Below, one piece after another: positions 1 to 64,000 of a stretch of 64,000 nt of DNA. The notes below the pieces were generated by a model. That model did not search any database, had not been told where the DNA came from, and saw nothing but the letters and a program-made list of their open reading frames with translations. The stretch's first letter is position 1. Each line of letters starts with the position of its first letter. This DNA comes from Macrostomum lignano (lineage: Eukaryota): the NCBI GenBank assembly GCA_002269645.1, contig NIVC01003725.1, forward strand, positions 1-64,000, written 5' to 3'. Made by a program: the position numbers and the translations under genes.

Positions 1-1244
1 CCTGTTAGTAGTAAAATTTGAATCTTTCTTTTGTTCCCAATTAAAGTCCTTGTGATAAATTGATAGAATAGGAGTCAGTAATCTCACCCCAAACAGATTT
101 TGGTGTCAGCAATAGGAAAACTTCCCTCCCCCAAGACCCTGTAACACTATAAAAACTATAGATTCAACAGTTAACACTACTGCAATAATAATACATATAG
201 AATATTGCTAAAATAAATAAAAGAATACAACTATCACCGGCGCCACCAGCATGCATACAAGATAGGGAAATACAATACTTGTACATATTCTTCTTTAAAT
301 TACACAGTCACACTTTGACTTAAAAAGTTGCAAAAGTTTATAGACTAAAGCTACTTGTTTATAGATAGAACATCTATAAGCTAGATTTGACAAAATTTTA
401 TACCAAGAATCTCAATCTCAATAATTATAAAATTATTACTATATCAAATAAAATATTATACAATAATCATTCATGGCCTAGGCATTACGCCTAGCTAAAG
501 AGCAAGTGAAATATACAAGACAAAGTAAAGAAAAGGAATGACAAGATAGACCTATAATATAAAAATGTAGCTAAATTGTGAATATATAAAATTCTTTGGC
601 ATTTTAAACATTTAAATAAACTAATTGTATTGTAACTTTTAAGTAGGCCCTAACTAGACAATTCCAGATTTAATTCCATTGCGCTAGAATCCCTAGAACT
701 CTCAAGTCTATCTGTCGACTGTCTTACACGACTTACAGTGACAGACAAGTGTCATTCGAGTGCGCAAGGGTATACACTCTACTCTATGGCCGACAGACCA
801 ATAATTTTTTAATGATTTGAAATTTGAAGCATAAAAAGCAATAGGGCCGGCCTACATGTAATAGGTTGAAGGCTGAGAAAATCAAAGCTAGCTTATCGGT
901 TCGATTCGAAGAAAAGCAGCAGATAAAGCAGAAAAGCAATAAAAAGCAAGTAAACCTGTTTGTGCAACTAGCTCATTATAAAATATTGAATAAATTTAAG
1001 TGAAATACATCTGCACTTTTATGTAAAATCTGTAAGATAAGTCATCATAAGTGTGAATTTTTGTTTTACAGTTCTAAAGTGCTATATTTTAAGTTTTGTT
1101 TTCAAGGAAACAGATTTTTAATCCAGGAAATTTTTTATCTGTAGGAGTTATGATCTAGGAAGGAGGAAGAGGCAAAAGTAGTTTAAAGAGTCTAATCATC
1201 TAGACGTGATTTATATATATATAGCTGCTTTATTTTATACCATT

Positions 1245-1284
1245 ATGACTTCAAAGGATGACGAATATGACTATCTTTTCAAAG
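1245..1284 (+). CDS. Rab11: Rab11 small GTPase, exon 1 (MTSKDDEYDYLFK; phase-1 donor AAAG|GTACAT)
   Basis: DEYDYLFK is the Rab11 N-terminus. Phase matches the acceptor at 2689-2690. Confidence 0.9.
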
Positions 1285-1328
1285 GTACATTCTTTATTTT
1301 GAAATATGATATATTTTTTCCCTTCCTG

Positions 1329-1511
1329 CAGTGGCGTACGCAGAATTTTCCATTGAAGGGGGCGCCAACAGACCAGGGGAGTATCGTCCATCTGCACCGA
1401 CAAGTTGCAAAATAAAGGACATTTTTAGGGTTCTCTCTGGCTAGTCGCCTCTGGCAAGACCTCCATCAGTCACCCCCTAGGTAATAGGGGGGGGGGGCTG
1501 CGTAGCCACCG
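1329..1511. mobile_element. hAT-like MITE (183 bp) in Rab11 intron 1
   Basis: Left end CAGTGGCGTACGCAG, right end CTGCGTA-GCCACCG (imperfect inverted repeat). Flanks CCTTCCTG / CCTTCCTA match 7 of 8 as a TSD. Confidence 0.65.
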
Positions 1512-1918
1512 CCTTCCTAGCCTATTTGAGTCCTGAATTCTGGTTCATCCATGTCTCGGAATTAAGTTAACATTTTTTCCCTACCCATAACCGTTATCTT
1601 TCAATTTGCACTCACCCATTTTAATGATAATGATTTTTGTTAGTGAATCCATGCCACCCAATAGATTGTGGTTTGATTTTAGTTCTAAATATGCTACAAT
1701 TTCATGATGAAATGAAACTTACCTATATTTTATCTGATTTGTCTCTATTAGACACAAGACTAAATGATAAAAAAGTTTTTATTTTGATTTAAACTTCTAT
1801 CTATATAATTAACTAGTTTTATATTTTTATAATTCTTATACAATTAACCTTAAATTCTTCGACCAAAGCAATACATATATAATCCTTTGAAATTCAAAGA
1901 TATATATTAATCTACATA

Positions 1919-1926
<8 letters not shown>

Positions 1927-1975
<49 letters not shown>

Positions 1976-2445
1976 TAACACACGCTGGCGCAGGGGTTAG
2001 CAAAGCACCCATTGGTGGAAAACAGCTGTCCAGCCTAGCTACAGACTAAGAGGTAAGGCCCAGAGCCTGCAAGTCAGTGAGAAGAGTGTCAGTCAGAGTG
2101 GTGCAGCATGCCTGGCCCTGGTGGAGTCTCCCACAAGGCAGGCTAAGTAGTAGGTCAGCGAGTGGGGCCTGGTGCCTCGTGTGTGGGCCCACAGGCAGTG
2201 GCTGCAGCCCCACATCTGGCGCTGCCTCTGCAAAGTGCGACCAGGGGCGGCATGTGGGTCTGGACTGTCAGCTCAGCATTGCTCACGCGCTTGGGAACTG
2301 GATACCCAGGGCATTGCGCAGGAGGTGATGATGGCAGGCCTCCAAGCTCGCCTCACGAGTGGCAGTCATGGGGATGGCTTCCAGCCTGTAGGTCAGCACC
2401 TGTGGTGGAAGAGTCAACTGCCTCTTCCACTTGGCAGTTGAGATT
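1927..2445 (-). mobile_element. 5'-truncated, decayed RTE-like non-LTR retrotransposon 3' end with (TAA)n tail
   Basis: GC-rich island in an AT-rich intron. Minus-strand frames read LTYRLEAIPMT..LEACHHHLLRNALGIQFP / RVSNAEL..MPPL / DLLLSLP.GRLHQGQ..LTDLQALGL, resembling the post-RT C-terminus of RTE ORFs. The (TAA)n run follows immediately at 1927-1975. Confidence 0.75.
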
Positions 2446-2690
2446 TTTTTATAGAAGTGATAATATAGCAAAAATCATTTCCTTAATAAGTACAAAATGC
2501 TATTTATCTTTTCTACTCATTTAATAGCATTTATTATTAAAAATTACAAAACCATAAGTATTATTCTCTAGATCTTTATTGTTGTTTACTTATTTTCAAT
2601 TGTTACCATTTTTATATTATTATAAGATTTAATACTGCATATGGGTATTGTGGAATCCCCCTAAATACAAATATCAACTTTCCATTTTAG

Positions 2691-2865
2691 TTGTCCTGAT
2701 AGGCGACTCTGGAGTTGGCAAGTCCAACCTGCTCAGCAGATTCACTCGCAATGAGTTCAACCTGGAGTCCAAGTCCACCATTGGTGTAGAGTTTGCTACC
2801 CGCAGCATCCGGGTTAATGGCAAAGTTGTGAAGAGCCAAATCTGGGACACTGCTGGGCAGGAGAG
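2691..2865 (+). CDS. Rab11: Rab11 exon 2 (P-loop GDSGVGKS, switch [19 protein letters not shown])
   Basis: Canonical Rab11 motifs. Acceptor TTTTAG|, donor GAGAG|GTGAAT, phase 2. Confidence 0.97.
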
Positions 2866-3044
2866 GTGAATACACAAGTTCTGTGTCAAACGTTTAAGAC
2901 CTGGCTTCAAGAGTTGAATATTTGATTTGAACAACCATAGTCAACGTCATTGTAAGAGAATCAGGTGCAAGGGAATCTGCTTTGCCAGCGGGGCAATGAG
3001 TCCCAGCTCCCAGTTACTGAACAAAATATTTTTAGTGTCAGTTT

Positions 3045-4025
3045 AGCACCGTTTAGTGCCACAGGCAAGAGTTTAGCGCCAAAGACAAGAGTTTAGCGCC
3101 ACAGGCAAGAGTTTAGCGCCACAGACAAGAGTTTAGTGCCACAGGCAAGAGTTTAGCGCCACAGACAAGAGTTTAGTGCCACAGGCAAGAGTTTAGCGCC
3201 ACAGGCAAGAGTTTAGTAGTGCCACAGGCAAGAGTTTAGTGCCACAGGCAAGAGGCGAGTTTAGAGCCACAGCCAAGAGTTTAGCTCCACAGGCAAGAGT
3301 TTAGCGCCACAGGCAAGAGTTTAGCGCCACAGGCAAGAGTTTAGCGCCACAGGCAAGAGTTTAGCGCCACAGGCAAGAGTTTAGTGCCACAGGCAAGAGT
3401 TTAGCGCCAAAGTCAAGAGTTTAGCGCCACAGACAAGAGTTTAGCGCCACAGGCAAGAGTTTAGTAGTGCCACAGGCAAGAGTTTAGCGCCACAGCCAAG
3501 AGTTTAGCTCCACAGGCAAGAGTTTAGCGCCACAGGCGAGTTTAGCGCCACAGGCAAGAGTTTAGCTCTACAGGCAAGAGGCGAGTTTAGCGCCACAGCC
3601 AAGAGTTTAGCTCCACAGGCAAGAGTTTAGCGCCACAGCCAAGAGTTTAGCTCCACAGGCAAGAGTTTAGCGCCACAGGCAAGAGTTTAGCGCCACAGGC
3701 AAGAGTTTAGCGCCACAGGCAAGAGTTTAGCTCCACAGGCAAGAGTTTAGTAGTGCCACAGGCAAGAGTTTAGCGCCACAGCCAAGAGTTTAGCTCCACA
3801 GGCAAGAGTTTAGCGCCACAGGCGAGTTTAGCGCCACAGGCAAGAGTTTAGCTCCACAGGCAAGAGTTTAGCGCCACAGGCAAGAGTTTAGCGCCACAGG
3901 CAAGAGTTTAGTGCCACAGGCAAGAGTTTAGCACCACAGGCAAGAGTTTAGCGCCACAGACAAGAGTTTAGCACCACAGGCAAGAGTTTAGCGCCACAGA
4001 CAAGAGTTTAGCGCCACAGACAAGA
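3045..4025. repeat. 20-bp minisatellite GCAAGAGTTTAGCGCCACAG (about 48 copies), Rab11 intron 2
   Basis: Direct tandem periodicity. Confidence 0.95.
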
Positions 4026-4685
4026 TTTTATCTTCTGAATTCCGAATTTGTATTCCTACATGTTACCATCAACATTTGCTGTTGAAAGTTGTAAGAATTA
4101 TTTTCAAGGTCAGGGAATACTTGGCTACGCCACTGGACAGACCTTCGGTTACCTTTCACAAAGGGAGGTTTTTTCCTGCGATTTCGATCTCCTTCGCGCA
4201 TCAGAAAATGTCTGTCTTGGCTATAATTAACAGCTTTGCAATGGTACAAGTATAGCCCAGCTATCCAGTGCATTGGCTCTGTGCTAGCAGGTGCCGGTTG
4301 AGCTGTTCAAGTGTCCCAGACAAATAGGCGGGTTGGCGCAGTGCAATCTGCATTTTCTACGCTCGGCGCGCTGCTGTTGCTTTGCTAGTTAGGTTGGAGA
4401 GATGGGGAGTCAGGGCAGGCCCGTAAGTTCGAGTGTTTTATAATTAGCAACTTAATTGGCTTGAAAAATCTGATTTGGCCTTGGTATGCCTTCTTGCCGG
4501 AGCTAGCTTGAGCTGACGCCGGTGTGTGGAGTAAAGAGCTTTAGTCACGGACAGTTTCTAGCTTTAGTATACATGTACATGCATTCCCTGGTCCACCGAT
4601 AGCACTATCAGATTTTGTATAGTGCTAAGACTTCAGACACAGAAACAGACTGCAGACACGGAACCGATAATTTGCATACCGAAGT

Positions 4686-5278
4686 CAAGAATCCAGATCC
4701 TAAATCCAAGAATCCAGATTCCGAATCCAAGAATCCAGATCCCAAATCCAAGAATCCAGATTCCGAATCCAAGAATCCAGATCCCAAATCCACAAATCCA
4801 GATCACAAATCCTAGAATCCAGATCCCAAATCCACAAATCCAGATCCCAAATCCTAGAATCCAGATCCCAAATCCTAGAATCCAGATTCCAAATCCTAGA
4901 ATCCAGATCCCAAATCCAGAAATCCAGATCACAAATCCTAGAATACAGATCCCAAATCCAAGAATCCAGATCCCAAATCCAAGAATCCAGATCCCAAATC
5001 CAAGAATCCAGATCCCAAATCCAAGAATCCAGATCCCAAATTCAAGAATCCAGATCCCAAATTCAAGAATCCAGATCCCAAATCCAAGAATCCAGATCCC
5101 AAATCCAAGAATCCAGATCCCAAATCTATAAATCCAGATCCCAAATCCAAGAATCCAGGTCCCAAATCCAAGAATCCAGATCCCAAATCCACGAATCTAG
5201 ATCCCAAATCCAAGAATCCATATCCCAAATCCTAGAATACAGATCCCAAATCCAAGAATCCAGATCCTAAATCCAACA
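4686..5278. repeat. 21-bp minisatellite AAGAATCCAGATCCCAAATCC, Rab11 intron 2
   Basis: Tandem periodicity. Explains the IQIPNPR-type ORFs. Confidence 0.95.
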
Positions 5279-5345
5279 ATCCGGTTCTCGAATAAAAAAT
5301 ACCCAGTTGAACAGTTTGCGCTCCCATTTGCACCTATCAATCAAG

Positions 5346-5641
5346 GTACCGCGCCATCACTTCCGCCTACTACCGCGGCGCCGTGGGCGCCCTGCTGGTG
5401 TACGACATCGCCAAGCACGAGACATTCGAGAGCTGCGACCGCTGGCTGCGGGAGCTCCGCGACCACGCCGACCCCGCTACCGTGGTTGCCCTGGTTGGCA
5501 ACAAGTGCGACCTGCGCCACCTGCGCGCTGTCCCGGCCGACGAGGCGCAAGCCTTCGCCGAGCGGAACAACCTCAGCTTTATGGAGACCAGCGCCCTGGA
5601 TGCCACTAACGTTGAGGAGGCGTTTGTGCAGATTCTCACAG
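5346..5641 (+). CDS. Rab11: Rab11 exon 3 ([31 protein letters not shown])
   Basis: Continues ER|YR in phase. G4 and G5 motifs present. Donor ACAG|GTGAGA. Confidence 0.97.
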
Positions 5642-5796
5642 GTGAGACTGTTGGATGCTTGAGTCCTGCTGAGTCATTTGGAGTCCACTCGGCTGTAATT
5701 GGAATCCGGCGTGTTGCCATGGATATTCGCTGTCAATATCGGGATAAAATTTTTAATATTTTGATTATATACAGTAAATAGAACCTTTTCAGTAGT

Positions 5797-5960
5797 CATT
5801 AGCCATTAGAATCCTCCCCAAAGTCATTAGCATCCTCCATAAAGCCATTAGAATCCTCTCCAAAGTCATTAGCATCCTCCATAAAGCCATTAGAATCCTC
5901 CCCAAAGTCATTTGAATCTTCCCCAAAGTCATTAGAATCCTTTATAAAGTCATTAGAATC
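5797..5960. repeat. Degenerate 21-bp repeat (AAAGTCATTAGAATCCTCCCC), Rab11 intron 3
   Basis: About 7 copies visible. Confidence 0.85.
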
Positions 5961-5971
5961 CGCTGCCAGCA

Positions 5972-6456
5972 GATGACCCCAAACGACCCCTAAATGACCC
6001 CAGTTGACCCCAACTGACCACCAAATGACCCCAGTTGACCCCAAATGACCACCAAATGACCCCAGTTGACCCCAAATGACCACCAAATGACCCCAGTTGA
6101 CCCCAAATGACCACCAAATGACCCCAGTTGACCCCAACTGACCACAAAATGACCCAAGTTGACCCCAAATGACCACCAAATGACCCCAGTTGACCCCAAC
6201 TGACCACCAAATGACCCCAGTTGACCCCAAATGACCACCAAATGACCCCAGTTGACCCCAAATGACCACCAAATGACCCCAGTTGACCCCAACTGACCAC
6301 CAAATGACCCCAGTTGACCCCAAATAACCACAAAATGACCCAAGTTGACCCCAAATGACCACCAAATGACCCCAGTTGACCCCAACTGACCACCAAATGA
6401 CCCCAGTTGACCCCAAATGACCACAAAATGACCCCAGTTGACCCCAAATGACCCCA
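5972..6456. repeat. 31-bp minisatellite AAATGACCCCAGTTGACCCCAAATGACCACC abutting the Rab11 exon 4 acceptor
   Basis: Tandem periodicity. Ends within a few bp of the AG at 6461-6462. Confidence 0.95.
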
Positions 6457-6462
6457 AACCAG

Positions 6463-6605
6463 GCATCTACCGCATCGCGAGCGCCAGACAGCTCCGGGAT
6501 GACAACGCGGGCCACGGGGCCCTGCCGCAGCAGCGCTCCACCGTCAGCCTGGGCGCGGGCGCTGCCCAGCAATCGCAGAGCTCCAAGAAGTCTTGCTGCT
6601 CCTAG
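6463..6605 (+). CDS. Rab11: Rab11 exon 4 (IYRIASARQ...KKSCCS*); spliced CDS 654 nt = 217 aa
   Basis: Phase-1 acceptor AAACCAG|GC. Ends in a di-cysteine prenylation motif (CCS*). Exon lengths 40+175+296+143 sum to a multiple of 3. Confidence 0.9.
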
Positions 6606-7779
6606 AAGACGATGCCGTCTGTGCCAGATTATTTTCGCAAAGCTCGTGAAAATCTCTGACTTGGCTAGTTGAGTTGGACTTAACAATTTCTAGTACAATT
6701 TTGGTTGGAACAGACTGGAGGTAGAGCTTGGAGTGAGTATTCCATAGATTTCTGTATACTGGTTCAAACTGCTCTATATTACTTATATACTGCTTAAAAG
6801 ACAGTTTCAGTAGAGAGTTAGGCATTGTCAATAGTGCAATGTGTTTGCTATTCATTCTTGGAACTAATTATATTATTATTTAGCTCTGCTCTGCTCTGTC
6901 TCAAAGAATCCAATGAGAATTTACTCTTGAGTTTAACTCCTATTTTCTTACAATATGTTTTATTCTTAATTTTTTAATAGCAGACTTTCACTGCAGTCTT
7001 TTGTTGGTTTTAATCTCTGCTCTTCACTCCTACTAGTTACAGTAGTCAGATGCGGGTCCATTGTGCTAAAAACTCTGGCTCTTGGATTACTAGTTTTAAA
7101 TGCTTCACAGTGTCTGGCGTTGCCTTAGCTGCTTTTCTAGGCAATTTTTCCCATCGATTCTGAGTGCTAATTTGAGCACCAGTTTGAGCACCTGTTGTGA
7201 GCGCTCAATTGCACTTCTGCGGACATATTTATCTAAGAAATAATTGAGTCACACTACTTACATTAGTAATATAAATGGCTATGTTCGGCCATCTATTCAA
7301 GAAAGCTTCTTTTTTTCACTGATGCTTTATATTGCTTTAGCTGCGTTCCAATCATTCGGAAATATAATAAGCAAATGTATTTCATCATTTTTATGCAGTT
7401 GTCAAAGAGGGCATCCTAGACTGTGAATTTTATTTATTTTCTATGCTGTTGGCTGCGGTTAGTGCGCTGTTGAACTAGTTTGTCTCTCTGTGATAGGGTA
7501 GCGCCTCCCCCCTAACAGTACACAATCACAGCGGCTGTGCCGTTGGCTGCACACCTGCCCACTTAAGGTTTTTTTCTGTTTCTATATTAGATTGCACAAT
7601 AATTTAGGTTTAGGGTAGAAAATAAATTTAGGGAGTTGTAGAGATCATCTACTGATAAGTAGAAAGTATAGAATTGTAGCGCTAAAAGCTTGCACGGCGG
7701 GAAAAATTTTAATGGTCGAAATATAGCATTTTGGTCTACAGGGACAGAAACAGATCATGTTAGTACCAGTTGGATTTGG

Positions 7780-8490
7780 ATGTACTTTATACCACTTGAG
7801 AGTCCCTCCGAGCTGACTTCCCTTCTTGCACTTCAGAGTCGCAAGTCGCAGTCGCAGCAGCAGCCGGAGACACACGGCTGCGGCGGCGGCGGCGGGGGCG
7901 GTGGCGGCAGCCCCGACGACCTGCAGAAGCGTCGCGCCCACTCGCAGTCGGAGCAGCGCCGTCGCAACTCCATCAAGGCCGCCTACGCCGAATTGGCCGC
8001 CCTGACTGGCGGCAGCAGCGCCGAGGAGCCGGCCTTCGGCTCTGGAGAGGCGCCTTTGTCTCCGGCTGGGCGGGCGAGCCGGGCGGCCACCCTTCAGGCG
8101 GCCATCAGCCACTTTGAGGCGCTGATGCGCCAGCGCGATCAGCTCGATAGACAGCTGGCCGCCCTGCGCAAACAGACGGAAGCTGCGCGCCTCATCAATC
8201 GAGTTTATCAGCGCCGGGTCAGCCGAGACGGCGGCCAGTCAGCCGCCGGAGCGAGCGCGGACGCTGCCAAGCTGGCCGTCTTCCGGCACGTCGCGGACCA
8301 TCTGGCCGGCTCCTTTGCTAGCCGGCTGGGCGCCACCGCCGACTGCGGCAGCCTGCTGGACGGCGTCCTGGACTGGCTGGACGACTGCTGCTCGCCCGGC
8401 CAGCTGGCCGCCCTCGGCGAGGAGGCCGTGGCGCGGCACCTGGCAACCCCTCGGCCAGTGTCGAGTAGCAACGGAGAGGCCAGTCGCTAA
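7780..8490 (+). CDS. MLX: MLX (Max-like protein X / Bigmax) bHLH-Zip transcription factor; 5' end uncertain (ATG 7780, or splice acceptor at 7835-7836)
   Basis: Basic region RRAHSQSEQRRRNSIK with the H-E-R E-box contacts, helix 2 SRAATLQAAISH and a zipper. C-terminal KLAVFRHVADHLAGSF..VLDWLDDCCSPGQL resembles the MLX/Mondo DCD domain. Confidence 0.85.
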   Translation: MYFIPLESPSELTSLLALQSRKSQSQQQPETHGCGGGGGGGGGSPDDLQKRRAHSQSEQRRRNSIKAAYAELAALTGGSSAEEPAFGSGEAPLSPAGRASRAATLQAAISHFEALMRQRDQLDRQLAALRKQTEAARLINRVYQRRVSRDGGQSAAGASADAAKLAVFRHVADHLAGSFASRLGATADCGSLLDGVLDWLDDCCSPGQLAALGEEAVARHLATPRPVSSSNGEASR

Positions 8491-10360
8491 AATTGATGAC
8501 AGGTCTTTCCTACATAAGCTCTCCCACATTGGCTCTTCCCAAGTGGGCTCGGCATTTTACCAGTTTACAATGCAATATAGACGCATTCATAACTAACTTT
8601 TCCCGTTTGATTGGTCGCTGTGTTGCATGTAAATTACAATCGAAACCATTAGATTGTTCTATTCATGTCGTAGTGGGAAAATGCTTTTTTTATTTGATTT
8701 ACCATTAAAAATGAATCTGTCAGCTCTACTGCATGCAATATTAACGCGGCTTTTCTACTTCCGGTGCTTCCATTATCTTTAACAAACAGTCTTCATTGAC
8801 AGCAGTTTCAAAATTATTTGAATAAAAGCAGAAAACTTTTTGGCAGGTTTGAAGTCCTGTCAATTAGCATTTAATTGCTTGCATGCTCTGCATGTGCACT
8901 CTTGCACGGTTTTTTATCTCTTATAAGTTAAGATTGGTCCTACATGTAGCTTTTATAACGGGCGGGGGAGCGTAGGCCAAGGCCATAGCCCCCAAACCCG
9001 GCTTGATCCACCGGCCCAACAAGAGCGAGGATAAGGAGAGAGACAGCATAGCAGCATAGCGCTACGATATGTATCTAGATAAGTATTTGTACCTTCAATT
9101 GAGTAAGGCATTATTATTATTACGTTATTGTAAACATCAGATTCACTTTATGAAAGTCAAGATAATGAGAGAATTGAACATGGAGCCACTGGGCCAGACC
9201 AATGCAACAATATACGGTACCGTACATCACACGAAAGCTTAAAAGACACGCCCGGAAAACATGTAAAAATATGTGCTAGATAGGACTAAATGAACCTGTA
9301 AACTATGCAATGTAATCTGCATCAAGAAATGTTAAGCAACGTTTATACCCGGCCGCCACTCCAGTACGTATGGCAACATTTTCTTGATTACACGGCTAGT
9401 ACATATATTTTGCATTGCATTATATATCAATCGTGCGATATGATGACTCATTTTGGCTTATATTGGGCCTTAAAGCCTTAAATATACTTTTCGAAATGTT
9501 TTGAAAAAAATAATGAAACTGTCTACCGCAATTGTCGAATTAAGGTTTAAATGATTCCAAGCCGAAAAATTTAATTCCTTCATCTTAACTCAGGATTGCA
9601 GCGAGAATTTTATCTTAAAATTAAAACGTTATATTTATTAGCAAGTCTTTTCTAGTTTTAAAGATTAGTCAGTTAATTTTTTCTAAAACCGAGTCTAATC
9701 GTTTTTTATCTCTAACAAGCAAACCCTTTGTTTATTCCTTTTAAACTGCAACATCTTAACTCGGAATTTTCGAGGAACTGAATCAAGAAAATATAAATTT
9801 AAGTTAAGCTAACTTATTAGTGCAAACACTAGTTTGGTGAAAGTAATAGCAACTAATAAAATGATATCGTTTATAACTATTCGAGGAAAAGCGAGCCCTA
9901 TATTCAAGAGTTTGTGTTGTCGGCTTCATAAATCAAACCAAATACCGATCCAATGGCATTGCCATCTCCATCAAAAGCAACTTCTCAAACAAATTGGTCT
10001 CACTTATACTGGATACAATAAGAGTCCTCAATATCGTTGTAAGTTAAAATAAGTTTATAAACATGTTAAAAGTTAGTTTTTTACCTCAATGGTATTATTA
10101 ATAGAAATATGTTGACTCCTATTAGCTGTAGGTTGGTTGTCTCATATCCACTCATTGTCCATTGATAATAAGACTTAAGACTAAGTAAGAGCCATGTTTT
10201 TGCAAGTTTTCTCTTGGAAATATATTGTAAGTATATTTAAAGTAAAATTCGACTATATTTTAAGATTTAGTAAAAATAGCTTAATTTGAACCATTAAAAT
10301 GCTAAGCTATTTTCTCAATATTAAAACAAGTTAAATATTTGTTAGGATTATGTAGACATG

Positions 10361-11478
10361 CCAGGATGGAATTCTTGCACCCCCACTCCCGAATCTTACA
10401 TATACGCCGGAAAATTCCGGCATACAGTAGACCTGAAAATATGCTTGGCGTATAACATCCGGCGTAACACAACAGCTATGCCAATTGTGCACCACTGCGC
10501 CGGCGTATCGGTGTCTGGCGCAGATGTCTGGCGTGGCAGTAGACATATAAAATGATGTATTCACATATTGTATGTTCAATTGACGTACAAAAAATGTTTA
10601 AAAATGTTTTTACAAACAAAATGTTAAAACAAAATACAAAACAAGAAACACTATACAACAGTTACTATTTATTTATTCTCAGATTTTTGTGTTTATTAAA
10701 GTAAAAGGTAATTTTACTCAAAAAGAAAAGGGACCTAAAATGTGAGTTTCAATTTAGCGTAACGTTGCAATTTTGTTCCGGCGTACATATCATGTACAAA
10801 ATTTTTTTCTGGCATAAACTTAAATTTATGGCGTAAGGGGTCATTTTTTCCGGCGTACCATACAACAGATTCGAAAAGTGTGGTCTTGCACAAAAGTTGT
10901 TACACGTTTGTGCATGCTTGTCATATTTGTGCGCGCTTGCATGCTGAAAAGGAGTGGTACTTGCGTGCTCTTAAAGAAGGTGTGTGCATGCTCCATTGTA
11001 TGCGCTTGCAAAGAAGCTGTTTGCTGCAGAATCAAAGACAGGATTTGACTTTTACATGCATTCAACATGGTTAGGCCTATGTGCCATGTAGTGTATACAC
11101 ACTCAAGTTCTCCTACTTTTCATAGTCTGGAAGGTTGTTTTTGCCAGAAAATTTTAAACAAAAGTAAAATAAAGAATAATAGTTTTTAGCAAAAACAGTT
11201 ACTTTAAAGTTCAGTGAAACTCCTATAATTTTTAAAGAATATTTTCTCTAAAAAGTATAGTGTTCAAGCTACCTTACACTTAAAGTACAAATTTCTAATT
11301 TACATCGGCATAAGAATTGAAAAACTAGAAATTTCATTTTTAGCCCATGGGCCATGATCTGCATTATGACTTTTTTTATAGCTGGCTTGCATGCTTGTGC
11401 GCTGCTCCAAAAACTTGCGCGCTGCTCCAAAAACTTGCGCGCGCATTTTCCTACCCCCGAGCAAGAATTCCATCCTGC
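10361..11478. mobile_element. Non-autonomous DNA transposon (hAT-like), about 1.1 kb
   Basis: 17-bp perfect inverted repeat CAGGATGGAATTCTTGC (10362-10378 / 11461-11477). Direct flanks TAGACATG at 10353-10360 and 11479-11486. Many subterminal CCGGCGTA-like motifs. No transposase ORF. Confidence 0.8.
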
Positions 11479-12517
11479 TAGACATGCTATTAGAAATTTG
11501 ACATTTTGATGTCTATGCTTTTTGATAAGCAATCCAATTTTAACTTTAGTAGCCATATCTAATCTTAGTTTGTAGTTTATTCTTTAAAAGTATATACAAT
11601 ACAGTTACAATAAATTAAGAACAATTACTAAACTAAAGTCTATACTAGGAAAATGTTACATTTTTGCTATTTAAAAAAAAAAATTTTTAATCTATGTTGC
11701 TCACTTAGCTCTACTTAGAAACTTAAATATTGGTAAATTTTAGTCCAATATTGAAAAAGTAAAGAAGGGATTGGCTTTTATTTAGATAAAATATTAGTTC
11801 TAAAGCAAAATAAGGAAATTTCTTGCCTTGGTTATATTATTTATGATTTATTTTGGCTAATATTTTTTGTAAGACATTTTTGTTGGTTTTTAATAAAAAA
11901 ACAAAAAATGTAACCTTCACTAAGTCTTTAATAAATCTATTAGGTCTTAGTAGAGGTAAAGATAAATTCCTAATCCTCAAATGATCCTATATGATCTCTA
12001 GTGTTTAGTGTAGTTTATTAAATGTCCTCTTTATTTTAAAATTTTATAAAACATATTTCCTAGATCTATAAATGCTTTTTTAAGTTAATAGAAAGAATAA
12101 GTAGTGCACCTACTAGCTTGATGCTAGTGCCAGATGTCTCAATATGCTACATTGTGTTGTATGCTATATGTATTAGAAGATGTTATTCTTGTGATGCAGA
12201 AAGTAGTGGGGTAACTTTGCCTTGCCATGGCCTCTGCAATGGAGTTGAACACAACTAGCATAAGCATACTGCATGGCCACCCTGTACTAGAGGTCACACT
12301 GCACTAAGAAATGCCTCTGGGAGAGATAGGAATCACAAATTTAACAGATGACTGGGAGCAAATTTTTTTCTAGAAAATGATTAAATGATTAAATTTGTCC
12401 AAAAAGGTGCCAGTAGGATATGATGCAACCATATAGAAATCCGACTCGAACTCTGTAACAGCCTCGCCCTCACAAATTCTAACAATCCGCTACTCCGCCC
12501 CCCCCCCAACTGCACAG

Positions 12518-13147
12518 ACTCCACCAGCGTGCGCATGCCCTCCTTGTCTCCCACAATGTCCGAGGGCACCATTGTGAAGTGGCACAAAGCCGAGGGCGAT
12601 ACGGTGCAGCCCGGCGACATTCTGTGCGACATTCAAACCGACAAGGCGGTCGTGTCCTTCGAATTTGACGACGAAGGCGTCCTGGCCCGGGTGCTCCGCG
12701 CCGACGGCTCCGCCGGCTCAGTTGGCGACGTCATCGCCGTTATGGCCGACCCCGGCGAGGACTGGCAAGCCGTGGCTTCAGAGGCCGCCAAGCTGGCCAC
12801 TGCAGCCGATAAGCCGCCCTCTGCCGCTGCCCCGCCTTCACCTTCGCCTTCAACATCGTCGACGCCGCCACTATCGTCAACAGCCTCGCCGCCTCGCCGC
12901 ATCGGCCCGGCCGCCCAGCTGCTCATTCGGCTGCATCGCCTGACCCCTGCCGACCTGCGCGCCACCGGGCCGCACGGCACCCTGCTGAAGTCAGACGTTC
13001 TCGCCCAGGTCAAATCCGCTCCGCCTGCTGCCGTAGCTGCTGCCGCTTCCGCCCCGTCTGCAGGGGTTGCCGCTGTCCCCGCCACCCCTGCCGCTGTCCC
13101 CGCCGCCCCTGCCGCTGTCCCCGGCGCCCCGCCGCTGACTCCGCCAG
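12518..13147 (+). CDS. PDHX: PDHX / E3-binding protein, 5' coding segment (lipoyl domain plus E3-binding domain); 3' boundary unresolved; presequence exon not located
   Basis: MPSLSPTMSEGTIVKW..IQTDKA lipoyl motif, then GPAA..L..ATGPHGTLLKSDV subunit-binding motif. Acceptor CACAG| at 12516-12517. Confidence 0.88.
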
Positions 13148-13540
13148 CCGGCCGTCGATGCGGCCCCTAGAGCCGCGGACCCAGCCGGGCTACCTGGACC
13201 ATCCCGTGGCGCCCGGCCTGCGCGACTGGGCGGCCCTCCAGGCGGCCATCAAGTCGGCCGCGCCGCACGCCTACGCCACCGCCTCCTGCAGGCCGCGCCT
13301 GCCCGCCTCCGGCGCCCCCTCCTCGATTGTCGCCCTGGCTGTGCGCGCCCTGGCCAGCGCGCTGTCCGGCGGTGGCTCCGAGGCCGATCCGGTGAACATC
13401 GGCGCCCTGCTGCTGGCGGCGCCGGCTCTGCCCAGATTAGTCCGGCTGCCGCGCGCCCAAGCGATGGGCCTGCGCGAGATTGACAGGCGCCTGGCAGAGG
13501 CGGCGTCTGCCAACAGCGACTCCGGCCCGCTAGCGGCTGT
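13148..13540 (+). CDS. PDHX: PDHX inner-core domain, N-terminal part (different frame from the upstream segment); 5' boundary unresolved
   Basis: IKSAAPHAYATASC resembles the E3BP PHAYATA motif. Donor CTGT|GTGAGT, phase 2. Confidence 0.8.
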
Positions 13541-13629
13541 GTGAGTTGGCATGCGCTCTCCGAGCTGTTTATCGCATGAGTCATGACAGATGCTTTTATT
13601 ACAGTTAGACTCGGGCCAAAAGGCATTAA

Positions 13630-14200
13630 ACTCAGCAACTCCCTTTTTGAGCCACTGAATCTCAGCAATTCCCCCTGGAGCCACTGAATCTCATCAACTC
13701 CCCATTTGAGCCACTGATTCTCAGCAACTCCCCATTTGAGCCACTGAATCTCAGCAATTCCCCCTTGAGCCACTGAATCTCAGCAATTCCCCCTGGAGCC
13801 ACTGAATCTCATCAACTCCCCCTTGAGCCACTGAATCTCAGCAACTCCCCCTTGAGCCACTGAATCTCAGCAATTCCCCTTTGAGCCACTGAATCTCATC
13901 AACTCCCCCTTGAGCCACTGAATCTCAGCAATTCCCCCTTTGAGCCACTGAATCTCAGCAATTCCCCCTTTGAGCCACTGAATCTCAGCAATTCCCCCTT
14001 TGAGCCACTGAATCTCAGCAACTCCCCCTTGAGCCACTGAATCTCAGCAACTCCCCCTTGAGCCACTGAATCTCAGCAATTCCCCCTTTGAGCCACTGAA
14101 TCTCAGCAATTCCCCTTGAGCCACTGAATCTCAGCAATTCCCCCTGGAGCCACTGAATCTCAGCAATTCCCCCTTGAGCCACTGAATCTCAGCAATTCCC
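13630..14200. repeat. 28-29-bp minisatellite GAGCCACTGAATCTCAGCAATTCCCCTTT in a PDHX intron
   Basis: Tandem periodicity. Confidence 0.95.
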
Positions 14201-14327
14201 ATACATTGACTAGATTCATTGTTAAAGATTTTTTCTTCATTAACCGTTTAAAAAATTAGTTTACTGTTTTTGCAAACTACTGTTAGTAGGTTTAATGAAA
14301 AATCGAACGCGTTTCATAAAAATTCAG

Positions 14328-14658
14328 AGTGTGCGACCTCTCCGACCAGCCGGCCGTTCAGTTCGCCCACTTTGTGCTGCATCCGGAGGCCCCCCTGCTG
14401 CTGACTGTCGGCACTCCGTCAGCGAGCGTCAGCAGCGACAGTCCGGAGCCGCCGCTGGTCCGCCTTGGTCTGACCGTCGATTCCAGACGATTCGACCACG
14501 CCGAAGCCGCCGCCCTGTTGGGCTCCGTGACTGTCGGCATGGAGAATCCCCTGCTGGGACTGTCTGGGCCCGTGTCGGCCTCCCCGGCGGCTGCAGCGGC
14601 TGCACCGACACCGCCAATAGTGGGCTCGGATCTGCTGCAGCTGGGACTGGATGATTAA
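14328..14658 (+). CDS. PDHX: PDHX terminal exon
   Basis: Acceptor AATTCAG| matches phase 2. LTVDSRRFDH..MENP has DSR (14479-14487) where the E2 acetyltransferase has catalytic DHR, which is diagnostic of E3BP. Confidence 0.85.
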
Positions 14659-15210
14659 CTTGAGCCTTAGTTAGTAGAAACACTAGTTAGGTCGTTTGTT
14701 AAATTTTATTTGCAAAATGCAATCAGTCTACTTTATTTTGGGCATATGAGTGCGCATGAATTTCTAATTTTTTATGCCACGACAGAATTTTTGATTTGGA
14801 TGAAAAAAGGCAATTCGGTTGCTTGCTAGTAAAGTGATAATGTAAATTGGCTAGCGTCACTCAATGTACATGGCTGAGGAAGGCAATAAAATGGGGGTAG
14901 AGGGGTTCACTATTGGAAGACGCGGTCGTGTTGGATGGGTTAAAAGGCGGATAAATGCGCTAATAGAGTCGCACAAGGAGAAAGGCCAATATATTTCACA
15001 GATGCTTAGTAGATAGAGTAACTAAATGTCATCCGCAATTACAGTTGTGAAAATTAGAGCGTCTGCTCTTTTTTTAGACGCAGTATCGCTCTTAAAGTTA
15101 TTGTGGTAGCTAAAATTTCCTTTCCTCTCTTCCGGGTTTTTGGCCTCAAGAGCATACTGGATTAAGAATGAACAACAAGCATGTAACTCGATGTACACAA
15201 GCGATCGAAA

Positions 15211-15562
15211 CTCAGCCAATGAGAGAGCAGTAAGGAGAGAGTTCAAATTCAGACGGACGAAACCCAGCCTAGGGCAGGCCCAATCTAGCTCAGCCAATGA
15301 GAGAGCAGTAAGGAAAGAGGTCAAAGTCAGACGGACGAAACCCAGCCAGGGGCAGGCCCAATCTAGCTCAGCCAATGAGAGAGCAGTAAGGAAAGAGGTC
15401 AAAGTCAGACGGACGAAACCCAGCCAGGGGCAGGCCCAATCTAGCTCAGCCAATGAGAGAGCAGTAAGGAAAGAGGTCAAAGTCAGACGGACGAAACCCA
15501 GCCAGGGGCAGGCCCAATCTAGCTCAGCCAATGAGAGAGCAGTAAGGAAAGAGGTCAAAGTC
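15211..15562. repeat. 78-bp tandem repeat (about 4.5 copies), each with AGCCAATGAG
   Basis: Tandem periodicity. Accounts for ORFs 15022-15594 and 15140-15679. Confidence 0.95.
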
Positions 15563-17464
15563 AGGCGCAAGCCGGCAAGAGGAAAGCCAAACATTATCGG
15601 CCTGGCTGGGGCGCTACCACTTTTCTCGATTGCTCGCTATGCACGCACTGGATTAGGTTTTTTTCAAGTTCTTCTGTAATCTTCAGTCTTGAGTCGGCAA
15701 AACAGGATGAATATCCCAGTTTAACGTGTCTGATTGTAGAAAGCCAGTGGCGACTGTTGCAGCTTCAAAAAACATATATATATATATATATATATTGTAA
15801 ATGATCGCACTTTTGCGAGTGATATATCCTGTTATTTTAGTATCTGTGGGCCCATCAGTGTTTTAAATGTATTTCTGAGACCTGGGCCAAAGATGTTCTT
15901 CATCCCAGCGGGTTTGGGTCTCTGTGGTTATTATTAGCCCTTCACTTTATTAAATTACAGTGTTTCATTTAGTTGATGGACCCTCGAACTGTCCTACTAC
16001 TCGTAGCAGTAGTGCAGTTAGAATCATATTTACTTATTGGACGTTTCACTACGAGCTATGCACCAAAATATTTCTATAGAGAAGAAGTTCTGTAATATAT
16101 TTAGTATTAGCAATATTGTCTCACTCTTGTCTGTCAGAATTGTTCTTTGCTGCTTATAACTAAATAAATAGATTGGAATTTGAAATTTATAATTGCGCGT
16201 CGCTGCCTTGCCTCGCCTCTTAGGAAAATGAATCCTAAATAGTGCAGCTTTCTGGGTGTATTTTTTGATTAATTTCAAGGTTTCACTGTCTCTTTAAGAA
16301 GCTTTTTGCGTCTCTGATGCAGTTCTTCTCTCTTACTCAGCCTCTGACGCAGCCGGCTGTGCCCTGCCAGCTGCTGCCAGGTGGCCGGGCCAAATAAGTT
16401 AATTTCCTCCCCGGTGCGCCTGCGACTCCCCTTTCGTTGTGTGACGGGTCCCTTCTTCCCGAACCCTAGTTCCCGGCTGATGAGTAAGTCAGGGAGCTCT
16501 GGAGCAGCCTATTTGGATTGGAAACCGAAAAATCCGCATAAATAAGCCTGGCGCTCCAACGGCCCAGGCTCGATTCCAAGTGCAGTCGTTGATTTGGGGC
16601 TAAATTGGAATCTCGGCCTCGGGCCTGGGTCTGCTCGTGCAATTAACGGCCTTGAGGGCCAACCCCCAAGGCACAGTGAAGTGTACCTGTGCTACATGCT
16701 AAGTTATGGCCGCTGTACACTCCTGTGTGTGCCTATGCGTATGACTGCGTACGTATCCGCGCGCTTGTGTGCCTGCTCAGGGGAGTCGGCGGAACGGGCA
16801 GTAATGCCTCTCGCTGTTCGTGTGATAATGTCGCTTAAAGTGCGCCAGGGTGCACGCAGCCCCTGCCTCTAATAAAAATAAATATCTGCTTTCAAAGAAA
16901 GCGCAAACAAAATTCTTGCAAATCCAATCACGCATGCTTTGAGACCGGCTATAATTTGAGCGCTAATCAATTGACTGCAGTCAATTTCCTATCCTGATGC
17001 TGCATGTAGAACTCCTTGTGTAAGTGCAAGCCGGCAAGCACAGCCGTGTGTTGACTGCTGAAGATGCAAAACAATTTTCTTCTCTGCAATCAGCTGAAAG
17101 TGGACTGGACAAGCGAAGTAATCTGGCTGTCATCTGAGGGGAATTCAAAGTAAGACATAATCCCGTTCCCTAATCCGGATCCAACTATTCCCATTGACGA
17201 CGCTAAACTGGATATAAAAAGAAGCATTTGGTTGGGCTTTATGTTCCAAGCTTCCGCGGCTGTGGATTTGGTAATTGGAGAAATCCGATAAGTTGCAGTT
17301 TGAAGTTTACAGGACCCAGTCGACTTTCCTACTCTAATTGTTTCACTTAAAAATCCGGTTCCATCTCTTGCGATTCTCATTTTTGTGCGCTATGCTATGG
17401 TAGGATCAGATTCGCTATTGTCTGGGATCGAGAGAAGGGATCGGGAGGGATCGGGATTCGAATT

Positions 17465-19232
17465 TCTGGAGCGGATCGGGAGTGACTCGCTGGAGTGGAT
17501 CGGGAGTGACTCTGGAGTGGATCGGGAGTGACTCCCTGGAGTGGATCGGGAGTGACTCTGGAGTGGATCGGGAGTGACTCTGGAGTGGATCGGGAGTGAC
17601 TCTGGAGTGGATCGGGAGTGACTCTGGAGTGGATCGGGAGTGACTCTGGAGTGGATCGGGAATGACTCTGGAGTGGATCGGGAGTGACTCTGGAGTGGAT
17701 CGGGAGTGACTCTGGAGTGGATCGGGAGTGACTCTGGAGTGGATCGGGAGTGACTCCCTGGAGTGGATCGGGAGTGACTCTGGAGTGGATCGGGAGTGAC
17801 TCTGGAGTGGATCGGGAGTGACTCTGGAGTGGATCGGGAGTGACTCTGGAGTGGATCGGGAGTGACTCTGGAGTGGATCGGGAATGACTCTGGAGTGGAT
17901 CGGGAGTGACTCTGGAGTGGATCGGGAGTGACTCTGGAGTGGATCGGGAGTGACTCTGGAGTGGATCGGGAGTGACTCGCTGGAGTGGATCGGGAGTGAC
18001 TCTGGAGTGGATCGGGAGTGACTCTGGAGTGGATCGGGAGTGACTCTGGAGTGGATCGGGAGTGACTCGCTGGAGTGGATCGGGAGTGACTCTGGAGTGG
18101 ATCGGGAGTGACTCTGGAGTGGATCGGGAGTGACTCGCTGGAGTGGATCGGGAGTGACTCTGGAGTGGATCGGGAGTGACTCGCTGGAGTGGATCGGGAG
18201 TGACTCTGGAGTGGATCGGGAGTGACTCTGGAGTGGATCGGGAGTGACTCGCTGGAGTGGATCGGGAGTGACTCGCTGGAGTGGATCGGCAGTGACTAGC
18301 TGGAGTGGATCGGGAGTGACTCCCTGGAGTGGATCGGGAGTGACTCTGGAGTGGATCGGGAGTGACTCTGGAGTGGATCGGGAGTGACTCTGGAGTGGAT
18401 CGGGAGTGACTCGCTGGAGTGGATCGGGAGTGACTCTGGAGTGGATCGGGAGTGACTCTGGAGTGGATCGGGAGTGACTCGCTGGAGTGGATCGGGAGTG
18501 ACTCTGGAGTGGATCGGGAGTGACTTTCTGGAGTGGATCGGGAGTGATTTATGGGGCGGATCGGGAGTGACTCTGGAGTGGATCGGGAGTGACTCTGGAG
18601 TGGATCGGGAGTGACTCTGGAGTGGATCGGGAATGACTCTGGAGTGGATCGGGAGTGACTCTGGAGTGGATCGGGAGTGACTCTGGAGTGGATCGGGAGT
18701 GACTCTGGAGTGGATCGGGAGTGACTCGCTGGAGTGGATCGGGAGTGACTCTGGAGTGGATCGGGAGTGACTCTGGAGTGGATCGGGAGTGACTCGCTGG
18801 AGTGGATCGGCAGTGACTAGCTGGAGTGGATCGGGAGTGACTCTGGAGTGGATCGGGAGTGACTAGCTGGAGTGGATCGGGAGTGACTCTGGAGTGGATC
18901 GGGAGTGACTCGCTGGAGTGGATCGGGAGTGACTCTGGAGTGGATCGGGAGTGACTCTGGAGTGGATCGGGAGTGACTCTGGAGTGGATCGGGAGTGACT
19001 CGCTGGAGTGGATCGGGAGTGACTCTGGAGTGGATCGGGAGTGACTTTCTGGAGTGGATCGGGAGTGATTTATGGGGCGGATCGGGAGTGACTCTCTGGA
19101 GCGGATCGGGAGTGATTTTATGGGGCGGATCGGGAGTGACTCTCTGGAGCGGTTCGGGAGTGACTCTCTGGAGCGGATCGGGAGTGACTCTCTGGAGCGG
19201 ATCGGGAGTGACTCTCTGGAGCGGATCGGGAG
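17465..19232. repeat. 22/24-bp minisatellite CTGGAGTGGATCGGGAGTGACT(CG)
   Basis: Tandem periodicity over about 1.8 kb. Confidence 0.95.
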
Positions 19233-20346
19233 TTTCTTTGCGTCGAACTAAAATTGCAACAAGCAAAATTGTTTTTGCTATTTTGGACGCCTTGGCCTAT
19301 AGAGTGCCCATTTGTTCAGGTGAAGCCTGAGACCCCTGGACAGACCAAGGACGACAACTTTTGTGCTCAGATTTTCTTTGAGAAGAGCAACCTGCCTGTT
19401 AGATTGCCCCCAGATCTTTTACTCGAGCACTTTTCCAAAACTACATGGCGTCAGTACACAGAGCCTATTTTTAAATCCGGAAGCTGCTTTGCGCTGCGGA
19501 ACCGCCCCTAGCTATTCCCCATCAAGACTCTCCTGCTGTCGCGCCGCTAATTGCGCTTCCCTAATTGGCGATTCGATCAAAGCCAAAAGCGCACAGTTTG
19601 GCCACTTTCTCCCTGTCGGACCGGCGGTGCACTGCGCAGGAAATATCAGGTGGGCCATTCTGCTTCCGCGAAACTACAGTAATAGTTTATAGTTGTTTTG
19701 TTGTTGAGCACAGTTTCCTCTGATCATTCAGTTAGTTCCTTCAGGTCATTCCTTGATTATGTGCCTTTGATCATTAATTATGGTTTACCCCCGATTCGCC
19801 GATTTATGTCAGTTTTCAGGGCCACTCTGCTGTGCAGCAGCCGAATTTATTCAGTCTCATTCCATGTCAGCCACTCCCATCGAATCTGCTCGGCTATTTT
19901 TGCCCACCTACGCGCAGTTGAAACTCGCGAATGGCCGGCCGGCCTCTCCAGCCACGCCCCAATTGTCTGGCTGTTGGCGCGGACAAGCTTCTGTACTCAG
20001 CTGCAGGTTGTGTATCCTAACAGATTGAATTCCGTTAGGAACAAAATGGCTACTGGTCAGAACTAATCAATCTGGTTTTGAGACTCTGCATCGTTCGATC
20101 CCATCTGAAGCGCAGACCTCAGCCTCTCCTAATGCATTTCGTACTTGCTCCAACATCCAGCCTACATGCAAGTCTCAATCAGTTCGCGATCACTTTTACA
20201 TCTCTGATGTAAATGATCTGGGGCTTCATATTAATAAAGGGAAGGCCTGTGCCTCAGTCATGCATATCATTGCAGATGCGCTGAGAAATATGATGCACTT
20301 CTTCTACACAAACTACTTTGGCTAAAAACATACTCGCGTGACGCAA

Positions 20347-21453
20347 AGGCTCCTGACGTGTGTTTACTTCGCATCCTAAAGACTATTAGCTATCATGAAG
20401 GCTCCTGACGTGTGTTTACTTCGCATCCTAAAGACTATTAGCTATCATGAAGGCTCCTGACGTGTGTTTACTTCGCATCCTAAAGACTATTAGCTATCAT
20501 GAAGGCTCCTGACGTGTGTTTACTTCGCATCCTAAAGACTATTAGCTATCATGAAGGCTCCTGACGTGTGTTTACTTCGTATCCTAAAGACTATTAGCTA
20601 TCATGAAGGCTCCTGACGTGTGTTTACTTCGCATCCTAAAGACTATTAGCTATCATGAAGGCTCCTGACGTGTGTTTACTTCGCATCCTAAAGACTATTA
20701 GCTATCATGAAGGCTCCTGACGTGTGTTTACTTCGCATCCTAAAGACTATTAGCTATCATGAAGGCTCCTGACGTGTGTTTACTTCGCATCCTAAAGACT
20801 ATTAGCTATCATGAAGGCTCCTGACGTGTGTTTACTTCGCATCCTAAAGACTATTAGCTATCATGAAGGCTCCTGACGTGTGTTTACTTCGCATCCTAAA
20901 GACTATTAGCTATCATGAAGGCTCCTGACGTGTGTTTACTTCGCATCCTAAAGACTATTAGCTATCATGAAGGCTCCTGACGTGTGTTTACTTCGCATCC
21001 TAAAGACTATTAGCTATCATGAAGGCTCCTAACGTGTGTTTACTTCGCATCCTAAAGACTATTAGCTATCATGAAGGCTCCTGACGTGTGTTTACTTCGC
21101 ATCCTAAAGACTATTAGCTATCATGAAGGCTCCTGACGTGTGTTTACTTCGCATCCTAAAGACTATTAGCTATCATGAAGGCTCCTGACGTGTGTTTACT
21201 TCGCATCCTAAAGACTATTAGCTATCATGAAGGCTCCTGACGTGTGTTTACTTCGCATCCTAAAGACTATTAGCTATCATGAAGGCTCCTGACGTGTGTT
21301 TACTTCGCATCCTAAAGACTATTAGCTATCATGAAGGCTCCTGACGTGTGTTTACTTCGCATCCTAAAGACTATTAGCTATCATGAAGGCTCCTGACGTG
21401 TGTTTACTTCGCATCCTAAAGACTATTAGCTATCATGAAGGCTCCTGACGTGT
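20347..21453. repeat. Near-perfect 52-bp tandem repeat (about 21 copies)
   Basis: Unit GAAGGCTCCTGACGTGTGTTTACTTCGCATCCTAAAGACTATTAGCTATCAT. No spacers. Confidence 0.97.
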
Positions 21454-21771
21454 CTTAGTGGCTTATGGCGAGTCAGATATTTTTGAAAGCGGATTCGAGC
21501 TTTTCAACTTGGGGATCAGTTCGTTTTAATATTTCTGTATTTTTCTTCAAAATTAATCAGACAGTTAAAAGTGCAAACAAAAGAGAGGATTAAGGTGAAA
21601 AAAATTCTAAGCCAAAAGCGGTTTCTTTGGAGCAGACAAACAGAGCACACAACAGGAAATAGTTATGACAGGGGCAAGGATTTTGTTGATTTCAATGTAA
21701 AAAAATCTGAAACCTCACGAATACGAGCATGCGAGTTTCTTGTCGGGCTAACAGACGGACTCAGCTTAAAC

Positions 21772-22429
21772 CAGGGGTTGGCAACTTTCTTACCACAATG
21801 GCCAGATAGAGAATGCAGCTCATGGCTGCGGGCCAGATGAGAATGGAAAGGAGAGGGAATAAAGATAAGAGAAGAGAGGGGAGAGGAGAGAGGGGAGAGA
21901 AGAGAGCGGAGAGAGGAGAAAGGGAAGAGAATGGTAAAAAAGAGGAGAGAAGAGGAGAGAGAGGCGAGAGTGGAGAGGAGAGAGGAGAGAGAGGGGGGGA
22001 GAGTGAAGAGGGGAGAGAGGAGAAGAGAAGAGAAGAGGAGAAAGGGAGAGCGATGAGAGAAGAGAACAGAGGAGAGAAGATAAGAGAAGAGAAGGGAGAG
22101 AGAGGGGAAGGTGGAGAGGAGAGAGGAGAGAGGCGAGAGTGGAGAGGAGAGAGGAGAGAGAGAGGGGGCGGAGAGTGAAGAGGGGAGAGAGAGGAAAAGA
22201 GAAGAGAAGAGGAGAGAGGGAGAGAGATGAGAGAAGAGAACAGAGGAGAGAAGAGGAGAAAAGAGGAGAGAAGAGGAGAGAGCGGAGAGAGCAGAGAGAG
22301 AGGAGAGAGAGGAGAGAGGAGAGCGGAGAGGAGAGAAGAGGAGAGAAGAGAAGAGAAGGGAGAGAGAGGAGAGGGTAGAGAGGCTTTGAGGGCCGCATGT
22401 GGCCCTCGGGCCAGAGTTCGCCGACCCCA
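21772..22429. mobile_element. hAT (Charlie-like) MITE with an internal GA-rich expansion (21835-22380)
   Basis: Left end CAGGGGTTGGCAACT. Right end GGGCCGCATGTGGCCCTCGGGCCAGAGTTCGCCGACCCC. Flanks GCTTAAAC / TATTAAAC match 6 of 8. Confidence 0.65.
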
Positions 22430-22900
22430 TATTAAACAAACATCAATGATAGAAGTTCATTACTTGAACTCATTTCTGCAAATAGATTCCACCTTCAGCA
22501 AAATCTTAACGAAGTGACAAAAATGAACAATAAAAGCAATTTATGCGATAAAAAGGGCTTTCACTTTTCAGAACTCATTTCCAAGAACTCATCAAAGGAA
22601 ATTTAGACTCGCAGTTTCTCCAAGTCACGATCAAATTATCAGAGAACATACGATTGCATTAAAAAGCGGTATGCTATACTTGAATCCAGGCAGAACACGA
22701 ATAGTTATGTAGTGATATTCATTTCTAATCTCTATGCCTGACAACTAGCCGCAACACCAGGACTGGACAGTTGAATTCCCACGGCTTTATTCCCGGGTAT
22801 TCCCGGATAGTCACTGACTGTGCGCCTCACTAACTCAAAATTTTCAAGAAGCTCTCAGCTTGACAGTTTCGAGTTTGTGAAGCTTTGAGCAACTGAAACA

Positions 22901-23283
22901 CCCAGATCACAGGCCAATCAGGCGCAGTTTCACCCAGATCACAGGCCAATCAGGCGCAGTTTCACCCAGATCACAGGCCAATCAGGCGCAGTTTCACCCA
23001 GATCACAGGCCAATCAGGCGCAGTTTCACCCAGATCACAGGCCAATCAGGCGCAGTTTCACCCAGATCACAGGCCAATCAGGCGCAGTTTCACCCAGATC
23101 ACAGGCCAATCAGGCGCAGTTTCACCCATATCACAGGCCAATCAGGCGCAGTTTCACCCAGATCACAGGCCAATCAGGCGCAGTTTCACCCATATCACAG
23201 GCCAATCAGGCGCAGTTTCACCCAGATCACAGGCCAATCAGGCGCAGTTTCACCCAGATCACAGGCCAATCAGGCGCAGTTTC
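22901..23283. repeat. 32-bp tandem repeat CCCAGATCACAGGCCAATCAGGCGCAGTTTCA (12 copies)
   Basis: Tandem periodicity. Lies at the 3' end of the GPCR gene. Confidence 0.97.
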
Positions 23284-23391
23284 CCAGCGAGAACTCTGGC
23301 CGACTCCGTGTCCGAGGACCGGCTGCCGATGTACCCGCCGGCGGCAACAGCGGCCGCCACCGCCGCTGTGGTTCGTCCGTCCGGCGCGTCG

Positions 23392-24788
23392 TCAGGGATC
23401 ACGAGCGGAACTGCGCAGGCTCCCTCCGCCCTGCCGCCGCCACCTCCGCCGCCTCCGCCGCCGCCGCAAGCGTCTCCTCTGCCCCCGAGCTCCGCCGCCT
23501 GCTCCGACTCCAGCGCCGCCGCCTCTTCCTCGGCGCTGCTCGTCCTGCCGATTGCCGGACCGCCTGAATACCCGGCAGCACATGCGCGAGGCCAGGGCGC
23601 TCAGGTGGCGCCGAAAGCTCTTGTTGAGGCACCAGTAGCAAATAGGCGACACCGCGCTGTGCAGGTGGCCGAGAAACAGCGCCACGCTGTAGATGCTCTC
23701 CTCCAGCGGTCGCATGACCTCCGGCCGCCCGGCCACCAGCTGCAGCCCGCCCCGGAACGGCGGCCTCGGATCGCGGCGCTGGTGACCGTCGCCAGCAGAG
23801 GAGAAGTCGATCCAGACTCCGACGAGATTCACCGGCAGCCAGCAGATAACGAAGCAGGCGACAAGGAGCACCAGCGTCTGCACGGCGCGCTTCGTGGACT
23901 GGTGCGCGACGCTGGCCTGGTACTGAGAGGGCACGCTGCTGTGAGACTCGCTCGCCTGGATCTGGTCCGTGTAGGAGGACACGCACGGGTTTAAGCGGTC
24001 GTGGCTGTGGAAGCGGCTGAGCCCGCCTACGTTGCCGCCGCCAGGGCCCTCCGCACCCACGGGGCTGCTGGGACCGACGGCGTCGCTTCCACCGCCACCG
24101 CCAGTTGTCGGGCTGACCGGAGCGCTGCTGGAGAACTGCAAAGATTGACGATGACGCTGGTGCTGATGCTGGCTCAGGTTGAGCATGAGACACCTGTTTG
24201 GATGAAGCAGATTCGGACTCGGCGGCGCCGGATGCTGGGGCGTCGGTGGACGCTGCTGATGCCGCTGCAGCCGCCACAGCTGAAGCTCCTCACCGTCAGG
24301 CTGCTGTTCCGACTGGCTGAGCAGGCGGGCCAGCGCCGCGATGCTAGCGGTGATGAAGCAGTAGCAAGCTGAGATGACGGCGCAGGGCATGCAGAATACC
24401 AGCAGCAGCAGCAGCACGGAGTACAGCCGCCTCGCCCACGGGTTTTCACCCCAGTACTCGTCGCAGAATGTGACACAGATTTCGCCGCACTGCTGGTCTT
24501 CGGGCGCGTCGCTGGGACTGCCAGTAGCGTTGAGAGCCTCACCGCCGCCGCCGCGGTTGCGGCCCTGCATGAACTCCTGCATGCTCTGCACGCCGAAGGT
24601 CACGGTAGACCGGATGAAGATGTTCGGCGAGGCGAGAGCGGCAGCGCCGCCCCACACCAGCAGAAGCAGCAAGACGAGTCGCCGGCCCTGCCAGAGCCGC
24701 TGCTTCACCGGCTCCTGACGGCGGAAACTCCTGGCGCGTAGAATCGCCATGGCAACCAGGGAGAACACGTTTGAGATGATGGCCACGC
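23392..24788 (-). CDS. Class A neuropeptide-receptor-like GPCR, exon 3 (end of TM3 to the C-tail)
   Basis: Phase-1 acceptor ATTCCAG|GC. ECL2 CDEYW, TM5 VFCMP, TM6 CFVICWLP, TM7 SAVSPICY, helix 8 NKSFR. Resembles orexin/allatotropin/CCK-type receptors. Confidence 0.9.
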
Positions 24789-24839
24789 CTGGAATCGGTT
24801 GGGCCGGCCTGGGGCGGTGAGCTGAGGTCAACTAGGGTA

Positions 24840-25602
24840 ACCCTCTCTGACAACTCCCTCTGACAGCTCCCTCTCTGACAAATCCCTCTGACAGCTCCCT
24901 CTCTGACAACTCCCTCTGACAGCTCCCTCTCTGACAAATCCCTCTGACAGCTCCCTCTCTGACAACTCCCTCTGACAGCTCCCTCTCTGACAAATCCCTC
25001 TGACAGCTCCCTCTCTGACAACTCCCTCTGACAGCTCCCTCTCTGACAAATCCCTCTGACAGCTCCCTCTCTGACAACTCCCTCTGACAGCTCCCTCTCT
25101 GACAAATCCCTCTCTGACAAATATCTCTGACAGCTCCCTCTCTGACAACTCCCTCTCTGACAACTCCCTCCTCTCTGACAAATCCCTCTGACAACTCCCT
25201 CTGACAGCTCCCTCCCTGACAAATCCCTCTGACAGCTCCCTCTCTGACAAATCCCTCTCTGACAACTCCCTCTGACAACTCCCTCTGACAGCTCCCTCCC
25301 TGACAAATCCCTCTGACAGCTCCCTCTCTGACAACTCCCTCTCTGACAGCTCCCTCTCTGACAGCTCCCTCTCTGACAACTCCCTCTCTGACAACTCCCT
25401 CTCTGACAACTCCCTCTCTGACAACTCCCTCTCTGACAACTCCCTCTGACAGCTCCCTCCCTGACAAATCCTTCTGACAACTCCCTCTCTGACAACCCTC
25501 TCTCTGACAAATCCCTCTGACAACTCCCTATCTAACAAGTCCCTCTCTGACAACCCTCTCTCTGACAACCCTCTCTCTGACAACTCCCTCTCTCTGACAA
25601 CC
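24840..25602. repeat. 15-17-bp minisatellite CTCTCTGACAACTCCCT in GPCR intron 2
   Basis: Tandem periodicity. Explains the ERELS/GSCQR ORFs. Confidence 0.95.
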
Positions 25603-26527
25603 CTAACGAGGGTGCTTCTTCGATATGTTTCCGTCTAAATGTATTTTTTCTCTGCAACACAGACTCGATGTAACTTTTGTCAGTTGTTCGGGAAGCAGCT
25701 TCTCTGAGCTGAGTACACTAATCCGCATTCGAGTATCCGATGTCTTTGAGCAATGTAGCGCGAGGGGACTCAGCTGGATTCCAGCAGTCAGGCACACTAA
25801 GCAGTGTTTGATGGCACTCGCGGGTAAAATTACTATTTGTGCTCACGTGAGCTCTCGCTAGCTGCCTCTCTGATAGCATCATCGATGAGGTCTCTACATC
25901 GCGGGCCGCAGCAATGGGGGCCAAGAGAGGGAGCGGCCATCAGTATTCCTGTCGGATAGAAGAATGGGCAAGACAAATCCCAAAGCTCCGAACCCCCACA
26001 TTAATACAGTCCTCGTTTCGACGAAATTCGAGTAGGCAATTTGATGAAGATGATTTGGCGGGAGCTGAATCTCAGCTTCCCTATTCGCACGTGACTGAGT
26101 ATTCCAGCGGCACTTGGCTTTCGTTTGAGGAATTTTATATTCTAGTAAAGCCTTGCTAGCTGCCTGTCCTGTGCTGAGAGGCAAATTAATTATAGATCTA
26201 TATCGCTATCAGCCAGGCCAGTTCGACTGAACGGACTTCCTTTGACAGCTCACGAATCACCGCGCGGCAGACAGATCAAGGACAAGAACAGAATCCCTGA
26301 GGCGAAATGTTGAGTCCCTACAGCTAAACTGCTGTTTGACGCAGCTGCTTCCTCCTAATGCCTCTCCTCACCTCTCCCCTTCCCTTCTCCCTCTGAATTC
26401 CCCCCAGGGCAGGCTGCAACAGCTCTTAACTCCGCTAAAAATGATAGCGCACACACGCTAAGTGTCAGGCTGCTGCATGTTAGTCGGGACGCACCTGCGC
26501 TTGTTATGACCCTCTAGACTGCAGAAC

Positions 26528-28490
26528 CTTTAGATTCCTTTAGATTCCTTTAGATTCCTTTAGATTCCTTTAGATTCCTTCAGATTCCTTCAGATTCCTT
26601 CAGATTCCTTCAGATTCCTTTAGATTCCTTCAGATTCCTTTAGATTCCTTTAGATTCCTTTAGATTCCTTTAGATTCCTTTAGATTCCTTTAGATTCCTT
26701 TAGATTCCTTTAGATTCCTTTAGATTCTTTAGATTCCTTTAGATTCCTTTAGATTCCTTTAGATTGCTTTAGATTCCTTTAGATTCCTTTAGATTTCTTT
26801 AGATTCCTTTAGATTCCTTTAGATTCCTTTAGATTCCTTTAGATTCCTTTAGATTCCTTTAGATTCCTTTAGATTCCTTTAGATTCCTTTAGATTCCTTT
26901 AGATTCCTTTAGATTCCTTTAGATTCCTTTAGATTCCTTTAGATTCCTTCAGATTCCTTCAGACTCCTTCAGATTCCTTTAGATACCCATAGATTCCTTA
27001 GATTCCTTTCCATTCCTTTAGATTCCTTTAGATTCCTTTAGATTCCTTCAGATTCCTTCAGATTCCTTCAGATTCCTTCAGATTCCCTTAGATTCCTTTA
27101 GATTCCTTCAGATTCCTTCAGATTCCTTCAGATTCCTTTAGATTCCTTCAGATTCCTTCAGATTCCTTCAGATTCCTTCAGATTCCTTTAGATTCCTTTA
27201 GATTCCTTCAGATTCCCTTAGATTCCTTCAGATTCCTTCAGATTCCTTTAGATTCCTTTAGATTCCTTTCTATTCCTTTAGATTCCTTTAGATTCCTTTA
27301 GATTCCTTCAAATTCCTTCAGATTCCTTCAGATTCCTTCAGATTCCTTCAGATTCCTTCAGATTCCTTTAGATTCCTTCAGATTCCTTCAGATTCCTTCA
27401 GATTCCTTTAGATTCCTTCAGATTCCTTCAGATTCCTTCAGATTCCTTCAGATTCCTTTAGATTCCTTCAGATTCCTTCAGATTCCTTCAGATTCCTTTA
27501 GATTCCTTTAGATTCCTTCAGATTCCCTTAGATTCCTTCAGATTCCTTCAGATTCCTTTAGATTCCTTTAGATTCCTTTCTATTCCTTTAGATTACTTTA
27601 GATTCCTTTAGATTCCTTCAGATTCCTTCAGATTCCTTCAGATTCCTTTAGATTCCTTTAGATTCCTCCAGATTCCTTTCGATTCCTTCAGATTCCTTTA
27701 GATTCCTTCAGATTCCTTCAGATTCCTTCAGATTCCTTCAGATTCCTTCAGATTCCTTTAGATTCCTTTAGATTCCTTTAGATTCCTTCAGATTCCTTCA
27801 GATTCCTTTAGATTCCTTTAGATTCCTTCAGATTCCTTTAGATTCCTTTAGATTCCTTTAGATTCCTTCAGATTCCTTCAGATTCCTTCAGATTCCTTTA
27901 GATTCCTTTAGATTCCTTCAGATTCCCTTAGATTCCTTCAGATTCCTTCAGATTCCTTTAGATTCCTTTAGATTCCTTTCTATTCCTTTAGATTCCTTTA
28001 GATTCCTTTAGATTCCTTCAAATTCCTTCAGATTCCTTCAGATTCCTTCAGATTCCTTCAGATTCCTTCAGATTCCTTCAGATTCCTTTAGATTCCTTCA
28101 GATTCCTTCAGATTCCTTCAGATTCCTTTAGATTCCTTCAGATTCCTTCAGATTCCTTCAGATTCCTTCAGATTCCTTTAGATTCCTTCAGATTCCTTTA
28201 GATTCCTTTAGATTCTTTCAGATTCCTTCAGATTCCTTCAGATTCCTTTAGATTCCTTTAGATTCCTTTCTATTCCTTTAGATTCCTTGAGATTCCTTCA
28301 GATTCCTTCAGATTCCTTTAGATTCTTTCAGATTCCTTTAGATTCCTTCAGATTCCTTTAGATTCCTTCAGATTCCTTCAGATTCCTTCAGATTCCTTTA
28401 GATTCCTTCAGATTCCTTCAGATTCCTTTAGATTCCTTTAGATTCCTTTAGATTCCTTTAGATTCCTTTAGATTCCTTTAGATTCATTTA
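26528..28490. repeat. 10-bp satellite T(T/C)AGATTCCT (about 195 copies) in GPCR intron 2
   Basis: Tandem periodicity. Confidence 0.97.
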
Positions 28491-28624
28491 GAACTGCTGC
28501 TTGTTTTCTGGGCGCATTTTGGTCAAGGTGCATTGCAAACAAATGCAAATACTCGTACGAACTAGACTGCCATTTCACGTCTCTTCTGATCGCTCCTTCT
28601 TTGCCCGACAGCCTTCCTCCCCCT

Positions 28625-29305
28625 TCCTGCACTTCCCCAAACTTCCGGCCCCTTCCTCTCCATTCCCGCCCCTTCCTCTCCATTCCCGCCCCTTCCTCTC
28701 CATTCCCGCCCCTTCCTCTCCATTCCCGCCCCTTCCTCTCCATTCCCGCCCCTTCCTCTCCATTCCCGCCCCTTCCTCTCCATTCCCGCCCCTTCCTCTC
28801 CATTCCCGCCCCTTCCTCTCCATTCCCGCCCCTTCCTCTCCATTCCCGCCACTTCCCCAACCTTCCTGCCCCTTCCTCTCCCTACCTTGCTGCTTCCCCT
28901 ACTTTCCTGCCCTTCTTCTACCTTCCTGCCTTTTCCCCTACCTTCCTGCCCCTTCCCCTACCTTCCTGCTTCTTCCCCTACCTTCCTGCCCCTTCCCCTA
29001 CTTTCCTGCCTCTTCCCCTACCTTCCTGCCTCTTCCCCTACCATCCTGCCTCTTCCCCTACCATCCTGCCTCTTCTCCTACCATCCTGCCCCTTCCCCTA
29101 CCATCCTGCCTCTTCTCCTACCATCCTGCCTCTTCCCCTACCATCCTACCCCTTCCCCTACCATCCTGCCCCTTCCCCTACCATCCTGCCTCTTCCCCTA
29201 CCATCCTGCCTCTTCCCCTACCTTCCTGCCTCTTCCCCTACCTTCCTGCCTCTTCCCCTACCTTTCTGCCTCTTCCCCTACCTTCCTGCCTCTTCCCCTA
29301 CCTTC
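28625..29305. repeat. Two adjacent pyrimidine-rich 20-bp arrays (CATTCCCGCCCCTTCCTCTC, then CCTTCCTGCCTCTTCCCCTA)
   Basis: Tandem periodicity. Lies 150 bp from the GPCR exon 2 donor. Confidence 0.93.
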
Positions 29306-29457
29306 CTTCCCCTTTCCTCTCCCTGCCTCCTGCCTCTCCTCACCCCTCTTCTATTCCTATGCCTCCTTTTCCCTCGCTCCGTCTCCTTTCCTCTCGTCTA
29401 TCTCTCTTTCTACCGCAGCTCGGTGTTTCAACCTCCCGATTCCCCCACTTGCCTCAC

Positions 29458-29778
29458 CTTCAGTAAAGTGCATCAGCTTGCAGCCGACCTTGCCCAGAGG
29501 CCAGGTGTGGTAGACGAGGTAGCAGACGGCGGCCGGCATGCAGACCAGAGTGACCAGCAGGTTGGACGCCGCGAGGCTGACCATCAGCTTTGGCAGGCGC
29601 TGCCTCAGCTGCTTGTACCGCAGGCCCATAGCGATGAAGAGGCCGTTGGCGCCAAGCGACCACAGCATGGCTACTCCGTAGGCCGCGAACAGGATGTACT
29701 CTAGCGGGCCCAGCGGTCGCCGGTTCAGCAGGTCGATCACCTCCTGTGTATGCAGGAATTGCTTCTGTGCAGCAGAGG
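29458..29778 (-). CDS. GPCR exon 2 (TM1-TM3)
   Basis: TM1 SLGANGLFI, TM2 SLAASNLLV, ECL1 WPLG, TM3 CKLMH. Acceptor TTCTTGCAG|, donor GAAG|GTGAGG, both phase 1. Confidence 0.9.
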
Positions 29779-29858
29779 CTGCAAGAATGAGAGAACTGTG
29801 ATTAATTTGCTTTGAGCTCCATTCGTATTCAAAGCAGTCGAATCAGTCACAAGCTCAC

Positions 29859-30030
29859 CCATATTGCCGGTCACAACCAAGCGAAGCTCTTCAAGCTGCT
29901 GCCGTAACTGCCGCTCTGCGCGAATCTTAGAAAACCGGCCCAGCTTTTCTGTGTCTCCGGCTGTTTTTATTCTATATTGAGGCAGCGCACCCATCGCCCT
30001 CATAGCCCGCTCAGCCTCCCTCTCCGCCAT
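29859..30030 (-). CDS. GPCR putative exon 1 (MAEREAERAMRAM...VVTGNM); spliced CDS 1890 nt = 629 aa
   Basis: Donor ATGG|GTGAGC in matching phase 1 gives an 80-nt intron. The start codon is inferred. Confidence 0.55.
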
Positions 30031-31309
30031 CTCACTCCACTGGGATTCGCCCAATCCCCGACAGAGCTGATCGCTGCTTAATTATTATTTTTGTGCCTTA
30101 ATAATAGCCGGGTCCCCTCATCTCCATCCCAACTCCTCCCCCTCATCTGTCTGCCGCAGCCTCCTCCTCTTTTCTCCTCCTTCCCAATCCTGCTGTAGCA
30201 GATCGAGAAAGGCCACCTTCGTCACACCTTTCACTTCGCTTCATCCATGCAGCTGTGAGTGATGAAGCGGCTGCATGAGGGCTTAGGAAGCTTACTCGTA
30301 GATTATGTTTGCCATATTTTGCAAACGAACTTTTTCTAAGAAAATTTGCATTACAATTTTTGTCTGAAATTGAAATTTAGCTTATCGAAATCTCAAGCAC
30401 CGTCTGCCCTCATCTCTTGCGTCACAGGGCGCGCCTTAAAACCTGGGCGCCGGAGTCAGCCGACAGCAGCACCTCATGCAACGACTGTAGGCGGTCTATC
30501 CAGCTCAGCCTTGCTTCATCATGTTTTATTGTGTTTTCTCTGTCATTGTGCTCAAGCCCGCCCCCTCCCTCAGCCAAATGAACTGCCTGCCGAGCTGACA
30601 CCGAAAAAAGACACGCCTCGCTGTCAGGGGGAATCTGGGGCAGGCAAAAACTGCTTATTGTTTCCGTCAGTCGCTTCATCCAGCATCTCTGCTGTATCAG
30701 TATAGAGAGCTGCTCACAGTTCGCTAGTCGCCCGCTGTGCTCTGACTCAGGCTGAATGGCTTTGAGCAGAAGCAGCAGCGAGGACTCATTCACTCGGATT
30801 GAGTTTTTTGCCCTCGGCTTTTCCCATGACCAAGGGCTCGCTACGGGCCAGAAGCTCCCAGCATGATGAGGCAACCCAACCGAGATCTTCTTTGATCCGT
30901 GACCAGTTTCTGCAGCATTCTTTCTGCTTCGTCTGCGGCTAGCCGTGAAGCAAAAGATTTGCTCTCTGTTTGTCCCCAGATCGGGGGAGAGCTTTAATAA
31001 CTAATTACTGCGCCCATGGTTGCTTGCTCTTGTAATACAAAAATAGCGTTTTTTAATCTTTTTAATGGAAAAAATTCCCTACTTTGAATACGCAATTTCG
31101 ATCAAGCAATGATTTTAACTGTACACTGGCTCAGCTCACTGACTGGCGGGTTGCAAGACCAGTTGGGTCAGCACATTTGCCGTTAGCAGATTTTAGTTTC
31201 CAAGTTAAGCAGAGTTGACCGCGGTTAGTACGAAGCTGAATAGGCTGCTTGAATCGCTCCTCGAGACAGTCACCGAGAGCATTCTGCATTCAACCCTCAC
31301 CAGCTTCAT

Positions 31310-31846
31310 CCGATGTCGGGCCTCAATGTACACTGTTTCAGTCACTCTGCACTCCGTCTGGCCTCAATGTACACTGGTTCAGTCACTCTACATTCCGTCT
31401 GGCCTCAATGTACACTGGCTCAGTCACTCTGCACTCCGTCTGGCCTCAATGTACACTGGCTCAGTCACTCTGCACTCCGTCTGGCCTCAATGTACACTGG
31501 CTCAGTCACTCTACACTCCGTCTGGCCTCAATGTACACTGGCTCAGCCCCTCTACAATCCGTCTGGCCTCAATGTACACTGGCTCAGTCACTCTGCACTC
31601 CGTCTGGCCTCAATGAACACTGGCTCAGTCACTCTACACTCCGTCTGGCCTCAATGTACACTGGCTCAGTCACTCTACACTCCGTCTGGCCTCAATGTAC
31701 ACTGGCTCAGCCCCTCTACACTCCGTCTGGCCTCAATGTACACTGGCTCAGTCACTCTACACTCCGTCTGGCCTCAATGTACACTGGCTCAGCCCCTCTA
31801 CACTCCGTCTGGCCTCAATGTACACTGGCTCAGTCACTCTACACTT
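31310..31846. repeat. 41-bp tandem repeat CCGTCTGGCCTCAATGTACACTGGCTCAGTCACTCTACACT (about 13 copies)
   Basis: Tandem periodicity. Confidence 0.95.
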
Positions 31847-32497
31847 AACCCGTTTGCAAATAAAAAAACTCACAGATCCTGACTTCCCAAACATGAAAAT
31901 AACATTGCATTCAAATTCTGAAGGGAATAATTACAGCCTATCGCTCGACTATGTGAAACACCTGCAAAAGCAATTTGCAAGTGTTTAGTCTAAAATTAGA
32001 AAAGCTGACGCTCGCGCAAAGGGCCATCAACATCACTAAACACCTGATTTTAAGGACACTTCTAGGGCAGGAGCGAGACAACACAAGCAAGCAATAATTA
32101 GAAACTGGTCATCGAGTTCGCGTTTTGTTTTTCTAATCTTTAAAACAATCCCCAAATTCACTTTATCCCGCCCTGGTTTAAGTCCTTATTCACAGCTTTC
32201 TTACCTTAACTGCTCGAATTTTCTGACGTCAACTGATTACTGACCCGCAGCTCAGGGGTTAATTAGACAGTAGGGCGACAGATGGCCGCCTACGGGCTCA
32301 TCTGCCTACTGTTCTAAGTAGCGACAATGATTTATTAAGAACTAATCTACCGGCGCCTTTACGAGGCTAGACAGGGACGACTGGCTGGCAAGCTAACTGG
32401 CAAATTCAATTTATTTGAAGGTCCATCGAGATAGGAAATTTTCTGTTTTTTTCTTCTGAAATTATGCCACTCCAGCCTATTAGGAAATTAGGCCATT

Positions 32498-32612
32498 GGG
32501 CAATAATTTCACTAAATAGGCCAATAATTTTACTGAATTATCCAATAATTTCACTAAATAGGCCAATAATTTCACTAAATAGGCCAATAATTTCACTAAA
32601 TAGGCCAAATAA
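32498..32612. repeat. 21-bp repeat TAAATAGGCCAATAATTTCAC (about 5 copies)
   Basis: Tandem periodicity. Confidence 0.9.
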
Positions 32613-33540
32613 TTAGTCCAAAGGGAGCGCCCAAAATGGCCTTCTAGGATTTCTGGGTGACCCCCGGATACGAACCTGTACCCTTTCTGCAACTTTAAAA
32701 AAGAAACGTCGATCGCTTCCAGCTTCACCCTGCAGCAAAGTGAAGTATACAAGTCAAAGAGACGCGATGAAAGAAAGATAAGAAGGCTCACTCGAAAATC
32801 TTCATCTAATCGAATATATAAAGAGCCAAGTATAGAAATATGACAACCGTCAAGGTCAGAGGCTGGGGAGAGGAGCAACAAAGCTGCTGCTACGGCTGCT
32901 GGTCTCCTGGGAAAAGACGGACCCTGCGGAAGAGCCCATTCGCATTTAGAGCCGGGGCTGAGCCATCCCATGAAAGCCTGCATGCTGTGAGGCAGAGGCA
33001 AAACACAGACAACAAAACAAGGTGCTTCTCCTTGCTCAGCCTCTGATACTCTACTTGTCCTCCATCTCTCGCTCTGCTTTTCCCCACCAACCCGTCCGCC
33101 CCCCCCCCCCCCCCCCGAACTCCCCAGCGGGAAAGACGCATCCCCCACACTCCTCTCCTCAGCTCAGGCACGCACAGAGATGATACACAAAGCAGGCAGG
33201 GGGGGGGCTTGCATGGGGAAACAGCTTACAAGCACAAAAGGCAGTTTTATATGGCATTAGCGCAGAGGCTTCCATGCTCTCTGTATACTCTCTACCAGAG
33301 GCTGGCTTTTCTTGTGAAGCTGCGTCTCCCGTGTCTCCAAGCCATTCAAGTCACGATACTGGGCATGCAGTCAATATTTTCAACCTGATCTCAATTGTCT
33401 CGAAGCTGAGGCTACGAAGCTGAGATCTGCTTACGCGTCTTTGAGTCTCCAACTTTGAATATGAGCTGGAATCAATTCATTGCATACATGGTATTGTCCA
33501 TGCTATTGATGGCAGTAAATATGCTCAGACGGACACTAAG

Positions 33541-34668
<1,128 letters not shown>

Positions 34669-35110
34669 ACTGGTTTCAATTATAAGATGTGCCTGGTGTG
34701 AAAGCTGAAAGCTGAGTTGTCAGGGAAATTGATGCAGCAATTTATTAGTAAATTATTCCTGAGTGCCGGATTTCCTGTTCTCTATTTCTCTATTCTTTGC
34801 CAGCTCTCTGCTTCCCCTTCACACCCACTTTAACCATGGCTGGCTTGCCTGCTGCTGCGCTTTCAAAGATGGACTTTGAGCCCCCACTCAGTGTGGCCGG
34901 CCGCTTCCCACTCCTCACTCCCTGCTCCGGCGCGGCCGCCCACTCGGCTGTCATTCGCTGGCTCAGCGTCCGCGTCCCCACCTGTAAGTCAGAATTTGAA
35001 ATTGCAGTGAGCAAACAACTGCCTAGCGGTCCGCAGGCCATCCTCACAAGATTGAGTCAACTCCGATGGGACAGGCTCCAGAGCACTAGCGACAGAGTCC
35101 GCTGACGGGG

Positions 35111-35153
35111 ATGCCGAGCATCTGGCTACCCATCGGCTGCCTGGCTCTGCTTG
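35111..35153 (+). CDS. FNDC4/5-like gene, exon 1 (signal peptide MPSIWLPIGCLALL)
   Basis: Hydrophobic N-terminus. Strong donor TTG|GTGAGT, phase 1, joins 36433 in frame. Confidence 0.7.
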
Positions 35154-35269
35154 GTGAGTTGCTTGTTATGCATACCAACCAAAATTCAGTGATAAATGAC
35201 GCATTTTCTGAGCGTAAAAAAGGTGATAGAAGACCTGCGATGAGACAGCCATAAAGACAAAAACAAAGA

Positions 35270-35450
35270 CACGTATACACACAGGCACACAGACACACAG
35301 GCACACAGACACACAGGCACACAGACACACAGGCACACAGACACACAGGCACAAAATTGCACAGGCACAAAATTGCACAGGCACACAGACACAAACACAC
35401 AGTCACACAAACACACAAACACAGACACACAGACACAGACACACAAGCAC
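35270..35450. repeat. GGCACACAGACACACA / CA-rich repeat in intron 1
   Basis: Tandem periodicity. Confidence 0.9.
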
Positions 35451-36432
35451 AGCCACACTGTCAGAAGCTCCATCGCGGTGCCCCAGCATGGCAGCTGATG
35501 AAGCCGTGAACTAAGGTGAAGGGAAGGCAAATCCGCCTCAGGGCAAGCCAGCACGGGATTCAGGCGGAACTGAATTGTGAGAAGCCGCCGAAACGCACAA
35601 AACACTGCTTGAGTAGCGAGATTTGTCTTTGTGCATCATCTGCATCCGCAGGCATTCAGCATCCGCAATCTCCAATCCCTCATCTCAGTTCTGCCTCTCG
35701 TTGCTTCCCAAATCCCGCACTACTCAGCGCACTCAGCTCCCGGTTCGGGCTGCAATCAATAGAAGCAGTTTGCTCGCGCCCCGCAATTCAGAGGGGGGGG
35801 GGAGTACTCAGGCACTCAGCTCACAGTCAGATTGATTCCCGGTTGCCGTCATATTACGGGAGGAGAGACTGCGACAAGTTCATGAGCGAGTTTATGAGTG
35901 AGCATATGAGTGAAGTCATAATTTGATGTCTGAGTCTTTGAGTGAACTGATGAATGAGAATATTGATTTTTGGCATGCTCGCAGAAGTCCTTGCAAATTT
36001 CAAGTATTTCTAGCATTTCTTTTTCCGTATAGTTTACTAACAGTAGACAATAGTGTTTGCGCGAATCAGTCAGGCTGATGTGTACTGATCCTGATATCTC
36101 ACAGCAATGTACGCCTGGGTCTGCTTCCTTTTGCTTTCAGCTCGCGATGCTTTTCTGACTTGTACCTGAAAAAAATCAAACTAATTATTTTATCCACAAG
36201 TAATGAAATGTAAAGCATTAGTGAAGTTTACAAAGGAACTCAAATGTAGTTATCAATTTCTTTACTTTAGCATTTTCAGCTCTAAATTATTCTATTTAAA
36301 TCTGCTTCTCAGATTCTCAGCTTCATCAGCTGAACTAGTCAGAGAGCCAGTCAACGCCTGACCAATGAGACTCACACAGAGCTTTTCTGCAGCTTCCCCC
36401 ATCCCCTCCGTTATCTTCATCACCCCTGGCAG

Positions 36433-36885
36433 CTGTGCCGCTAGCAGCTGCAGACACGGCAGCGGAGGCCAAGCCTGAGCCACTGTTCGCTGTCCCGTCC
36501 CAGACTTGCCAGCACCGGCTAAAGCTTCGAGTCCGGGCCGCGCCAGCCCCGGGATCCGCCGCGCTACTCCAGTGGGAGCCGCTGCCTCCGCCAGCGCGGC
36601 GCTTCTGCCGCGAGCTCGAGCTGCGACTGTTCGACTCAACTGGGCCGCCGGCTGGCCACCTAAGCTTCCGCGGCGTCTGGCATCTCAGCTGCTCGGCCAA
36701 CGGGCACCGCGTGGACGACCTCCGACCGGAAGCGGTCTACCGGGCCTCCGTCTCTGTGCTCCAGGAGCCGTCGGGCCTCTTCTGCCGCTGGCCGGAGTCG
36801 CTGGTCTTCAGCGTCTGGAATCTCAGCGCCGCTGTCGCTGCCGAGGACATGGCGGCCAAGGCAAACCTGACCGGTGTGAACTCCA
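36433..36885 (+). CDS. FNDC4/5-like gene, exon 2 (fibronectin type III domain)
   Basis: LLQWEP and VDDLRPEAVYRASV follow the FN3 W..P and L.P...Y pattern. Acceptor CCTGGCAG|, donor TCCA|GTGAGC, phase 1. Confidence 0.8.
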
Positions 36886-36916
36886 GTGAGCACAAATGCA
36901 CTTTTGGGGGCTGGCG

Positions 36917-37507
36917 ATAGACAGATGGCAGTGGAGACAGATGGCAGTGGAGACAGATGGCTTTTGGAGACAGATGGCAGTGGAGACAGATGGCAATGGA
37001 GACAGATGGCAGTGGAGACAGATGGCAGTGGAGACAGATGGCTTTTGGAGAAAGATGGCAGTGGAGACAGATGGCAGTGGAGACAGATGGCAATGGAGAC
37101 AGATGGCAGCTGAGACAGATGGCAGTGGAGACAGATGGCAGTGGAGACAGATGGCAGTGGAGACAGATGGCAGTGGAGACAGATGGCAGCTGAGACAGAT
37201 GGCAGTGGAGACAGATGGCAGTGGAGACAGATGGCAGTGGAGACAGATGGCAATGGAGACAGATGGCAGTGGTGACAGATGGCAGTGGAGACAGATGGCA
37301 ATGGAGACAGATGGCAGTGGTGACAGATGGCAGTGGAGACAGATGGCAGTGGAGACAGATGGCAGCTGAGACAGATGGCAGTGGAGACAGATGGCAGTGG
37401 AGACAGATGGCAGTGGAGACAGATGGCAATGGAGACAGATGGCAGTGGAGACAGATGGCAGTGGAGACAGATGGCAATGGAGACAGATGGCAGTGGTGAC
37501 AGATGGC
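36917..37507. repeat. 16-bp minisatellite GAGACAGATGGCAGTG in intron 2
   Basis: Tandem periodicity. Explains the CHLSPLPSV ORFs. Confidence 0.95.
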
Positions 37508-38039
37508 ACCGGCAATAGCGAGGCAAAAAGCAACAATTTTGGCCCAAGAAGCAATGGAGGTGGCCCAGCCACTGAAGGCGGAGCCTGATGTTCCGTGTGC
37601 TTGAATAAAAAAATTTGCGTATAAAAAAATGCAGAGAAGAAGGCGGAAATCGATCCTTTGAGTTGCATGCCGACTGTCGACCGACATCTGTTGGGCTTCA
37701 TCGGCTTCCCACTGCGGAGGCTGGGGAGGGGGAGGCGACAGGCCTCATCCGAGCTGCTCGATGGCAGTTATCAAAATAGGAATTGAGACGCTGGGATGAG
37801 GCCGGGGAGACTGGGATCTGGGCTCGCATGCATAGTCAACCAGCTCATATTGCTACTCAGCTTTTTGACTGGATTAAAGTAGAAAACATCAGTTAATTTC
37901 CTCTGCCGGCAAGAGCCCGCGCGTGTAAATCCGGTTCGCATGGCGTTCAGCCCCAACCTCCCAGCCGGCCCGGGCTGCCTGGAGGCATAGAGAGAAAAAT
38001 AATGAGATGGGAAACCGGCCAGACACCGGACAGGCTCGG

Positions 38040-38105
38040 ACAGGCCTATAAATGGCCGGCCCAATGGGCGTGGCTGAAGCTTTTGGGCGTGGCCGGATTG
38101 TGGCT
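38040..38105. promoter_or_regulatory. Cluster of TATAAA, CCAAT and two GGGCGTGGC (Sp/KLF-like) boxes
   Basis: CCTATAAATGGCCGGCCCAATGGGCGTGGC...TTTTGGGCGTGGCC. Motif match only. Confidence 0.35.
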
Positions 38106-38713
38106 GCCAGCCTGGAAAAAAATTAATCCCAGGAAGAAAGGAGAGTAGCTTTATGATTGTCCATTACGAGCTGAGATCAGGTGGTTCGGTAAGCGAGGGA
38201 AGCTAAATCCGTGCTCAGAAGCTGCAGCAGCTGAATTGCGCAATCATTAGCAGTACACCAAGGGGGCGGAATGGAATAGGGTGTCCATAGTCACCTGGTG
38301 CCATCTGTTGAAGGTCCAGAAGCTCCACCTGGCTGAAGGCCGGTGACCAACGAAGTCAGATCTGATGCCGACACGTGGTCAACGTGCTGATGAAATTTGG
38401 AGCACAAGGGTGTAATGAATACACTAGCAGCGCTTATGGCAGAATCGTTGAATATCTCGACGGTTCGGAGAGCTGGCGGCTTGATTCTTGTTTGAGAAGT
38501 TGCGCAACGGAAATTTAGCTTATGTTCGGGAATTTCGTGTGCCTGCGTTGCTCAATAACTGATCCCCGTTTTACCCACTCACCCATCATTCAAAGCAGAC
38601 TACTGTTAGTAGCTTTAAAGTTTTTTAATAGAATTTTCGCAAAATAATAAAAACTGAAGTTTCAACATAGGGCGTATTTAAACATGCATAAATAATCATA
38701 TTTACAACCACAG

Positions 38714-39822
38714 CCCCGACCGCCGCTCCGGCCAAGTACTCGCCGCCCCGCTGGACGGTGTCCGACGCGCTCATCTTCCTGCTGGTGCTGGGCGCCTGGG
38801 CCGCCGCGGTGGCCGTCTTCCTGCACAAGCTGGGCAGCCTGCGCCTGTCGCGCGGCAGCCGATCCGACAGAGCCCGGCACCTGCGTCCGAAGAATCTGGA
38901 CAAAGTGCAGGTGTGCGCTGAGTCCAGCGGCACTGTGATCTACAGGGAGTACGCGCGAGGCTCTCGGATGTCCATCTGCCTGGAGGAGCGCCAAGCACGA
39001 CTCGCCTGCCTGCAGCGCCGCTTCGCCGAGGAGCGCGCCCTCGAGGCCATCGACGAGCAGGCGAGCGCGGTGGCAACGACGACGGGAGTTGAAGAATCCG
39101 AAGAGCCGCCCAATGGCGACCGGTGCGGGCTGCGGCCGCTGCACTGGCTCCGCTGGCACCCGCAGCAGCAGCAGCAGACTCTGGACGCCATCAGCCTGCG
39201 CCGTCTGCCAACCTACGCAGTGACTTCTGCTGGTGGAGTCAACCTGCAGGTGCTGCCGTCTGCCGCAGCCAGCCAGCACCTGCTGCATCCGGCCTCCGCT
39301 GCCGCCACCGCGTTCAACCCGACAACTGTCGGCGTCAACGGGAAGGATGCTACTGCCGTCACTGCCGCCACAGCTGCCACCGTCAGCGTCATCTCGTCTG
39401 GTCGGCTGGCGTCCTCGACAAAGGAGCCAAATAAATATGCTAAGAGGCAGCGGGCGGAGCAGCAGGCAGAGCAGCAGACGGAGCAGCAAGCGGAGCAGCA
39501 GGTGGAGCAGCAGGCGGAGCAGCAGGCGGAGCAGCAGGCGGAGCAGCAGGCGGAGCAGCAGGCGGAGCGGCAGGAGGAGCAGCAGGCGGAGCAGCAGACG
39601 GAGCAGCAGGCGGAGCAGCAGGCGGAGCGGCAGGAGGAGCAGCAGGCGGAGCGGCAGGAAGAGCACAGATCAAAAGCGCCGCTAATCCGGCAGTTCAGCG
39701 AGTCGGCTGTGAGCAACGGTGCCGGGAGCGACTTGGCGGCCGATCGGCCGACCCGACTGGCGAGTCTGGGCAGCTCCATCAAGTCCGAGCCGGAACGGGC
39801 CGTCAACTCTACGGACGTTTGA
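38714..39822 (+). CDS. FNDC4/5-like gene, exon 3 (TM helix plus cytoplasmic tail with in-frame AEQQ repeat); spliced CDS 1605 nt = 534 aa
   Basis: Acceptor CCACAG| phase 1. TM ALIFLLVLGAWAAAVAVF, then HKLGSLR. GC-rich ORF open to TGA. Confidence 0.85.
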
Positions 39823-40244
39823 CTTGCACGATTCTTTGCACTCGCGCGGAAATTGTACAATGAGTGGACATGCAACTCACCTCTCTGTTGTATCGATTCG
39901 ATATTTTTATTGTCCTCTTTAACTACTATTGCGAATCGACAGTTAAAAAGTCACGTGACTCAATGTGTTGTTGCTCTGAAAAATATTCGTTCCATCTACT
40001 GCGCTATTTAATAAACATTCTAAAGCTACAGATACTACTAAAATAAGTAGTAAATGCCACTCGACTTCAGGGGTTCAACAAAAGTTCAGGGGCCTGATTG
40101 AGCAGCTTCTAATGCTGATGAATTTGCTCAGTGCATAAAATTATTTCGCTGCTACAATTAAGCGATTTGCTCGTGTTCTCGAGTTTTTTAATTACGAGTC
40201 GTACATATGTCGAATTATTGGTGATAAAGAGTAAAGCTTCGCCA

Positions 40245-40880
40245 ACAGCCCCCCCCCCAACAGCCGCCCACTAACAACCCCCTCCAACAACCCCTACCAA
40301 CAGCCCCCCACTAGCAACCCCTCCAACAGCCCCCTACCAACAGCCCCCCAACAACAGGCCCCACTAACAACCCCTTCCAAGTTCTCCAACAGCCCCCCAC
40401 TTACAACCCCCTCCAACAGCCCCCTACCAACAGGCCCCCACTAACAACCCCCTCCAACAGCCCCCCACTAACACCCACTAACAACCACCTCCAATAGCCC
40501 CCTCCAACAGCCCCCACTAACAACCCCCTCCAACAGCCCCCCACTAACACCCACTAACAACCCCCTCCAACAGCCCCTACCAACAGCCCCCCACTAACAA
40601 CCCCCTCCAACAGCCCCCTACCAACAGGCCCCCACTAACAACCCCCTCCAACAGCCCCCACTAACACCCACTAACAACCCCCTCCAATAGCCCCCTCCAA
40701 CAGCCCCCACTAACAACCCCCTCCAACAGCCCCCTACCAACAGCGCCACACAAACAGCCTCCACCAACATCCCCCACTAACAACCCCTACCAGCAGTCCC
40801 ACACTAACAACCCCCTCCAACAGCCCCTACAAACAGCCCCCACGAACAACCTCCACGAACAACCCCCACGTACAACCACC
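40245..40880. repeat. C/A-rich minisatellite (CCCCCTCCAACAGCCCCCACTAACAA variants)
   Basis: Tandem periodicity. Confidence 0.9.
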
Positions 40881-41836
40881 ACAAGCAGCCCACCATGAAA
40901 ACTGCTCCTCAAACGGAGTCCAAAGTTTCATCACGACTCTCGCCGTCAGAACTCGCAAACTGTTTGAGTCGCTGGTGATTATTTAGCCTTATCCCAACTG
41001 AAACTACCTGGCATAAAATTTAAAAATAGTTTAAATTTCAAAAAACCCAAGAAAAACGAAGTCTAACCCGGACCCTGCACGATTGACCTCTCCGGCTCAG
41101 GACACGCTGCTGCTTGAACCCTCCGAGACCTCCCCCGCGGCCCTCCAGAGAAAGTCTAAAGGTGCCCAGACAGATTTGACGGCCGCACTGTCTCCCGCTC
41201 CCCTCTGCCCCGGCAGCACTACTCAGCACCCTGACAAAAGTGGCTCTGAGAGGCTCGGGCCGCAGCTGCTTGGCCTGTCGGACCTTTTGCAGAGTTTGCT
41301 CAGTTGTCTCTGCCGACTGGAGTTGCCGATGACTCACCGCGGGGCTGCCGCTGTTCCTCTTCGAGACTGTTGCTGTCCGCCTGTCAGATCTCCACTCCCC
41401 CCTCTCCCCATTCACACTCGCCGAAGCCGGTCCTCTCAGCCACAATTATTAAGCCATGAAACTGGCCGCAGTGGCCAGTCTGTGAATTGAGGAGCGACAG
41501 GGGCTGTGGAGTAGCCAGGAGGGGGGACTCCAGTGAGTGGCGTGGCTCTTGTTGAGTCCTTATCGCCCGGCCCCCCCCCCCCGAAACCCGGGGCGTTGGG
41601 AGAATAAAAACACTGAAAAGTGCAACATGGAATATAACTGCACACTCCAGGGCTCCGGTGTGAGTGGAGAGGCAAATGAAATTCAATTCTTAGGTGATGA
41701 AAAGATTGGCAGTCTCATGGGACATTGTTGCACTAAAGCTGAAATTATTTAGTAGTGATAAACTCTTTTTTGGTTAATTAAATGCAATAATTGCCACAGA
41801 TCCCCTTCTTCATCTCCTTCTTTTCCGATTGATTTC

Positions 41837-42982
41837 CAAGGACTACTTAACCACTCAGGACGTTACACTTGCGAATGGTAGAAATTCTAGAAAAGGCCGC
41901 TTGCTCCGCTGTGTCCATGGCAATGAAGCCTTTTCACTAACAAACTCTCATACTCTCAGTGCAAGGTTTAAGCAAAGTGATGCAACAATTTTTGTTTTTC
42001 ATCCAAAGTCTTACGAGCGTATCACACGTTCTTTTTGTTCAAAATACCAATGAATGCTGCGTCCCAGGATGCAGAAGCAATTATAAAAGCGGCGAAAAAT
42101 GCACTGTTTTCGGCTTTCCAAAGGAAGAAGCTGAAGCTGAGGCATGGCTCAATGCGTTGCCTGTGCAAGTTAAGGTAATTCATGTAACTTTTGACCCTGT
42201 AATTTCTCGTCCCTACTATAAAGATACGCGAGTGACTGTATTGCGGTGATTATTCAATTTTATCTGTAGAAGGCTAGCATCTACATGGGAGTTGGGTTTT
42301 CAGCACAGGCTGCAGCGCAGTCAACTGAAATCAATTTTCAACAGGACGCGCAGCTATGAAATCTCTGCAAGCCCTGCAGCTCATTCCCACATAGCTGCGC
42401 TTCAGTCGATCTGTCTACCGGTAAAACCATCTGATCCACGTCAGCAATTTCTTCTAGGCGATTCTGGGCAGCGTTGTATTGACAGTTCCGTGCTTGTTTG
42501 AGAAAATATTCGAAAAAAATTGTGTGTGCGAGTGTCTCGAAGGCTGGCCAACTCCATCTATAGAGGAATCCGAGACTTAGAGATACCTAGAGAGAATCCG
42601 AGACTTCAGGCAATCAACCACCGCTTGCTCTCGCCGACTTCGCAAACTGAAACCTAGTTGAATGTCTCTTTTAAACATCTTTATGTTCATCTGGATCTAT
42701 TTTGCCTTATACAGTTGTATACAGAGTTCCATCAGTTGCATATCCTACTCTTTAATTGTAATGTACTTCTTGTACCGACTATATTGTATTTATTAATTAT
42801 ATATTCGTAAAAATAAAATATATAGCGAACAGTTTATGAGCACCTATCACTAGATAGTTTAGCACTTGCTTCTTTATCGAAAAGGCTTATTGAAAAGCCA
42901 TAGAAACAGCTAAAGCAAGCGGCCTTTTCTAGAATTTCTACCAATCGCGAGTGTAACGTCCTGAGTTGTTTAGTAGTCCTTG
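41837..42982 (+). mobile_element. Internally deleted P-superfamily DNA transposon (1146 bp) carrying a THAP-domain remnant
   Basis: 69-bp TIRs (41837-41905 / 42914-42982, 65/69 identical) starting CAAGG. Exact 8-bp TSD TTGATTTC at 41829-41836 and 42983-42990. THAP N-terminus inside. Confidence 0.92.
42046..42174 (+). pseudogene. THAP zinc-finger fragment (CCVPGCRSNY..VFGFPK..AWL.ALP) of a P-like transposase
   Basis: THAP CxxxxC, FP and W motifs present. No in-frame ATG next to the first Cys. Followed by donor AAG|GTAATT. The third Cys and the His are missing. Confidence 0.8.
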
Positions 42983-43074
42983 TTGATTTCTTGCTCCACA
43001 ACTTTTATTCCACCTCTATCTTTAAGAGATGTCTATTTCTACCTCCATCTTTAATGCATCTCCGTCCACTCCCT

Positions 43075-43560
43075 GATGTATCTCTACCCGCTTTCTGGTG
43101 TACTTCTACCCCCTCTCTGCAGTGTATCTCTACCCGCTCTCTGGTGTACTTCTACCCCCTCTCTGCAGTGTATCTCTACCCGCTCTCTGGTGTACTTCTA
43201 CCCCCTCTCTGCAGTGTATCTCTACCCGCTCTCTGGTGTACTTCTACCCCCTCTCTGCAGTGTATCTCTACCCGCTCTCTGGTGTACTTCTACCCCCTCT
43301 CTGCAGTGTATCTCTACCCGCTCTCTGGTGTACTTCTACCCCCTCTCTGCAGTGTATCTCTACCCCCTCTCTGGTGTATCTCTACCCCCTCTCTGGTTTG
43401 CTTCTACCCCCTCTCTGGTGTATCTCTAGCCCCTCTCTGGTGTGCTTCTACCCCTCTCTGGCGTATCTCTACCCCTCTCTGGTGTATCTCTACCCCTCTC
43501 TGGTGTATCTCTACCCCTCTCTGGTGTATCTCTACCCCTTTCTAATGTATCTTTACCCCT
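43075..43560. repeat. 46-bp (dimeric 23-bp) pyrimidine-rich repeat decaying into 21-22-bp monomers
   Basis: Tandem periodicity. Confidence 0.92.
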
Positions 43561-44068
43561 CTCTCTGGTGCATTTCTACTCGCGTTCCCTGATGTCTCTC
43601 TAACCCTCTCCTTAGGTCTCTTAATGCCCATCCACCGCCCTACCACTATACTTCCTCTACTCTACCCCCATCTATGAGACTTTCTATCCCCCATCTGGTG
43701 TCTTTCTCCTCACGCTGAGCTGCTCTCCCTTCTCTTTTATGCCTCCCATTTATCTTCACTTTCCCTCTCCAATCACCCACCCTGTTTTGAGCGGCCAGCA
43801 AAGTCCCCATAGCGAATCAAAGTGCTAATTGAGGGCTTGAAGTTCCGAGGCGCGGTCGGGTCGGGCCGGTCCATGCAGCCAGTGTCCGTGGCAAATGGGA
43901 ATGGGAATTTCGCAGCGATCCCGTCTGCCAATAACCGCCGGCGAGAGGCAGGAATTCCCGGGCGGTAGGGATTTTTCTACCAGGGCTGCAGGACCACTTT
44001 CCTGCTTGGAGAGTGTTTAAGCAAAGAGTGGCCTGTTAAGGACTACGGCTGCTGAGACGCACTGGCTC

Positions 44069-47000
44069 ATGCAACTCAACTGGCAAGAGACACCGAATGG
44101 CTACCAGAGTAAGTTTTTCCGGTTTGCCGCTGCCATCTGTGGGCACCGACTCTGATGACCATTGGAATTCAGAGCAATCATTTTATTATTGAGTGCGTTT
44201 ACCGACAAAATTTTGCACCTTTGATATCAAATATTATCATCCTACTTTTGCTGATAAGATTTCGCACCTTTGATATCAAATATTATCATCCTACGTTTGC
44301 CGATAAGATTTCGCACCTTTGATATCAAATATTATCATCCTACGTTTGCCGATAAGATTTCGCACCTTTGATATCAAATATTATCATCCTACGTTTGCTG
44401 ATAAGATTTCGCACCTTTGATATCAAATATTATCATCCTACGTTTGCCGATAAGATTTCGCACCTTTGATATCAAATATTATCATCCTACGTTTGCCGAT
44501 AAGATTTCGCACCTTTGATATCAAATATTATCATCCTACGTTTGCTGATAAGATTTCGCACCTTTGATATCAAATATTATCATCCTACGTTTGCCGATAA
44601 GATTTCGCACCTTTGATATCAAATATTATCATCCTACGTTTGCTGATAAGATTTCGCACCTTTGATATCAAATATTATCATCCTACGTTTGCTGATAAGA
44701 TTTCGCACCTTTGATATCAAATATTATCATCCTACGTTTGCCGATAAGATTTCGCACCTTTGATATCAAATATTATCATCCTACGTTTGCTGATAAGATT
44801 TCGCACCTTTGATATCAAATATTATCATCCTACGTTTGCCGATAAGATTTCGCACCTTTGATATCAAATATTATCATCCTACGTTTGCCGATAAGATTTC
44901 GCACCTTTGATATCAAATATTATCATCCTACGTTTGCTGATAAGATTTCGCACCTTTGATATCAAATATTATCATCCTACGTTTGCTGATAAGATTTCGC
45001 ACCTTTGATATCAAATATTATCATCCTACGTTTGCCGATAAGATTTCGCACCTTTGATATCAAATATTATCATCCTACGTTTGCCGATAAGATTTCGCAC
45101 CTTTGATATCAAATATTATCATCCTACTTTTGCCGATAAGATTTCGCACCTTTGATATCAAATATTATCATCCTACGTTTGCTGATAAGATTTCGCACCT
45201 TTGATATCAAATATTATCATCCTACGTTTGCTGATAAGATTTCGCACCTTTGATATCAAATATTATCAATCCTACGTTTGCCGATAAGATTTCGCACCTT
45301 TGATATCAAATATTATCATCCTACGTTTGCCGATAAGATTTCGCACATTTGATATCAAATATTATCATCCTACGTTTGCTGATAAGATTTCGCACCTTTG
45401 ATATCAAATATTATCATCCTACGTTTGCCGATAAGATTTCGCACCTTTGATATCAAATATTATCATCCTACGTTTGCTGATAAGATTTCGCACCTTTGAT
45501 ATCAAATATTATCATCCTACGTTTGCCGATAAGATTTCGCACCTTTGATATCAAATATTATCATCCTACGTTTGCTGATAAGATTTCGCACCTTTGATAT
45601 CAATATCCTACGTTTGCTGATAAAGCGTATTTACTGATAAGAACTATTAGCACCCTTGATACTATCCGATAATACTTTGCACTTTTTCACTCCTGATATT
45701 GGCTAATTATTTTATTGATTAGAACGTGCACCAATTTCACTCACCTTTGCACTGGCTGGATTATGAAATTGGTCATGCGGCCACCCACCCACCACCAGAA
45801 GTTCGCCAACTCTCTCCAGAATGATGGCAGGGCCTTGTGAATAGTGCTTGTCCAGCACCAGGTGAAAACCAAACAGAGCCAGACACTGATCACTCTGCGC
45901 CTCACTGCTCCCGAAGTTTTTTTCGGGGGTCTGTTGGAGTTCATCAGCGAGGACAGGACATTTCCGCTTGGGTGAAGCCCGCAACTGCAACGCTGCCATG
46001 AAGCTCTGACTCTCCATATCTTTTCCAGCCTCACCTCACCAATACTGTCTTTACATGCATAGAGGCTACATCCTTCTGCATGCAGGTCAGAATATCGCTA
46101 TATTCTGTAAATTCCTTTACGTCGCCTGTGTTTGTCTCCCTTACCCGCCATCTCATTTCTCTCCATTCTCTGCTGACAGCTGCTAGTCTAAGCTTAACTG
46201 ACCCGCCACCATAAGGACTTAACAGCTTTACTTAAATTAGGACCCCGCCCCCCCTCTTTGATGTCCCTCTCAACTCTCTGCTTCCCACTCGCTGTTCTCC
46301 GCTCTCCCCTCTCCCCTCTCCCCTCTCCCCTCTCCTCTCTACACACCACTCTTCCCTCTCCCCTCTCCTCTCTACACCACTCTTCCCTCTCCCCTCTCTC
46401 CTTTCCCCTCTCACTCTTTCCCCTGTCCGCTCTCCCCTCCACTCTCCCCTCTACTCTCTCCACTTTCCACTCTACTATCTACATGTATTCTCTCCACTTT
46501 CCACTCTCCACTCTTTTCTCTCCACTCTCTCATCTCCACTCTCCACTCTCCGCTCGGCACTGCATTCAAACAAGGTACAAAGCATGCGGCTCGTGCACTT
46601 TTCTGCAATCGAATTCATTTCCAAAGCCATCCCCGGCCATCTTCAAGCAGGCACCCTGACTGCCGCTGGTGGCCGGCTTTCACTGCACAGTCCGCAGCGT
46701 CTGTCGCTGACTCGTCAAAGTCCGCCGTGCCTTCCGCTGCCTTCCGCTGCCCGCCATCCCGTTGTAGGCGGCAATAGAAAACTTAAGAAAAGCACAGGGG
46801 CGACTACTTTCAGTGCAGATGCCATTGGCAGATCAATGCGAATTACTCGAAAATGTCAGGACAGCTGCTATTCAATGCGAATTACTCGAAAATGTCAGGA
46901 CAGCTGCTATTCAATTAGTCATCTCCGTACACCAGCGTAGAGAAAAGCAATTTTAGTTGAAATTTAACAACAAATTCATCCGGTATATTGAGGAGGAAAA

Positions 47001-47383
47001 GCGATAAAATTCAGGAACTTTCGCATGAACTAGCATGAAAGATTTAAAATTTTAACAGGCTGCCCTACTAGAAGTAGCAAAATTAGCATATGGCAAATAA
47101 ATTGCTTTTTTCCTGTTCGCTCCCGCTTCGCCACGCAGGAGCAGCCGCTGCCAGCGTCTAGCTGTCGCGTCTGCGGAGGCGGCGGAGGAGGCGACTGCCG
47201 CTGCCTGTCCGCGCCGTGCCCGCCGCCGCCTGCGCCACCGCTGCTCTATGGGAAGTATCGACATCTGCTGGCCAGAAGGACACAGCAGCAGCAGCAGCAG
47301 CAGCGAATGTGCTACAAGCCAAACCCCATGTTGGCTAAGCGAGCTTCCGGCACGAGTGTGTTCGCCACTTCTGAGACCTCCAG
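44069..47383 (+). CDS. Putative orphan multi-exon gene (44069-44108, 46651-46763, 47139-47383; continuation uncertain)
   Basis: Phase-compatible GT-AG junctions (1, 0, 2). Exon 47139-47383 has a strong acceptor and donor and Gly/Pro/Gln-rich coding-like codons. No recognisable domain. Confidence 0.3.
44210..45625. repeat. 49-bp tandem repeat GCACCTTTGATATCAAATATTATCATCCTACGTTTGC(C/T)GATAAGATTTC (about 28 copies)
   Basis: Tandem periodicity. Two single-base variants interspersed. Confidence 0.97.
46290..46555. repeat. CT-rich low-complexity tract
   Basis: Base composition. Confidence 0.85.
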
Positions 47384-47479
47384 GTAGGGGCCTGTCCGTG
47401 GCAATGGGCTCTGTTGCTTGATATAGATTTTTGGCTGCAAAACTTTTTGGAGCGCCCCTTCTTTCCCACCGGTCTTCTT

Positions 47480-48090
47480 TCACATCCTCTTCATTCACAC
47501 CCGATTCTTTCACACCCTATTCATTCACACCCTACTCATTCACACCCTATTCATTCACACCCTATTCATTCACACCCTATTCATTCACACCCTATTCATT
47601 CACACCCTATTCATTCACACCCTATTCTTTCACACCCTCTTCTTTCACACCCTACTCATTCACACTCTATTCATTCACACCCTACTCATTCACACCCGAT
47701 TATTTCACACCCTATTCATTCACACCCTATTCATTCACACCCTATTCATTCACACCCTATTCATTCACACCCTATTCATTCACACCCTATTCATTCACAC
47801 CCTATTCTTTCACACCCTCTTCTTTCACACCCTACTCATTCACACTCTATTCATTCACACCCTACTCATTCACACCCGATTATTTCACACCCTATTCATT
47901 CACACCCTATTCATTCACACCCTATTCATTCACACCCTATTCATTCACACCCTATTCATTCACACCCTATTCATTCACACCCTATTCATTCACACCCTAT
48001 TCATTCACACCCTATTCATTCACACCCTATTCATTCACACCCTATTCATTCACACTCTGTTCATTCACACCCTATTCATTCACACCCTCT
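47480..48090. repeat. 15-bp minisatellite TCATTCACACCCTAT
   Basis: Tandem periodicity. Explains the SFTPY/HSHPI ORFs. Confidence 0.95.
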
Positions 48091-48594
48091 CTTTCACATC
48101 CTTTTCTTTTCTACTCTCTTTCTCCGCTCGTGTTTATTGCTTTCTTCTATTGATTTCTTTCGAAACTGCATTTCCTTCTTTCACCTCGTCCCTCTAGATT
48201 GGCTCATGACTTCTTTCTCGATTGCTTCAGAGTTTTGGCATCTCAAGATCGTGATTTAATTCGGAATATCCAACAGCAATAAACTATTCGTCTAGAATCT
48301 GTAGCTTTACAAAGTGGAGCAGAGTTTTCGTTAATAAAAAGAACCCATTTCGGCGTCAAAGCGCCTACATCAGGTTGTTGGTTAGGCTTGAAGAACTGGG
48401 GTTGGGGCATCTTCCGCAGACCCACAGGCGGAAATTCAAACGGGTCAGAAAATGCGCGATTGTGAAGATCGGACTGAGAGCCTCACGCGCCCGGAGTTTT
48501 GAATGAGCGATTCAATAAAATTTTTTCCCATCGCACCGGTTGAGTATAGTTCTTGTATTGCTATTAATGCGTTTGTGCTTTGTATTATTCTCTA

Positions 48595-48651
48595 GTGTCT
48601 GTCTGCCTGTCTTAGTGTCTGTCTGTCTGTCTGTTTGTGTGTGTGTGTGTG

Positions 48652-48742
<91 letters not shown>

Positions 48743-48751
48743 GTGTGTGTG

Positions 48752-48795
<44 letters not shown>
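48595..48795. repeat. (TGTC)n/(TG)n microsatellite
   Basis: Direct reading. Confidence 0.95.
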
Positions 48796-48799
<4 letters not shown>

Positions 48800-49364
48800 C
48801 GCTTGTGTGTCCATCAGCTAAGAGCAGCTCAGTGCTAAATTTGCTGGAGTTCAAGCCCAGCAACAATTACTGGTGGGGGGTCAAAGCCCCATTGTAGCGA
48901 GTGACGCAGCAGGCAGTCCAGCTTCCTCAGAGGCTGCTCATGAATCCACTCAGCCCCGGGTCATTTGAGTATCACTCACCTGCTTGACACCTCGATAGGC
49001 GAGAGAAGCAGAGAGAAACCTTATTGAAATGGGGGAGTGGGGTTTAGGCGGGAAAATTCACCGGCCCAGCCTCTCCGCTTCCCCATCAATTGTCCGGCTC
49101 AGCTGTTGCCCCAGCGTGAACCCGACGGCTCGGAGCCATTGGCGGCGGGACTGGCAGCGCCCCTGGGTTCTAATTTCAAGGATGCAGTGCAGATTTGCAC
49201 GGCTAAGATCAGGCTGAGACCTGAAAATTTTAAGGAACAAAATTTCAACTGAAGATTCATCTCCCAGTGCCAAGATGGACAGAGTGAGAAAAGTCATTGG
49301 CCAATTTTAAGCATTGGTCGGGTTTTAGGTTTTAAAGAGGGAAAATTATGAAATTTTAGTTGCT

Positions 49365-51030
49365 GACACTGTGAGAAGTAGAGAAATGGCAGGTGAAGGA
49401 AGGTGAGAGACAGTGTGAGAAGTAGAGAAATGGCAGGTGAAGGAAGGTGAGAGACACTGTGAGAAGTAGAGAAATGGCAGGTGAAGGAAGGTGAGAGACA
49501 GTGTGAGAAGTAGAGAAATGGCAGGTGAAGGAAGGTGAGAGACAGTGTGAGAAGTAGAGAAATGGCAGGTGAAGGAAGGTGAGAGACAGTGTGAGAAGTA
49601 GAGAAATGGCAGGTGAAGGAAGGTGAGAGACAGTGTGAGAAGTAGAGAAATGGCAGGTGAAGGAAGGTGAGAGACAGTGTGAGAAGTAGAGAAATGGCAG
49701 TAGAGAGTAGGTCAGAGACAGTGTGAGAAGTAGAGAAATGGCAGTAGAGAGTAGGTCAGAGACATTGTGAGAAGTAGAGAAATGGCAGTAGAGAGTAGGT
49801 CAGAGACATTGTGAGAAGTAGAGAAATGGCAGTAGAGAGTAGGTCAGAGACAGTGTGAGAAGTAGAGAAATGGCAGGTGAGGGTAATTTAGAGACAGTGT
49901 GAGAAGTAGAGAAATGGCAGGTGAGGGTAATTTAGAGACAGTGTGAGAAGTAGAGAAATGGCAGGTGAGGGTAATTTAGAGACAGTGTGAGAAGTAGAGA
50001 AATGGCAGGTGAGGGTAATTTAGAGACATTGTGAGAAGTAGAGAAATGGCAGTAGAGAGTAGGTCAGAGACAGTGTGAGAAGTAGAGAAATGGCAGGTGA
50101 GGGTAATTTAGAGACAGTGTGAGAAGTAGAGAAATGGCAGGTGAGGGTAATTTAGAGACATTGTGAGAAGTAGAGAAATGGCAGTAGAGAGTAGGTCAGA
50201 GACATTGTGAGAAGTAGAGAAATGGCAGTAGAGAGTAGGTCAGAGACATTGTGAGAAGTAGAGAAATGGCAGGTGAGGGAAATTTAGAGACAGTGTGAGA
50301 AGTAGAGAAATGGCAGGTGAGGGTAATTTAGAGACAGCGTGAGGAGTAGAGAAATGGCAGGTGAGGGTAATTTAGAGACAGTGTGAGAAGTAGAGAAATG
50401 GCAGGTGAGGGTAATTTAGAGACAGTGTGAGAAGTAGAGAAATGGCAGGTGAGGGTAATTTAGAGACAGTGTGAGAAGTAGAGAAATGGCAGGTGAGGGT
50501 AATTTAGAGACATTGTGAGAAGTAGAGAAATGGCAGTAGAGAGTAGGTCAGAGACAGTGTGAGAAGTAGAGAAATGGCAGGTGAGGGTAATTTAGAGACA
50601 GTGTGAGAAGTAGAGAAATGGCAGGTGAGGGTAATTTAGAGACAGCGTGAGGAGTAGAGAAATGGCAGGTGAGGGTAATTTAGAGACAGTGTGAGAAGTA
50701 GAGAAATGGCAGGTGAGGGTAATTTAGAGACAGTGTGAGAAGTAGAGAAATGGCAGGTGAGGGTAATTTAGAGACAGCGTGAGGAGTAGAGAAATGGCAG
50801 GTGAGGGTAATTTAGAGACAGTGTGAGAAGTAGAGAAATGGCAGGTGAGGGTAATTTAGAGACAGTGTGAGAAGTAGAGAAATGGCAGGTGAGGGTAATT
50901 TAGAGACAGTGTGAGAAGTAGAGAAATGGCAGGTGAGGGTAATTTAGAGACAGTGTGAGAAGTAGAGAAATGGCAGGTACCCCTGGTAAGGGTAATTTAG
51001 AGACAGTGGGAGAAGTAGAGAAATGGGAGG
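49365..51030. repeat. 44-bp purine-rich tandem repeat with three block-structured variants
   Basis: Core GAGACAGTGTGAGAAGTAGAGAAATGGCAG followed by GTGAAGGAAGGTGA, TAGAGAGTAGGTCA or GTGAGGGTAATTTA. Confidence 0.96.
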
Positions 51031-52399
51031 CGAAGGCAGTCTCAACCAAAAGTAGAGGAAGGAAACAGTTGAAGACACCTCTGCAATATTGAGCATAGCA
51101 CGAGGGTGTTATGAGCACATTAAGGTTTAATGAGAAGAGTTTTCATTGCTCAGCTTGCGAGCAGAGTGGAAGACCCGTCAGGAATCTGTGTCTTCTCGAT
51201 ATTTCTGTCTCCCTCTCTCTTTCCTCTCCGTCGGTCGCCCCCTTCTCCAATGCCGGCCCGAGTTCGCTCGCCTCGCAGAGCCGCGGCCACCACTTGAGTC
51301 GGCGGAACTCCCGCAGCCCCCCCCCCCCTACCACCAGCACCAGCAGCAGCTCTCGCCCTGGCCATGGGGAAGCTGGGGTGGATCTGCATTCTAGCATCAT
51401 CCCCCGCCTCGCCAGACTGCCAGAGCAGGCAGCGCTGACAGCTCCGGGCTGCCTGTCACTGCAACAGACGAAATATTTCTGACATGGCGGCAGAACTTGG
51501 CGTACGCACCGGCCATGATCCCCTAAACCCACCCCTCCTCCCCCTAATGTAAATTCAGCAGATCCGGACTTGATGCGAAGCGGGTAGGAATGGAGGAGGC
51601 TGAAGTGCAGGGGTCCTGTGCCAGCATCTCTGCTGCATCTACTCCCCCTCCTTGCAGCTGAGCAAGTGCTCTCTCAAATCCCGAACTGGGCCAAAAAATC
51701 CCTATTTTCCAAATCCCCAGCTTCTTACTTATGGCAGGCCTCATCTTTTTATTAATGTGTTTATAATATTCTCAGTCGCCCGTCCGCTGCGGCCTGACTT
51801 CCTGATTGCCAGCTGGCTAAACAAAAGCGCTGAAAGCGAGAGTCCAGCCTCCCTATTGTTTTTTCTGCCAGTGCGTCATCATTTCAGCTCAGCTGGCCTC
51901 TCAGCCCAGCCACTCACTTAACTCTCTCGCGCATTCTACCATAATCTCTCCAAATCGCAAATCCCCTGCCGGGCTGGCGGGAGAGGCTGCCCCTCCCCTC
52001 CGCCTTCATCAGGGAGTAGAGGAAGTCTAGAGCGGGTGGGCTTTAATCCCGCATTAATCTGTGGTTAAGAAACGGCTGCAGTCCCGGTGCATTCGGAGGG
52101 TCAGTTTGGGTGTCGAATTTGCGAGCTCCAAGTTTGCGCAGCTTCCCAGCCATCGCGCAGGCGGCATAACTCGAGTCAAATCCTGTCCCCGCAGACTGCT
52201 CAGCAACGGCCAGCCGCATGAGCTCGCTCGGAACGTTGGCGCTCGCCCGCCCCGCCTCAGCTCAGCAGCAGCAGCAGCAGCAGTAAGTTTCAGGCTCTCA
52301 TCGGCTGGGATCCGTAACTTAGAGCGAGAAAATGAAACGTGAATCAGGCTCTAAGCGATAGGATGGAGATACATGTAGTGTATGGAGGAAAGAAGGGGA

Positions 52400-53890
52400 A
52401 AGGAGATCGAAGGGGAGATGAGAGAAGAGAAAAAAAGAGTAGAAGGGAGACGGGAGAGGAGAGATGAGGGGAGAGAGGATAGGGAGAGGGGAGAGGGAAA
52501 GGTGAGGTGAGAGAGGAGGAAAGGGAGAGAAGAGAGTCAAGAGTAAGGGGAGAGAAGAGAGTCAAGAGTAAGGGGAGAGAAGAGAGTAAAGAGGAAAGGG
52601 AGAGAAGAGAGTCAAGAGTAAGGGGAGAGAAGAGAGTCAAGAGTAAGGGGAGAGAAGAGAGTAAAGAGGAAAGGGAGAGAAGAGAGTCAAGAGTAAGGGG
52701 AGAGAAGAGAGTCAAGAGGAAAGGGAGAGAAGAGAGTCAAGAGTAAGGGGAGAGAAGACATTCAAGAGGAAAGGGAGAGAAGAGAGTCAAGAGGAAAGGG
52801 AGAGAAGAGAGTAAAGAGGAAAGGGAGAGAAGAGAGTCAAGAGTAAGGGGAGAGAAGAGAGTAAAGAGGAAAGGGAGAGAAGAGAGTCAAGAGGAAAGGG
52901 AGAGAAGAGAGTCAAGAGTAAGGGGAGAGAAGAGAGTAAAGAGGAAAGGGAAGAGAAGAGAGTCAAGAGTAAGGGGAGAGAAGAGAGTCAAGAGGAAAGG
53001 GAGAGAAGAGAGTCAAGAGTAAGGGGAGAGAAGAGAGTAAAGAGGAAAGGGAGAGAAGAGAGTAAGGAAGAAAGGGAGAGAAGAGAGTCAAGAGTAAGGG
53101 GAGAGAAGAGAGTAAAGAGGAAAGGGAGAGAAGAGAGTCAAGAGGAAAGGGAGAGAAGAGAGGAAAGAGGAAAGGGAGAGAAGAGAGTAAAGAGGAAAGG
53201 GAGAGAAGAGAGGAAAGAGGAAAGGGAGAGAAGAGAGGAAAGAGGAAAGGGAGAGAAGAGAGTCAAGAGGAAAGGGAGAGAAGAGAGTCAAGAGGAAAGG
53301 GAGAGAAGAGAGGAAAGAGGAAAGGGAGAGAAGAGAGTAAAGAGGAAAGGGAGAGAAGAGAGGAAAGAGGAAAGGGAGAGAAGAGAGGAAAGAGGAAAGG
53401 GAGAGAAGACATTCAAGAGGAAAGGGAGAGAAGAGAGTCAAGAGTAAGGGGAGAGAAGACATTCAAGAGGAAAGGGAGAGAAGAGAGTCAAGAGGAAAGG
53501 GAGAGAAGAGAGTCAAGAGGAAAGGGAGAGAAGAGAGGAAAGAGGAAAGGGAGAGAAGAGAGGAAAGAGGAAAGGGAAGAGAAGAGAGTAAAGAGGAAAG
53601 GGAAGAGAAGAGAGTCAAGAGTAAGGGGAGAGAAGAGAGTCAAGAGGAAAGGGAGAGAAGAGAGTCAAGAGTAAGGGGAGAGAAGAGAGTAAAGAGGAAA
53701 GGGAGAGAAGAGAGTAAGGAAGAAAGGGAGAGAAGAGAGTCAAGAGTAAGGGGAGAGAAGAGAGTAAAGAGGAAAGGGAGAGAAGAGAGTCAAGAGGAAA
53801 GGGAGAGAAGAGAGGAAAGAGGAAAGGGAGAGAAGAGAGGAAAGAGGAAAGGGAGAGAAGAGAGGAAAGAGGAAAGGGAGAGAAGAGAAT
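52400..53890. repeat. 23-24-bp purine-rich minisatellite AAGAGGAAAGGGAGAGAAGAGAGT(C)
   Basis: Tandem periodicity. Confidence 0.95.
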
Positions 53891-54661
53891 CGAGGAAGGT
53901 GCAGAAACAAAGACGAAGGCCAGGAGAAAAAGCAGAGGCGAGACAAAGAATCGGAGAGTGCAAGAAAAAAACGCAGAGGGAAATGGAGATCGAGAAGAAG
54001 ACAAAAATCTGCAGAAAAGGGAGGCACACTGAGGGAGTGTTGGCACGGATCTTCTGCCAGCTTATCAGCTGCGGTGCTCCCTTCTCTGGCCTCCCCACTG
54101 TTTCTGCTTCTTCAGCTCGGCTTTTTCTCATTTCTGTTTGACTAAAAGATCGGTGGTCGCTTTTAAGTCCCGAAAATTAAAAGGGCGGCGGCAGGGGGCA
54201 GAGGCGGCAGAGCCCCCCATCGTCTCCTGCCCTCAGCTCTCGTCTTCTTCTTCTAGGAGACGAATCTTTGCCCGCCCGGCTACCGGTCTGTTGATTGTGG
54301 ATCAATAATTCATTACTAAACTGATACCAGCCGGCAGCCAGGGCCCTGGTTGCATGCACTGCTCAGCCTCCCACCCGCCTTCATCTCTCCTCACTTTCCG
54401 CTGGTTCTCGGGGGGGGTATGCTTTTTATCTGCTTTATCGGGCCGCCCGCTTCCAGGCCATCTTGCCGCTCTGTGCACTTTAACCATAACTAATGATATC
54501 GACTCTTATTTTGCAGCTTATTGAGGTGAAGAACTGTTTTGAACTGTTCAATCTATATTGGATCATGTCGGACAAATAACAGAGTAAAATTGAAACTCGA
54601 TTCTCAGCAAAGCAGCTGGTGCGCTGGTTTATTTCTGATCTTCTTCCAAGTCCAATCGCAG

Positions 54662-55068
54662 TCAATAAACATAGAACGCCACCTCAGCCACTGTGATGGT
54701 TGGGTAATTGGTTCTGTGAATAATTTTCAACCCCTTGACCGAGTCGTATTTGCATTTGTCATTAACAGCATAGTACCCGAGTTTGCCTACATTATAGTTT
54801 CTATCAAAGAAGCACAACGTTTCATGCTTACGGATGACAGCTATTTGCAAAACTCTGCTGCTCTTTAAGCAGCAGCCGTACTTGCCCCAGACAGCGAAGC
54901 CCCTCAAGTTCACTGGAGCATCGAATTTGTAGTGAAAATACGTCTCATGCACTGGAGTCGAAGGCTTGGAGAACTTCTTGTGCAGCGCCTGTCCGTAGGA
55001 GTACACGTCATTGTCGATTGTGCGCTCGCAGTCCGGCCAGCTCACCAGGCAGGAGACTTTCAGCTTTC
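54662..55068 (-). CDS. Exon 2 of the Cys-rich protein: probable galactose-binding/discoidin-like domain; spliced CDS 1347 nt = 448 aa
   Basis: Acceptor AATTTCAG|GA, phase 1. FHYKFDAPVNLRGFAVW and C-terminal ITVAEVAFY resemble jelly-roll lectin/F5-8 strands. Confidence 0.65.
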
Positions 55069-55280
55069 CTGAAATTCTGGTTTTGGTGTCGAGTGAGGTT
55101 CTAGAGAGGCTTAAAATGTTATTTCGACCTTCCGTTATGTTCAGTCTAGGCTTACCAAATTGAAGGAAAATAAAATGAAAGAAATTAAACAATCTCGATA
55201 GTTTAGCGGTAACTAGTGCTAAAAATTTTCGAGGTTTTATGAGCTTGAGGTAAGAAATAAGGGAACTGCCGGGAGCTCAC

Positions 55281-56220
55281 TGTAGCAGCGGTTGTCCCGA
55301 AGGGCGGCGCCGCCGTTGGGGCACAGGTCGCATTTAGTCATGCCGGACTTGATGGCCAGGGCGAAGTCCCGGTCGCACTTTTGGCACTCAGCCGCGCCCG
55401 CCGCGTCAGAGAAGGTGCCCGGAGGGCAGGCCTTGCACTGCTTGCTGCCTTCTGAGGAGGCGAACTGGCCGGCCGGGCAGAGGGTGCAAGCCGAGGCACC
55501 CATAGCTGAGAAGCTGCCGGCCGGACAGCGGGTGCAAGCGGAGGCGCCCATAGCAGAGAAGCTGCCGGCAGGGCAGCGGGTGCAAATCGAGGCGCCCCTA
55601 GCTGAGAACTTGCCGGCCGGGCAGCGGTGGCAAGCCGAGGCGCCCGCAACTGAGAAGCTGCCGGCCGGACAGCGGTGGCAAGCGGAGGCGCCCGCAGTTG
55701 AGATCCTGCCGGCTGGGCACGGCTTGCAGGCGGCCGCTCCAGGTGGGGAGAAGTGGCCCGGCTGGCACTTGCTGCACTCCTCTGCTCCGGCCTTGCTCGA
55801 GGTGCCGGCGGGACACTTCACGCAGGCTGGGGAGCCGCTAAAACGGACGAAGCTGCCGGCAGGGCAGGGCGTGCAGCTCGACAAGCCGTCCGTGGCAGCA
55901 ATGGAGCCCTTGGCGCACTTCTGGCAGCTCGCGGAGCCCGAGCTGGCGGCGAAGCTCCCCGGCCAGCACTTGGAGCAGGCGGCGGCGCCGGCGCGGCTGT
56001 ATGAGCCTGGCGGGCACTTCTGGCACTTGGAATTCACGGCTATTTCCCTATGGGTGCCGGCGCTGCAGGGCTCGCACATGCGGTCCGAGTCTTCGCTTAG
56101 CTGGTGGCCTGGCAGGCACATTTTGTGGTCTTGCCGCTTGCCTCTCTGCAGGTTCCGGTCAGCCGACGACCCGGTCAGGGCGGCCAGCAGAGCCGCAGCC
56201 ACTAGCAGAGAAAAATTCAT
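55281..56220 (-). CDS. Secreted Cys-rich repeat protein, exon 1 (signal peptide plus about 16 CxxCPxGxF modules, ephrin-receptor-like/GCC2_GCC3 type)
   Basis: MNFSLLVAAALLAALTGSSA signal peptide. 16-18-aa CxxC repeats. Donor TACA|GTGAGC, phase 1. Confidence 0.85.
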
Positions 56221-56254
56221 GCTGAGAGTTTAAGCTCGTGTACCGTCGCTTCTG

Positions 56255-56480
56255 TGATTGTGAGTAGTTTCTGTGAGTAGCTTCTGTGAGTAGTTTCTGT
56301 GAGTAGTTTCTATGAGTAGCTTCTGTGAGTAGCTTCTGTGAGTAGTTTCTATGAGTAGCTTCTGTGAGTAGCTTCTGTGAGTAGTTTCTGTGAGTAGCTT
56401 CTGTGAGTAGCTTCTGTGAGTAGTTTCTGTGAGTAGCTTCTGTGAGTAGCTTCTGTGAGTAATTTCTGTGAGCAGCTTCT
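56255..56480. repeat. 13-bp minisatellite GTGAGTAGCTTCT
   Basis: Tandem periodicity. Confidence 0.93.
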
Positions 56481-57399
56481 GTCTAGGCAGGTTTCCGGCT
56501 GAAGCAACTGCTCCTTTATAGCTCATGAGTTGAATCGCGCTAAAAAAATTCATTTTTTAAATGCCACAGTTTCCAGTCCGGAATTCGAAGCACTCATACT
56601 TCGTTATTATCCTAAAACTTTTGCATAAAACTTTTTCGGAAATATAGAATTAAGGAATTCAGAAATTTTTTGAGAGAAAATTGTAACCTCTGAAAGTATA
56701 AATTTGGGATAATTTCAACTACAAAAAAACTAATTTCAAGCCAAAGGAATGCAAAAAATTGAAGAAAATGAAATGCAATGCCCGACACAGTGTCTGAGTG
56801 AGCGACCTGCAGGGAAGTGCGATTCCGAATGTCTCTGCTCCCACAGTGAAAAGTGCCAAACTTGCGGAAAAGTCACATGCGAACACGATTAATCAATTTG
56901 TGATCGAGGATTTATGATAAACTGCAGCCACCCCGGACCCGCCATATTTGCGCTGGCCGCTGCCGATGACTTCTTGGAGTCTGGTATCGCTTGCTGCTCC
57001 ACGCCTCATCCCAGGCTGAGGCCGCCCAACTCTGCACAGTGCAAACCGCAGCCAGAATCCGCTCTCGCCAAAGCCGCTCATTTGCACTTTAAGCGACTTT
57101 TTGACGAATGAAGGCGATGTGGGGCACTGGGCAGCCAAAGTCATTACTCACTGAGGAGCGTTGCTGGGCACCCAGGGCTCAGCCAGGGATTCGATTCGGA
57201 TCTGAGAAATCGCCTCCAAAATCTCCGCAACGTAATTCAACTGCAAGGGAGCGAAGATCTGCGTGATCAAACGGAACAAAAATTTGCGGGTTTTATTTAA
57301 CTGAAGAAGTTTTAGTGTCTGCAAAATTATTGAGAATTTCTTTGAAAATACAGAACACCTCACCACGCACGCACCACGCACCCACCTCAACCTGCACCA

Positions 57400-57945
57400 A
57401 CCGTACTCCCCACCCACCCCATTCCGCACCCATCTCACTCCGCACCCACCTCACTCCGCACCCACCTCACTCCGCAACCACCTCACTCCTCACCCACCTC
57501 ACTCCCCACCCACCCCATTCTGCACCCATCTCACACCCCACCCACCTCACTCCGCAACCAACTCACTCCGCACCCACCTCACTCCGCACCCACCTCACTC
57601 CGCAACCACCTCACTCCTCACCCACCTCACTCCCCACCCACCCCATTCTGCACCCATCTCACACCCCACCCACCTCACTCCGCAACCACCTCACTCCGCA
57701 CCCACCTCACTCCGCACCCACCTCACTCCGCACCCACCTCACTCCGCACCCACCTCACTCCGCAACCACCTCACTCCGCAACCACCTCACTCCTCACCCA
57801 CCTCACTCCGCAACCACCTCACTCCTCACCCACCTCACTCCTCACCCACCTCACTCCGCAACCACCTCACTCCTCACCCACCTCACTCCGCAACCACCTC
57901 ACTCCTCACCCATCTCACACCCCACCCACCTCACTCCTCACACCC
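57400..57945. repeat. 16-bp C-rich minisatellite CACCCACCTCACTCCG
   Basis: Tandem periodicity. Confidence 0.93.
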
Positions 57946-58282
57946 CTCGCTCACTCTATGCCTCGACTGTCTGTACTTACTGCAATTTTTGAGCATCATC
58001 GCATTCCGCTACTTCATGGCACAACCAGAAACTCTGACTTTTGTACTCGTTAAAAACCATCTGAATTCCAGTTAATCTTTTTTCAAGTAGATCCAAAATA
58101 TTGTCTGGTTGGCAACTGAAAACTGCCACTCGAGCCGCTACTCGAATAATCATTTTATCCCAGAAACTGGACAGCGCTGCCAGATGGAGATGCGGAAGTG
58201 ATCCGTTTCCAACTTCCTACGTTTGAGTAAAGTCTCCGACTGCCTCTTCTCAGCAGCTGTTGCACATTTACTAACATTGTTA

Positions 58283-58579
<297 letters not shown>

Positions 58580-60377
58580 ATTTGTCTGTCTTTTTCTTTC
58601 GCGCTCCTCTCATATCCCATGACCTTGAGCTTGATCGCCAGTTTCTATTCTTTCACGTCCCGTACATTAATTCCGAGCCGACCTCCCGGCGCATCATCGC
58701 AGTTATTCAGTTATCTGCAGTGCAATGCATGAAGCTGCACCGGGGGGGGGGGGGCAGCCCAGAGCGCCATGCCTGGTGCTCGAGTCGCAGAGAAAGTGAG
58801 CTGCAGAGTGGAGCTTGCAGCCTCCCTCATCAGTCGGGAGTATCGACTTACCGGATAATCCCCTCAGCTCGCCAGACTGCAAGCTGAAAGCAGCTGCGCC
58901 CCATCCAGCCTCTCATCCTTCATCAGCTCTCTGCGAGTCCCTGGCGAATGTTCTTTTCACGCCTGCACAGCGGGTCGCAAAAATGAGTTCAATTCGTGAG
59001 GATTCTCCAGTCTACCTCCTCCCGTCTCGCGCAGCTCCAGTTTTTGCATTTTCGTATTCGAATTCGCCGGCCAACCCAACAGCCGGCGGGCCCAGCCTCC
59101 CGTGCGTCATCAGCCAGATATATTTCTGGCCGGCACCCGGGCCCAATTTTCCTTGATTAATTTTGTGCTGAATTTTTCATGCCGGCAAAAATGCTGCCAG
59201 TCGTGGGAACCCGCGGGCGGAGGCTGGGGAAGAAGGAAGGCGAGCTCAGGCCTCTCCCGTGCTGAGAAATTTTCGGCTTTCAACAGGCACCCGGGATGAG
59301 GAGGAAAACAGTGGAGGAAAAACTGCCCCCCTGGGTGCCACAAGGCGATTCCTTCGGCTGCCGAGAGGGGTCAGCCGGAGGTCAGTTGGTGGTCGGGATC
59401 AAAATTAAAACCGTTGCTCAAGAATTACTTCGGCTGCTTGAAGAATCCCAAAATGAATGCTGGTTTTAAATCCGGTCTAGCCCGAGCTTTGATCCCCCGG
59501 CAAGAACTGGTGACTCATCACTGATTTATGCTCCGCTTTCAAATTCTCCAGACTCTGCAGCCGCCGCCGGTCACTGTAGATCCGGGCGACCTTCGCTGCG
59601 TGACCAGGTGAGCGAAACTGCAACTATAGGGTGGGGGGGTCTGCGGCTTCCAGCTGCTCGGCGTGTCCTGCAGCCACCGCAGCTGCCGGGTCTGCGCCCG
59701 ACTATCTGGGCCGGAATCTCCGCTGCCCGACCCGCCTGACCCCCAGCCGCATTGCCATGGCAGCCAACTGAAATGCTGGAATTCCCGCAGAGCGGCCGGT
59801 CAGCCATTCGGGCTGGTGCTGAGCTGTCTTCTATTTTATTTTTTCCCATACAGAAATATTTCACTTGATTTACAGCCAGCAATCTGTGGCTCGAGCTTCT
59901 CACTATGGAGAGCCACAGAGCAACCCGCGCCTCATCAGCTGGCTTCTCCGGAATAACTGCTCACTCTCTCCTTATCATCTAGGAGAAGAAGAAGAGACCT
60001 TGCGGTTTGCACAGAAAACTGGCAGGCAGGGGGGGGGGGAGATGCCGGTTGGGAAATTCTGCCAGGGAGACGAAATCTGCCGCCCAGCTGCCAGAGTGGG
60101 GGGGCGGACACACCAAGTGAATTGGGAGTGCCGCCACCCACCACCGCTGCTTTGCATATTTATCCCAACGACAGTAGCGGTCCAAATTAAGCCCAGCCTC
60201 CCAGCTTAGAGAGGCCCCACTTCCCTCATCTTCTGGGTCCTCTTCGACGAATAATATGTGCCGATTTCTTCACTCTGTCAGTGTCGCGGGAGCAGGACTT
60301 GTTGGCAAAGTGCACTAAAGTACCTATGAGGCAATCTGATGCATGAGTATAATGTCTGTAATAAATTTTAAGATTAT

Positions 60378-60740
60378 GATGACTCATTGAGACTAAGGAC
60401 TCAGAGATAATGAGAACTGATAGAGAGTAAGGACTCAGAGATAATGAGGACTCATATAGACTAAGGACTCAGAGATAATGAGAACTCATAGAGACTAAGG
60501 ACTCAGAGATAATGAGAACTCATAGAGACTAAGGACTCAGAGATAATGAGAACTCATAGAGACTAAGGACTCAGAGATAATGAGAACTCATAGAGACTAA
60601 GGACTCAGAGATAATGAGAACTCATAGAGACTAAGGACTCGAAGATAGTGAGGACTCGTATAGGCTAAGGACTCAAAGATAATGAGGACTCGTATAGACT
60701 AAGGACTCAGATATAATGAAGACTCGTATAGGCTAAGGGA
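60378..60740. repeat. 34-bp tandem repeat GACTAAGGACTCAGAGATAATGAGAACTCATAGA
   Basis: Tandem periodicity with decaying edges. Confidence 0.92.
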
Positions 60741-61464
60741 TCAGGAGAATAATGATGAGTAAAGAGATGGATCAGTGTCCAGCGGCTGCTCCTACACAAC
60801 TCGGCAGGGCGCATTCCCATGGCACAAATTTAGACAAATCAGTAATGCAAACGCGTTAGTACTCTGCAGCATGGAGATGGTGTGCTCTCCTAGGATGCTA
60901 GCCGGAGCTGCACCCTCTGCCTCCCCACTCCACCCAGTCCCCGCGGGTCCCTCGCCGGCCATAAAGTCGCTATTAACTTCCCCCATCCCGTCCTTGGCCT
61001 TAGCTGCCCCGGAAAATTTCCCCAAATCCCCGATCCCATCTCAGCTCATCGGGTTTACGAGCCCCCTCCGCCCTCATGGCGACTGTCTGGGGCTCGCGCC
61101 CTTCCCTAGTCGCTCCGCTCTCGCCTTCTCGTCCTTCGCCTGCGCTGGCAGGCTGCCAAAGGGCTCTAAAAATTCTCCAATAGATTTCGGCAGGACAGAA
61201 GGTGATTTTCTAGCGTGTTTTTTAGCTCTGAAGTCGGCAAGGAGAGCGGAGAGAAGATTTTCAGCGTTTACGACCGGCCGCGGCGGCGTTTACAACTCCG
61301 GCGATTCGGCGGCCGCCAGCCGGTGACCTCCGGGGCTTTTATCGGCCCGCGAGTTCTGACCGCGCGTGGTGGGGGAGCGGGCGGATTTTCTGATTTCCTT
61401 GACAGCGGCGGCGCCGTAAAACAGTTCAGGCACCAACATTTGCGGTGAGCCTGTTGGATTGTGG

Positions 61465-61930
61465 AACATCAGGGATCTGACATTTTTGGGGGGTAGGATA
61501 TCAGAGATCTGACATTTATGGGTTAGGACACCAGATATCTGACATTTTTGGGATTATGACATCAGAGATCTGACAGTTTTAGGGTTAGGACATCAGAGAG
61601 CTGACATTTATGGGGTCAGGACATCAGAGATCTGACATTTTTAGGGTTAGGACATCAGAGATCTGACATTTTTAGGGTTAGGACACCAGAGATCTGACAT
61701 TGTGTGTTTGGAACATCAGAGAGCTGACATTTTTGGGTTTGGAACATCAGAGAGCTGACATTTTTGTTTGGAACATCAGAGAGCTGACATTTTTGTTTGG
61801 AACATCAGAGATCTGACATTTTTGTTTGGAACATCAGAGAGCTGAAATTTTGTGTTTTGAACATCAGAGAACTGACATTTTTTGAGTTTGGAACACCAGA
61901 GATCTGACATTTCGGGAATTGACACATCTT
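61465..61930. repeat. About 30-bp degenerate repeat (ACATCAGAGATCTGACATTTTT...GGA)
   Basis: Tandem periodicity. Confidence 0.9.
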
Positions 61931-62479
61931 CAGCACTTCATGGGATCTGAATATCAATCAATTAGAGTTTCTGGGATCTGAAATTAATGTGGTTTTTTAA
62001 CGAGCGTTAATTCCTACAGCTTCAATTGCTAGTAAATATCGATTCTCAATACAGTTCTGGATATGCAGATTCAATACACTGGGGGTGGGCGGCTCAAGAC
62101 GCACCGCTGCGCCGGTGGATCAACTTTGCTGCCAAGTTGTTCTTGACAGAAGGCGAGAGAGGGGGGAGCAGGGGAGGGGGCACGGGGGCAAAGAAACGAA
62201 GGAGGGGTTCAGAAAGGCGACGCCACCAGTCCGTCTGCTTTTTTCCTTCCACCCCGAAACCGGCTCTGCCTTGCCAGCAGAATTTGCCCGCCGGTCCCCG
62301 TCTGTCCTCTTCCCAACCCATGCGAAGCCGTGTATAGCGGGCCAGCTAATGGGGCGGCTTCGGCCCTTGACGCTCTGTCTTTTTCCAATTACGGAAGCTG
62401 CGACCGAGTGGAGATGTTTCAGTGCTTTGCGGAAATTATTAGGCTTTTAGAAATTTAAGATGAATTCGGTGGATTCTTC

Positions 62480-63075
62480 GTAACATTCTGCTGCTTCGAG
62501 GGAACACTGCTGCTTCTATGGAAACTTCTGTTGCTTCTAGGGAACACTCTGCTACTTCAGGAACACTCTGCTGCTTCTAGAGAACACTCTGTTGCTTCTA
62601 GGGAACATTCTGTTGCTTCTAGGGAACCTTCTGTTGCTTCTAGGGAACACTCTGCTGCTTCTAGAGAACACTCTGTTGCTTCTAGGGAACATTCTGTTGC
62701 TTTTAGGGAACCTTCTGTTGCTTCTAGGGAACCTTCTGTTGCTTCTAGGGAACACTCTGTTGCTTCTAGGGAACATTCTGTTGCTTCTAAAGAACCATCT
62801 GCAACTTTCAAGAAACACTTTGCTGCTTTTAGTGAACACTGCTGCTTTTAGGGAACACCCTGCTGCTTCAAGGGAAGAACATTCTGCTGCTTCTAGGGGA
62901 CATTCTGCTGCTTCTAGGGAACATTCTGTTGCTTATAGGTAACACCTTGCTGCTTCAAGGGAACCTTTTTTCTGCTTCTTTGGAACACTCCACTGCTTCT
63001 AGGGAACACTGCTGCTTCTAGGGAACACTGCTGCTTCTAGGGAACACTTTGTTGCTTCTAGGGAACATTCTGCTC
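62480..63075. repeat. 21-bp minisatellite CTGTTGCTTCTAGGGAACACT
   Basis: Tandem periodicity. Confidence 0.93.
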
Positions 63076-63689
63076 CCTGGAAAATATCCTATGTCTCAAC
63101 GCTCTCAGCTCCTAGCCTTCTATCTAAAAGCAATATTTCTTAAGCACCTTCAGATCCAGCAGCTATACGTAGGTTTTATTCCGCTCCTAAGATCATAAAG
63201 ATCCAAGTCTTCTCCTAGAAGAAGCAGCAGCTGTTGCTGAAACGGCAGACTGAGTTACCGCGGTAGGTCAGCGAGGGCAGCGAAGCCGCCAGGGAGTTCC
63301 AGCCATTAATCACCATCGGGCCACGCACCTCGCCGCCTGGATGGCTACTCGAACTCGATGGCCGGCCTTCGTCCCCTTAGCGCCAACTGATTTCATTTCT
63401 AGCCAGGATTGGGGGGGCCTCTGCGCTCTCCACCATTCATTTGCAGAGACGACAGCTGTTGTTCTGGGCGGGCATCTCCCGGCTTGGCCCGGCTGTCCCC
63501 CCGTCAGCGCCCACCTTTGCCATCCGAGGGGTTTGGCAGGGCGGCCGCTCGTTCATCTTATTTGATGGCTGCGCTGGCGCGGGGCCGCGGACGGGGCTGG
63601 TGCACGGCCTGAAAAGAAAAAAAGAAAATTTTGGGAGCAACGAAAACACAAGTGGGCAAATAAAAGGGACTGATGGAGTGAGATAGGTG

Positions 63690-64000
63690 AGATAAAGTAG
63701 AGTGAGACAGAGATGTAGACACGAGAATAAGGTAGGGTGAGACAGAGAAGTAGACATGAGAATAAGGTAGGGTGAGACGGAGATGTAGACATGAGAATAA
63801 GGTAGGGTGAGACAGAGATGTAGAAATGAGAATAAAGTAGATTGAGACAGAGATGTAGACATGAGAATAAGGTAGAGTGAGACAGAGATGTAGACATGAG
63901 AATAAGGTAGGGTGAGACAGAGATGTAGACATGAGAATAAGGTAGATTGAGACAGAGATGTAGACATGAGAATAAGGTAGAGTGAGACAGAGATGTAGAC
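63690..64000. repeat. 35-bp tandem repeat GAGACAGAGATGTAGACATGAGAATAAGGTAGGGT (runs off the window)
   Basis: Tandem periodicity. Confidence 0.93.

Follow-up and report, generated by a model that had tools for sequence, protein, structure and literature searches.

The gene on the forward strand at positions 35111-39822 of the window, the 64,000-nucleotide stretch of Macrostomum lignano DNA analysed here, probably codes for a type I single-pass membrane glycoprotein of the DUF4808 family (Pfam PF16066), of a macrostomid-type flatworm. The protein is a new, divergent flatworm member of a family that is known but uncharacterised and, because this family is already in Pfam, the finding is no surprise for the field. 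The locus looks like a real flatworm gene of three exons, a predicted model whose reading frame and splice-site logic hold, with the following features.

Positions 35111-35153, forward strand: exon 1 (predicted), start codon and first 14 1/3 codons (MPSIWLPIGCLALL)
Positions 35154-36432, forward strand: intron 1, 1279 nt, GT..AG
Positions 36433-36885, forward strand: exon 2, 453 nt, phase 1-1, aa 15-166
Positions 36501-36824, forward strand: FN3-like beta-sandwich, aa 38-145, suggested by hallmark residues and a moderate AlphaFold model
Positions 36886-38713, forward strand: intron 2, 1828 nt, GT..AG
Positions 38714-39822, forward strand: exon 3, rest of the stalk, TM helix, cytoplasmic tail and stop codon, aa 166-534
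Positions 38767-38823, forward strand: TM helix, aa 184-202 (ALIFLLVLGAWAAAVAVFL), hydropathy up to 2.7, W194-x6-F201
Positions 38824-39021, forward strand: cytoplasmic juxtamembrane box, aa 203-268 (HKLGSLRL..RHLRPKNLDKVQVC..SGTVIYREYARGSRMSICLEERQARL), detected by HMMER and hhalign
Positions 39447-39658, forward strand: 12-nt tandem repeat, in frame, 17.7 copies, coding for the (A/T/V)EQQ low-complexity stretch of the tail
Positions 39682-39765, forward strand: C-terminal motif, aa 489-516 (LIRQFSESAVS...RLAS), common to the M. lignano homologue

The exons sum to 1605 nt, read directly from the sequence as 534 codons plus TGA; both introns start with GTGAG and end with AG, and both junctions are in phase 1. 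Arithmetic, intron boundaries and junction phases all agree with the initial annotation, which had proposed three phase-1 exons splicing into 534 aa. The single TM helix with a long tail that it described is likewise evident from the hydropathy of aa 184-202 and the 332-aa tail that follows. Of the signal peptide, the hydrophobic N-terminus is seen in the model (aa 1-20, Kyte-Doolittle ~1.9) and depends on the predicted exon 1; the N-terminal ~20 residues would serve as a cleaved signal peptide. Exon 1, with the donor TTG/GTGAGT, would code for the first half of this putative peptide, and exon 2 for its end, the entire ectodomain module and part of the stalk. Tandem repeats were also observed inside the introns, namely a (ACACACAGGCACACAG)n microsatellite at 35277-35451 in intron 1 and a 16-nt minisatellite (36.8 copies) at 36919-37508 in intron 2.

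The assignment to the family rests on profile searches and not on a direct Pfam score. A HMMER profile was built from the window protein and its closest homologue, which is A0A1I8JKZ5 of M. lignano (55% identical to it over aa 177-342; BLASTP E 1e-52). Searched exhaustively against 1.8 billion proteins, the profile retrieved 55 of them at E<=1e-3, including four at E<=1e-10, and all 55 matches cover the TM helix and box (profile positions ~17-100). The named members belong to annelids, molluscs, brachiopods and nemerteans (Tubulanus, Lineus, Capitella, Owenia, Lingula, Crassostrea, Ruditapes), and no vertebrate protein is among the named matches of the 55. Each of the 56 sequences in the family alignment matches Pfam DUF4808 with E<=0.01 (best 8.2e-18), and six match fn3 as well; in spiralian members of full length, the signal peptide is followed by a single FN3 domain, a TM helix in which W-x6-F is invariant, and then the cytoplasmic box. 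With hhalign, the window protein aligned to the family at 98.3% (E 1.6e-14), and to the family without its Macrostomum rows at 99.6% (E 2e-23). Its own DUF4808 score, 14.2-17.7 bits by hmmscan over aa 183-218 only, does not reach the Pfam gathering threshold of 27 bits, which is an operational and not a biological cut-off; scores below 27 bits were also obtained for A0A1I8JKZ5 (19.3) and Lingula (23.7), among several accepted-looking members. Two of the features that mark membership, the W-x6-F TM helix and the juxtamembrane box, are present, and the homologues match across the TM and juxtamembrane region rather than falling in another FN3-TM family without similarity there. The flatworm origin guessed in the initial annotation also agrees with these searches, the only close match being an M. 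lignano protein.

In the 56-sequence family alignment (A2), W194 and F201 are the sole two invariant columns, and the near-invariant Trp four residues past the TM Phe is replaced by Leu in both Macrostomum-type proteins. The box follows directly after the TM helix, spans ~65 residues and is homologous to that of annelids, molluscs, brachiopods and nemerteans, with the family consensus PKNLD..V..DSVIYxxY..REKRL (also written R..PKNLD.V.V....VIY..Y......R..RL). Further along the tail, the AEQQ repeat is absent from A0A1I8JKZ5, and the C-terminal motif that the two proteins have in common scores 44 by Smith-Waterman, where shuffles give 26.1 +/- 4.8 and 3 in 1000 attain 44. The long Q/A/E-rich tail may be a fast-evolving linker that ends in this second, lineage-conserved Ser-rich motif. 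Conservation is much higher in the TM helix and cytoplasmic box than in the ectodomain, so the family's conserved job probably lies in the membrane and cytoplasm, and not in the release of a conserved irisin-like hormone. Purely by inference, the PKNLD / (S/T)VIYxxY box may bind a cytoplasmic partner or direct sorting.

The product of exon 2 would be a single FN3-type beta-sandwich, much diverged, that a glycosylated stalk holds at the cell surface. The landmarks of this ectodomain are W62 in strand B and the run L-R-P-E-A-V-Y117 into strand F (L111-x-P113-x3-Y117), and the W and LxPxxxY hallmarks are in register with the family in two independent alignments; four Cys (40, 73, 101, 132) and an N-glycosylation sequon at N144 are also found. 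No match to Pfam fn3 was obtained in the window protein even at E<=10, the PDB sequence search with the ectodomain gave none, and exon 2 has no sequence homologue among 5.8 billion proteins. Against the family FN3 profile, hhalign gave E 0.11-0.19, a marginal result that is not significant, as 5 of 100 shuffles reach the score. AlphaFold run on the single sequence predicted six strands (pLDDT 49.7) that fall at FN3 positions A, B, C, C', F and G, and this model had no significant Foldseek match. When supplied with the family alignment, AlphaFold predicted seven strands in FN3 order (pLDDT 63.3, pTM 0.54), and the best 50 Foldseek matches of that model are all FN3 domains (50/50), although its fold is partly circular because the input alignment contains FN3 proteins. 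As to the comparison with irisin that the initial annotation had suggested, 4LSD is not among these best 50 matches. Its claim of one FN3 domain is not confirmed: the hallmark residues and the moderate AlphaFold fold suggest such a domain, and it receives no backing from the Pfam fn3 and PDB sequence searches or from the marginal hhalign score.

Alternatively, the ectodomain could be a lineage-specific, Cys-containing, beta-rich module other than FN3 in what would still be a DUF4808-box membrane protein, the flatworm lineage having replaced or lost its FN3 domain. The failure to match fn3, the non-significant hhalign score and the lack of homologues for exon 2 are consistent with such a replacement, as are the four Cys, which are unusual for FN3, and the 112-aa N-terminal region without fn3 match in another family protein (P0036). 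A comparable case is Drosophila CG12541, which carries an FNDC5-like domain annotation and yet no FN3-like fold in AlphaFold (PMC10523451). However, the hallmark residues in register with the family, the strands that single-sequence AlphaFold, independent of the family alignment, puts where FN3 strands fall, and the exclusive resemblance of the alignment-based model to FN3 domains make this replacement unlikely. The ectodomain is moreover encoded in one symmetrical phase 1-1 exon of ~150 codons, and FN3/Ig modules are usually packaged in this way. A diverged FN3 domain remains the preferred reading.

The ectodomain would be different or very short in the true protein if only exon 3, which is backed by homology, were genuine and exons 1 and 2 were chance open frames in GC-rich DNA or parts of another transcript. 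The region is indeed GC-rich, with long ORFs in several frames on both strands; exon 1 is just 43 nt, both junctions are predicted from sequence alone, and the only annotated homologue, A0A1I8JKZ5, begins at the equivalent of aa 176, without an ectodomain. However, the proposed frame of exon 2 ranks first of six by codon-usage log-odds, and its GC content by codon position (0.73/0.55/0.79) follows the pattern of the verified exons in the window. Strong GTGAG donors and AG acceptors lie at sharp composition boundaries with compatible phases, and exon 1 ranks first by donor match and hydrophobicity among 39 ATG..GT phase-1 candidates in the 4.4 kb upstream, forming with the start of exon 2 a typical signal peptide. 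An upstream exon is required in any case because exon 3 has no in-frame ATG ahead of the TM helix and its frame opens just 8 codons upstream of the acceptor. A0A1I8JKZ5 and many short family 'proteins' resemble last-exon ORF calls. A wrong 5' end is consequently very improbable, and the three-exon model is retained.

The DUF4808 family also covers, as judged from profile comparisons, the membrane anchor of vertebrate FNDC4/FNDC5. The human FNDC5 sequence used was checked against PDB 4LSD in its FN3 part; it scores 50.7 bits for fn3 and 30.2 bits for DUF4808 on the TM region (cutoff 27). Against the full-length family profile, FNDC5 residues 23-184 aligned collinearly from the FN3 domain through the TM helix (98.2%, E 3.8e-14), with 27% identity over 161 aa to the Owenia protein P0079. 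The score of the FNDC5 TM helix against the family profile (54.9) exceeds those of shuffles (22.2 +/- 3.9) and of five unrelated TM controls (17-25), so the match is order-specific. FNDC5 is thus above the DUF4808 threshold on its TM region and collinear with spiralian members, and the TM likeness is therefore real and specific. Compared directly, the window protein and FNDC5 agree at 8 of 27 residues in the TM helix only, with W and F in common, and BLASTP found nothing outside this helix. The TM alignment drawn in the initial annotation, including Trp and Phe, proved well founded, these residues being the family's only invariant columns. The PKNLD/VIYxxY box is absent from FNDC5, because the family alignment stops at FNDC5 residue 184. 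As regards FNDC4/5 features, the window protein has the TM/juxtamembrane type and lacks a recognisably irisin-like FN3 domain and the short conserved tail. Homology to the irisin precursor is accordingly supported as membership of the TM-defined family to which FNDC5 belongs; in the ectodomain, similarity to irisin is not significant, and the tail differs.

Shedding of the ectodomain into a secreted signal has been proposed for FNDC5 and Iditarod. The window protein could in principle be a functional orthologue of the irisin precursor of this kind, as it has the same overall architecture as FNDC5 with the family-specific TM helix in common, its stalk of ~35 residues between domain and TM leaves room for a cleavage site, and FNDC5-like proteins do function in an invertebrate, as Iditarod illustrates (PMC10523451). 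Such a hormone role appears remote, however. Conservation is lowest in the ectodomain, in which no sequence similarity to irisin is detectable and for which 4LSD is not among the best 50 structural matches; the part under strongest constraint is a cytoplasmic box missing from FNDC4/5, and the window protein has no recognisable cleavage motif. Nothing observed shows an irisin-like hormone product of this gene.

The TM-defined family of FNDC5 thus has a member in a flatworm, and the protostome members have a strongly conserved cytoplasmic box of which we know of no study. Tentatively, FNDC4/5 might be a remnant, in vertebrates, of an ancient receptor-like family of bilaterians that had an FN3 domain, a W-x6-F TM helix and a PKNLD/VIYxxY box; the ancestral function would then have resided in the membrane and cytoplasmic part, vertebrates would have lost the box, and the flatworm ectodomain would have drifted. 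Opinion is still divided on whether FNDC5 serves chiefly as a hormone precursor or as a membrane receptor, and Drosophila Iditarod is, to our knowledge, the sole invertebrate relative studied so far. If the remnant view is true, the gene would offer a handle, in an RNAi-amenable regenerating flatworm, on FNDC5-type function before irisin. In practical terms, the present flatworm annotation truncates and misnames the gene; the analysis corrects its model and makes it a candidate for RNAi or in situ studies in Macrostomum.

Among the known relatives, A0A1I8JKZ5 resembles the window protein in its TM and cytoplasmic region, the LHKLG variant and the C-terminal RQxSESAxS motif, and differs in that its 263-aa model starts at the exon-3 equivalent and has no signal peptide, ectodomain or AEQQ repeat. 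At 55% identity it is, by sequence comparison, a paralogue or an orthologue in another species. The name that UniRef gives it, 'C-X-C motif chemokine 2', is backed by nothing observed here. The spiralian FN3-TM-box proteins compared (Capitella teleta ELT89998, Owenia fusiformis CAH1774778, Lingula anatina XP_013385249, Crassostrea virginica XP_022342893, Tubulanus polymorphus XP_074655229, Lineus longissimus XP_064642794 and Ruditapes philippinarum XP_060578501) have in common with the window protein the invariant W-x6-F, the homologous box and the order of parts, namely signal peptide, one ectodomain module, stalk, TM, box and variable tail. In contrast to them, the window protein has an ectodomain diverged beyond sequence recognition with four Cys, Leu in place of the post-TM Trp, a much longer tail (332 aa) with a Q/A/E repeat and a DUF4808 score below the gathering threshold. 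Drosophila Iditarod (Idit) has been published as an FNDC5 homologue, with similarity mostly in the FN3 and TM domains (PMC10523451); going by the published description of Idit/CG12541, the window protein would have in common with them a conserved TM region combined with an uncertain FN3 domain. FNDC4/5 share with the window protein a single ectodomain, probably of FN3 type in the latter, and one TM helix with W-x6-F and the aromatic/basic pattern that follows it, a segment that belongs to one Pfam family in both. The tails differ, the ~40 aa of FNDC5 being short and devoid of the PKNLD/VIYxxY box that the long flatworm tail includes.

The initial annotation had described three phase-1 exons, none present whole in the open reading frame (ORF) track, that splice into a 534-residue protein with one transmembrane (TM) helix and a long tail, and both the splicing arithmetic and the hydropathy profile agreed with this description. 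Reading of the region 34900-40100 showed that the following segments join into 1605 nt, corresponding to 534 codons followed by TGA, and that the mechanical ORF list holds none of them as a complete ORF:

35111-35153, + strand, predicted exon 1
36433-36885, + strand, predicted exon 2
38714-39822, + strand, predicted exon 3

Both introns start with GTGAG and end with AG, both junctions are in phase 1, and the acceptors of exons 2 and 3 lie on sharp AT-to-GC composition boundaries. The product, hereafter the window protein, has a hydrophobic N-terminus (aa 1-20) and a single strongly hydrophobic segment at aa 184-202 (ALIFLLVLGAWAAAVAVFL), followed by a 332-residue tail. Since long ORFs are frequent in the GC-rich DNA of the window, in several frames and on both strands, independent support for the gene model was sought. 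Of the 39 phase-1 candidates of ATG..GT form located within 4.4 kb upstream of exon 2, exon 1 ranked first by both donor consensus and N-terminal hydrophobicity. For exon 2, the proposed frame was the best of six according to a codon-usage log-odds table derived from coding segments of the window that had been verified, and its GC content by codon position (0.73/0.55/0.79) matched that of verified exons (0.70/0.54/0.83). Exon 3 possesses no in-frame ATG before the TM helix, and the open stretch of its frame begins just a few codons ahead of the acceptor; an upstream exon is therefore needed. Taken at the level of sequence, the gene model, whose exon junctions are predicted, is plausible and has been validated in part. 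A paralogue elsewhere in the window was ruled out, as tblastn matched the three exons only.

Two tandem repeats are associated with the gene:

36919-37508, 16-nt minisatellite (AGACAGATGGCAGTGG), 36.8 copies with 92% matches, filling one third of intron 2
39447-39658, 12-nt in-frame tandem repeat, 17.7 copies, encoding the (A/T/V)EQQ stretch of the tail

The former gives rise to long spurious ORFs on both strands, and the (A/T/V)EQQ repeat is absent from the sequence of the closest homologue, Macrostomum lignano A0A1I8JKZ5 (P0001, 263 aa). BLASTP found no match between the C-terminal tails of these two proteins. They nevertheless have in common the C-terminal motif LIRQFSESAVS...RLAS, with a Smith-Waterman score of 44 compared with 26.1 +/- 4.8 in shuffles (3 of 1000 shuffles reached 44), which supports coding up to the proposed stop.

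Micro- and minisatellites are unusually abundant in the window as a whole, in which other candidate coding segments were also detected:

4622-5131, 5799-6686, 24539-25583, 28468-29704 and 47414-48259, examples of micro- or minisatellites
33400-34700 and 58150-58900, both strands, long microsatellite arrays of (GACA/GACAGACA) type, read as TDRQ or CLSV "ORFs"
5383-5781, + strand, Ras-family small GTPase exon (PF00071, 93 bits), Rab11-like by eye
7690-8490, + strand, helix-loop-helix exon (PF00010, 31 bits)
12529-13170, + strand, exon with lipoyl and E3-binding domains, of the pyruvate-dehydrogenase-complex E2 or E3-binding protein type
23392-24831, - strand, 479-aa rhodopsin-family seven-TM ORF (PF00001, 65.6 bits) with a long third loop
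55237-56220, - strand, ORF of 327 aa whose N-terminus is signal-like and which carries seven Cys-rich Ephrin_rec_like repeats (PF07699, 132.9 bits)

The basic region of the helix-loop-helix exon (RRAHSQSEQRRRNSIK) resembles, by eye, those of Mlx/Max-type bHLH-Zip proteins, and the seven-TM ORF lies in GC-rich DNA where other frames hold ORFs that overlap it. The ORF at 54662-55192 (-), adjoining the Ephrin_rec_like ORF, had no Pfam match and may be a further exon.

A word-index search with the full 534 residues returned no homologue, the candidate list being swamped by the low-complexity tail, while the same search with aa 1-315 retrieved one protein, P0001, which shares 55% identity with the window protein over aa 177-342 and begins at the equivalent of exon 3. 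The gene had been attributed to a probable flatworm, and this sole match, from Macrostomum lignano, supports such an origin. The existing gene model of P0001 is N-terminally truncated and misnamed: its database name, "C-X-C motif chemokine 2", was rejected, given that no chemokine family appeared in a Pfam scan at E<=10 and that the protein instead carries the TM helix and cytoplasmic part of the DUF4808 (PF16066) family, including its conserved juxtamembrane segment (hereafter the box).

A two-sequence profile, made from the first part of exon 3 (38716-39240) and P0001, was used with HMMER against 1.84 billion representatives and identified 55 proteins at E<=1e-3. All of them cover the TM helix and the next ~60 residues, sharing the pattern ..IL.AW..AIALFLHKWGKIRI.QP.EPRYKH.PKNLDTIKVVKR.TDSVIYKSY....S.TM.AREKRL.RMNTMPNIK. 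Only two columns of the 56-sequence alignment are invariant, namely the Trp and the Phe that form the W-x6-F of the TM helix, and R, P, N, I and R of the box are nearly so; every one of the 56 sequences matched DUF4808 at E<=0.01 (best 8.2e-18), six of them matching fn3 as well. The named members are all spiralians, nearly all labelled "uncharacterised"; they come from Tubulanus, Lineus, Capitella, Owenia, Lingula, Crassostrea, and Ruditapes. Full-length members show the order signal peptide, one FN3 domain, stalk, TM, and box. Most database entries of the family (P0002-P0055) are ORF calls of 120-200 aa on short Logan or ENA contigs that start just before the TM, and are therefore last-exon fragments. 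One example is the family ORF at 405-992 of L001, the contig of the flatworm-like match P0002, which at 1749 bp is too short for an ectodomain exon. The TM, box, and tail of many animals appear to be carried together by a single final exon whose preceding intron lies immediately before the TM, an arrangement also seen in the window. With hhalign, the window model matched nine long members (98.3%, E 1.6e-14, aa 177-267) and the family without its two Macrostomum-type rows (99.6%, E 2e-23). Because of these profile and hhalign matches over the TM and box, the membership of the window protein in the DUF4808 family is solid. In Pfam itself, the TM and juxtamembrane region scored 14-18 bits against DUF4808, below the cutoff of 27, and the window protein otherwise gave nothing but low-complexity noise (TFIIA and similar).

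The FN3 domain attributed to exon 2 received mixed support. Exon 2 alone yielded 282 candidates with none at E<=10, and hence no detectable relative; neither fn3 nor any other FN3-type Pfam family was found in the window protein even at E<=10, and a PDB sequence search with aa 1-281 returned nothing at E<=10. Comparison with the FN3 ectodomains of the family by hhalign was marginal at best (E 0.19 and 0.11, a score reached by 5 of 100 shuffled queries). The hallmark residues are in register in the hhalign result as well as in a MAFFT alignment made independently, W62 pairing with the B-strand Trp and L111-R-P-E-A-V-Y117 with the family L-x-P-x-T-x-Y. Single-sequence AlphaFold gave a low-confidence model (pLDDT 49.7) with six strands at the FN3 A, B, C, C', F, and G positions and a C-terminal helix, for which Foldseek found nothing significant. 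With the nine-row family alignment, seven strands were predicted (pLDDT 63.3, pTM 0.54), and the top 50 PDB matches in Foldseek were all FN3 (E ~1e-4, target TM-score up to 0.76), a result that is partly circular because the alignment contains FN3 proteins; irisin (4LSD) was absent from these 50. By inference, a strongly diverged FN3-type sandwich is the most likely product of exon 2. The ectodomain module occupies one symmetrical phase 1-1 exon, an arrangement that fits an extracellular module.

The window protein would be a type I single-pass membrane glycoprotein, directed by its signal peptide into the secretory pathway and exposing one FN3-like module on a stalk of ~35 residues, with potential N-glycosylation at the sequons N144, N159, and N164. 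Its TM helix, with an interfacial or intramembrane Trp, is followed immediately by the box, which may act in partner binding or sorting via PKNLD and (S/T)VIYxxY. Conservation is highest in the box and TM, followed by the C-terminal motif and then the ectodomain, an order that speaks for selection on a membrane-proximal and cytoplasmic function in the family and against the release of a conserved hormone.

Iditarod is published as the Drosophila homologue of FNDC5, the human irisin precursor, with likeness in the FN3 and TM domains, and CG12541 is annotated as FNDC5-like without an FN3 fold (PMC10523451). Our literature search found no paper on flatworm FNDC5-like genes and a single one that mentions DUF4808. 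Within the family, P0036, P0010, P0016, P0026, P0046, and P0049 form a subgroup with the common motif VVARHRDSVIYKNYSENMSRT..RQKRLDRMNTMPNIKLGE, and no FN3 was found in the 112-aa N-terminal region of P0036; this subgroup might be the arthropod (CG12541-like) branch.

Human FNDC5 was compared using a sequence of which the FN3 part alone was checked against PDB 4LSD (205.8 bits). It matched fn3 (50.7 bits) and, on residues 150-192, comprising the TM helix and first cytoplasmic residues, DUF4808 (30.2 bits). Both FNDC5, above threshold, and the window protein, below it, match the TM region of DUF4808, and therefore occupy the same positions of this profile. FNDC5 also matched the profile of full-length spiralian members (98.2%, E 3.8e-14) in a collinear alignment that begins where the signal peptide ends, covers FN3, stalk, and TM, and stops at residue 184, and BLASTP aligned it, for example, with Owenia P0079 at 27% identity over 161 aa, from FN3 through TM (E-value scaled to a database of ~90 sequences). 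As TM matches may be purely compositional, specificity was tested: the FNDC5 TM region scored 54.9 against the family profile, compared with 22.2 +/- 3.9 (maximum 35) for 100 region-preserving shuffles and 17-25 for the unrelated single-pass TMs of GYPA, EGFR, EPOR, CD4, and ITGB3. The resemblance noted initially between the two TM helices, including the Trp and terminal Phe, is thus real and family-specific. The direct match between the window protein and FNDC5 amounts to 8 of 27 residues only, and FNDC5 differs from the family in lacking a counterpart of the conserved box. "FNDC5-like" is right for the Pfam family and the architecture, but "irisin-precursor homologue" is overstated; the window protein is a divergent, newly found member of a known, uncharacterised family.
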